From: Botryllus schlosseri
Lineage: Eukaryota
Direction of reading: 5' to 3'
Assembly (NCBI GenBank): GCA_051294905.1
Contig: JBPPKV010000064.1
Location: 1 to 64,000 of the forward strand
Length of the DNA stretch: 64,000 bases
Shown here in pieces: positions 1 to 64,000 of this stretch. The notes under the pieces were generated by a model, which ran no database searches, was not told the origin of the DNA, and saw nothing but the letters and a program-made list of their open reading frames with translations. Each line of letters begins with the position of its first letter. The first letter of the stretch is position 1. The position numbers and the translations under genes are program-made.

Positions 1-1994
1 TGCGGACTATTTTTATGTGCAACATGAAATGCCAATGAAAATCATAGTGTTTTCATTCCAAAGTCAATATAATTTTGTCGCATTATCGATAATAGCATAA
101 TACCACTTAAAATGTGATGTAATGCCGATGATTGTTGTTACGTCACAACGTTGCTGTATTTCTGTTACATTTCTATATTGTAAAACATATCAGTTGCATC
201 TAGGTTGGATATTAACTTGAGGTAACCTATACTCGGACTACGTATAATCAAGTGGTTATGATGTTAGAAAACCTCTATTTCTGCTTGACAATATACATTG
301 TGTTAGGCAAAAATAGGTCTTGAATACTTACTTTTTTACTTACTTTGACTGCATCGCGAAAACGCATCTTGCGATCTTCTTCCCCTCTGCAACTGAGTAG
401 AAACGGGAAACGAGGTTGAGTGTCAAACTCCTTGCGTCGCAGGCCAGATTCAAACCTTCTCATCGCTCGCGGGCCGGTGCAATCAAAAGATTTCAAATTG
501 TTGCCTGAGAAACCGTGCCCATGTTTCCATATGAATACTTTCTTATCAATCCTGTGTACGTGATAGTAGGTTACATTATATTGCGGATGACAGGGGTTCG
601 ATTCTGGTAACACCTTAATTTGCAAATAATCGATTTAGCAGAAGTACGATGATTAACCGGTTCAATTCAGTTAAAGCAGTGACTGTAACCAGCGTGTACA
701 GTGTACATGTACTCTTCACGCTGCTCTAACGACGACATAAGCTTGTTTTAGTTGTAATCTGACGTTATAGCCCTATAGTTTGGGTTTTATGCATTGAGAG
801 TAATACAAGAGATTTATAACTCTAATATACGCGTACGTGGAATTTGGTTCATCAGTATTAATTCGCGATTCGGGTTGATGTGGAGGCCGGGGACCTTTTG
901 AGTCAAAACTGATACAGAGGGGCAACAATCCTAACTTCGTAAATATCTCATTCTCAATGTAGCTTGCGTATAAACGGTTTCGCCTTGTCCTTTTCGCTTC
1001 TAAATTAAGAACATATACCGCTGTCGGTTGGTTATGATGCGGCCTATAAAGGAGGATTATTTATGGAAGTATTGGAGGAATATTTAATGGAAGTATTTCT
1101 AACTAAAAATTTAAACATGTGATAGAAATGTGATGGGCAATATAAATATTTTCCAATATACTCAGAATTGCTTCGCGGGCAAGCTTGAAGGCGGACCAAA
1201 ATTATTTCGTGAATTATTAACATAAATTATATAGTGTTTTTAAAAAAAAATGGGATGATGTCAAATATCTTGATTATTAGGTACCCTTCCTCCAAGAAAA
1301 AATTCGCATGATTTGTAGAAACGGGAATTTTAGCATTGGCCATTACCGCACCACGACGCACCAATACATATAAAGTTTTAGGCCATGTAACATGCCAATC
1401 CGAGAAGTGTGCCAAAATTATAGGCAGGGAGACAATGTTGGCCGAAAAGAACTGCCCTTATGCCGACCCAAAATTTCGATATATTTAATTTTTCAATTGT
1501 ACATAGGCGCTTAAATGGCTGTGGCCGAGTCTTTCTGTCCTGTCAGTCAATCTGAACCTCCCAAGACAAATGCCATCCAGCAGAAAAAAATTATTCGACA
1601 TCGCAGAAATGCCAATTTGAAATCGTGTGTGTCATTTAGTTTAGTACGTTTGGGTGATTTAAATATCTTTTGACATGACAGGATGTCATGAAATAACATC
1701 ATGTAACGAAGTCATTATACAACGGCTCCACCCGAATATGTTTATTGTTTAATGATTACGCTGCTCAACACACATTTTGATGCCAAGAAAGTGCCAATGG
1801 TTTTAGGCTATTTTTAATTCGCTGAATTCCAAAATGACACTAATTTTTCCGAATTCGCTCTATTTTGACAGATATTGCATATTCTTGTTCCGAAAAGTTC
1901 TAAAAACTGCTAAAAATACGCAAATTTTGACATAGCCATGGAGATGCACAATGCACACATGGCTATAATATAGAGATTTCTTTTGCAGCCATGA

Positions 1995-2790
1995 TCAAGG
2001 ATTTAGAAGTAGACAACCATAGGCTAACTCATCCAATCTGTGGAAATAGCGTTTTCGTAATTTAATGAGCTGTTCTTCTTCAGAGGAATTGCTTGATTCA
2101 CTGCTTCCAAATGACTCAACTATACAATATACACATGCATCTAAAGTCTTGAACAACAAATCCCGAGAAGTAATATTGCATTGCAAGTTCAAGTCTAGAC
2201 AGCGGAGTGATTGTTTGTTTATTAGCTTATTCATTTGGTGCGTGAAACGAAATAAAGGCTTACTCCGATACAAAACAAATCAATCATGACATAGCAATTA
2301 CCCAACTTATCGCCAATGGCGTAACTGATTCCATTGTAATGGTGACATGTGCAGCGTTTTATAGGGTAACCTGACAATTTAGTCAGTGAATGGCTGGAAT
2401 CCGGAAAAAGTTATTTTTGAACAGCCCTAGTGCTTATGCATCAGCCATGAAGCAGAGCGCTTCCAGGTCGCAAATGCTAGCATGCATACCTCATTTTAGA
2501 ACATTATGAATCTTTAGGCCTACTCCAAAATTACAAAAAATATTAGCGGCATACCCGATAAGCTGTGGCGGCGCAACGCTAATGTGTCGCCACACAGTTT
2601 GGGAATCGCTGATGAAGAAACAAATCCAGAGAGCATAAAGTACGGATTCATCGCAATCGAATATTGAGAACAATATTGGACTAAGTGTGTGATTTATTGA
2701 AAATCCTTTCCACCCTGCATGCTGAGACGGTACATTGATCCGAGCCTCACAGAAAGAACAATAAAGATCCATGTATCAAGGCTTCTAGTC
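1995..2790 (-). mobile_element. Possible decayed DNA-transposase remnant (CACTA/EnSpm-like C-terminal half)
   Basis: Broken minus-strand frames give, in order, ...GWKG..., YALWICF, KIHNVL and NGISYAIGDKLGNCYVMI. This loosely follows my recollection of the WK..E / H.L.H / C-terminal layout of animal EnSpm transposases. Stops and frameshifts are present and no TIR was identified. Confidence 0.3.
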
Positions 2791-3120
2791 CTGTGTTTGT
2801 TTGTTTGTTCGTTTGTGATATTCATGGTGTTTGTCGACTGCTCTGTATAGGGTTACCATACGTGCTATTTTAAGAGGATTTGTCAAAATCTGTTCAAATA
2901 TAGGGTAAAATTGGGGGGAGATACAGTAAATCAGCACTTAAGTAACGATCCGGCAGGTATTTCGGGAGCTGAGCCGGTAAGCTGACTATGTTTTAGTTAG
3001 CCGACCACGAAGTGGGAAAAATTTACCAAATTTTCAGGATTTTCCTCCGTATTGCAAGTCGGAAAATTTCGAAAAAGTGTCCTACTTTCAGATTTCTAAA
3101 ATACGGTAATCCTACGGCTA

Positions 3121-3290
3121 TGGTCATTGGTCAATGGTCATTGACACCAGGCCGATATTCTTCATTTTTATTCCGTAGCGGCCGATTTGTAGCACGGCCC
3201 ACTTCTGACCTTTCTATAAGACACCACCTACGCGGATGAGATGGCGAGGAGGAGCATGGATAAACCTCCAATACTTAGGTAGGAATTCTC
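3121..3290 (-). mobile_element. SINE family B body/tail fragment
   Basis: Shares the body 'acaccaggccgatattcttcat...gcacggcccacttct...taagacacca' with 33580-33750 and, reverse-complemented, with 49780-49925. Tail of tgacca(t) repeats. Confidence 0.6.
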
Positions 3291-3970
3291 GGTCTTTTAT
3301 ATACTGTAGTTAGAAAGCCCTAGAACCGCAATCGTATAATTCAGACTGGACATGATCTCCTATGTGCTGTGACTGATGTTATGCATTGCATATAGACAAG
3401 CTTATACAGAAGAAACAGTTGCATCTGTTATATTAAATTGTGTTTTCCTGGTATTCATTGGTGGAATTGGTATGGTAGTTATAAATAAATTGGCATAATA
3501 ATCGCCTTGAGACTGCTAGAAATTATTCATCCGCGGTGGTGTGGAGAGAAGTGATCCACATGCCGTAGTTTACGCATTTCACTATTTCAGTCAAAATCCC
3601 TTACGATTATTTTGAAATACTGAAAATCAAAAACTTTGTAATAAGAATATTGTCATCAAAGTCATCTATGAAGAATTAAGATGCACTTGAGTAACTCCAG
3701 ATATCTTAACTCCGGTTCCGGATGTTCTGACCACTGAGCTATATAAACAGGCACATGGGTGTGGTGTGGTTATTTCTTGTTTCGAGGCTATATCACTTTT
3801 CTATTGCACAGAGGTAGTTGATGTAACGGCGACTGTACGATTATCGACTAATACCTGGATACACCTGGAACTGCACGACTCTCGACATTCGATAGTATAA
3901 CGTACGTGGTGAAGCAAATCTGTCTTAAAGATGGCGTCCTGTCGAGGAAGTGTAATTCGGTTTGTCACCA

Positions 3971-5224
3971 GGTTGCCGGTAAACTCGGCACTTGGTGAAT
4001 TCGGCCGGACGAACTCGGCACTTGGTGAATTCGGCCATTGGTGAACTCGGCCATCGGGAAATTTTGTAATAAAGTGTATTAACAGCTATTAATATGAATT
4101 ATTGAACGAAGAATAGTCTTATCAAGTGATTGGCAATCTTGTAAGGAGGTCAGGGCATGCGTGGATCACGCAGTCACGGTGTGGTTAGATCACGTGATCA
4201 CGGATTGCGCAAGCGCGGGAGATAACGCGACGTTCGCACATCGACCACGCGTGGTCGGCTCGGTGTTGATTTGACTTGGCGTGGGACGGACGGACGACTT
4301 TTGAGAAGATGGATATCTGTGTTTTATGTAATAACGAAGTTATAAAGGATCACCAATAAACGTTTCCCACGAACACGAACAAAAATTTATAAACTAAAAA
4401 TAAATTTTTTTTTGTGCCTTTGGAGAGACGGATATTAGGGTTGGGGTGGGAGTATTAGGGTTGGGGAAAGAGGGATATTCATATTAGGTTTGGGGTTAGG
4501 GGGATATTAGGGTTTGGGGAAAGGGAGATTGGAGGTGGGTTAGGGTATCCCAAGATTAGGGTTGGGGATGTTAGGGAAGGGGAGATACTAGGTTGGGGGA
4601 TTGGAGGTGGGTTAGGGTATCCCATGAGTTGGGTTTGGGGATTGGAGGTGGGTTAGGTTATCCCAAGATTAGGGTTGGGGGAAAGGGGGGTTGGAGGTGG
4701 GTTAGGGTATCGCAAGATTAGGATGTGGGGATGTTAGGGAAGGGGGGATATTAGGTTGGGGGAAAGTGGGTTAGGGTATCCCAATATTAGGGAAGGGGGG
4801 ATATTAGGTTGTGGAAAAGGGTGATTGGAGGTGGAGGTGGGTTAGGGTATCCCAAGATTAGGGTTGGGGGATGTTAGGTAAGGGGGGATATTAGGTTGGG
4901 GTAAATGTGGATATTAGGGGAAAGGAGGATTGGAGGTGGGTTAGGATCAAAGTTGGAGTTAGGATATCCCAAGATTAGTGCCGAGTTCACCGGCAAACAT
5001 TCCAGTAACCAATCATGGTGACCGGTACCGTTGCGCGATCTATCACGGCACGTGATTCTTCTTTTTCTGAGATATATATTTAATGCATTTTTATTATAAA
5101 ATTTCCCGATGGCCGAATTCACCAATGGCCGAATTAACCAATGGCCGAATTCACCAAGTGCCGAGTTCACCAAGTGCCGAGTTCGTCCGGCCGAATTCAC
5201 CAAGTGCCGAGTTCACTGGTAATC
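3971..5224. mobile_element. Non-autonomous TIR element (foldback/MULE- or hAT-like) with repeat-built TIRs and a G-rich core
   Basis: Long inverted ends made of ggccgaattcaccaa/aactcggcacttggtg units. Exact 8-bp flanking duplication tgtcacca at 3963-3970 and 5225-5232. Confidence 0.85.
4430..4975 (+). repeat. G-rich strand-asymmetric minisatellite with GGTTAGGG/TTAGGG-like motifs
   Basis: Repeated unit ~gattggaggtgggttagggtatcccaagattagggttgggg, with many G3-G6 runs on the + strand. Confidence 0.9.
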
Positions 5225-5490
5225 TGTCACCAAGGTATAGTGCCACATAGTTCAAATTTCAGTGCAAATTCTGTTCTGTATTACCGGCCTGCAACTGGCA
5301 ACTGCTGTTTAAGCACGACAGTTTTAACGGAATATATCATGACGGCCTTCAACTATATAAACTTGATTCTGTGAGAACGTATACGCACACCATTGCTGTC
5401 AGTCGAATTAATAGTATATCTGGTATGACTTTCAGTGAGTAATAGACAAGGAGTGTTACGTGCTTATACTGCCGTGTTTGTGTAGTATCT

Positions 5491-6500
5491 ATATATGACC
5501 ACTGTGATTCTGCCAGAAAATGCTTACGTCATATTTCCGAAATCACTGAGTCATTGTTGTCGCAATGATTCACTTGTGCTAAAATCAAATATTATAACCG
5601 GAAAAACAATTTCGCGACAGATTTGGAGTGCAAACTAACTGAAACACACGAGTTTAATCAATAAATGGCGCAAACGGTGTGATCAATACAATATGTCATC
5701 GAAACTTGGAAGGAGTGCTTCATTTAACAACCGCCAGGTAGTACTTATGGCATCTAAATTTTCAGCCGTTACGTAATCTACGTAGGCGGACCTATTTCGA
5801 TTCTCGCCTGTAGCCGAACTTATAAATTGCGGCATTACAGTCGACCTATACCAAACACGAACGTGACGTTGATCGCAATAATCGTAATCATTTATATTCT
5901 GATGTGCTCAAGACACATAGTTTGCAATGCGATGTAGTTAACCGGCAAGAAGATGTTGCATTTACCTATTATGGTATTTTAATCAAACAACGACTAAAGC
6001 CAATTGGCCGATGTAACAGTGTGGGATAGGCTGTCTTCGTTAAACGTTATTATTTGTTTTTTTTTTCTGCTCGATATCACATATAATCTTTTGTGGAGTG
6101 TTTCATCGGGCGTCTTGACGCCGTAAGAAATAGTCAAAAATGGTGGAAGGAACACAAATTAACCTCTGAAGCTTCGGCTACAGGCGAGAATCGAAATAGG
6201 TCCGCCTACGTAGATTACGTAACGGCTGAAAATTTAGATGCCATAAGTACTACCTGGCGGTTGTTAAATGAAGCACTCCTTCCAAGTTTCGATGACATAT
6301 TGTATTGATCACACCGTTTGCGCCATTTATTGATGAAACTCGTGTGTTTCAGTTAGTTTGCACTCCAAATCTGTCGCGAAATTGTTTTTCCGGTTATAAT
6401 ATTTGATTTTAGCACAAGTGAATCATTGCGACAACAATGACTCAGTGATTTCGGAAATATGACGTAAGCATTTTCTGGCAGAATCACAGTGGTTATATAT
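5491..6500. repeat. Near-perfect inverted repeat: 328-bp arms (5491-5818, 6173-6500) around a 354-bp spacer
   Basis: Manual reverse-complement comparison; only about two mismatches seen. Confidence 0.92.
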
Positions 6501-8559
6501 GTACCAGACACAGATATAGTTTATATAGAAATACTGCCTGTCTAAGAGCTTTTTGCTTTGAATTTCTACTGTTAGGTGGTTTACTTCTATCAAATGGAAT
6601 TAATGTTTCAGCCTTGCTGCATGGGTTTAGTACTGTAGGCCATTTGAAGAATTACTGTACTATTTGCACCCCAATTACAGTTTTTGTTGAATCGTTTGGT
6701 ATCAAAATACTGTACGATATCACTGACCTAATGTACAAAATGTCTGTTTTGTGAAATCAGCGCCAATCACTGTAGTGTAGCGGAGCTGCGCTTTGTTTAT
6801 TGTGCAACAGTACAGTATTTGTAATGCATTGTCGGATTTTTGACCCTCTTCCCCCAGTGCGCATTGATGAAATCTCAGCTGCTCCATCTTTTGGCGGGGT
6901 CAAAACCCCGCGACCGATCAACTTATGCAGGTCTGACGCGAATCCGGTATAGTGTGGGCAAGCAAGCAGTTCAGCCTTTGTGGTGGGGGGTTAACCAGTT
7001 ATCCCCGGTGGGTATTGCGGCAACTCGTGGGGATGGAGCTATGGCAGTATGGCACTACTTCATCGGTTGTAGGTGTCAGAACTATTCGACAAAACCATAT
7101 GTTTTTATATTTTGTTGCCTCTTGTGTATAGCGCACTAGTGTAGTGACATATTATTGTATTCAGCGCTCTATAAATTATTATAATGTTGAGATAATTTTG
7201 CAGTGACCTCAAGTGAATCTGTCATCGTATTTGGAAGCTCGCGATTCCAGTTCAGTTAAGGGGAGGGTTAATCTTGACCATCATTTCTTGTGGGACCTCG
7301 ATTAAATTTAGCATAAGTGGAGTTGCAGTGTTGGTATAACTTTTTCATTGTTAAAAATACGGTACATCAAATGGGGTGACTCGGTCACGATTCATCTGTC
7401 ACGTGTGGACTGCAAAATCAAGTGATTTAGTGAATTGGTTCTCAACGTTTTTGGTGTTCGCGGACCCCCTTTGAACACTCATGGAACCCGTGGACTCGAG
7501 ACTCAGACGGCCAAAACTGACATTTTATTGTAATTTCGAAGAATTGTAAGTCAATCGCACTATTGGGAATTCGTCTATTGCAGTGGTTTGCAAACTGGGC
7601 GACGCCCCCCTTAGAGGGCGTGAAAGCGTCTCAAGGGGGGTGCAAAGCTGCGGTCAACTGAAACTTTTTTGTGCGATTTACCTCCAATTCCGGCCTTTTT
7701 CTCTGTACATAGTACGAATATCATATATGAGAATTGTCTCATCATCAGTCATAACCTTCCGTGCCATCAAACTATCCCTAACGATAGCAAGAATTCTGGT
7801 TGCATTTTGTGATATGACGATAAGGGGGTGCAAAATTTTTCACTATCATAAAGGGGGGTGTCTCTGAAAAAGTTTTAGAAACAATCTTCTATTGGTAATG
7901 GTACTTGAAAATGCGACCAGAAACTGCTAAAAATGAGGAATAATAGTAGCCTATATTATAAATGCTAACCATTCGATATCATCAAACAGAGTTATAAAAA
8001 GTGGGGTTTAACAAGATTTCAACTGGAAACTGAGCAGTAAACACATGACTTGGACTCATAATACCACGACTCAGATTCGACCCTCTGTTCGCTGACTTGC
8101 ACTTAAACTTGACTCAGTGGTGAATGGAAAATGACTCGACTTAACTCGATTCAAAACTAAAAAAGTGAGATTGACTCGTGACTCGGATCCTTGCGACTTG
8201 GTTCGGGTAACCGCAACACAATGGCCATAACAATGACCCGTTGCGACTCTCCGATTGTTCGAACAATGCCGATATTTCAGACTTGGAGGACGGACTCTAG
8301 GTGGATCAGTGCGTGATCATTATTTTGATTTATATTGTCGGAATCGGTGCAACAGTAGCTTTCGATCAAGACCAGATTCAATAATTTCTGCGCTCGGGAA
8401 GATAGCTTTTGGATTGCCAGAAATCCTACAGTCGCTTACGCAAAACAATTCCCCACTCCAGCCCCGGCGAAGCGGAACGAACCTGCAAATCCGGTCGTTG
8501 CCGTTCCATGTTTAATTTCTATAATTAGACACTCGCGCGCGGCAATCCTCGCCAATCCG

Positions 8560-11203
8560 TCGCGTCAACGACAGGCCCGAACAATCGCATTGCCAATTTA
8601 TACATATACAAGAGGTCATGTGCGCAAGATCTAATTGCTTGCGTAATCAGTTGCATCTCCAACAGATCTGGTGCACATGACATAACCGTTAGCCTAGGTG
8701 CAATCGCATCTGTAATAGGCATCATGCGCAAGATGTCGGTTCGTTGGCCTAAACTATCTCGCCGCCGGCCTCGTAGGCTTTGGCTGCTATCTACTATCGT
8801 TTAGAGACAATACCGTTAATTGTATAATGATTAGCAATCGCATCTGTAAAAGGTCTCCTCGTGCTCAAAATGTCGTGTCGCTAGCCTGAAATATCGCGCC
8901 GCCCGCCTCGCAGGCTCTGGCTGCTATTTACACTCGTTTAAAGACAATCCCGCTAATTGTATAATGATTAGCGATCGTTGTGTAATGATAGTTCAAGAGT
9001 GACATCGCAAAACAGAATGACATCGTATATGAAATCGGAACTAATCGTGTACTGAAACGCAGGGTGCGTACTATACATGGGTACAGGCTTTTTCCCAGAA
9101 TTTGCATGCTATTTTAGGGGTGCGTATTATACATGGGGGCGTACTATACTTGGAAAATTACGGTAGGCCTCGTACGCAAGATGTTGCTGGCCTGAACTAT
9201 CGCGCCGCGTGCCTCACAGGCTTTGGCTGCTATCTCCTATCGTTTAGAGCAGTGCTTTTCAACCTGTGTGACGGTTCGCACTGGTGCGAATGAAAAAAAT
9301 TGCAGTGCGAATGACGAAGGTGGTGCGAATAGTGCGAATGAAAAATCCGGATGAGTGCGAATGAAAATCGTAAATAATTGTTCATTTTTCTGACGCGGAA
9401 TAATTCGAATAAAGCTAATAGGAAATTCAAGGGCAGTGTGACTGTTGTAGTTGAGACGCAATTGTAAATAAATGTTTACCTTGACGCACCATAGCAGCTC
9501 TCACAAGCCGTAGTGAATTAATGTTTCGCACTATAATTATTACGTAACCAAAAGCCAGGCTTGGAAGTCGGTGTAGTTACAGACGTACAGTGTATCAGCC
9601 CGTCTAAGCCAGCGACAGGCTGGAAAAATGAAGTCAAATTGATTATTTGCGTTCTTTCGCTAAACGATCATCATTCTCGCAACAACCGCTCGATCAGCGC
9701 GAGGCCCGAGGACAGTACTAAATTCCATCATTACAGACTCACATTTGCAAGTTTATGTAACCGTAACGCAAGTTTTACCCCTTCGAGGGTTATTAAAGTA
9801 TGGAACGCATGGGTATAATCTTGGGTCGACGCGCTGCAAAAGCTATCTGTTAATTTGTATGTGAAATTTGTTGAATTTACTGCAAAAAACCCTCCGATAG
9901 TTTTTACATATCCAAGGTCATTGTGTAGGGTACTGTAGTTAATAAGCGAAACACGCATAATTTATGGCTGGATCATCAGAATCAGCCGACCTTTGGTTTG
10001 AATTCATGATAAGATTTGTCCGAATGTTTTTTCTTGAAAACATGGACGAAGACCGTTGGGATGAACTAGTGTAGGGGTGTGCAACGAGCGAGTTCAGGCC
10101 TATGAGACTAATTCATTTCGAGACCAACCCCTTCTGCGTTTTGGCTAACACACCGCTGATAAAATGCGGTGCCGCTGATAAAATACGAGGCCAAAAACAT
10201 CAGCGGTGACAAAACCTTGGCCAAAATTGACTGACGCTGGATGACCAAACCTTTCAATATATAAATGCTCCGTTTTCGACACGGAATAGTCCCGTTCCTG
10301 CTATCTGAGTAGACAGCAGCACAAACGCCACACGCATAGGAATTTACTTCACCCAAATTTGAAATAGCCGAACAAACGGTATCCTGACTTTATTTGCTCT
10401 TCTCATATACTCGCGAGACAGAAAATGGGAAATCGAAAACAAAAAACAGAACTCAAGTTGGAGCAACGTATCATAAAGGTAGCGAGCTCTAATGTGCCTA
10501 CTCTGCTTGATGGTATTTGACTTTATTTCCCAAGACATCAGGCACAAGCCTCAACACAAACATGTGGATTTTTCATCCTTTCTACAAACTGCAGCTTCCG
10601 GGACCTTTGTATCATCTCTTAAAAACGATTTCTGCCAGCAAGCGTTTTTCACTCGCAGAAAATACGCTGTAATTTGGATAGGAGTGTAAAACAGTTCTTC
10701 AGACCTGGCCATCCAAGCAATATGGTAGTCACAATTGTACAATATCCAACAACCTGTTTGACTGAAAATCGTATCATTAGGGAAATTAGCCTTTTTATTG
10801 AGACACTTCATGGCCTGAAATCTGTATAGTAGCCAATTTGTTGCACCTCTGAACAGAATATTCTTATGTATCTTCATCTTCTATCTGTATAGCAATTTTC
10901 GGTTGGCTTGTGCGAATGAAATTTATTTTCAAAAAAAAGTGCGAATGAAGCTCAAAAAGGTTGAAAAGCACTGGTTTAGAGACAATGCCGTTAAGTGTTT
11001 AATGATTAGCGTTGTTATGTCATGATTGTTCAACAGTGACACCGCTTAATAGAATGACGTCTAATACTAAAACTTAATTACTCGTCTACTACGAATGCAT
11101 GGTGCGTACTATACATGTGTACCAGCTTTTTCGCAGAAACTACACGCCATTTTAAGGGTGCGTATTATACATGGGGGCGTATTATACACAGAACATTACG
11201 GTA
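8560..11203. mobile_element. Tc2/pogo-like non-autonomous element with ~135-bp internal repeats and a duplicated right end, interrupted by a hAT
   Basis: Right ends '...gcgtattatacatgggggcgta(c/t)tatac...ttacggta' finish at 9165 and 11203. The aatcgcatctgtaa unit recurs at 8702 and 8836. A homologous copy lies at ~27340-27850. Confidence 0.55.
9250..10973. mobile_element. Non-autonomous hAT element
   Basis: TIR cagtgcttttcaacct / aggttgaaaagcactg; perfect 8-bp TSD gtttagag at 9242-9249 and 10974-10981. Confidence 0.9.
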
Positions 11204-11995
11204 GCCTATATTGTTTATATTCATTAAAAAATCTGTTTATCAATTTTGGTGCTATATTTATTGATATCATCATTTCAAGATATGCAGTTGTAGAATTCGC
11301 TTTAAAATAATAGAAGTCTACCCAATCTATTCATAACTAGTAATACCAGTATGTTATTTTCAAGAAAAGTCATTTTGTTGCTGTTTAAAACTATAGCCTA
11401 CACAAGACAGATGAGGGTTGCACCATAGTTGAGCTAAATTTGCACGTAACGGTTCAAATGAGGTCTGTGAAGACATAAAAGTTGAAAACCTCTGAAACAG
11501 AGTATTTTGGTGAGGAACTCTTCAATTTTAAATTATAATCGCGCTTTCCAAATTGGCTTAAAATCATAGCTAACATTTATATTCGATTAGAATTAGAATT
11601 ATAGTTACCGTTACACAAGTAGCCTACTCACTAATTTGATTAGAATTAGAATTACTAAATTAACAAAAGAAATACAACAAAATCAAGTTCAGGTCATATA
11701 AATATTTGACTTGTTTCCCACTATACAGTTTTTATAACATTTCTGGAAAGCCAGAAATTAGATTAGAATTAAAATTAAAGAAACAAGTCATCATCAGATA
11801 ACAATTAGACCGTCACAACCATCATTTTGAAAAAAAATTCATCAAATCAAAGCGGTGTTTCAATCTAATTATATAATGGAAAGTTGTTCAAGGCTGGTAC
11901 TGAGACTTTCGGCTGGAAGTGTTAACGGAAATATGACCCATATTGTGTCCATTTTCATGATTTTATCGATTTGAATTTGTTTTCATGATTTTTAG

Positions 11996-14900
11996 GGAGT
12001 CATTCAAATCTCTCAATGCGACGGTACGTCTGAAACTTCAGAGATTCAAGCTTTAGTGCTAGATGACGATAATCCGACACCAGCCAAGAGAAGACGAAAG
12101 GGTGAGAGTCATTTTTAGTCGATCGTTCATACTTTATTTTAAAAATAGTAACACCAACATCCACTCGTACTCAAAACATGGACATTGGACATATCCCAAG
12201 TTGTTTTCTTACACATTTTGAACAAATATACCTAAACAGCATACAATTTCACGCAGCATGTCGTACCCATGGTTTGGTACTTTGTACCCACAAATGATAC
12301 AACATATCCCTGATCTATTGTAATATCATTTTCTATTCTATATTAATCTAGATTCTAGAAGATCCTCCTGGCTTTAAGAGTGATTACATAACAGCAGTCA
12401 ATGGCACCTGATCCCAATCTACTTATTCAAGCCGTATCATAATGACCTTCCTGCACCTGCAAATAGACCCAAGGCTGCAAGCAAAAATACTAAGTTTTAT
12501 GGTGTTGTTCCGAAACCAGTGGTTCTCAACCTTTTTTCTCACAGTGCCCCTTTTCAAAAATTTGCATGTTCTTCCCCCCCCCTCAATATTTTATGGACTG
12601 TACTGAAGACAACAGGGTAGAGGTCGAAGTCCGCCCAATTTTTTCGGGTTTGGACATGACTATTGGATTTATTTCGGGCTTTACATGGGCACTGCACTCT
12701 ATACGTGATGTGAGTAGTGAGGGTTCCTGAAATTGTTGCCCGCCAATCAGAGAGCGCCACGTCATCCTAATTGCCACGCCCATTTTCATACCCTAAGGGT
12801 ACATTCATCTGCTACGTCATCTGTGCCACATCATCATCAAGCGCCACGCCTATAGTGCCACATCATCCATCCATTGCTATATCATCGCTGCATTGATTGC
12901 CGCATCTTGATACTTTTCTCAGATATTGTATTATGTGTATTTAGGACTAATATCATCCATCCATACTTTTTAAACTTGATTTTATGTGTACAAGTTACGG
13001 TTTCTGCAGTTTCCACATTTAACGACTTATGATTGCCGCGTCAAAACTTACATTGGCACTTTACTCAGTCTCCTTGAAATAGCATTGTATAGTGTACGAG
13101 TTCATTTTATTTCGAAAAAAGAGCATATCAATGATATCGTTGATCGTTATTGCATCGATTCACTAGCTGAAATCCTCCAGATCGGTTGATGTTTCGAGGT
13201 ACACCGCTTTGCATGCCGTCCGACAACCGACAAGATAGCGTAATGGTTAAGCGTCCGGCTTCTTGATCGGTAGGTCGTGGGTTCGATTCCCGGCCGGGTC
13301 AGACCAAAGACCTGATTAGTAACACTGGTATCCATGGCTTCCCTGCTTGGCGCTCATGCATTACTGGGATAGCATGGAGGGGTGGTGCATGACTTAGAAA
13401 GCCGTAAAAGCTATATCTGCACTTCCTTGTCCAGCGGCATATGCACATCATGCACTCATGGTATGCAGATGCGCAGATCGTGTGTATGTGTATCATGAGT
13501 CGGTGTATATGCCGCAAAAACATCAAGGACAAAAATAAACTACGTCCTTTCCTTTCCGACACTGCGATCCGAGTTCTTGCGTTCGATCTGACCGTTTTGT
13601 TTGATGTAGCGATCACTGGCTTGTAGTATATACGATACGAGCGGAAGGTCGGGATTATGAACAACTACGCTAGGCGAATAGATGACGAATTCATCAGCTC
13701 GCAGTATAACCGCTACCTGTATAATGTTTGCATGTCGAGTATAAGGGTATTTAACTCGGTACTAAAATGCCAACGGAATAGCCGCAGGGACCCGCTTCTC
13801 GTTGCTATAATTAAACGAACACCTTCGCCGCAGGTACGCGATCACCGACGTTATAATGATAGGGACAAATTAGCCGCATGAAAGCGAGTCTAATGAATAT
13901 AACGACAGACAACAAGTTAGTTAAAAAGTAAAACTAATCGTGACCGATGCAAGACGGCGTGAAACAGCGCTTTCGCTCGATTCTTGTAGTGACCACAATT
14001 CATACGATTCAGTCCTTTTCATGTCACTAGAATAAGGGTGATTAAACCGACAGTGAAACGCCGCTTCACAATTGCAAGTTAGTGTAATGCAAATTTTACC
14101 CCTTCAAGGGTTATAAAAGTATGGACGGCAAAAGGTATAATTTTGGGTCGACATGGTGCCTTAGCTATCTATCAATAGGTATGTAATAATTGTTGAAATA
14201 GTTGCTATTGATCATAGACCAAGCTTGCTTTCAGAGCTGGAAACTAAACGCATATGAAAATTTACCTAGGTGTTCCCCACACGCATCAAATGTAGGCCTA
14301 CTCAAGTGTTTATGAGGTGGCGAATAGTTCGACGGTTGTTGGCATGCAAGGACGTCACATAGAATTGTGGAGTTTTCTGTAAACTATAATCCAGTGATCT
14401 ATTTTCAATCACTATATTTTTCATTAATCTAAACTAAGTACTGTTAGTAGGCAAACCCTAGGAAAGTATATCCTCTGATAAAAGCAGGAGTAATTTGGTA
14501 TCCGTGAAATAAATAGATGGTGCGACTCTAATGGACATAAAGAAATGAAAATTTTGTAAAGTAGATATTTTTCGGTATGTTAAATTCGGCTACGCGGTGC
14601 TAGACTTCTTGGCCGCATGAAATAGGATGTTTTAGCTTCAACCTCAACGCATTAGCACACCGAATTTAAATATAGGCGATAAATAATATACAGTAGCCCC
14701 AATTTTAATGAAAAAATAAAAATAAAAAAGCGTGAAAAATTGCATTTATCCTGGAACGCACCAAGAAAAACCGTATGAATTTGTAAAGTAGTTAGAAAAC
14801 TACACTATTCCGCTACACTAAAGACTTAAACAATCCGGATTTTGTATGGTGTATACTAATTTTACATTGCGGAGTATTCAGTAAAGTTCAATCCAGTGAA

Positions 14901-17900
14901 TTCGCGTAGGCTATGCATACAAATGAGGAAAGTTACATCAGCGCGTGTTAACTAGTTGTATTATGTAGCTTGCAATTCATGCAAGTTTCGAAACTTCCAC
15001 ACTGAGTCTTTTAAAATAGATAGAAACGAAAAAAACTAATCGAAAAAATTTACGAAGTTTGGATGCGGCATATTTAGGTTTTCTAAAAATTATTCATACC
15101 CATGACTCGAAATATTGTTAACTAACTTATCATGTTCTGAAGTCTCATACATGCACCGACTCTGTGCATTCAATGTAGGGGTAGCTGACTTGGAGACAGA
15201 AAAACACACATATTTGACCGTAACATGGTCAGTCTTCACACCGCAGAAACACAGCCGCTTGGTTAACATCACAAAACCGCAATTGAACTCAAGATTGCCA
15301 TACACGGAATCGCTGTTAACGATGTCTGACTGCGGCGTTTCGACGAGTAACGAATTCTCGTATTCTCGAGACCATCACGACAAGACTCTAACCCACCACA
15401 TCCGTGGTTTCAGTTGATCATATCGAAGAATATCATGTCCATCCGTGTTACCACCCACAGATTTCGCCATCCTCACATGGTAGTGCTAAGACACAGACAA
15501 GACGCGGTGGTGGAAATATTGAAAATGAGAAAGCAGACCTTGGTGTCATTTGATTTGGATTTTACACCCGATGAACCCACCATTCGTACTGCGCATTGGG
15601 ATGAGGATTCTATCATTGATGTCGAGGGAAAGGAGATGTACAGATTTGTTGGTGTCGTGAATATTCAACGAAAGTCTGGGTATATGGTTGTACATGGTTC
15701 GCGTATTTGACTGTGGAGATATCGCTATACATAACGTGCTGTTCACCGTATCGATAGCACCAACGAATATCCGCGAAAGGGTTGTAATCTCGGTGAAATA
15801 GTGTGCGACACATTTTTCCACAAGTCGAATGCATGTCGGTTCATACTAAGACCATGTCACGGTCAAATATGTGTGTTTTTCTGTCTCCAAGTCAGCTACC
15901 CCCCACATTGAATGTACAGAGTCGGTGCATGTATGAGACTTCAGAACATGAATTTGTAATCCATGATGCTTGTAGTGCCGATCATGATGTTATCCATGAT
16001 GTATGTAATGTCACACACCTCGTTTACGCGAATACTTGGTATCTATGAACAATCGTGAAGTATACTGGATGTGTAATGTCTTGTTATTTTCATGGAAACA
16101 TGGGGGGTGTAACATGTTTGAATATTGTTCATTGGTTTGTCGATTCAGAGTTGATATCCAGATCCGGGTCCTAGTTTAAGTTTTAGAAAATATGATACCG
16201 ACATCCCGACATCTTTCGAAAACAAAACAGTGGTCAATGCTTAAGAGACCATTTTTACTATTTTTCATCGCCATAAGTCATTCTGGACCGCGAAAACGCA
16301 TTGTACGATATAGATGAAACTTATGCAAATCCTAGGATACTCATTTTCAAAGTAGCTTAGATCTCGAAATAAGCTCTGACTCGGTCAGTCTTCACACCGC
16401 AGAAACACAGCCGCTTGGTTAACATCACAAAACCGCAATTGAACTCAAAATTGCCATACACGGAATCGCTGTTAACGATGTCTGACTGCGGCGTTTCGAC
16501 GAGTAACGAATTCTCGTATTTGGTATTGATTGTGACACATAGTCAAAACAGCGACAGTTTTCACAACCCGATACATACATTGAACCAACTGATGTAAGGT
16601 GAAACACTACGTTCGCAGCAAAAAAGTTTGCAGGGTATGACCACCACCAACATATAGAGTAGTGAGTGAGTAATTATCCTACATACCCCGATTTTACTAT
16701 ATTCCGAGATCCGGATCACGATTCAAGTCTACCTGAGAATCCGAACCACCCTGTGAAGTTGATATATCAAGTTGTGAACGGTGAAAGGGTTGTAATCTCG
16801 GTGAAATAGTGTGCGACACATTTTTCCACAAGTCGAATGCAGTTCGGTTCATACTAAGACCATGTCACGGTCAAATATGTGTGTTTTTCTGTCTCCAAGT
16901 CAGCTACCCCCACATTGAATGTACAGAGTCGGTGTATGTATGAGACTTCAGAACATGAATTTGTAATCCATGATGCGTGTAGTGCCGACCATGATGTTAT
17001 CCATGATGTATGTAATGTCACACACCTCGTTTACGCGAATACTTGGTATCTATGAACAATCGTGAAGTATACTGGATGTGTAATGTCTTGTTATTTTCAT
17101 GGAAACATGGGGGTATAACATGTTTGAATATTGTTCATTGGTTTGTCTATTCAGAGTTGATATCCGGATCCGGGTCCTAGTTTAAGTTTTAGAAAATATG
17201 ATACCGACATCCCGACATCTTTCGAAAACAAAACAGTGGTCAATGCTTAAGAGACCATTTTTACTATTTTTCATCGCCATAAGTCATTCTGGACCGCGAA
17301 AACGCATTGTACGATATAGATGAAACTTATGCAAATCCTAGGATACTCATTTTCAAAGTAGCTTAGATCTCGAAATAAGCTCTGACTCGCTATTCTCCTC
17401 AAAGCATGGAATTATCACGAGTATCACCTTCGGTCACTGAAGAAAAGTATGAAATTATATCCGAAGCATATTCCTTGACTAGGAATTTTATCATGTACGA
17501 ACTCGACGGCTCATGCGTTAAGGTAAATACGAAAGCAGAGAGAACCTTACGTCGAGTTGGGGATGAAATGTTCGAGCGACATCGAACTGTCCTAAACGCA
17601 GTCTCCAAACGTCTCCGCTATGGTGATGTCGAAGTCAATGAAAAATATAAAGAATATTTACCCGATGAGCGAATGTTCCTGATGATAGCTGATGAAATTT
17701 ACAAAGATACCAAAGAAAATTGGGGTAGGATTGTCTCCCTTTTTGTGGTCGGTAGCATTCTTGCTCGCAAGAACGAGGATGAACATCACGGGGACCATAT
17801 AGAAGCTATCATACAGACAGTCGGAAATTACATTGCTAGCAGAAGACTAAAGTGGATTATGAAATTCTGGTAAATTCTGGTATTTGCGAAAAAGGTATTG

Positions 17901-20900
17901 CCCTAGCCCGTCAAAATGTTGCTTCATTCAGTTCCTATCATATTTGTTTTTTTATAACTAAAATTTGTTACATCCAGTTCGTTTAGTGACAGTGTAGGCC
18001 TACTTGTTGATGCGACTGTGATTAGACTAGTGGACCTCCGAGGTTGTATCAATCAGTTTTATCCAACAATACTGATCAATTCAGGACTGTTCAAAAACAA
18101 GGTTTTGCTGTTTAGTTTATAAACTTTGAAATGATTATCAATTGCAGATTTACCTACCGTAAATAATATTTTTCGAATTCAAAATTTTCTACGTCAATAA
18201 TTTCTGCCGACTGGAATTGAGTCATATATGTTATGCATCGTAAATTTAAACAACCTGACAGTTTCAGTAAAGTATAAGAAAATAGCGAAAATTTTCGTAT
18301 TGACTCGACTTGAACTTGAGTCATTGTACATAACCAGTGGCGGCTCGTGACAATATCGGGTGGTGGGGCAAGGGCTGCAAGCGACTTTTTATCAAAATGA
18401 CGTCACATTGGCGTTTTCCAACGTAAACAAGTAACTAATGATGGTACGGTAACATGAATTTCCCGGCAACAGTGATTTTAACGTATGTACCATACGAGAG
18501 GTCCGCTGGTGAGCTGTGACTTGAAGTGTGGTAACTGCGTAAACGGCGTACGGAACAAAGATTCAACACGGTTCATGTTCGCACTAGACCTGACTAATTA
18601 TCTGCAGAAATGGAAATGACTATAACTCGAGAGATAGCGTAAGCCTAATTGGAAAGGTCAACGAGTTCGGATAGATACGCAATTGTTATCTCATAGATTG
18701 GGCCTGTCATATTGAATCCAAAACATTAATCTGAAGAACTAAGAATTGCAGCCTCTAAAATTCGGTCTCGGTACAGCATAGGAGATTTTGGCCTTGAAAC
18801 TGGAGACTGTAACACGACACATACGGCTTTATTACTGTCTATAGGTCTGCTGCGAAATCACCTTTGAAAAATATATTACCGAATAAATACGTGGATGAAA
18901 GCCTTAAACTTATTACACTGTTACATGACATCATCGAGAAGTGGCCTCATGGCCCTTTTCGGTATGGTACACTGTCAAAATTAATGCGAACAGACCAACA
19001 CCGAATCTTGCGTAAAATTTACTGAGGAATAGGCTGATCAAGTGATCAGCTGTTAGCCGCCATCAAAAACAAAATAGCTATCGCGCTTGACATGGGGTTG
19101 TAAGCAAATGGCTTGAAGGCCACAATTTCACGGTGAAATTGACATTGGAGAATATAATATCAAAGTAAATATTTGAATGCAAACTGAGAATGATATCATC
19201 ATCTCAGTTAACGTTACCGCAGATACACCGGCTTTTGCGTGGAATTCGCAATGCGTTGTAGGATCAGATGTGTCAGATCGGAGCACATCTCTACCATACT
19301 CTACCTTGAAAACGAAATTACTACCCTAATCATTGAGTGTCAACCTCGAGACTTGGCACAGCGTTCGATACTAAAATCAAGACATACCGTGCAAAAGCTT
19401 ATGACGGATCTAGGTAAGGAGCATCGTTAAAATCAATAGAGACCAATACCGGCTTTGCGTATAATCTGTTAGCGATAAATGACGAGTCAGTTCTCACTCG
19501 AATTAGGAAACGTAATTACCACTAACACAGTTCAGTGACAAACTTAAAACTTGGTACAGCGTTCGATACTAACATTAAGACTTACCGTGCCAAATGTCAT
19601 AACCGATCTCAGTATTGAATATCGTCAAAATCAATGGATACCAATACCGGCTTTTGAGTAAAATCTGTTTGCGATACATGACGGATCAGCACACACTTAA
19701 CTTCGGAAACGGAATTACTACCCCAAACTATAAGCAGAAACCTTGAAACTTGAGGTAGTGTTAAATACCACCATCACGACATGACATACCAAGTTTCAAG
19801 AGTTTTCGTGGTGTGAAACACCATCAAAATCGACCAATACCAGCAAAGGTCGACCAAACGCATATGACGGTAACCGAGTTCAGCTATAGATACGATTGTT
19901 ACAACACACCTTAGGGGCACAGAGCTATTGTGCCCCGGTTGCTCGGTAATTTTATGAATAGGAGAGAGTAAATCACCGTTTCTTTATTGTGCGCGGCTTT
20001 GAGAGAATAGACAGTGAAAGCTTGTTATGAGGGCTACCGGGGCATGCCCCGGCTAGGCATTCGCAAAGCGAAAACACAAGAGAATTCGATTTTCGCAGAG
20101 ACTTCGCTATATATGGGCAATGGGCATTTACAAGCGAAAGGAATACCATTTTCGCTGTGATTTCGGTATATATAGAGAGATTGGTGTGCGTCTATAAATG
20201 GTAAAGAATTGTTATTGAACAGAATTTTAGGTGGGGCAATGCCCCAGTTGCCCTATAGGACGAGCCGCCACTGTACATAACTCAAACCAAGTCATATGAC
20301 TCGAAAAAATGATGGCTATGACAGACATTTCATTGCAACTTTGGAGAATAGTAAAGGTACCACATTATTGGTAGTTTGTCTGTCAGTCCTGATACTCTGA
20401 AAATAGGGTCAGAAACTGTTAAGAATCAGGAGAATTGCTATATTCTGAATGTGAGCTATTCTATATCGTGACTCGAGCAGAGTTGAAAACTGTAGGTTCG
20501 ACCGGATTGAACTGTAAACTGAACAGTGAACATAATCTTGGACTCGAGTCAAAACACTATGATTCAGACTCAACCCTCTACTAGCTGACTTGGACTCGGA
20601 CTTTACTCGGTGGTGAATTGGAAATGAATTAACATGACTCTGGCGCGCGAGTCAAAACCATAAAAGTGTGAGTGACTTGTGACTGAACCTTGTGATTTGG
20701 TTACAACCATGTATTTTATTTTTTATAAAAAATCTAAAATCTTCTATATTTATAGCTTCTCTTGTACAGGTTGGAATTGTGACAAATTTGAAGATTAGAT
20801 TGATTTAACAATTTTATCAACTAGCCAGTAAAGTATGAAAAATATTATTTTTCACAACACAACCATAGTGTAACTGTTTGATGCGGATGTGATCAGACTA

Positions 20901-23900
20901 GTTAGCCTCCAAGGTTGTACCTATCTGATATTAAATACTGTGCAGTGTGCATGCATATTTATCTGTATTCTGTGTCATCATTTATGCCGTCTGTTCGTTC
21001 TGTATATCTGTTGGATGAAAATAAAAAATATGTCTCTTCAGACTTGGAATTCAGACTGGTCCGTCCGGACAGTCCGACCTGGAGCGATGAGGTGGAAGAA
21101 GAAGAGCTGGCAATCGACCAAGATCAAACCACACTACCGGCTATGGTAAGTGTATACCAGGGTTGCTTAACTGACGGGCCTTTTCGCTGGACTAGACCTT
21201 ATCTGCACGAGTGAGCACTTAGTTTTTTGACAAAATCTAATCCATTATGGTGGGTTTTGGTCTATTTACAGCCCTTTTTAACAAGTACTTACTCTAAAGA
21301 GAGAGAGAGAGATCAGACTTATATTCGTCTGTACCATCAGGTGCTTTGACCACTCTAAAGAGAGAGAGAGAGATCAGACTTATATTCGTCTGTACCATCA
21401 GGTACTTTGACCACGGAGATCCGATACTACCGTTAAGAGAGATCTGCACCACTAATATTTTCTCCTCCAAGCTACCCGTGGATGCTGAGCACCTAGCGGG
21501 GTTGCCACAGATACCAGTTTTGAAGTGTTTTGTATATAGTTATACCATATTACATTTGCACGACTGTGAATTATTCCAGGAGAGTTATAACAGCAGTAGG
21601 CAAATTCTGAACTTTTGTAACTTTATATCTTTGTTAAAAAATAGTGGGCCCCTTGTGGCCGTCAGGGACCCCCGCAGACCCCCTTAAGTTTTCGTTCGAA
21701 TATATCTCAATTATTGTGCGACCGTTATATGACTTGTTCGAAATTTAATTGTAGGATAGTCATAGTCATGAACAGCAACAAAATGTCTTATCTCATAAAT
21801 AATATCATACATTATGTAGAAATTGCATCGATTTTTATTATTATTCTATGAAATGAGAAAACTAGAATTAAAATTACTGAATTCACAAAAGAAATACAAC
21901 GGAAATCAAGCTCAGTTCATACTAAACAGTTCTCCTGTAGCATTTTCAGGAAAACCATAATTGGATCAGAATTTAAAATGAGCCATATTGAAACATTTCA
22001 CGAATTAGATTTATGGCATTTCGCTCTAATTAGTCTAATTAGACAACTGAAATTATGTACTAGTCCAAGCTACTTGTACTATCACCCATATTGCGTCCAT
22101 ATTCATGATTTTATCGATTTGAATTTTTTTTTTCGGACATTTTTAGGAAATCTCTCGCAACAATACTCCTGAAGCCCGTGAGATTCACTATTTTGTGTCT
22201 CACGATAGTAATCCAACACCGCCTGAGAGAAGACAAGAGGGTAAGAGCCAATTTTAGTCAACTGTTTTTACTGTGTTCAAAAATGAATACACCCTCTCGT
22301 TTACAAAACATAGACATTAACTATGAATATATGCTGAATTAATTCGTTACGCATTCTTTACAAATACGCCTAAACAGCTTGTAATTGCGCACCGAATGTC
22401 GTATTTGTCGTACCCCGTGGTCCCACGTGTCATTGTCTTACGGCGACAAAAAAGCCCGGAAAAAAAAAGAACCGATAAAGAAAGAGAAAGAGCAAGATAT
22501 AGTTTCTAAAAAGAACTGAAGATTTAGGGATGCCATCGAAGAAGAATGTATCATCGGGCACTAGGTCGGGGTGGATGCCAGCTCAAGAGACCCCAACTGG
22601 TCGGCCGTTCGGCATCCCCCTATCTGTTCATTAATTGCATCGCATTGTGTGTGTCTTGGGCAGATGAAAATATAATCTGTCCATTGATTCATTGATTGAT
22701 TGATGTTTTGTGCATCTACCCCCGTTAAGGATCCCGGATATAGTATGATGTTATTAATCCCTTGATTGCAGAGATGCTGCTAGCAATTTTAGGAGTGATT
22801 GCATAACAGTAGTCAATGGCACCTTGTCCCAATCTACCTATCCAAGCCGTATCTTGATAATTTTCAAATTTTGAAGTCTAGTTAATAAATTGGTCATCAT
22901 TGTTAGTATTACAGTTAATCACCGTAAATAGGCTATTACTTTTTGGAAGTACGAATTTCCTGACAACAATTTCAGTGATTTAAAAAAAAAATTTTCTCTA
23001 CAACAGTGGTTCTCAAACTTTTTTAGAAAAGCCCCCCTTTTTAGGGTGAAAAATTTCGTGTCTCCTATCGTCATATCACAAAATGCAATGAGGCTGCTAG
23101 CAATCCTAATGGATATTTTGATGGCATGGGAGGTTCTGACTCTCGATGAGAGAATTCTCAAATGTGAAATTCGAACTATACATATAGCAATAACTATAAA
23201 TTGGAAGTCGCGTCGTTGCAGTGTTGGGATGACTCGAGTCACGCTTTTCATATGACTTGACTTGACTCGAGTCAGTTTGCTAAAAAGACTTGTCTTGACT
23301 TGACTCGGCGTATCAGAAATATGGATTGACTCGTGCTGAGCAAAATTCACGAGTCAATTTCAAGTCATCAAGTAATCGGTGTCGATAAAAACCACTGCAT
23401 CTTGCATATGTTCGGATTGTTCCTGAAACGCTGGTGTAACCAGTGAGAGCGACCAATCATTAAATGATCGTGCGTTTCACTGAGGCGCCATTGTTCTCTC
23501 ACAAATAAATTGAACGCAAACGCAGTGATCGAAGCCTACAGCTTGTGTTGTCGTAAACTAGTGAAGTAATAAAATCGAAAAATGTCTATTTCTGTTCTCT
23601 ATGTTCTTACCTCAACCAAACTTGTTTTATTGAAATTGAATTCGAATAAAGTCTATATAGTCACATTGGCACAAGCTGGAATTGTATCATATCAATTTGT
23701 AAATGGGTAATGTGTCGCATCTTATCAATTCGTTTCTTTTTTCTCTATTCTCTATTTTGGATGGTAAAGTGGTAACTATAAACTGAGGCTATGCAATTAC
23801 TTTCGTGTAGTTTAACAGTTCTACGTATATGTCAGTGATACAGCGCATTCAACTCTATATTCGTTCATCGGTTCGGAATCAACGACCACTCAATCAGTAT

Positions 23901-25278
23901 TTCAGATAGCTAGCAAAATGTAATGACGTAATCATGCCTCATACTTTGAAAAGGCAACTTGACTTGAATTTTGACTTGACTCATGACTTGACGACTAGGC
24001 TTGACTTGACTCGACTGGAGTCACCTCCAAAAATCGAGTGACTTGACTTGATTCGAGTCACCATCGAAAATCGATTGACTAGACTTGACTCGAGTCAAAA
24101 TGTGCCATGACTCGAAATAACTCGTGACTCGAAGGTAGTGACTGGATCCCAACACTGGCCGAGCGCGAAAAATATTTCCAGTTTATTGCAGCTTCGTAAC
24201 CCTGTCAGATGCTTTCATGCCCCCCAAGGGGCCGCGTCCGACAGTTTGAGAACTACTGCTCTAGTGCTCTATATTAAATCTCAATGTTCTACTCTTATAG
24301 CTTCGCTATTACAGATTGGAATTGAGCCAAATTTTATGATATTTGCCAGTAAAGTTTAAAAAATAGTTATCTTTGGTCAACCATAGTGTACCTGTTTGAT
24401 GCGGGTGTGATCAGACTGGTTAACCTCCAAGGTCGTATCGTTTATTCCTATCCGATATTGAACACTGTGCAGTGTGCATGCGTACTTTTGTGCATCATTA
24501 TTGTTGCCGTCTGTCTGGTCTGCATATCGGTTAGTCAGTGACTCCCAACCTTTTTTGACTAATCGCCCCTTATCACAAATATTTACAGGTCCGAAAAAGA
24601 GGACATAGGCCTAGAAGCGGGAAAATTATTCGCCTAAGTCTGATCGCTGGTGAATTTACTGAAAAGGGTCATTTTTCTGAGGTGGTAGGTGCTCGGAAAA
24701 CCGGTTTCCGCGTCTACTTTCCATTAAGCTGATCGCGTCATACAGAATAAGCCGTATCCGCATGTATTTTTGAACATGTTGATAAAATACATCTCACTGG
24801 AAGTTCTAACATTTTGGCCCTCACTCACACCCTGGGGACGTTATCACCCACGTTGGGAACCACTGGGTTAGCTGAAAATACCGACTCTCTCTCTCTCCAT
24901 TCAGACTTGGACTTGAGACTCGTCCATGCATACAGTCCATCATGGAGTGATGAGGTGCACGAGGAAGTTCATGAGGAGCCGGCAATCAGGCAACACCGAA
25001 ATACATCACCCAAACGAGTAAGTTCATACCAGGGTTACTGTCCGTAAAATAACCATGATTGATATTTACTTTTGCTAAACGGTGCTAACTTCTCAGATCA
25101 CAACGTGCTCCGGCATGGGAGAACCAGAAGATAATGACAGACATAACATAGTTGAAAGTAAGAATATCTCATTGAAACCGTCTTTCTGTTACACTCCATC
25201 TCAATATTTTGCTTCTGCAGTAATCGACCTGACAAGTGATACATCGTCTTGCGAAGATGAGACAGATTCAAGACAGAC
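11996..25278 (+). CDS. Partial multi-exon gene of an unidentified, probably disordered protein with SIM-like and NLS-like motifs
   Basis: Six GT-AG exons join in one open frame: 11996-12101, 21042-21145, 22147-22240, 24905-25017, 25097-25157, 25221-25278. Peptide includes PTPAKRRRK and NIVEIIDLTSDTSSCEDE. A possible next exon, 28848-28939, is phase-compatible. Start and stop were not found. Confidence 0.6.
13227..13545 (+). mobile_element. tRNA-derived SINE family A, MetaSINE-like
   Basis: A-box tagcgtaatgg and B-box ggttcgattcc, followed by gtcagaccaaagac...ggtatccatggcttccctgcttggcgctca, which resembles the Meta central domain as I recall it. Fragments at 56405-56470 (head, -), 57420-57495 (tail, +) and ~30395-30440 (tail, -). 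Confidence 0.75.
15227..17389 (+). repeat. Tandem two-unit duplication with shared head and tail and unrelated middles
   Basis: Head 15227-15364 = 16383-16520 (138 bp). Tail 15775-16383 = 16783-17389 (~608 bp, near identical). Middles 15365-15774 and 16521-16782 are unrelated. About 100 bp of the tail is also present inverted at ~15131-15230. Confidence 0.92.
17406..17873 (+). CDS. Bcl-2 family protein, Mcl-1-like, single exon, no GGW/TM tail
   Basis: BH4-like LTRNFIMYEL, BH3 TLRRVGDEM, BH1 ENWGRIVSLFVVG, partial BH2 LKWIMKFW. Good start context (aagcATGg). Confidence 0.85.
   Translation: MELSRVSPSVTEEKYEIISEAYSLTRNFIMYELDGSCVKVNTKAERTLRRVGDEMFERHRTVLNAVSKRLRYGDVEVNEKYKEYLPDERMFLMIADEIYKDTKENWGRIVSLFVVGSILARKNEDEHHGDHIEAIIQTVGNYIASRRLKWIMKFW
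18335..20273. mobile_element. Non-autonomous hAT element with internal ~195-220 bp tandem array
   Basis: TIR cagtggcggctcgt / acgagccgccactg; perfect TSD tacataac at 18327-18334 and 20274-20281. Confidence 0.9.
21291..21412 (+). repeat. 61-bp tandem duplication containing a (GA)n tract
   Basis: actctaaagagagagagagagatcagacttatattcgtctgtaccatcaggt(g/a)ctttgacc occurs twice. Confidence 0.9.
22470..22705 (+). mobile_element. 5'-truncated retroelement 3' end with (TTGA)n tail
   Basis: A reverse-complement copy lies at ~29131-29380 with the same tail. The sequence is absent from the paralogous intron at ~12.3 kb. Confidence 0.55.
23004..24258. mobile_element. Nested hAT-like MITEs: outer cagtggttctcaaac element containing a 'gactcgagtc'-rich element at 23219-24157
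   Basis: Outer TIRs cagtggttctcaaac / gtttgagaactactg. Inner TIRs cagtgttgggat / atcccaacactg, homologous to 44451-45410. TSDs are only partial. Confidence 0.75.
24536..24865. mobile_element. hAT-like MITE
   Basis: cagtgactcccaacc / gttgggaaccactg ends with a near-TSD (ggttag). The paralogous site at ~21010 is empty. Confidence 0.7.
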
Positions 25279-27854
25279 GTGAGTTTGCTTTACTAGGCGA
25301 TAAAGTTGTGATCAGAGCCCAATGATATCTGGCTCTAGCATAATTTCGGTATTGGGTCTACTGTCGTCAATATTTGTGGGCTTGTCCAATGATTTCGTCA
25401 CTCGCGCAACTATTTCAATGGAAAGGATCTTTAGTATTGGTGGCGTGATTTATCTGGACCCCGTATAGGAGCTTTCTTCTTGGTAAAAATGTTAAAACTT
25501 TGTGCTTCCTGAAATCATACATACAACTCTCATGCTCAGAAATAGATTGATTGTACATGAAACAAGTTATGTCGGATATATATTTCAAATTAGTTCCACT
25601 AATCATTATAAGTTCTCGTTGAAAAATGTCACACGTTTATTGTTTTTAATATTGCAAGTGACTTTGAGCGTGTGTTCAAAAGGGTAGTTCAAAAATAAGA
25701 TTTTCCTTGTAATTTTACTTGCTATTCGATAAATTTGTTATTTTGGTTAAGAAAAACTCTGCACACCAGGTTTGACTCAATTTCAGCCTGTAGCAGCTAA
25801 GCTATCAGAGTTGAAAAAATTGTATATATTATAACATATGAAAGTATTTTTGCAAATTTCACTATTGGAGTAGAAAGTTTTGAATGTGAAGGCATAGTAT
25901 TTAAGATGGGCGGTTCTAAAATAAAATTAATTGAAGAATTTCCCAAATTAGATCTTTTTTACACCATCCTTCGTTTCCATGGGTTGGAATTGAGCCACAT
26001 TTTTTATGCTTCGTGTTTGAGACAACTTAACAATTTCATGCAGTTACGGAATCATAATAAATAATATCGGCCTGATGTAAATGACCATTAGGGGTGTCAC
26101 AAAACATTTTTTTTCCAATTTTTCTGGCTTCTTGATAAATCTGTTAGGTTGCCCAAAACGACACAACATACCAATTTTGGCTCGATTCTAACCTATAGAA
26201 GCATTCCTAGATAAGAAAAAGGTTTTGGATGTGGAAATACTTGACGACCATCAGATAGCCGGCGAGATACTGTTCCACAATTCAGGCAGTGGTGCGAGTC
26301 GAGTCATGGTGTGACTCGAGACACTTTGCAAAGATGACATGAAACAACTTGACTCGGCGCTTCAGAAATTTGGATTGACTCGTGACTAGGAGCAAAATTG
26401 ACGAGTCAATTTCAAAACATTATGTAAACGATTTCGATTATGTCACCCTGTATTTTGTATGTCTGGATTGTTCGCGAAACGCCGGTGTCACTTGTGAGAG
26501 CAACCAGTCATTCAATGGTTGCATGTTTCACTGATCCTCCATTGTTCCATCACAAATAAATTGACCGCAAACGAAACAATCACAGCTTACGTTTTCATAG
26601 TAGCAGTAGATTTATCTAATAGCAACGTATCTCTGTTTCTTATACGGCTCAGTGCTTACCTTTACCAACACTCTTGTATGATTTAAATCGGCTGAATATA
26701 GTTTATATGCGTTTATATTCTTTATGTTATATTTATATTCTTTATGCGTTTATGTGATGGTAGTGTATTGTATCACATAAATTTGTTCAATTTCTGGAGG
26801 CTTCGTAATCTGTCCTCTATATTGGCTGATCCTGATAATAACAGACTGTAGCACGTAGCTTTACAGTCACTCGCGTATTTTATTAGCAGATCTAAGTGTG
26901 CGGGAGTGATACAACGCTTTTTTGCATGTACAATTGTACATTTAACTTTATATTCGTCTGTCCTTCACCTAGTTAGCAAACTGTACATGTAATGAGTTTG
27001 CATCATCCCTCATACTTCGAAAATTCGATTTGACTTGAATCGTGACTTGGCTTGGCTCGAATCACCTACAAAATATGAGTGACTTGACTTGACTCGAGTC
27101 AAAATGTACAATGACTTGTGACTCGTGACTCATATTTGATAGAACGATGATTTTTCCTGTCGACCATATGATAGTTGAACCAGAACTAGAACAACTCAAT
27201 TTTCGAAATCCGCTACTAAAACGTGAACTAAATCTAGTCAATCTTTAAAACTCGCAACTAGAACTACTCACTTTTCAAAATCTGCAATTAGAACTACACT
27301 GTAAAAGTGACCTTGATTCATCGCAAATTGTTTGGAACCACGGTAGCCAGACACTTTGCATGTATAATGCGCACAATTTTACCGACTTTTTGTCCTAAAA
27401 TCGATGGTTGCGCATTATGCATGGGTAGAATAATGCTTGAAATAAAAAACTTCCTCGAAGTAAAACTTTAGCAAACATGAAGCCATATTGCCCTGTAATT
27501 CATATTATGAGTGCTGGGACTGCTAGGCGCTGCAAATTAACGAGAAGTGTGTTGCCAATTAGCGAGATTCGTCTGCCTGCACAAAAGCACGCGATCTCCT
27601 GCTGAGTTGGTTTGCCATTTGTACGCGAGCGAAATAAGGTAATGGATTGCTGCACGTGCGCGCAATACTCGCTACTTTATCGAGTCAACGACAGGCCAGG
27701 TGCGCAAGATATAATTGCTGGCCTGAGAAATCGCATCTGTAATAAGCCTGGTGCAGAAGGCATCGTCGCCGACCTGAACTATTGCGTCTCTGGCCTCCCA
27801 GGCTTTGGCTCATATCCAAAATGTATCAGAGACGATGCCGTTAAGTGTATAGTC

Positions 27855-28720
27855 CAGGGGTGAGCAAACTACGGCCCTCGGGCCGCATGCGGCCCTCGAC
27901 ACCGTTATGTGCGGCCCGCGAGAGTCTAAAGAAACTTATTAAAAATATTGATAAAATGCGTACTAAAAATCGAATTAATGCACGGACTTGATTAAACTTT
28001 TTCTTAGTTTGGTGAAATATACTAAGACAGTGGTTGTCAAACGGAGGGGCGCGCCCTCCTTGGGGGACGTGAAAGCATCTGAAGGGGGCGCGAAGCTGAG
28101 CTCAACTGAATTTTTTTCGCGCTCGGCGCGATTTACTTTCTATTCTAGGGTATATCCTTCCTATATTACTTTTATGTTCAATTTCTGGCGCGACAACCTG
28201 ATCTCAAGGCCCACGCAGTTTGAAAGGTTTCAACTGTGTCTTAGGTAGTAGATTCGTTCTCTGTATGCGTAGAATTAGGGTATTTATATTTCACCTACAC
28301 ATAGTAGAAGCGTGTTTGAAGCTAACATGGTTATGATGCTGTCAGCATTGTGTGTCCTGGAACTGTACCAAAAGTGGTATTGGTAAATCTATGAACAGAT
28401 CGCTGCTCACAGATTTAAAATTCAACCCTGTTCTAAGAATCGGGACAACCGACTTTCATCTCTATGGATTTGGCAAATTTGTTATTGATGAGGTCGACCA
28501 GCTTACGAAATCTCGCCATCGATCCTGACGCGTGTACGATATCATCAAAGTAATGTCTGGTTTGTTCTAAATAAGCATCCTATTATCTCCATGTCATCAC
28601 TATATAATCATAAATACCAATATTGCGTTTGATGTATAATCCCAATTTTATATCGTGCGGCCCGCGAATGGATGCAGATGTTGAATGCGGCCCGCGAGCT
28701 CAAAAGTTTGCCCACCCCTG
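27855..28720. mobile_element. hAT (Buster/Charlie-type) MITE with a nested second hAT end
   Basis: TIR caggggtgagcaaact / agtttgcccacccctg; gcggcccgcg subterminal motifs; TSD gtatagtc/gtatattc (7/8). Confidence 0.85.
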
Positions 28721-31700
28721 GTATATTCCAATGCAGTGGTTGTCAACCTTTTTTTATACACGCACCCCTTTATGATATTGAAAAATTTCACGCCCCGTTT
28801 ATGATAGTGAAAAGTTTCGCGCCCCCCTTATCGCACTTCTGGTTCAGATTGACAGAGAGCTTCCTAGACCAGCACCCTGCCTGGCACCGTGATTTTGCAG
28901 AAAGCACCCCAATACAGTCAGACCCGGAGGCTCCTGGAGGTAAGGAGGAAATTTCGATGTAATTCTAAATTGTAATCGTTAATAAAGATAATCGTGTACG
29001 GTTTACCACTGCGCGCAATGGTCCGCTTGAATACGTATCGAGGTTGACATTCAACACACATCGTGAAAATGTCATTTATTGGTCTACCAATTCCTTCCTT
29101 ACGAGAAAAAATCCTGTTTTGAAATATTTCAATCAATCAATCAATAGTCAGATTATATTTTCATCCACCCGAGACACACACTCAATGTGACATGCGATAT
29201 TCAAGACACACAATGCGACGTAATGAACAGATAGAGGGATGCTGGACGACCAACCTGTTGAGATCCCATTAACTGGCATCCACCTCGATCTAGTACCCGA
29301 TGTCACGGTCTTCTTTGTTATCCTTCTTCATCGGATCTTTTTGGAAGCTATTTCTTGCTCTTTTTCTTTATCAATAACACTGTTGCCGTACTTGGGAGAC
29401 AGTACAACTTAATTCGTCGAAATAGTAAGATACAGACACCATTTGAGAGGACATATAGATGTCATCAGCATGGACGCTGGCAAGTTATAATTATGCAGCT
29501 ATCGTACATTTGACGCTCCCCAGAATATCTGAAATTCAACAAATATCGATCTGGTATCACAGCATTTGAGCGATGTAGCCTTATTACGGGTTTCACGTAT
29601 GCTCCTGATAAGTAGGCAATTGATCATGCCACCGCCCAAGTCATATTAAAACACCATTAGATTCACCTTCTAATAGTGGAACAGATAAACTCCTTCTCGG
29701 AAGTTAGCCTTTCACCCGAGTCATTTTCATAATATCACTTAGCCAGTCCGAGTCATTCTTCAAAAGGTCACGCTCGAGTCCAAGTCAAAATTTTCAGTAT
29801 CATTTACTGGTCTTGCTTGTTCATCGTGATCGATCGATCAGTTACAAAATAAATTTTCAACATTTGCACCCAGTGTGATGTCAATATGCTCATCGCCATA
29901 GGCGTCGACTTACCAGACGGCCACCTCGTACCAATTGTTCATGCGACTCAGTAATTTGTAACTAACAGACGAATCGACGCGACCTTGTTAGATACTGATT
30001 ACATGCACGCTTTCTCGTTTGCAATCATCTTAATTTCTTGTGGTCTGCTTGCTACAGTCCTCTTCTTGAATTATCGCTCAATGTCATTTGTCAGTGTTTC
30101 ATATGATATGAACACGTAGCATTGTGTACGGTATAGAGTTTCGTTGTCAAACAATGATGCACCACAAGACGGCACAATTGTGAATTTATTCGATTCTTTT
30201 GAACGGGCATCCTATATTCCAATAAACTTGATTGCTGGTCGGACTTGTATCCAGAGCAATAATATCGAATCACATACTATTGGACATTTGGTAGACAGTG
30301 GGTTTCTATTGATAAGATCGCGGCGTGCGCCTGGATTTGGAATTACTTCTAGCCCATATTCGTTACATTAAGTAGAAAATAGGACATGATATGTTTTGCC
30401 CTTGATGTTTTTGCGGCATATACACACCGATATACTCAAAAAATGCTTTGTGAACGTAAATCGGCAAATTTGAGAATGCCGCGAAATTCGCTGTTTTAAT
30501 CTGCACACAATTGCCGCAATGCGAGCTGCTCAACGCGAAGTCAGAAACCCGTTTTGTTTGCCATATATTAAAGTTCTGTATCTGTACCCCCAAGAAGCTG
30601 TTCAAACACGAAAGCGCGCAACCAATCAGTAATTGTCTAATCTGTCGAACAGACTATAAAAAACATGATTGTGTTGAGGCTTTTGCTTTATTTCTTTGGA
30701 ACATAAGGTGCAAAACGATCAAGGATCTAGTAGATCTTAAAATCTGTTCTGTACTCCTATCCAAAATACAGCGTATTTTTCGCGAGTGAAAAATGCTTGC
30801 TGGCAGAAAACGTTTTTGAGAGCTGACACAAATGTCCCGCGAGGCTCCAGTTTGTCGAAAGGATGAATAACCGGCATGTTTGTGTTGAGGCTTTTGTCTT
30901 ATGTCTTTGGAACATAAGGTACAAAACGATCAAGGAGAGTAGGCACATTAGAGCTCGCTACCTGATGATACGTTGATACAACTTCTGTCTCGCAAGTTTA
31001 TGATAAGAGCAAATATTAAGTTGTGAAGCAGGCTGAGAACTTGCGCATGCAAACGATCAAAATATCGACAGTGATGTCACGTGACTGTGTTGCTTTTACA
31101 GCTCATGATCAAAACGGACCAGTCCATGAACGACTTTGATCAACAATTCGAGACTTGTTTTGCCTCACAATTCCTCAACCAGTTCGAACTTCAGTGAATG
31201 GAAACTTTGTGACACTAGTCGACAATTCTGTCCCGATTCGCTCAAGGATGTTGAATGCAGAGTAATATCTTGCGAATACATGACACTTTGTGAATATCTA
31301 TTTTTTTCAAAGTTCGTGATGTAGTTCGTTGCGCAATAAACACTGCCCGAGAATGATTGTACTGGTGGTTAATTGTTGATTGCGTAGGATTGTATTGGGC
31401 TCATGAGCAGAGACGGTCGATTACGAGTAACAACTTACTTAGATCTCAGAGTAGGTAAAGACATCACGGGTATTCTAGGCCTGGATTAGCATGAAAAGCG
31501 GCAGCTGTTGAGATAAGTCATGGCTCGTGGACATTCATATCTGTATTGAATTTGGGTTGAGGTGGATATTGTCATTGATTTGTTACTACCATTCTAGTCT
31601 CACTTTTCGCAATGGTTCCTTGTCAGCAATATCGTCAGATGGATATATAGCCCTTGTGAAAATTGAAAACCCATGTTTTTTCTGACTTCGCATAAGCCAA

Positions 31701-32202
31701 GATACCTTCAGCTGTGAAAAACTGGAACATGATTTTGTGATAAAATTGTTGAGTCTTGTTCGACTCATTTCTCATATTGGATTGTGCTCTCGCGATTATT
31801 ATCAACGGTCAGTCGGTCATTGGCCATGATAATGTGAAAGCGTCGGAGAACAAGGCGTGTCGCTAACAATAGAACTCCTTGTTTTTTACTGGGAAGTATG
31901 ATAATAACTTATGAATTGTGTCTAATCGAGGTGGCATGGAAACTGCAAATAAAGAAACCATACATAAGGTAAGATGGTTGTTCATAAAAACCACCAACCT
32001 TAGAATGACTTGCTTATTTTATTTCAGGTATATATCGACACCTTTAATAGGCATATACTGAATGATATAGTTCGATATTACGCGGAAAATGTCGAGTATA
32101 TAGACAGCAGGCTTAGTTTCATCTTTACCTTCACACTAATTGCGATGTTTGCGTGATTCGTATCGCAGTTTAATTTATTAGAACTAGTTCGGAAAAAGTA
32201 AG

Positions 32203-32436
32203 ATGCCTATTCAGTTCTATTACAACGCCGCAAGCCCTCCTTCCAGAGCTGTGTGGATGCTGTTGGAGGAAATGGGAATCGAGTACGAAGCACATGTCGT
32301 CGATTTAGCTAGTGGCGAACACAAGCAAGCTGATTATAAAAAAATGAATCCGCTATCTCATAAGTGCCGGCGATTGTGGATGGAAACTTCAAACTTTGGG
32401 AAACGTAACACGGAGGCTATTTTTGTGTATCTGTGA
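32203..32436 (+). pseudogene. Glutathione S-transferase (theta/delta-like) N-terminal domain, frameshifted
   Basis: MPIQFYYNAASPPSRAVWMLLEEMGIEYEAHVVDLASGEHKQADYKKMNPL, then in a shifted frame VPAIVDGNFKLWE, then EAIFVYL-stop back in the original frame. No C-terminal exons recognised. Confidence 0.8.
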
Positions 32437-33579
32437 CGTTTTTTTGTTTCCATATCTAAATGGAAAATAAGTAGGGATTCCATTTTTAATTAAGTTAAAA
32501 GTCCATCGCGTCTTAATACATTCTACCCGTTTTATTGCTGTATTTGGTGGCCAAGGTGGCAGTTTGATCGATGGACTACGCTTAAATTGCTTCGCCTCCT
32601 CCCTTTTTTACTGTAGGCCTATTGTAAATGGTTATAAAATTATTTCGATACCTAAAGAAAAACGGTTATTGCCGATCTGGCATTTCACCTAAAATTAGAT
32701 AACGTTACCATGTTCAGAACATTTTAGCTTAGCCTACTGAAACATTGTAGGTAGTAGGTACAGGGGAAAATGTACTGTTGATAATTTGACTACATGCTAT
32801 ACTAGGGTTTACCATACTATTTTTAAAGTGTCCTATGAGGACGCCCAAATGTCATATTTTTTGAGATTTTGTCCTCTTTTTGGGAATTTTGGTTAAATGT
32901 AGGGTAAAATTACACTGAGATACAGTAAATCGGCACTAATTAATTCAGCAACTGCGATTAATTAGTGTTCCCCATGAACATACCGACACGTATGGTGTTT
33001 TGTCGGATTGAAACACTTTTTATTATTTCAGCTATTCTCACTACACCCGGACATTTCTCGCAGTTGACATGACAATTTCTGGCGTATATCTCGTCGATTG
33101 AGTGGCCGTTGGTGTGATCTTGAGAACAGAATCGGATAGCTACATTTTAAACTCAAATTAACGTTCTTTGAAATTTAAACTCCGGACATATTCAATATTT
33201 TATAGGTCATTTACAATTGCTATATAACGCATACGTTACGTATTCGTATACGCGGATTGACCTCGTACGGTGTACGAAATGATTCTCTCGCACACATACA
33301 ACGCTAAAATTATAGAAAATACAAGAAATATATGTGGTACTTATCAAGCACCGTGAAACAGTGATATAGTCATTATGGCTGTATGGGGAAGACTGTCTCA
33401 ATCTTTATTCAACAGCCACCCCTGCGTCATCATAGTCAGTACGAATTAGCCTACTTCCACTTTTTCATTGTTGTCAATGAGGCATCGCGAGCACTTGCGC
33501 TACTTGCTCAAGTGGCTCTGTTATTACTACTTCCACTCATGTTTTTTTGTGTTATTCATAATGTCTGTCGACAGCTATG

Positions 33580-33750
33580 GTTATTTACACCAGGCCGATA
33601 TTCTTCATGTTTTGTTCCGCACGGCCCACTTCTAGACTTTTTGTAAGACACCACTAACGATTAGGAATTCTCAAGTCGACCTCGGTAGGACTCGAACCAG
33701 CACCTTTTCATGCTGCAGCCGCGGATTATACCACTGCGCTATTTCGCCAC
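33580..33750 (-). mobile_element. tRNA-derived SINE family B, copy with head
   Basis: Minus strand reads ggcgaaatagcgcagtggtataatcc...ggttcgagtcctacc (A and B boxes), followed by the family B body. Confidence 0.75.
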
Positions 33751-36700
33751 TCATGTAATTTACAGCCACACTACTTTTACTTGACACACTTTGTATTTTG
33801 AAAAGTAAAGCGTAGTTTTAAGTTCAGTCACTGTTTCGATCCTGATCAACCATATTCAGTTTTTATAACTACAGCACTTTTGGGGTATTTCAATATCTGC
33901 CTCTGCAAGACGTTTCGAGATGTCTTTAGCATCGCTAATTGCGCCCGTAATCCGATGAAGAGGTACTTCGTGAATTCCAATTCAAACCGAGTAGCAAGGT
34001 CAGACTATTTTTGACCTTACCTGTGACACCTTACTGAGTGAACTTTTACTGTGACGCCGACTACCGCAATAACTCAATCCGACACATGATCTATTATGAT
34101 AAATAGCATTAACTGGCTTTACAGAAGAAATGTTTCCCTGACAAAGCCACACTGGATTTATACACACACACAACGATCCGAAGTCATTTTACACAAAGTC
34201 AATCAAATAATATCCATCCGGTTCGGATTCAGAATATTGCAACGAACAATGCATTCATTGGTTAACTCTAAGTTCAAAAAAGAGTAAGCTGCAAAGCTTA
34301 GAGCGACGCAATTTGCGAATAGAAATATACTGCTCGTCGTATTAAGCGTTGCACGAATCATCTTCGCATCTTCAAACATGAACCTTCGCAAGATTGCATC
34401 CGTATTTTTGTAGCAGTTTGAATTTGGAGGTGGTGAAGTGACGTTCTCAGTCGATGTACATCACGGGTTCCTATCATAGGACACAGAATGACTATGGTGT
34501 GGTCCATGATGATGAAAACATACATGGTAGTAGCAGATGAGGTACTCAAACTAGGTCCCATGGTAAGGGACAGTGTAAATTTCGAATCAACTACTAGTAA
34601 AAGCAGAAAGTTTAAGTAGAAGTAATGCCACATATTTATACTGAGTTACAACTTGGTAGGATGAGGTCATCAAATTAGTCAGTGTTGCTATGTAAGTAGA
34701 AATAACACCATAAATTTACAGTCAATTAGAATTGAAAATAGAAGGTGAGTTGAGCAGTCAGTGATGTTACAGATAAAGTAACCTCATAAATTTCTAATCA
34801 ACTGCAAGTCAAAGTAACGGTTTCAACGACAGAAACTACTTGAAGTGAAGATATATGGCTGAGGTAGTCAGTGATGCTACTCGAGTAGAAGTCTAGACTT
34901 TAGTAGAACCATTTCATAAATATTTCAGTCAAGTCACACAAATAAATGTAGACTTGAGCCGAGTCCAATCAAGTCGTTTGATCAATTTCCATGTCCAGTC
35001 ACACTTTAGTCAAGCCATTTGATAAATTTTCAATTCAAGTACAATAAAATGATTCCACTAACTTTGATCTAATGCTCGCACATGTAGTTGCAGAAATATT
35101 TGTGCGAGGTTTCTTACTCGGTTTGCGTGCTTGGGCACTGTGCAGTAAGACTCTGTCATGTCTCTGTCAATGTATTCAACTTGCACATCGTTTGCATACA
35201 GAAGTATCAGTGTGCTAACGTTAAAAAGTACGCTGCTGCTGCTGCTGTTGTCACATAAATGGTAACCTGAAATTTGAAGGAAATCATATTTTTGCAGCTA
35301 TTTACAATATACTCTTAATCAGAGATTGTCAGAAGTACTCTTTCTTCGTCAAAGTACTCAAGAAGGTTTCGTTTACTTGCAATACTTACTCAAGTAGTAA
35401 TGATTGTAGACAAATGCCATTTTTCCATCACAATTTTCAGTTCTCAATCCAAAACTACGCCTGGAGTATCGACCTTTTAACCTACTTGGTAATCCCTACT
35501 ATTAGCTTTACTTGAGTGTAAAGTTACGTCGTTACTTCTACTTGAGTACCGGTGATGACTACTTTGACCACCTCTACTCTCAATTGGTTTATTCAAACAT
35601 AAAAGACACTTTCTGGTTTGATTTGTCATAAGTTATATGACTTCGTTGAGTCATGTGCAGTGACTCGAGTCGAGTCATGACTAAGTCATTACGACCCTGG
35701 TTTGGCTCAAAGATCAAATATTGGTTGTGCTCTCATCGTAACTAGGGCTGGCCGTAATGGTCCAAGTACTGTAATTTGAAATGAGTATTTATTCCAATGA
35801 TTCCAGTCGACAAGTGAGGGATGATTCTCTCTATTACTGAAATGATACTCAAGACTCAAGGACTGGATTTGGCCCATTCCTACCCATATTAAAGACGTGT
35901 AAAAATCTCACTTTTGAAACTTGGCTCCATTGGACTGTCCGATATTGTGGGAGTGATCGCCAAGCAGGTGGTCGGCAGTTGTTGTGGAATGTAGCCTAAC
36001 TGGACAGCGCTTGCTTCACAGTAGTTCATTGTGATGGGTCAATAGACAACAAACTGTGAAAATCATAGTAGGTCATTGCACATTTTGAATCGAGTCAAGT
36101 TACTCGATTTTCTTGAGGCAAGTCAAGTGACTCGATCTGTTATTGTGACTCGAGTCAAGTCAAGACACTTGACAAAGTTGACGTGGTCATCCCAATACGG
36201 AGGAGCACATTAGGAAAAAAGGCAAAAGAGTTATAACAGACCTTTTGACACGATCACAAGCTGATGGTGATTATTTTGTGGAAAATTCTCAAAACGTCGT
36301 GCCGTCACATGAGGTGATACTCGAATACTCAACTTAAAGCCTAATACTCGGATCAGGATGGAATCAGTCAGGTACTTGATTTAGCTAAACCGTACAATCT
36401 ACATTTAAGACCCTTGCGACCTCCTTTTATAAAAAATCGTATGCAATGGTGCAATTGATGCAACGTACTCACAAAACAGAACCCAGCGACAAGGTGTCCA
36501 CTTCGAAAGTATGTGCATTCTTGCCGAAAACTTCCGGGTCATTAATAGTTGGGACTGCCGTAGAGTGTATTCATTATGTGGCTGTTACAGTCGACCTTGG
36601 TGGCTCAACTGCAATTTTCCAACTTCACATCCATATTGTACGGAAATAGCTTTTTCAGCTGTCAATACAAATTTCACGTCGAGTTACGCAAGTATATAGA

Positions 36701-37245
36701 GTTTACCAAACCACCCATCCAGGTGAATGATGGCGAACTAGAGTAACTGCTGCTTTTTTGAGTAGTTCTAGTTTTAGTTGTACAATTACATATTTTGAAA
36801 GTAACCAGTTCTAGTTCGAGTTGTGCATTTTACTAAAAATGCAGTCGCCGAACAACTTGAAAATGCATGGCATCATGACGCTGGTGTTCTGTTGTGCGAT
36901 GATCTTGTGGACATTGGTATCTCAGAGTCATCACTACCAGAAGACAGTCATATAACCAGGAGCAGTTTGACAGGGTCAAAACCCCTCCCGTCTGAAACCC
37001 AAAACCCTCTCTGTTTATAATGCCGATTCTATCTCCAATATTTCTTAGCTCATTCGTAATTCAGAAATTAAAATATCAATGAATACTTGGCTATATTTTA
37101 GTTAGTTAGTTGCGGATTTTTATCGCTTGTTGATTCTAGTGTGAGTTATGAGTTTTTAAAACTGATTAGTTCTAGTTGTAGTTGCACATATTGAAAATCC
37201 AGCAGTTTGCACTAGTCTGGAACCACCACAAAACAATGTTACCTT

Positions 37246-38519
37246 CAGGGCTTTGGAGCCGGAGCCGTGCATTTTCACCGGAGCCGGAGCCGGAGCTCTA
37301 CATAAAATTCTGCCGGAGCCGGAGCTGGAGCTGGAGCCCGTAATTTGAGGAGTAGCTCCGGCTCCGACCTATTTCATAAGATGCTATATGCATATACGCA
37401 ACAACCACATCTGTTGATTTATCATAATTGAACACCAGACATGAATTTTAATGCTGCGCACAGCAATGGCATATAGTAAAGTTCGTTCTAGTGCAACTAT
37501 GATGTTGTCGACAATTGACAATTATTGAGCATGACGTCACAAGCCGGCACAGCGGCACCTATAGGTCTTCGTTGCTACATATATCGGATGTTGCTGACGG
37601 CTGACAGACTCTAGATTACTATACACAACTAACCTATGGGTAGATTAGTAATCTATATACACCAGGAATGGCCAACCTTTTCGGCTAAAGGGGCACATGG
37701 AATTGACGAACGAGTGCGCGGTTCACTAGCCGCGCCAAGCGGGTAAAATTTTCCAAGTTTATAATTAAACTAGGTCAATAATATTATTACTTGAGTATTG
37801 CGGGTCTATTGTATACCGTCCGCTAGGCTCAGTTTGCAAGAACACGACTATTCGGCGTCTGGCCACATCGATATCGAAGGTCTCCGATAATATGCGACAA
37901 TCATTTTGTGCCTACATTTCACCGTCGACGATCTTGATGCGAGCGCAAACGCGAAAATACTTTCTCCCGTAATTGCGAATACAGTTAGACTCAATCGGGT
38001 AAATTAGGCGATTTTTTTCATTTTCAGTAGGGGGTAGGCTACCAAGCAAGAAATCGTGTGACAATTAAACACGCAAAGTGTGAAGAAAAATTTCGCTACT
38101 ATTTTAGTTTATCGTAATGTACGACGATTTACTGAAAATGTGACTGGACCCAGGATCTGTCAATGCGTCGGAACTGATATTTTAGTCAGCAACATCCCAA
38201 GTGTCGCAGTCAGAATTGTAATTTCTGGTTGGCATTGCAAGTTCACAATCTGAGCAATTCATTTTCGATAATATAATAGGAAATTTCCTCGCGGGCCACG
38301 CAAAACCCTCTCGCGGTCGCGGGCAACATTTGGCCCGCGGGTTTGCCACCCCTGGTATAGACTGGCCAATTCGATAATTTCAGAGCCGGAGCCGGAGCTG
38401 GAGCCGGAGCAGTGGTAATAATGCGGCTCCGGAGCTGGAGCCGGAGCTAATGTATGATAGAAGAGAGCTCCGGAGCCGGAGCTGGAGCAGTTTAAATTTA
38501 CGGCTGCTCCAAAGCCCTG
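37246..38519. mobile_element. ggagcc-repeat TIR element (ends lack a shared TSD) with nested hAT at 37663-38354
   Basis: Ends cagggctttggagc / gctccaaagccctg have dissimilar flanks. Inner element caggaatggccaac / gtttgccacccctg has TSD atatacac/gtatagac (6/8). Confidence 0.75.
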
Positions 38520-39392
38520 CCACCAAGGGACAGATTTCTTGTCCATATTCTTTGTCTTTGGTATTGATCGATTCGCTGCTGTCTTTATGCTTTTTGTTAG
38601 AATAGTATTTGCAGACTCCACGTCTCGTTGATCGGACAAATCGACCATTTCATCTGCAATTCGAGAAAACTTCTTCCAATTTGCTTTCTTGAGAGACCAC
38701 GATAGTGGTCGATAAAAAGAAGATATCGCCGAGTTTGTCATATACTTCGTGAATACTACGAAATGATCACTTCCTAGCAGCGACGAAGATATTTCAGTTT
38801 GGCATCTCGCGGCTACATCTTGAGTAGCGAGTGTTAAATCTAGCAACGACCAACGATTGACAGCATTGCTCGCGAGATTGATATGTGTTGGAGTTGAAGA
38901 GTTCAACATGACTAAGTTTGCGTGATCGAGGACATTAAAAAGTTTAGTCCCTCGTTGGTTCGTTTGGTAACTCCACGACCAATGATGTGCATTAAAGTCG
39001 CCAAAGACAATGGATTTTGGTGGTAACGTCTCGAAAATGCTCGCATCACTGTCGCGTAAGCGGCAGTCGGGTGGGATGTACACATTGTACAATGATAGGC
39101 CATGAAGCTTCACACAAAGTACTTCGATGTCGGTTGTAGCAACTGCTTCGATGCTGGAGTTATGTGAAGATTTAATAAAGATCGCTAATCCACCGGAATG
39201 AAGGGATTTGTCCTTTCTGTGACAGTGATATCCTGGGAATTTCGGAGAGTATTTTTCGATAAGGTGTGTTTCCTGGAGAATTATCGCATCTGGAGCCCGT
39301 TCCAGAGTCGTGAGAAGGTGTTTTAGTTCGTGATGCTTCCTATATAATCCTCTGCAATTCCACTGTAAAAAGTTAAGTCCTATATTATCCAT
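38520..39392 (-). CDS. LINE ORF2 apurinic endonuclease domain (truncated)
   Basis: Motifs QWNCRG, LQET, GDFN, LDLTL, SDH and PWW. The remaining ORF-track residues (QGFG...) are read-through into the MITE. Confidence 0.9.
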
Positions 39393-40746
39393 CGTTTGTG
39401 GGATTTGTCATCGGATTGGTGTCATTGATATCATGGAAGGGTTCGAAAATGTTTCTCATCGTGACAACATCTGCCTGTCGACCGAGATATTTCAAAGCAA
39501 CTTTGGATACTATATTGTATATATCGCACTCCGTGTCTGATTTGCAGGCCGCTAATGTAAGCTTCACTATTTCAGCCAGTAGTGCGATAAGATGGATCGG
39601 ATCAATATACGCTAACGAAGATTGATTATTTGGTTCCAAATTAGGATGATTGTTTGGGTCGTTGCTTTCAATGTCTTTGTTTATGTGATTAGAGGTTGTT
39701 TGTAGCGGAATCTTCCTGATGGTGGCTCGGTGACTTGGGCTGTTGATTGTTGATCGTTGCTGATTGATGACACGCGTTGCGCTATCCTGCGCCGCTTCAC
39801 TGTAAAGACGCGTAGCTTGTGTTTCGGGTGTTTCGGAATTGAGTATTGATTTAGCTTCGGAGTGAGTAACCTTGGAACGTTCTTTTATGATTTGTAATTT
39901 CGCCTGTTCTTTGTACACCGGGCACCCGCCATAAGCAGCACTGTGCGGTTGTTTACAATTAATGCAACATAAATCTTTGGTACACTTATCAACCTCGTGA
40001 TCACGACCCCCACATTTTGAACAGCATTGTTTCCCACGACAGTTCTCTTTTGTGTGGCCATATCTATTGCATCCAAAACATCTGACAGGTGGCGGGTTAT
40101 AAGGTTTGGTGCGGAACCGTAGGTATGAAAAATGCACGTAGTCAGGGAATGTCTCAGATGTGAAACATAACAAAATCGAGAGGCTGCTATCATATTTTCC
40201 ATCTACTTTGCGCTTTAGCCGTTTAACGAAATTGACGCCAATTTCAAAGAACTCTTTCAAGATCTCTTCTTCTGTGATATCCAGCGGAACGCCGGATATC
40301 ACTGCTCGTGCTCCGTAAGGTTTGACACCAAATAATGAGGTTTTGACTTCGATCAGGTTGGAGTCCTTTCCTATTTGATCTATAGTGAGAAGTTTATCAG
40401 CCTGTTCTTTGGTTTTACAAGTTACAACTAGATCTCCAGAAGGCAATCTACGTATTTTTTCAAAATTGCCAATGTTTATCTTAAGTGCCTCACATACCTT
40501 TGTAGGATGTTGGTGTCCCATGCGTGTTCCATCAGACCCCGATAGCAGCACGTCAAGTTGTTGACTTGTTGCTTTTTGGCTATTAGATTCCCGTTCCTTC
40601 CCAACAGCATTATCCATCAGTGCAAATTTCTTGGCAGGTATTTTGCTTCTTACTTCGCACCACTCCCCATCCCCGCATTCTTCCTCAGAAGAATTGAAGG
40701 TAGTTGAAGACTTCCTCTTTGCGGAGGAACTTGTCTCCATGTCCAT
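39385..40746 (-). CDS. LINE ORF1 gag-like nucleic-acid-binding protein (453 aa)
   Basis: Three zinc knuckles: CFGCNRYGHTKENC, CSKCGGRDHEVDKC, CINCKQPHSAAYGGC. No internal stops. Confidence 0.93.
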   Translation of the reverse strand: MDMETSSSAKRKSSTTFNSSEEECGDGEWCEVRSKIPAKKFALMDNAVGKERESNSQKATSQQLDVLLSGSDGTRMGHQHPTKVCEALKINIGNFEKIRRLPSGDLVVTCKTKEQADKLLTIDQIGKDSNLIEVKTSLFGVKPYGARAVISGVPLDITEEEILKEFFEIGVNFVKRLKRKVDGKYDSSLSILLCFTSETFPDYVHFSYLRFRTKPYNPPPVRCFGCNRYGHTKENCRGKQCCSKCGGRDHEVDKCTKDLCCINCKQPHSAAYGGCPVYKEQAKLQIIKERSKVTHSEAKSILNSETPETQATRLYSEAAQDSATRVINQQRSTINSPSHRATIRKIPLQTTSNHINKDIESNDPNNHPNLEPNNQSSLAYIDPIHLIALLAEIVKLTLAACKSDTECDIYNIVSKVALKYLGRQADVVTMRNIFEPFHDINDTNPMTNPTNDG

Positions 40747-43700
40747 ATCTGGCTACGCCAAAGCGTAAATTGCTAGTCGGACACTTGTCTTGATTACCCA
40801 ATCTGCTAAGCTTAAATGAACTGAAACGACGATGCGTCCGCACGCTACGACGTCTCTGAGCGAAATCCGCTCGGCTGGATATTTGCACCAATCTACATCG
40901 CTGCTGGCATCGTCACAATGCCGGAATATCTGAAAGCGAGATTCGGCGGGGAAAGAATACAAATTTATCTATCGATTCTATCACTTCTGCTGTACATTTT
41001 CACCAAAATATCGGTGGTTTTACCATAATTTTCAATCAAAATAGACATACTTTTCACACCAACGATTGTGTCTGCAGGCAGATCTGTTTGCGGGAGCGAT
41101 CTTCATACAGGAAGCACTTGGTTGGAATCTTTACCTTGCCATGGTTCTTCTGCTGGCAATCACAGCTCTGTACACGGTAACTGGCGGACTAGCGGCCGTG
41201 ATATACACTGATACGGCACAGACCTTTATTATGACCGCTGGAGCGATTGTGATGATGGCGTTATGTATGATCCCATACTCGTGTATTTGAATGATCAACA
41301 AATTATAGCAATGTTCTTGGTTATACAGCTTTTTCGAGGATAGGAGGATACGACCAGCTTGAGCCAAAATATATGAATGCCATCCCATCTGTACAACCTG
41401 AGAATCATTCTGAATGCGGCGTTCCTCGTGCCGATTCTTTTAACGTGTTAAGAGACCCTGTGGAAGGTGATTTGCCCTGGCCGGGACTTATTTTTGGGCT
41501 GACTGTCATCTCGACATGGTACTGGTGCACGGATCAGGTCAGTTTCCGGTGGTAAATAAATGATTGCTGCGAGATTGTTTGGACGGTTGCTTTTAGGTAA
41601 TTGTCCAACGGACGCTAGCTGCGAAAAACCTGTCGCACGCGAAAGGAGGCTGCGTGATGGCTGGGTTATTGAAAATCTTACCTATGTACATGATGGTGAT
41701 GGTGGGAATGATGAGTCGTATCGTGTTTACTGGTAACATATAGGCCTAAGTATAATGCTTAATCCGTGTCTTGATATTGATATTGATTTTGTAAAGCTTA
41801 TACTGCTCCTTATTGAAGTGTATCTTTCCTTTCGTTTTCTACTTCCGCACTTGAAGTAGTTTTTGACATGTCTTGACAATTTCTACTTTTACTTATAATT
41901 GAGTAGAAATTCGTGATCGTATTTTTACTTCTACTCGGGTAGCTACGCTGACCATACTTTGAACACATCTGGCGATAGGCACACGTTTCTCGCATCCACT
42001 TCACTGACCTCAAAATGATGCAGGTTATACAAGTTTTTTTTATTTCACCCCGTGCAACTTAACTCTTAAAATATTTTGTTCGAAAGGTAATTATTTCCGT
42101 CCCATATTGATACCAGACCTGAATCGCGTGCATACCTCTATGGCTCTATGAGAACCGTGGTAGGACTAGGGTTGAATTTAAAAAAAATACTTGTTTAAAA
42201 AGTGTTTTGAACAATGGACTTTCAAAAAAAAAACAATGTGTTTTTTTAAGTTGTATAATTATGCCATAATTGTGTAAATTGGATACTTTTCAAAAAAAAA
42301 AAAAACGTTGTATCAGCCTATGGACGATTACCACCCGCTATAGCCGACGTATACGATATGGGGTGGTTGGAACCCTCAAAATAGTCGGTTCAAAGGAGCT
42401 ATATTTATCCTATATTTTCAATTGTTCATGTCAAACCACTATGGCATCACAATTTAATATTCGTGACGTCAGGGCTTTAAAAAACAGACAAAAAACAACA
42501 ACAAAACATGTTTTATACAAGGTTTTTGTTTTAAACATGTTGGTTTTAAATTAATTTTTGTTTTAAATGCAACCTTAAGTATAGGACGTTATCCTGGACC
42601 CTAAATGGGTCATTATCCTTTCTTGGACTGACTTGGTAGAACCGTACGTGGCAAACGTTTCCATTTATATTTCTCACTGTGTAGCATAATGAAAGTCTTC
42701 TGTTACCTTGGGCCTTAGGGCACTCGTAGTTACAATGCGATCCCATCTGTTGAGTTTACACAATATAGCCTACCTGCGCAATTGCGCATTGCACATGTTC
42801 TACCGGTGGCCGTCGTGCTGCCAGCGCTACCGAATCGACTAGGGCCAACTACATTATAAATTCCCCCATATCGCAAACTGAGAGCAAATGCTATTAATGT
42901 TGCCGTTACGGTCATCATATTTCCGTCTGTACAGACGCAGTTGGATGTGCAGTCCCAGAACTTTGTGAACAATATTGCGGAACATCAGTTGGATGCACAA
43001 ATATGGCCTATCCGAAGCTGGTGTTGGAAATAATGCCAACAGGACTGAGAGGTATGAGGGCACGTTAGCAATTTTAATGCTTATCTGACAAAAATAAAAA
43101 CAGGGCTGATGCTTGCGGTGATGATGGCCGCCCTTATGTCGTCACTGACATCCGTCTTCAACAGTAGCTCGACTTTGTTCACGTGTGACATTTGGACTAA
43201 AATTCGCAAAAATGCTTCACAGCGAGAGCTGATGGTGGTCGGACGGTACGGGACAATCATTTTTGTTTTCTAGAATTGTCAGTCGACCGTAAATTTATGA
43301 ATAATAATTTCAGAGTCTTCATATTGTGTATGGTCGGCGTAAGCATCGCGTGGGTGCCTATAGTGCAGGTTGCTGCAAGTGGGCAGCTTTTCGATTACAT
43401 TCAGTCGGTTTCAAGCTTCCTGGCTCCGCCTATCGCTGTAATATTCGTCATGGCGATGTTTTGGCCGAGATTGAATGAAACGGTGCCCGTCATGAATTAC
43501 AACACCCTGAAATAAAGATTGACAATGATGTACGATCCTTTTCATTTCAGGGAGCGTTTTGGTCGTTAACCATCGGGTTGGTTATTGGGATCATACGAAT
43601 GATTTTAGATTTTGTTTACTCCGCGCCATTATGTGGAGAAGAAGACACAAGACCAGCAGTTGTCGCAAAAGTTTGTATCCGTGATATATACGGCATAGTA

Positions 43701-44450
43701 TATTAAAGTCTTATTTCATAGTTGTAAATATGTTGGATAACTCTTCGACGTACCAAGTATAATTCAAAACCTATATCAGGTGTCGGCAACTCTTTCAATC
43801 TTGTGCTGCGGCTCCATAGCTTTATAACATGTCAGTAAATACTACTAGTCAACACCACGAAAGTTGATGCGGTGTCAGTAACATAAAGAATCATGTAAAT
43901 GTTGGCTGAATAATAGTTGCGATGCCCAATTAGTTTTATTTGATGCGAATGCGATGTGAACCAAAATCGCTCGTAAGTTGGAAGTCCGATAGTATGCCGA
44001 CCCCTGGCGTAGATTCGTACGGATATTCCGTTTATTTACATTATTGAACACAATAAAAAATAGTGATATTTTTTACTTCCAGGTTCATTACTTATACTTC
44101 GCCTTGATACTTGGAGCTGTGACTGTGATCATCGCTGTTGCTATAAGTTTGTTCACACCTCCCATAGACGAAAAACATGTGAGAAGTCAACGCACTTATC
44201 CTTCAGCAGGTTGACACCTCTGATAACAATCTGTCTATCTGTTAGCTGTACCGGCTGACATGGTGGACTAGGCTCAGCAAAAAGAAGCGAATTCCGATCG
44301 AGTCGCATCGGAAATCCGCAACACATCCAGGCCACGATAACATAGCGATGGAACACGACGAGGGGATCAGTGAGAAAAAGAAAGAGCAAAACCATAGTGA
44401 AGATGCCTATATTCATCACGCTGAAGGTGGGGATATCTAATAGTACCACC

Positions 44451-45410
44451 CAGTGTTGGGATCAAGTCACTACCTTCGAGTCACGAGTCATTTCGAGTCA
44501 TTGCACATTTTGACTCGAGTCAAGTCAAGTCAATCGATTTTCGAAGGTGACTCGAGTCAAGTCAAGTCAGTCGATTTTTGGAGGTGACTCGAGTCAAGTC
44601 GAGTCAAGTCAAGTCAAGTCACGAGTCAAGTCACAATTCAAGTCAAATTGAATTTTCGAGGTGTAAGAGGCGTGATTACGTCATTGTATTTTGCTAGCTG
44701 TCTGAAATACAGATGGAGTGGTCATTGATTTTGAACCGATGAACGAATATAGAGTTGAATATACACCCAACTAAGGCGCTGTATCGCTCACATATAAGTA
44801 GAACTAATAAACTACGTAAGTAATTGCACAGCCTCAGTTTATAGTTACCAGCCAAAATGAAGAAACGAATTGATAAGATGCAATACATTATCCTTTTGCA
44901 TATTGATATGACACAATTCGACCCTGCGCCAATGGTTGAGGACTATGTAAACTATTTTCGAATTCAATTTCAACAAAACAAGAGGTTTGGTCAAGTTAAG
45001 AACGCAGAACAGAAATAGACATTTTGCTATTAAATTTCTTTACTTTACGACAGCGTGGGCTGTAAGCTTCGATCACTTCGTTTGCGATCAATATATTTGT
45101 TAAAGAACAATGGAGGCTCAGTAAAACGCACGATCATTGAATGATTGGTCGCTCTCACGGGTTACGCCAGCGTTGCGCGAACAATCTGAACATATGCAAG
45201 ATAGTGATTTTTATCGACACCGATTACTTGATGACTTGAAATTGACTCGTGAATTTTGCTCCGAGTCACGAGTCAATCCACATTTCTGATACGCCGAGTC
45301 AAGTCAAGTCAAGTCATTTTAGCAAAGTGACTCGAGTCAAGTCAAGTCATACGAAAAAGTGACTCGAGACTGACTCGAGTCAAGTCATGACTCGAGTCAT
45401 CCCAACACTG
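44451..45410. mobile_element. hAT-like non-autonomous element rich in gactcgagtc/caagt repeats
   Basis: TIR cagtgttgggat; perfect TSD gtaccacc at 44443-44450 and 45411-45418. Family copies at 23219-24157, ~26285-27130 (diverged) and 63892 to window end. Confidence 0.92.
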
Positions 45411-45682
45411 GTACCACCCCACCATGTGTGTACTCGAAGGTAGTGGCGGATGGTGCTGGACTTATGAGCTTTGGTAAAGATTCCAGTAATATCCGGCAAT
45501 CCAGCAGTCGCACACGCTATCATTCTATATCTGTTTGGAATAATAATATCTATTATATTAAGACAACCGACTAACACGGGCTACTAATTCTCAAGTCAAA
45601 TGACTGCTGCAGATAGATCGACAAAAACAAATCGACCAAACTCATTCAAGCGTGACTGGCGTCATATTTCGCACATTCAAGT

Positions 45683-46084
45683 CAGAGATGAGCATGGATT
45701 AGGATTAGGATTTAAAAAAACAGGATTTGTGAAATTTTGGCGGATTTGGATTGGATTAGGATTAAAGATTTTTTTCTGAACGGATTAGAATTTGGATTGG
45801 ACTTACCTATTTTCTGGGAGATCGATATGTCGTGTGGCGAATGGCGACAAACTTTATTCAGATCAGTTATTCATGTACTTAGGGTTACTAAGTTATCTTG
45901 AATCAAGGGAATCGTTGGTTGTGAAAGAAAATTTTCCAATTCCTCCCTTGCATAAATTAGCATTTTTTCTAAATTTCCAGTTAGAATCGGATTAGGATTG
46001 GACATGGACTTGAATATGAAAAAGTTATGGATTAGAATTTGGATTTGGATTAGGACATAGAAATTCCAAATCCGCTCATCTCTG
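45683..46084. mobile_element. hAT-like MITE rich in ggattagg/ggattt repeats
   Basis: TIR cagagatgagc / gctcatctctg; perfect TSD attcaagt. Confidence 0.9.
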
Positions 46085-48795
46085 ATTCAAGTACACCACA
46101 CGCTGGTGCCGCTGCTTGGCTGCTATCCTTTACGGTTGCTGCTCCGTATCGTCATAACCAAAAGCTGTACTGGATTCATTTCGTAGTCAGTTATCAATGG
46201 CTGAAACGTGAGAGGGTTGCTAATTTATACTGAAGGGACTGGTATTGTTTGGAGATAACCATACTGTACAATGTACTGTGTGTACGTACATATAGTCATA
46301 GTCAATGAACACTACGTTAAATGCCAAACCAACCAAACCGGCTTTATAGACCCGATATGACCAAGTCTTCAAGACGAGAGTGTAAAAATGTAACTATAAT
46401 TATTGTCCATGTGTAGTGGATTGAGATGCTTAATTTAGATTAGGATATAACGAATATTGAACACTGAACAGTGCCAGGTAAAGAGGAAACTGAATGAAGT
46501 AAACATTATGAGGACCCGTAAATGAATTTATCCCGTCTGGCGCGCATGTCAGGATGAACTTTTTCACTTCGACTTGACAATATAAATGAATGAATGAATG
46601 AATGATTGAAGGAAGGTAAGAGGTTATTGGTCTTGGGGAATGAATGTGTTTAAACCATAATATCGCGATATATTTTACCCGATAATTTCCATGGATTGCT
46701 CATCTTCAAAGTCGAGGCTGAGTTCGTTGTGCGCTATCAACACGACATGCATTGCATAGGTTCCAGATCTATGCTACTACTGTTGTGGACTATTCGGCTG
46801 TTACCGATAAATACCATACCGCTCGACCTATTTGTTCAGGAAGTGCGATTTGTAAAACAACAATCTTTTCATTTTAGAAAAATCGCTCTGTAGAAAAGTC
46901 ATCGATTTGTTCTGCGGATTAGACGAAGTGAAGCCACAGGAGGGCCCACCACCTGCGATGATTACAGATATCACAGAGGAAAGGTGGCCCGCTACCATCG
47001 TGAATCTAGCTTGTCTGGTTATGTTATGCGCAGGAGTCTTTTTATTTGCATTTTACGCGTAGGTCGCATTGTACATTGCTTACGCGTATGGTTGCGATAA
47101 AAATATGAATGGTAAGGCGGTTCTATGCGAATCAAGATTCCAAAACCAGTAGTAATATTAGACGTTTCATGACGCCACGTAAGCTTACTACGTATTATGT
47201 CATCGTTTCATGGAATAATATATGGAATCTTGTAACTCTTGGCCGTATATGGTCTGTAATTCCGTAGCCAATAGCTATTTCAATGGAGCAGGAATGATTT
47301 ATCAATAAATTCAATTGCCATGACTTATTGACTAGTATGATCTTCACTTTGCAACTTGCTTGTGGCAAAAAACGTAGTAGTACACAATATATGTAGCCTA
47401 CTGTACAAATTTGCAACTCTATAGAACTGAATTTTGAATATAGTATATTCGTTTCAATATCAATTGTATATTGAAGAAAATCTATAACTACAACCATGTG
47501 AACGTTGTAAAAACATGGCTTGCCAGGATAGGTTTATGAGACAAGTCGGCGAAAACACAGCGGCATAAAATTTCCAAGATACGTACGTTGTACATTCTGT
47601 TTCTTGTGAACAAAGCGCATACAGATGACAAGGGTTCTTGAAAACACCATCTTCTGACTACAAACTGAGTAATCGAAATTCGTTGCGACTATTCAAATAA
47701 GTTATGGGTTGATAGTCTTTACGCGCTATGCGCTAGAAAGCTACTTGTTTTCAAACTGCGTATACGATATCGCATTCAACGTTAGAGTCAGCCCTGGTTG
47801 ACGAATAGATGTACCTTTAACAGGATATCTAAATTCGTAAATCGAGGGAAGTATTATCCAGGTAATAGACATTATCGCGATCTCAGTTTTCATAGTTTCT
47901 TTTTGATATGTAATGTTTATGAGATATCTTTTGGCTTTGGAAAGTTTGCAAGCTCACGCCCAGACGAACTTCATGTCATCCTGTAAGCGTGCCAAAGGAC
48001 TCATCAAATCGTTAACCTCGGAATGCAAATATTCAATGCAAGCTGCTTGTGTAATGTAGTTTTTATCCACTTAGCGCGTCAGGTGTAAGGAATGATAACA
48101 AGACAATGGACGAGTTGGTAAGCAGCATTATTACAACATAGATATAATATGAAACAGTAGAGTGAGTAGACGATTTTATAATAGTAAGGTTCCGCCAAGT
48201 AAGTGCGTCTTCAGTTAGGATCAGTTTATATATATTTGAAGCAATTTAATACGCCGCACGAAAGTGGCACAATCAAAAGATACGCTTGAGCCGAAACGCT
48301 TTGGACAAATATTACAATCAAATATCCACCTTGGAGTACGATTCAACCTGCGCCGCATGCAGAGCGCGGCCGGAAGAAATACCAGATACATGATAAATGC
48401 CAACAAATTAAGCTGAATAACATTTCGTTTTAACCATGAAGTCGTGCGGGCGTGGTTAGAATTAAAAACTGGAGCGTCTGCTGCGCGATTTGGCGTTCAC
48501 GATTACCTTACGAGCAGACGGGCATTGTACCATTTGTATCATTGTGCGATCAACCGTACGACTTCAGCAATATATGTAAGAGGAATGTTCTTCTGTGCTG
48601 CGTTTTTATCCCAGAAAATTGAAGGAGAGAGTGTCTGACTCACCTTACAAATAATTAGCGCGAAAAACTTGCTCTGGGCGAAATAGTTTGTTACCCGACA
48701 CCTTTTCGGTAGCAACTCCGCAGGCTGAGTTGTGAGCACACATTATTTTCAGCCGTATATAGTTATAACACAGTAGATAGAGGCCGACAGTCACA

Positions 48796-51700
48796 ATGTC
48801 AACTACTGCTGGTACTACTACGGTACCAAGCCAGGCGGAATTGGAAGGAGGCGACATTGCAGTGATCGTTGTATATTTCATTTTCATAATAGCAGTCGGA
48901 CTATGGGTAAGGTTTTTGGATGCACATTATTAGTAAAACACTAGAGTCAGGTAACAGGTTTGGGTATATTCAGACAATGTTCCGTACGAATCGAGGCAGC
49001 GTGAATGGGTTTTTCCTAGCTGGACGAAATATGCATTGGCTACCGGTGGGCGCGTCTCTCTTCTCGAGCAATATCGGAAGCGGGCATTTCGTGGGTTTGG
49101 CCGGGACTGGTGCAGCTGCCGGTATCGCAGTTGGCGCTTTCGAATGGAACGTAAGCTTGGAATAGACTCGGAGAACTACAGATAATTCTAATTGACTATA
49201 ATTCAGTGGTTCTCAACCTTTTTGTCTTCGCGGACCCCTTTGGGACCTTCACGGACCCTCGCGGACCCCCTCGCGGTGCAAATGATAATTGTAGGCTAGT
49301 GATAAACAGCGACAAAATGACTTTTCTTGAAAATGACATGTAGAAATTAGGTAGACTTTTACTATTTCAAAGCTAATTTCGCAACTGCATTTCTTGAAAT
49401 ACGTGGTCGTGTCGTAAAAATCCGCGCCTTCGATTTCATATGAAGGACTGCCGAAAATCCATTTCCACCACCTGGCGAATGTAAAAACAACGCGTACCGC
49501 TCCTGACGGCACATTTGCGTATGATCGCAACAAATATGGCACCAAAATTGACAAAAAATTCTTTTTAATGAACATATAACGTCAAGCCTGGTCATTTCTA
49601 TGTAGCAACTCATCTTGAAGTTATTATGGAAAAATGGTTGTGTATATCACAGGAGAAAATGGATTTTTGTAAAGATTTCGAAGTCACTGTGATTGAACTT
49701 ACTATAATCAAACTTTTAATTTTTTCCACAATCCCCAACAAAACACCTCTAAACAGCGTCGACTTCCGTAATCCAACATCTATGTGTTGGAGGTTTACCT
49801 AGGCTCCTCCTCGCCACCTAATCCGCGTCTGCGGTGTCTTACAAAAGCCTAAAGACGGGTCGTGCTATAAGTCGGCAGTTAATCAAAATAAAGAGAATAT
49901 CGGCCTGGTGTAAATGACCATAGTAGTCGACAAACACCATGAATACCCTAAAACAAAGAAAAACCTCTAAACAGCAGAATATTTGTATCAGCAGGCCATT
50001 GGCAATTTAGCAATTGAAATGAGTCTGCACAGTTTCATCTCAGACGGCCATTCTGTTGATGTGAGTTCTTTAGTTTTACTAGTAATGAAGCGAAACTGCA
50101 TCGTGATTTTTCTAATTAAAAAAAAATACAAATTATGTTATCAACTATTTTGTAAATTTAGAGGCATCGCGGATCCCCGGTGGAGAACCACTGGTCTAAT
50201 TGGACTATTGGAGTGAAATGCCGGTGGTCTAATTTTAGTGTAATTTGCGAAATTTTTCTATGCTCCAATTTTAATTACAATTTAATTATTCTGGTTTACC
50301 TGAAAATGTTACAAGACAACTGTATAGTGCGAAACGAGACAAGCTGGCTGTACATATATTTGCCATTGTCTTACTTATGAGACTGAACTTTGGTTCGATA
50401 TGAACTGAACGTGAGCTAATATCTAATTTTTCATAAATTCAGCAATTCTAATCTAATTCGAAAAAACTTCGTATCCATAATTCTAATTCTGATATAATTT
50501 GGAAAAAATTGCAAATTTTCTAGTTGTCTAATTCTGAGTCCAGCCTGAGCTGTGATTTGATATGAACTGAGCTTGAGACAATTTCCAGGTTTTCGTAAAT
50601 TTAGTAACACCAATTCTAATCTAATTCGAAAAAGAAACTGTGTATCTATAATTATCATTATAATCTAATCGAAAGAATGTGTATCTATAATTATAATTCT
50701 AGTCTAGTTTGCAAAAAACTCTGTGTCTACACATTACAAGATTTAATCTAATTTTTTTTTAATGTGTAGCTATAATTCTAATTCTAGTCTAATTTGGGAA
50801 AAACTGTATTTCTATAATTCTAATTCTAATCTAATTTGAAAAACAATGTGTCGCTATAATTCTACTTCTAATCTAATTTGGAAAAAATGTGCGTCTACAA
50901 GTATAATTATAATCTAATTTAAAAAAATGTGTAGCTATAATTCTAATTTGGAAAAAAACTATTTCTATAATTCTAATTCTAATCTAATTTGAAAAACAAT
51001 GTGTAGCTATAATTCTAATTCTAATCTAATTTGGAAAAAATGTGCGTCTACAAGTATAATTATACTCTAATTTTAAAAAAAATGTGTAGCTATAATTCTA
51101 ATTCTAGTCTAATTTGGAAAAATGTGTCTATATTAATAATTCTAATCTTATTTAAAAAAATGTGTATCTTTAATTCCAAATGTAATCTAATTTGGAAAAA
51201 ACTGTGTGTCTATAATTCTAATTCTAATCTAATATGGAAAAAAAATGTAGCTATAATTTTAATTCTAATCAAATTAGGAAAGGCTGAAAATTTTCTATTC
51301 GTTCAATTCTGGAAGAAACACATTGTTCCACTCCTTCGTTTACAGGCCATGATCACTCTGACGTTGCTTGGATGGATATTTGCTCCGATCTACATAGCGG
51401 CAGGCGTGGTGACGATGCCTGAATATTTACGCGAGAGATTCGGAGGTCAAAGAATACGGATGTACTTGTCCGTGCTGTCTCTCTTGTTGTATATTTTCAC
51501 GAAAGTTTCCGTGAGTAACTCGTATTCATCGATATTTTGTGTGGAATTCACTTTTCCCTTGACTTTAGTGCGTTCTCTTGCGGCTCAATTAATCAATCTT
51601 GTTAAAGCAGATGGTTCCGGGCTAGGCCAAGTATAATTTACACACATAAGTATCGAAGTAGAAGACCTGGGGTTAAGTTACCATTTTGGAAAATTTATTC

Positions 51701-54700
51701 ATAAATCCCGGACCCAGATTTTAACACCGAATCGCGTCATAAAATCGAGCTATTAACCTAACGTAATCCCTTTGATTTGCAGGCTGATCTATTCGCCGGG
51801 GCCGTGTTTATAAACCAAGCTTTGCACTGGAACATCTATTTCGCCATGATTTTACTCCTCGCTATCACGGCGCTGTACACTGTTACCGGCGGTCTTGCGG
51901 CTGTGATATACACAGATACAGCGCAGACGTTGATCATGCTCATCGGCGGATTTGCTATGATGATATTGGGTTAGTATATACGCGCGACAAATTTGACGAC
52001 GCATCGCTTCTCTTCATTTGGGGAGCAGTGGTTCCAAGCCTTATTGGTCATGGTCATGGCACCAAATTTCGATTTGAAAATGTTCCACGACCCGCCTCTC
52101 AATTTGGCGTGCTGATTACTCCAAAATGGTCAGCACCTTCGACAAAACTTGTGTGGGAAGCTAGCGACTATGTTCACAGTAATAGCAATTATGCAATTAT
52201 GAACTCGTCAATCTCCGTCTCTCAATACCACATCGACGTGTATAAGTCTTTTGGAGCGATATATATCTCTATCCAATCGAACTATACTGAAGCACGTGAA
52301 ATCCTGCGCCACGCAGGCACAGATAACGATCTATAAGTTATTCCGTACATTAATAGTGATGGCAAGACACCAACCATTCTTACTATACTAGGTGGCGCTT
52401 ATGACACTTCGAGTGATCTGATACCTCGCTCACCTATTAGTTGGCATTCCTCAAAGCAGACTTGGACAACTAGATAATTCTAGTCTAATTTGTAAAAAAA
52501 TGTGTAGCTATTATTCTAATTATAATCTAATTTGGAAAATCTGAAAATGTTCTAGTTGTCCAAAGTTTGCCTCAAATGTCGTTTTTGTTACTATATTTCG
52601 ACTAAAATTATAAGAAATAAGCCGTTGATAGCTCCCGGTATATTGGCATTCTCGTGATAGTCATTGGCATTTAATTTTCCTCTACGAGACCCGCCCAAGA
52701 GGATAGGCCAACTACCCGTATGTCGAGAACCCCTAATTTAGATGAGTCTATTTCCAGCGTTCACCGATGTTGGCGGATACGACGAGTTACAGAAAAAATA
52801 CATGAACGCAACACCGTCGATCTTAGTCCAAAACCAGTCGTGCGGTACGCCGCGAGCTGATTCCTTCAGCGTGTTCCGAGATGCCACTACCGGAGACTTA
52901 CCGTGGCCTGGACTGACTTTTGGTCTGACGATTCTTGCCACGTGGTACTGGTGCACGGATCAAGTAGGTGGAATAGAATTACAGGCTTTGAATATGTCAC
53001 GACTGAACATCTTCAGTACTAGAAAAACTCATCTCCCAATATTTGACTCGAATCGTAAGAATTATTACTCGAATCAGATTTTTCAGGCCTGCAATTATCT
53101 TCATCCACTTGAAGTATAGTTTTGAGATGTCTTACAAATTGCTACTGCGACGACGACTAATTTTTCTACCTCTGACGATATTATGTTCGTTGACAGGTGA
53201 TCGTGCAGCGTACGTTGGCTGCGCGTACCTTGACTCACGCGAAGGGAGGCTGCGTGTTCGCTGGTTTGCTGAAAATCTTGCCAATGTACATGATGGTGAT
53301 GGTGGGGATGATTAGCCGTGTGGTTTTCACAGGTTGTTGAAGCGAACACGTTGTTAATGAGTTTCTTGTAGCCAGATTTCAACAACTAGATAATTCTAAT
53401 TGTCTATTAATTAGACTAATTAGTGAGAAATGCCGGTAATTTAATTCTAATCGAATTTGAGAAATATTTTTATGCTCTAATTTTTGGTTTTCCTGAAAAT
53501 GCTACAGGAGAACAGTAAAGCGCGAAACGAGCAAAGCTTGCTGTACATACATTTGCCAGCAGCCTCATGCTTACGAGAATGAAATCTGATTTGATATCAA
53601 CTGAACTTTATTAAATGTCCACTCCAGGCTTTTGCGAATTCAGTAATTCTAATTTTAATGAGGATAAATTTCCAAGTTTTCGCGAATTCAGAATTATAAT
53701 CCGAATCTAATTTGGAAAAACCTGTGTAGCTATCTCTCTAATTCTAATCTTATTTGAAAGAAAAAAAATATGTAGTTATGATTATATTTCTATTCTAATT
53801 TGGAAAAAAATCGTATAGCTATAATTCTAACACTAATCTAATTTAGAAAAGCTAGAAATTTTCCAATCCAGGTCGGTTGTAACTAGTCAATTTTCGCGAC
53901 TCCAAGGCACTCTCCCAATATAGTTGAAAACCTGAAAATCATTGACAAATGGCACCTCAATATTGTCATCTTCAGAGCCATTACACCTGCTGAAATGCAC
54001 CCTGAATCAGTATCATATTAAATTTTTATGCATATGAGAGTTATGGTAATACCTTTTAGGGCCTAAATTGTATGAGAGCTTAATAATAGCCTTACTTTTT
54101 ATGCGTGAAAGTTTATTTCGTTGTATATTTACAGACGCCGTTGCTTGCGCCGATCCCGACGAGTGTATGAAGTATTGTGGAACGAAAGTCGGATGTAGCA
54201 ACATCGCCTACCCTAAATTATTGCTCAAAATTTTACCTACAGGATTGAAAGGTATTTTAATAGTGTTTCTCTGCAAGCACACGCCTCGCTGGTTGTTCGG
54301 CAATTCTTTAAACTGATGATTTACCGGTATTTTGCGTTCGTCGCTTCTTAGCCTTAACCATCCTGCGGATGCTTTACTGGCGGCAATTATGACCTCGTAT
54401 CGCTGAGTTCAAATAGTTTTACCATTCGTAATACAGCATGTTTCTCAGCGAAGCGAAGGTAAACACAAAATTAAGACTGCATTTCGCTTGATATCCTCGC
54501 TAACTATTTTCGGACGGAAATAACATCACTCGTACCATAATATGTGCTCTTTTAGGATTTCTCTTCTTTGCCCAAGAAAGGTGAATGGTCCTCCGTGGAC
54601 GCTAAAAATGTTCAAATGTCCTCCTTTTTCTTATGTCTAGTTAGTTTCTCATACTTTTGACGACAGTTTTAGACGAGAATTTGTGTTTGATTAGGTAAAA

Positions 54701-57700
54701 TTACCGTAGCCATGAAACATACTGAATTATCGGTTGAATTATCGGTTTAACAAAGGTTTTCCAACAAATTGCCCTAACCTCTTGATTGTTATTGCAAACA
54801 TTGCTCGACGTTCTCTGTAACATCTGATGAACGATCTATCTTGACCTGATCCGTCGAGGCCTTAGATATATCTTCAATCGAATTAAATATATTTCACAGA
54901 ATCAGATAATCTGTTCTTACAGCAGTAAGTAGCATCCAGCGTAGACAAAACAGGCAAATTAACAGCAAGCGCTAACGAACACACAAACGCATTTATACAC
55001 TACGTCTTAACCCAACAATCAAATAATCATTGGCCCCATCACCAAATAAGAGAAACAGAAATACGAAATGAGAGTTCACAGGTCATAAGTAATTAAAGCT
55101 TCGCAACTACACCTGGGCCATTTCACATGCGGGGATTTGGCGCAATTCTTCTTCGATGCAGCCACTATGATGCAAACAAAGAGGCAGCCTATTAATTGGA
55201 TCAGTTCCGACCATCTTGACAGCTGTATATAATTTCAATGATATTTCGTGTAAACAATTTTGCAATATCGTTGAAAATGACCATTCATTACTGGCTAAAG
55301 CTAAGGTAACCGCAAAGTCTGGGCTGATGCAGATACTAAACTTGATTTTTTTGTTTTTGTAACGTTTGCCTGAAACAGCCAAGGAAATGTAAAACATCAT
55401 CAAACTCAAACGTAGCAATTCTATTTCCGTTTAGCTGGCAAAAATGTTTTTGTTTCGGGTGCTGAACATATGGCAGGCCTAAATAACATTAGATTTCTTC
55501 AGTTAACAGCGACCTTTTGGCAATATTTATTCGAAGAAGTTATTTTTAGGTCTCATGCTGGCGGTGATGATGGCTGCCCTCATGTCGTCTTTGACATCCG
55601 TATTCAACAGAGCCTCCACGCTATTCACCTGCGACATTTGGACTAAAATTCGGAAAAACGCGTCCCAGAGGGAGCTCATGATTGTTGGAAGGCGAGTAAT
55701 GAGTATTTAGGCCACAGCTTCAAGTGCAGAATGGTCAAAGTAGCCAGCGTTGCTACTCAAGTAGAAGTAAATCTAACACAGTAAATTTCTGCTCAATTAC
55801 AAGTGGAAGTAGATGTCTGGAGACATAGACACTTCAGTAAGCAGTGCCGATAGTGGTAATAAGTAGGCCTAGTTCCCGTAGGAAAAACCGACTTCAGTGC
55901 TCCTAAATAGTAGTATACTTCGTCACTGACCAAATCTGGCCATGGGTGAAGTTTATTGGTAAATGCTCAAATATTGATGACGCAAATCTACCTTACAGAG
56001 TCTTTATACTGGTGATGGTGGGAATCAGCATCGTCTGGGTTCCAATCGTGCAAGTGTCCGCCGGCGGACAGCTTTTCGACTACATCCAGTCCATCACGAG
56101 TTATCTGGGTCCTCCCATCGCTGTCATTTTTGTTCTCGCCATTTTCTGGCCGCGACTCAACGAGCCCGTGAGTAATAAATCACGTTTATCTGGTATATTA
56201 ACGCGCGTGGTGTCTATTAATGGTATTTTAGGGAGCGTTTTGGGCGCTTATGATAGGACTGGTCATTGGATTGATTCGTATGATCATGGATTTTGCGTAC
56301 GGAGCACCGCTATGCGGAGAAGAGGAATTTCGACCAGCTGTTCTCTATAAGGTAAGATCTATGCATGAACTCTTAGTGAAAAGAGTGTGAATTCAGTATA
56401 GTGGGTAAGGATTGAACCCATCCACTTCCAATCAAGAAGTCGGACGCTCAGCCCCGTTACGCTATCTTTTTGGAATATGGTACTGGTAATCATGCCCGTA
56501 GTAACTTATATATTGCCGTATACAAAGTCATAGCCTCTGTCGATGTCTTCGGCAGAAAACCAACTTACCAGCTCTAATAGATCAGTATTATGGTATCATA
56601 CAACCGTTGTTGAACCTTCACTTGGCAGTCGCGCAAATGTCGGATGCAAATATTCCGTATAAAATAAATCACATTACATGTAAACAAGGAATTCGTGCCG
56701 TCGCGAACAGGTCTGCAACTCTGCATGATATTTCACACCTGTTACATCGTGACTGCATACGTAACGCGGCATTTCTTACAAAACTGATCACTGCATCGAT
56801 CAATCATTCCCAGAAAGTCTCAATTCAACCTTGTATGCCTGCAGCTGCAAATACTCATGAAATTTGCAATATTCCCGAGCCTGTGTGATACCGCGAAAGG
56901 GATTATTCAGCGATGCCGCCATCCCTAAATCAGTTTCTTCATTTCTAGGTTCACTATCTGCATTTCGCGCTCATTTTGGCCGGCTGCACTCTCGTCATAG
57001 CCGTAGTGGTTTCATATTTAACTCCCGCGATTCCGGCAGAACACGTAAGTAGCGGTTTAAAAGCTGGACTGAATTAAACGAATGAATCCGACGCTTGCAT
57101 CGCAGCTTTACCGGTTGACATGGTATACGAGATACAGTAAAGCCGAAAGGAAACCAATTTATAAGGAAACTGCCAAGGGGGCTGAAGTAAGGCATTGCAT
57201 TAATATCAGACTTGGTCAACCAGATAATTCTAGTTGTCTAATTCGACTAATTAGAAATCGGTAAACTAATTCATGTCTAATTTCTGAAATGTTTCTATGC
57301 TTTAATTTTAATTCTAATGTAACTTCCTATTTTCCTGAAAATGCCACTGTATAGCGCGAAACGAGTCACGCTTGCTGTACATGAACAATGTTTATTAAAC
57401 ATATACACGTGTACACTGTACTCATATAGGCACAGATCGTGTATATGTATATTAAGAGTCGGCGTATATGCCACAAAACATCAAGGACAAAAATGTACCA
57501 AGTCCTATTATGTTGATGTGCCGCATTCGCTGAGATACGATTTACTCTTACGTGCCAAATAGGTGGAAATGTCTGGCGTGGTAAACCCAGCACTTTCAAG
57601 CGACGAAGAACAAAGTACCAGAGACCTTCCAGGGAACAGTGAGAGGGTAAAACCGGACCAGGCAGGACAGGGTAACGTTTCGCAATTAACTTCCCACAAT

Positions 57701-57929
57701 CTTTGTCCAGTGCCGATACCGAAATACATTTCATCCAGAATCCGACAAGCCATGTTACAAAAAGGGTATCGACCTTTTTTGCGGTTTGGAGGACACAACC
57801 GCAGTTGGAAGCGTACCTGCGACCGTCATAACAGATATCACGGAAGAGAAAGTGCCGTCTATCATCGTCAACGTGTTCTGCGTGTTAATGCTAATAGCGA
57901 TGGTCGTACTGTTCGTGTACTATCGATGA
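48796..57929 (+). CDS. SLC5A1-like: Sodium/glucose cotransporter (SLC5A, SGLT clade), complete, 14 exons, 668 aa
   Basis: Exons 48796-48906, 48974-49150, 51346-51510, 51783-51969, 52758-52963, 53197-53332, 54135-54251, 55550-55691, 55999-56167, 56232-56351, 56949-57044, 57106-57186, 57563-57671, 57739-57929 total 2007 nt in one frame. Motifs [53 protein letters not shown] and a final TM helix. Confidence 0.93.
49204..50193. mobile_element. hAT-like element in SGLT-B intron 2, carrying a SINE-B fragment
   Basis: cagtggttctcaacc / ggagaaccactg ends; gcggacccc repeats; partial TSD. Confidence 0.75.
50400..51290 (+). repeat. AT-rich minisatellite (~40-45 bp unit gtgtagctataattctaattctaatctaatttggaaaaa) inside a MITE family
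   Basis: Directly visible tandem units. Shorter copies at ~52466-52570, 53380-53880 and 57215-57400; reverse copies at ~11580-11780 and 21850-22060. Confidence 0.88.
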
Positions 57930-59677
57930 AGTGGCAACCATCAGCGCCTTACAGCTGAGATTACTGCGGAGGACATAGCGAACATAACTGTTTTCAGTAG
58001 TGTTCACTAACAAATAACTTCCACATTGTTTTAAGTATATAGGCCTATACTTGGCAATTTAGCCTACTCGCACTACGTTTTAAGGCAAAATTACTTTGAA
58101 GAGTTTGTTGGAGGTACAGAACTTCAATATATACCATTGAATACTAATTCATATTGAAATACACCCGAATATTTTCGGCTGTCAGTGATAAATCGTCAAC
58201 AATAGTACAGAATTGGAAAGAACGTTGTATATCAACAATCGTATCATGTTTTCTTTGGATTTTAGTTTTTGGATAAGTCATACAAAACCCGTTCAAAAGA
58301 TATCTGGGTATAACGGCTGAATATTTTTTTATCGAAGACTGCACCGATTTCTAGCGGCATTAGTGATTCTGCGATAGCCGCGAGGACGTATCCTGTAATT
58401 TCAAAAGTTGCCACCACCGGCTACTAATATAATGGGTATAACTGCCAAAAGTGTCCAAACCCTCGGTCAAATCTACTTTACCGAACTATTTACATGAAAA
58501 ATTTTCACGTGATGTCATAGTCACGAATGAGATATAGCACTGACAATCCAATGTGGAGAAGACACGACCTAACCCTCCTTCCGCTCTGACGCAGCTTTCT
58601 GAAGCTAATACACCGAGAACTAAATACGCCTGAAAGCATTTGATGGTATATTTGGGAGCAGTTTCGCAGTTCATGCCGGTCTTGGATACCAAGGAAGTTG
58701 TCAGTAGCACCGTTCATATTTCCTCAATGCATATTACTTTGAGAAACTTGTTTGGGTCAACTATACATCTAAGGTTGCATATAAAGCAAATAGTTGTTTA
58801 AAACACTTTGTAATTGTGATTGTGCGATAGTCGAAGGATGCACCTTGCAATTTTTTTCAAGTTGTACATTGTACAATTATGCCATAATTGTGTAAATACT
58901 TTCCAAAAGCATGTTGTATCAGCCTACGGACGACCAGTACCACCTGATATAGCCGACGTATACGATATGGGATGGTTGGAACCCTCGAAATAGTTGGTTC
59001 ACCAGTAGTAGTAGGTAGCTATATATCATTGGTACGGGATGGATGTTCTGATGATGATCACCGCCGACCGTAAAAATTCTGCATGACGATGTAGTCCTGC
59101 AGATATTTTGGTCCGTATACGACAGGGGGAGGAAGCCTATTTCGTCAAAGGAGCTATATTTACCCTAAATTTTCAAATGTGAATATCAATAGACTATGAT
59201 GTCACAATTGAATATGCGTGACGTCGTGACTGCCTTGTATTAAACATGTTTGTTTTATACTGATTTTTGTTTTAAACACAACTCAACTATTTTCATGTAT
59301 TTGTACTGTTTATCATTAATGTTTCACCGACGTTCATTGGTTATCTGTATCCTGAGATATAATATACATGATATGGTCCCAAATGCAATATCATTCCGTT
59401 TGCATTTAATCACGAAGTAGGGATAAATACGCGATGATTGAATTTATTGCTTGACATTCCAGCGTCTTGCTCATCTGTAGCCTAAAACGGCATTCTTACT
59501 TGAACTCGATCTAGTAATCTTATCTGGCGTCGCGTGAATCGCCTTCATGTTTTGCACACCTGCTATAATTTCACATTAAACTCGAGACAGCTGCATTTGT
59601 TATATGCTTTACTACGGGATAGAGTTAAATATTCGTGGCGTTGTAATAAAATAGATCGTACAGCTGGTATTTGGCTA

Positions 59678-60291
59678 TTAATTAGCAGGTTTAACGGATG
59701 ATATATCGTCGTCTTTTCCTGCCCACGATCCCGGATTCGGATACCGTCCCGGAGTCAAGGTATAGCAACTGCCTTTGAATTCAGCTCCGTCAAACACCAA
59801 CCATCTTAACACGAGGAATAATTGTGTTAGTGCTTATGTGCCTTCTCTATTAAACTGTACACGATGCACATTAGTCACGTGCCGGATTGCACTATAACTG
59901 ATGAAGTAATGTCGTTAAAGGCATCTAAGCTTGGCGTAGCTGCCGATAGCTCTCGGGACTTTCCACCAAAGTCTTCATCTTCGTACAAAACGATCTGATG
60001 GAGATAATTACGCGTTTAAAGGCTTAATGCGATCGACTTAACTGGGGTGCAAATTACAGTGAAGAAAACAGAGTCTGAGCAATGAGCTGCATCAACGATC
60101 TTTTGGGGCTACGTTTTGACCGACGCACTCTCACTGCTAACCCACGGCAATCCCGGGGAAAATATTTGCCAGCGAGACTACGAGCCGGAACGTCGGAGAT
60201 GTATTCTCCTTCACAGTAAGGAAATCTAATGCAAGCTTACGGGTTTCTCCTGGCTCATTCAATTGGTACATACCTTCGATTCAGAAGTCAT
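59678..60291 (-). CDS. Single-domain betagamma-crystallin (Ciona betagamma-crystallin-like), 86 aa
   Basis: Exons 60291-60274 (MTSESK), 59994-59879 and 59804-59678, all GT-AG. Protein MTSESKIVLYEDEDFGGKSRELSAATPSLDAFNDITSSVIVQSGTWLVFDGAEFKGSCYTLTPGRYPNPGSWAGKDDDISSVKPAN has two Greek-key Y/FxxxxFxG motifs and two N/D-D-x-x-S-S motifs. Confidence 0.93.
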
Positions 60292-63200
60292 ATTCGACGA
60301 GATTTTGTTAGGTATTGGTAATCTAAAAAAGATTTGCTGAGGTACAAAAAGCATTTAAATAGTTTGAGTCGACTCCTTGAATTCCTCTACAGTCGATTAT
60401 ACACATACATCGTACATACGTATTGCCACGGCAATTACCCTTCTATATTATATGCAAGTCACACACGTAGCTATAACTTATAAATATAGGCTATAGGCTA
60501 TAAACTGACATTCGCATGCTGAAAGAGTCCTTTATAGTTAGACTAATTAAATAGCATTTTCATACCAAAATCCCCCATACTCATTTCAGCAATATTAACT
60601 AATTAATATAGATCCGTTTGCATTGGGTCTTATTGTTTAGTCGGAACTCAAAAGTTAAGATATGGTCTGTTCACGTGTGTGTGAGCAAACTTGGATAAAT
60701 TTAAAGGTTCGCGTTGTTTCGAAATACCAGTATTGTACAGAAACATTAACAGTTTTGACCACCATTCTTTGATTTCAACTTCCCCTCATTGGTTGCCGCA
60801 AGATGACAACGATAACGGAAATTCAATAAGATAAATCCTGATTCATTGATTGACATTGGTGCAAAATAACTCAAGGGACCGAATGTTTTCCGAGCGGCCT
60901 AAATATACGATCATTGCTGACCGAAAATTCGCCCCAGATACATCATGATTTGATCAACAAAATGTTGTAACATCGCGATAAGACATTTCGCTCCGAGCTT
61001 GTACTGACTGACGATAATACCTCGACAACAGAATGCGGCGAAGACACGAAGTCGAACTTTGATTTGCCAAGCCAAAACGCCAACTAAGATAATATGCATG
61101 ATGCCTATTGCCTATACAAGGGAATTGGTCTTTCTCGCTAAGGGAACCTTCCGTTGTCGGGAAAGGGTCACCTCTCCCGATTGCGCGCCTGGTGGCGCCC
61201 CTGCTCTGTCGCCAAATTCCTCCTTACTACGGTGAAATTACTAACACGCTGGGAACCTCTGTGGTTAGAAACAGTCCCATAACGGGATTGTACTCTCTGA
61301 AGTCTTAATCATTATACGAAATCCAAAATCACTGTGGAGCATGCGTTCCATCGTTTATAGACTGCATGAGCATGAGCATTGAGCATAATTTATCACCAAA
61401 TTGGCATCGTTACAGGCAGTCCCACCATGCATATTCGGCAATAATATATCAGAACGCCAACGGCATATACGTTGCCCAACGAAATGACACGAAGTCAAGT
61501 CAAAATTCATATCCAGCGTACTATCAACGAGAGTTATAGAGGCCTTGCTAATTTGCATGCTCAAAATTAATTACTTCAACACACGCCGAAACCTACGTAA
61601 ACGCTGCTATTCAAAACGCTGTCACTCTTTCCCGGACTGCTCGTTGGAATGGACTGCTTTCCGCGAATCAGCACCTTATATGAGTTGTTTGTGTAATAAC
61701 ATGCGGAGCCATCGATAGCCGAAATCAATCCGTGGTTTCGCCTTCCTTCGCCAAATACTTACTGATCAATCAATCGATTTTTATTAAACGAAGTTATCAT
61801 AAGAGACGTAAAATCCATCGCCGCCTACTTTGATTAATATGCATTAACCTCTGATTGATATTAATACACTTCGTGTCATTCGTTTTCATTACGAGATAAG
61901 ATTTTGTTGGCCACAGTGAGTGAATGGGACATGCGGTTGCGTGGTGCTCTGCCATTGTTTTCACGAATGCGTTTCGATTCACCCTCTAATGAACATCTCA
62001 GTATCCGATATCCTGTCTGCATTCTCATCGATATTAAACTTCGCGGTTATTTAATTTTCCCATAGGATAAATGGCGCGTTATCAAAACAACATCTCAGTT
62101 ACCAAACACGCGTTAAGAATTTTTTGACCGAGGCGATTCCACCTTGGCTTAATTATACGAGAACATATACCAATTACCATGGTTTAAAACCCATACATTA
62201 TTTTCAGGAAAATATACTGCCCACGAGCGACACTGGTACTCCGAAATGGTAACTTGAATGTTAACTTGATTTTGTGAAAACTGTAAAGAGTGTATGTGGT
62301 ACGCATTGCGCCCATCCGAATTGATTAGATCATTTTCAGGAAAAGCTCCTTATACTTTTTAGACCAGTGGTTCGCAACTTTTTTGTCTTCATTCCCCACT
62401 ACCCAAAACTCCTACATACCCTTTAAAATAGGGTTTCACTATTTTGAAGTCCTAAAAAGAGGACTTGCGGTAAATTCTGAAAGCTCCAAGAAAACTGATG
62501 ATTTTGAAATTTTTTCGGCCGATAGCATTGTGTTGACTGAAAAAAGGTCGTCATTCTGACTCGGTTCCTGATTTTTTACGAAACTTAGACGTTCGATGAG
62601 TCGGAGTCGCATTTTTTGTGGCATTTAAATTCCTTTCAGAGAAAAAGAGGACAAATTCCCAAAAAAGAGGACATTTCGGCGTCCTCCGAGGACACTTTAA
62701 ATTTATCATTCTCGATACTTACATTCCTGAGCTGTTAATTGGTAACGGTAATCGCGCATGTATCTCCGTAAATATGTAGACCATCCCGTACATAATGTTT
62801 AACAAATGCTTTTATTCCCCACCAGAAACCATTGAATTCCCCACCAGTGCGGAATTTCCCACCGGTTGGGAACCCCTGCTTTAGACTTTTATGAGTGAAA
62901 TCACCATATGAACCACGTGAAATATCCATCACACTAACTGCGAAGATTTTTCTTATTTCTAGCATCAGTCGTCATTTAGCGTGAGTAGAGAAGATCCATT
63001 TCGCAATCTCGACAGTACGTGCAGCTGATTAGCTGCCAAAAGTATTTGAACCCGCAACCAAATCTACAAACCAAGTCACAAGGCTCCAAGTCACAAGTCA
63101 ATCTCACTTTTACAGTTTTGACCAGAGTCAAGTCGAGTCATTTTCAATTCACCACCGAGTCAAGTCAGCCAGCAGATGGTCGAGTCCGAGTCATGGTATT

Positions 63201-63891
63201 ATGACTCGAGTCCGAGTCCAATTCATTGTGTTGACTGCTAAGTTTCTAGTTAGAGTCATGTTAAATCCACTTTTATAGCTCTGCTTGGTGATATCGAATG
63301 GTCCGCATTTATAATATATCAAGTTTCCTCACTTTTAGCAGTTTTTGGTCGCATTTTCAAGTACCAGTACCAATTTACGATATCCCAATAGTGTGGCTAC
63401 TTTACTATTCTTCGAAATTTCAATGAAATGTCGGTCGACGGTCTTCGTCGTCCGAGTCTCGAGTCATATGACTTGATTCGAGTCATGCGCAATGACTCGA
63501 GTCCAAGTCGAGTCAATACACAAATTGACTCGAGTCATTTCCGTATTTTGGGAAAATGACTCGTGTCAAGTCGAGTCATCAGAAAATCGTGACTCGAGTC
63601 ATTACAGCCTTGAACCTTTCATTTCCTACTTCAACTCACAGCAGTTTAGTGGACAAAACTACTTCTATTTGTAATATGGCCGGGTGGCAATACTGACTAC
63701 TTTTACCATCTCTCGATGCCGCTAATGCTTTTTCATGATCCCTAATCTGCCGACTTATGTCAAGCTCCTTTAAGCCGCCACCTCCGCGAATCATATGGTG
63801 AGGAGCTTAGATAAACTTCCAACACTTTGGCAGGAGTTCTAGCAAACCATACTGTTGCAGCTAACGTACCACTACGGAGTACGGACTACGT

Positions 63892-64000
63892 CAGTGTTGG
63901 GATGACTCGAGTCATCGTTTTCGTATGACTTGACTTGACTTGACTCGAGTCACTTTACTAAAATGACTTGACTTGACTCGGCGTGTCAGAAATGTGGACA
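63892..64000. mobile_element. Left end of a 'gactcgagtc' hAT-like element running off the window
   Basis: cagtgttgggatgactcgagtc..., matching 23219 and the reverse complement of the 45410 end. Confidence 0.8.

What the first reader, a model, noticed from the sequence alone, without database searches (positions are those of the whole stretch)
17406..17960. Intronless Mcl-1-like Bcl-2 gene in mobile-looking DNA
Seen: BH4, BH3 (TLRRVGDEM), BH1 (NWGRIVSLF) and a truncated BH2. A 10-bp tandem duplication (aaattctggt, 17862-17881) creates the stop; removing it extends the frame with YLRKRYCPSPSKCCFIQFLSYLFFYN, a basic-then-hydrophobic tail. Established: the BH3/BH1 spacing resembles MCL1 (TLRRVGDG; NWGRIVTL), and many DNA viruses carry compact Bcl-2 homologs. 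Inference: a virus- or transposon-borne, or retroposed, apoptosis regulator in a tunicate. A possible donor (tg|gtaaat) could instead splice to a missing BH2/TM exon.
Basis: partly seen in the sequence, partly recalled or inferred. Interest (0 to 1): 0.75.

Follow-up and report, generated by a model that had tools for sequence, protein, structure and literature searches.

The report
Truncated copy of host Bcl-2 gene
The reading frame is a real Bcl-2-family sequence, but it is a cut-off partial copy of an ordinary intron-containing sea-squirt cell-survival gene, with no sign of a viral, transposon-borne or retroposed origin.

Summary
The 155-codon ORF (17406-17873, +) is real and belongs to the Bcl-2 family (Pfam PF00452, E=2e-17). 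Its best solved relative is Mcl-1. Its best named relative is Styela clava 'bcl-2-like protein 2' (48% identity). The 10-bp tandem duplication at 17862-17881 is also real.

The interpretation mostly fails. Five related loci, including a 98%-identical contig (L001), all end this exon with NGGW followed by a phase-0 GT donor. Wherever enough sequence is held, a short intron and a last exon follow, encoding the rest of BH2 and the membrane anchor.

The window shares only 626 bp (17232-17857) with L001. Similarity to L001 and to a second relative stops sharply inside BH2. The DNA after that point is unrelated, and no last-exon-like coding sequence exists anywhere in the 64 kb. The same search found that exon in all four relatives with enough downstream sequence.

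Viral structures match far worse than cellular ones. No close copy exists in the viral or metagenome collections. No terminal inverted repeats or transposon proteins flank the ORF.

Best reading: a recent, 3'-truncated partial copy of a canonical host gene, probably a pseudogene, possibly a tail-less protein. This is ordinary and of low interest.

The parts
17232..17857 (+). Segment shared with the related locus L001: 174 bp of 5' flank plus the main Bcl-2 coding exon, cut short inside BH2
   Evidence: Ungapped 626-bp match at 98.1% to L001 1884-2509. L002 matches 17613-17857 at 84% and ends at the same base. No significant similarity beyond either end in shuffle tests.
17406..17873 (+). ORF of 155 codons plus stop: a Bcl-2-family fold from helix 1 to the start of BH2. 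The last five codons and the stop lie in unrelated DNA
   Evidence: AlphaFold model with mean pLDDT 88.1 and seven helices. Foldseek best matches are cellular Bcl-xL, NRZ and Mcl-1.
17544..17570 (+). BH3 motif (residues 47-55) in helix 2
   Evidence: Aligned to the BH3 of Mcl-1. Helix 43-58 in the model.
17718..17744 (+). BH1 motif (residues 105-113, NWGR core)
   Evidence: W106, G107 and R108 are invariant in 51 relatives. Aligned to Mcl-1 BH1.
17853..17870 (+). BH2 remnant: the first Trp-Ile of BH2 is kept; the NGG of NGGW is missing
   Evidence: The near-invariant GG columns have no residue in the window protein. Relatives read NGGW followed by GT.
17862..17881 (+). Perfect 10-bp tandem duplication starting 4 bp after the end of homology; it holds the stop codon
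   Evidence: One of only two such duplications in the window, against 0.06 expected by chance.
17858..18900 (.). DNA after the junction: unrelated to the exon end, intron or last exon of the relatives, and single-copy within the window. The outer end given here is arbitrary
   Evidence: Local-alignment scores are no better than shuffles, while the control L002 against L001 scores 78 versus a null maximum of 19. No self-match in the window. First AATAAA only at 18882.
16783..17389 (+). Repeat A, copy 2, directly upstream of the ORF. Its last 158 bp are the gene's 5' flank as in L001
   Evidence: 98-99% identical to 15775-16383. L001 1884-2041 matches both copies.
15775..16383 (+). Repeat A, copy 1: a second copy of the 5' flank without the exon, followed by repeat B
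17390..17405 (+). Pyrimidine-rich stretch ending in AG just before the ATG: a possible 3' splice acceptor of an upstream intron (inference)
   Evidence: Sequence. In Styela the corresponding exon starts at an AG acceptor about three codons upstream of the aligned position. PMC8998228 states that mouse pro-survival Bcl-2 genes generally have an untranslated first exon.

Best explanation
This is a recent, 3'-truncated partial copy of an ordinary multi-exon tunicate pro-survival Bcl-2-like gene.

In relatives, the main exon encodes helix 1 through NGGW of BH2. It ends at a phase-0 GT donor. After a short intron it is spliced to a last exon encoding the rest of BH2, helix 8 and the C-terminal membrane anchor.

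In the window, only 626 bp of that gene are present: 174 bp of 5' flank plus the exon up to the first Trp-Ile of BH2. At 17857/17858 the gene is joined to unrelated DNA, which happens to add five codons and a stop. The copy therefore lacks the BH2 core, the conserved donor, the intron and the anchor exon.

Inferred: the 10-bp tandem duplication 4 bp beyond the junction is most simply a scar of the joining event, such as a templated insertion or slippage during break repair.

Inferred: the copy is most likely a non-functional gene fragment. If it is transcribed at all, it would give a soluble, tail-less, BH2-defective Bcl-2 fold.

Shown: family membership, the gene structure in relatives, the bounds of the shared segment, and the absence of the last exon from the window.

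Inferred: the direction of the event (the window state is derived), the repair-scar reading, and the loss of function.
For: Family membership: Pfam Bcl-2 E=2e-17 over profile positions 1-95 of 100. Mcl-1 is the best solved sequence match at E=1.7e-8. The Styela clava protein is 48% identical. The AlphaFold model has pLDDT 88 with seven helices, and its best matches are cellular pro-survival proteins at TM about 0.7.

Gene structure in relatives: L001 to L005 all read NGGW followed by GT(A/G)(A/G)G. L001 goes on with a 183-nt intron and a 37-codon exon. The Styela gene has three coding exons with the same intron. PMC8998228 describes conserved exon boundaries, with the anchor on a separate exon.

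Truncation: L001 (98%) and L002 (84%) both stop matching the window at 17857, yet they match each other for about 147 nt further. The window state is therefore the derived one.

Missing exon: tblastn with last-exon peptides finds that exon in L001, L003, L004 and L005 (E from 1e-3 down to 1e-21). In the window the best hit is E=0.3, on the wrong strand and 36 kb away.

Donor: the only GT(A/G)A near the ORF end is in phase 2.

A recent event: 7 differences in 452 coding bp and 5 in 174 flanking bp relative to L001. An intact ORF therefore says nothing about selection.

Other close copies are also defective. L001 has one in-frame stop and L002 has one frame change.
Against: The ORF is intact from the ATG to the junction, keeps its 5' flank, and is predicted to fold well. 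A truncated but expressed protein is therefore not excluded.

The rest of this genome could not be searched. I cannot show that a full-length parent copy coexists with this one, nor whether this is a duplicate or the original locus after rearrangement.

L001 and L002 come from low-coverage metagenome assemblies of unknown species.

An exon too diverged to recognise, or one lying outside the 64 kb, cannot be ruled out by sequence alone.
Confidence: 0.7

Rival explanations
1. A working new gene. The truncated copy is transcribed from its retained 5' flank and makes a soluble, anchor-less Bcl-2-like protein that modulates the full-length family members.
For: The ORF is intact, with BH3 and BH1 unchanged. 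The model is confident, with seven helices. 174 bp of 5' flank are retained. From general knowledge, tail-less isoforms of Bcl-2-family genes exist in vertebrates.
Against: The near-invariant GG of BH2 is missing, as are helix 8 and the anchor. The copy differs from L001 by only about 2%, so ORF intactness is expected by default. The count of 2 synonymous to 3 non-synonymous changes is too small to show constraint. There is no AATAAA within 1 kb of the stop. No identical or near-identical protein is on record.
Confidence: 0.12
2. The ORF is still the first coding part of a spliced gene. The phase-2 GT at 17870 joins it to an exon that is unrecognisable or lies outside the window.
For: A GTAAAT sits at the end of the ORF. 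All relatives splice at this part of BH2.
Against: The family's intron is in phase 0 after the Trp codon in all five relatives, and that donor and the NGG codons are absent here. No last-exon-like peptide is found in any frame of the 64 kb, although the same search recovers it at 45-51% identity in relatives. Introns in relatives are only about 100-500 nt.
Confidence: 0.08
3. An assembly artefact or structural allele. The true locus is L001-like, and the window has a misjoin or a private rearrangement at 17857/17858.
For: Both ends of the shared 626 bp are sharp. The region upstream is a tangle of 98-99% identical local repeats that could mislead an assembler.
Against: The junction lies in sequence that is single-copy within the window, not in a repeat. 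The 10-bp duplication beside it looks like a biological repair scar rather than a collapse. The flanks of L001 are not colinear with the window on either side.
Confidence: 0.07
4. One reading: a Bcl-2 homologue carried by a virus or a transposon, or a processed retrocopy.
For: The gene lies in repeat-rich DNA, with duplicated and inverted segments just upstream and a LINE-like element 20 kb away. Viral Bcl-2 homologues share the fold.
Against: The closest relatives are intron-containing animal genes. The viral library gives a best E=2e-3 at 13-18% identity. BALF1 is below its cut-off. There is nothing in IMG/VR or the JGI metagenomes. There are no inverted termini round the ORF. No transposon or viral domains occur in ORFs of 85 aa or more between 6 and 38 kb. 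There is no exon-exon junction, and no A-run directly after the shared segment. Homology extends 174 bp upstream of the ATG.
Confidence: 0.03

Closest known systems
Styela clava 'bcl-2-like protein 2' (XP_039252627; P0002/P0101, locus L003)
   Same: 48% identity over residues 12-153. Same order of helix 1, BH3, BH1 and BH2. Same exon layout for the main exon. It is the closest named protein.
   Different: The Styela gene is complete. It has an extra N-terminal coding exon, NGGW, the BH2 intron, and a last exon with the membrane anchor. It also has a NUDIX gene as a neighbour, which is absent from the window.
Unnamed two-exon gene on ENA contig L001 (ERZ650156)
   Same: 98% nucleotide identity over 626 bp, including 174 bp of 5' flank. 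Same start codon.
   Different: L001 continues with NGGW, a GT donor, a 183-nt intron and a 37-codon anchor exon, then AATAAA about 40 nt after its stop. It carries one in-frame stop. Its flanks are not colinear with the window.
Vertebrate Mcl-1 (for example PDB 6qfm, 1wsx)
   Same: Best solved relative by sequence (E=1.7e-8). BH3 and BH1 are near-identical in their cores. The folds superpose at TM about 0.7.
   Different: Identity over the structural alignment is only about 20-23%. The loop between BH3 and BH1 is about 10 residues longer here. By structure, Bcl-xL, NRZ/BCL2L10, Bcl-2 and A1 match equally well, so no orthology to Mcl-1 is shown. The window copy has no long N-terminal region, no complete BH2 and no anchor.
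Tail-less isoforms of Bcl-2-family genes that end in intron-derived codons (for example the beta isoform of BCL2; recalled from general knowledge, not tested here)
   Same: The main exon is followed by a few unrelated codons and a stop. There is no membrane anchor.
   Different: Those isoforms keep the full NGGW of BH2 and arise by alternative processing of an intact gene. Here the exon itself is cut short and the anchor exon is gone from the locus.
Viral Bcl-2 homologues (BALF1, the v-Bcl-2 proteins of gammaherpesviruses, and the iridovirus, poxvirus and asfarvirus homologues)
   Same: Same helical fold, with TM up to about 0.7.
   Different: 13-18% identity and best E=2e-3. Pfam BALF1 scores 15.7 bits against a cut-off of 25.8. 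There is no viral context, and the relatives carry introns.

Membership tests
Bcl-2 family (Pfam PF00452, multi-motif members) | Passes the curated family profile | tested here: met
   63.9 bits against a cut-off of 31.4, E=2.2e-17.
Bcl-2 family (Pfam PF00452, multi-motif members) | BH1 with NWGR core and BH3 with the L-x(3)-G-D core | tested here: met
   W106, G107 and R108 are invariant in 51 relatives. BH3 and BH1 align to those of Mcl-1.
Bcl-2 family (Pfam PF00452, multi-motif members) | Complete BH2 (W-x(3,4)-GGW) | tested here: not met
   The two near-invariant Gly columns are empty in the window protein. The profile match stops at 95 of 100. All five relatives have NGGW.
Bcl-2 family (Pfam PF00452, multi-motif members) | Eight-helix globular fold around a central hairpin | tested here: inconclusive
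   Seven helices are predicted with pLDDT 88, and the model matches Bcl-xL, Mcl-1 and NRZ at TM about 0.7. Helix 8 cannot be present. The stability of the truncated fold is not testable here.
Bcl-2 family (Pfam PF00452, multi-motif members) | C-terminal hydrophobic membrane anchor | tested here: not met
   The ORF ends five codons after the junction. No anchor exon is in the window.
Canonical animal Bcl-2 gene structure | Phase-0 intron directly after the Trp codon of NGGW, followed by a last exon for the end of BH2 plus the anchor | tested here: not met
   The NGGW-then-GT donor is present in all of L001-L005, and the last exon in four of them (L002 is too short). In the window this donor is absent, and the only nearby GT(A/G)A is in phase 2.
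Mcl-1 orthologue | Closer to Mcl-1 than to other pro-survival members; long regulatory N-terminal region | tested here: inconclusive
   Mcl-1 is best by sequence among solved chains. Foldseek ranks Bcl-xL and NRZ equally. NCBI names the closest protein 'bcl-2-like protein 2'. There is no long N-terminal region. No phylogeny was made.
Viral Bcl-2 homologue | Closest relatives are viral, or the gene lies among viral genes | tested here: not met
   BFVD best E=2e-3 at 13-18% identity. BALF1 is below its cut-off. No relative in IMG/VR. No viral domains in neighbouring ORFs.
Processed retrocopy | Exons joined without the intron, poly(A) tract at the 3' end, no upstream homology, target-site duplication | tested here: not met
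   No last-exon sequence follows the exon. No A-run is visible directly after the shared segment. 174 bp upstream of the ATG are shared with L001. Flanking target-site duplications were not searched for.
Transposon-captured gene fragment | Fragment bounded by element termini (inverted or other) and present in several dispersed copies | tested here: inconclusive
   No inverted repeats bracket the ORF. No further copies are in the window or in public protein or contig collections. The organism's own genome could not be searched. Nested repeats lie directly upstream.

The most novel reading that the evidence does not exclude
A newly born gene. A partial duplication has created an anchor-less, BH2-defective Bcl-2-like protein that keeps its BH3 and BH1 and its own 5' flank. 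It is expressed as a soluble regulator of the full-length family members in a tunicate.
Probability: 0.1. Interest if true: 0.4.

Novelty: new member of a known kind. Interest (0 to 1): 0.15.

Why it matters
It matters little beyond annotation.

It shows that an apparently 'compact, intronless' Bcl-2 ORF in an animal genome can simply be the large main exon of the canonical gene. Prokaryote-style gene callers make the same error on relatives: several database proteins end in NGGW followed by read-through intron codons.

It also documents a small group of very similar Bcl-2-like copies, each with one disabling feature: the window, L001 and L002. That may be of use to anyone cataloguing the apoptosis gene set of ascidians. 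If the truncated copy proved to be expressed, it would be a modest example of gene birth by partial duplication.

Tried and rejected
1. The word-indexed protein search with the whole ORF gave nothing, because the close relatives are fragments outside the length range. Searches with the two halves each found only the two ORFs of L001.

2. An exact look-up of the ORF and of two ORFs in the upstream repeat found no other contig.

3. IMG/VR and JGI metagenome scans gave pattern hits but no relatives.

4. A scan of the + strand from 17874 to 38000 for frames ending in a hydrophobic stretch gave eight candidates. None has a BH2-like start.

5. tblastn of last-exon peptides against the window gave nothing below E=0.3.

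6. I considered that 17858-17890 might be a scrambled version of the exon end and donor of L001 or L002. Local alignment is no better than shuffles, so I rejected this.

7. I considered that homology might extend upstream of 17232. It is not significant.

8. Rfam and tRNA scans of the window gave nothing.

9. Pfam scans of 20 further ORFs (19 in the window, one in L001) found only a LINE endonuclease and symporter exons far from the ORF.

10. Synteny with the Styela locus: the NUDIX neighbour is shared by L003 and L005 but absent from the window and from L001.

11. The organism was not identified. The search for project PRJEB22134 led only to an unrelated survey paper.

12. dN/dS against L001 rests on too few differences to use.

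13. The read-through proposed in the finding was not carried out with any tool.

The output lists match bounds per frame for L002, which indirectly points to its frame change. None of these places is given in the report or the notes.


Full report
**Observation.** The window holds an ATG-started ORF of 155 codons at 17406-17873 on the + strand. It is the longest ORF between 6 and 38 kb.

It passes the Pfam Bcl-2 model at E=2.2e-17 (63.9 bits, cut-off 31.4). The match covers profile positions 1-95 of 100, so it stops just before the end of BH2.

Against solved structures, the best sequence matches are Mcl-1 chains (E=1.7e-8). The BH3 and BH1 cores are nearly identical, and the loop between them is about 10 residues longer here. 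No BH4 model matched, although a long first helix is predicted.

The perfect 10-bp tandem duplication at 17862-17881 is real. It is one of only two such duplications in the 64 kb, against 0.06 expected from shuffles.

**Relatives.** A full HMMER scan of 1.84 billion representatives gave 100 hits, and every one that carries a name is an animal cellular protein. The best named hit is Styela clava 'bcl-2-like protein 2' at 48% identity. Others are Latimeria Mcl-1, a Branchiostoma NR13-like protein, an Antedon BAX-like protein, and an unnamed Lamellibrachia protein.

Identity to three proteins of the Styela group (P0002, P0003, P0004) is 40-49%, and at most 33% to every other protein in the alignment. 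This fits a tunicate host, though the organism itself was not identified.

An AlphaFold model built with these relatives is confident (pLDDT 88.1, pTM 0.83). It shows seven helices. Foldseek places it with cellular pro-survival proteins: Bcl-xL, NRZ/BCL2L10, Mcl-1, Bcl-2, Bcl-w and A1, at TM about 0.65-0.75. Viral Bcl-2 homologues share the fold but match much worse, with a best E of 2e-3 at 13-18% identity. Pfam BALF1 is below its cut-off.

**Gene structure in relatives.** Several database 'proteins' end in NGGW followed by odd residues. These are read-throughs of a splice donor by prokaryote-style gene callers.

The DNA confirms this. In all five loci fetched (L001 to L005), the exon ends with codons for N-G-G-W followed directly by GT(A/G)(A/G)G, a phase-0 donor.
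- In L001 a 183-nt intron with a pyrimidine tract and AG follows. Then comes a 37-codon exon with the end of BH2, a hydrophobic anchor and a stop, with AATAAA about 40 nt later.
- The annotated Styela gene has three coding exons with the same BH2 intron.
- L004 and L005 also hold the last exon a few hundred bases downstream.

This is the conserved layout described for pro-survival Bcl-2 genes, with the anchor on a separate exon (PMC8998228). 'Intronless' is therefore a misreading. The ORF corresponds to the large main exon.

**What is different in the window.** L001 matches the window without gaps at 98.1% over 626 bp, 17232-17857. That span is 174 bp of 5' flank plus the exon up to the first Trp-Ile of BH2.

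L002, a more distant copy at 84%, stops matching at the same base. Yet L001 and L002 go on matching each other through the exon end and about 130 nt of intron. In the control test they score 78 against a null maximum of 19, whereas the window beyond 17857 scores no better than shuffles against either.

Upstream of 17232 there is likewise no significant similarity to L001. The flanks of L001 are not colinear with the window.

The state in the window is therefore the derived one. The gene is cut inside BH2 and joined to unrelated, locally single-copy DNA. That DNA supplies five codons and the stop.

The near-invariant GG of BH2 is missing. So are the family's donor, the intron and the last exon.

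tblastn with the last-exon peptides of L001 and Styela finds that exon in every relative with enough sequence, at E from 1e-3 down to 1e-21 and even at 45-51% identity. In the 64-kb window the best hit is E=0.3, on the opposite strand 36 kb away.

It could not join a canonical last exon in frame.

**The mobile-DNA idea.**
- No inverted repeats bracket the ORF.
- No transposon or viral domains occur in any ORF of 85 aa or more between 6 and 38 kb. The only recognisable element is a LINE-like endonuclease ORF 20 kb away.
- No further copies exist in the window, in the 15-billion-protein collection, in IMG/VR or in the JGI metagenomes.
- A processed retrocopy would carry the exon-exon junction and lack upstream homology. 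The opposite is seen.
- The pyrimidine-rich stretch ending in AG just before the ATG lies within about three codons of the acceptor of the corresponding Styela exon. This suggests, by inference, that the shared 5' flank is intron rather than transcript, and so that the copy was made from genomic DNA.

A 609-bp segment that includes 158 bp of the gene's own 5' flank occurs twice at 98-99% identity (15775-16383 and 16783-17389). Each copy is associated with a 138-bp segment B, and there is an inverted 101-nt piece at 15130-15230. The neighbourhood has clearly undergone recent duplication and rearrangement.

**Mechanism.** I read the locus as a recent partial duplication or rearrangement of a canonical host gene.

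The 10-bp tandem duplication starting 4 bp beyond the junction is far from a chance event. It is most simply a scar of the joining, such as a templated insertion or slippage during double-strand-break repair. That is an inference.

The differences from L001 are 5 in 174 flanking bp and 7 in 452 coding bp: 2 synonymous, 3 non-synonymous, and one involving a stop in L001. These are too few to show constraint, and they mean that ORF intactness is expected by default.

The two other close copies are each defective once. L001 has one in-frame stop and L002 has one frame change. Both come from low-coverage assemblies, so sequencing error is possible.

From established knowledge of the family, the BH2 tryptophan-glycine core and the anchor are important for activity and localisation. 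The likeliest outcome is therefore a non-functional fragment (confidence 0.7). A soluble tail-less protein, a splice to an unrecognised exon, and an assembly misjoin remain as minor rivals. The viral, transposon and retrocopy readings together get about 0.03.

**Limits.** The organism's own genome and transcriptome were not available. Copy number, the existence of a full-length parent locus, expression and splicing are all untested. It is also moot, because the DNA after 17857 is not the gene's own continuation.

**Verdict.** This is an ordinary truncated copy of a known kind of gene, and interest is low.

Noticed in passing
window 15130-17389: Nested recent local repeats directly upstream of the ORF. 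The 609-bp repeat A occurs at 15775-16383 and 16783-17389 (98-99%). The 138-bp repeat B occurs at 15227-15364 and 16383-16520 (99%). A 101-nt inverted copy of part of A lies at 15130-15230. The last 158 bp of A are the Bcl-2 exon's 5' flank, so that flank exists twice, once without the exon.
   Followed up: partly
window 38259-40746 (- strand): LINE-like retrotransposon remnant. A 453-aa ORF with no Pfam match overlaps by 8 nt a 377-aa ORF with an endonuclease domain (Exo_endo_phos_2, E=3e-19). No ORF of 110 aa or more follows it where a reverse transcriptase would be expected.
   Followed up: no
window 51031-56350 (+ strand): Three ORF pieces match successive parts of the sodium:solute symporter family (PF00474, profile positions 44-104, 164-218 and 338-396). 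These are exons of a host transporter gene. Tandem arrays of 42/83-bp units lie at 50612-51281, running into the first piece, and at 53692-53850, between the second and third.
   Followed up: no
window 24002-24097, 44511-44646, 45302-45368: Short arrays of a 33-37-bp unit built on TGACT/GAGTCA palindromic motifs recur at three places. This is probably a dispersed small repeat family.
   Followed up: no
window 4000-6000: A strongly G-skewed stretch (GC skew 0.28) holds several G-rich tandem repeats (GGTTGGGG-type units, 4453-4731) and 16-bp arrays at 3978-4054 and 5111-5216.
   Followed up: no
L001 389-557 and 3849-4016; window 15483-15759: The contig with the full-length relative has 169-bp direct repeats (82% alike) on both sides of the gene, about 3.3 kb apart. 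They belong to the same repeat family as an inverted stretch 1.5 kb upstream of the window ORF (64-67% identity).
   Followed up: partly
L003 and L005: The Styela gene and the P0004 locus share a NUDIX-domain gene downstream on the opposite strand, which marks them as orthologous loci. Neither the window nor L001 shows it.
   Followed up: partly
proteins P0003, P0004, P0005, P0006, P0008, P0009, P0010: Many database 'proteins' of this family end in NGGW or GGW followed by Val-Ser (P0008: Val-Gly). These residues come from reading through the GT donor after the Trp codon, so they are exon-only calls on eukaryotic contigs, not true C-termini.
   Followed up: yes
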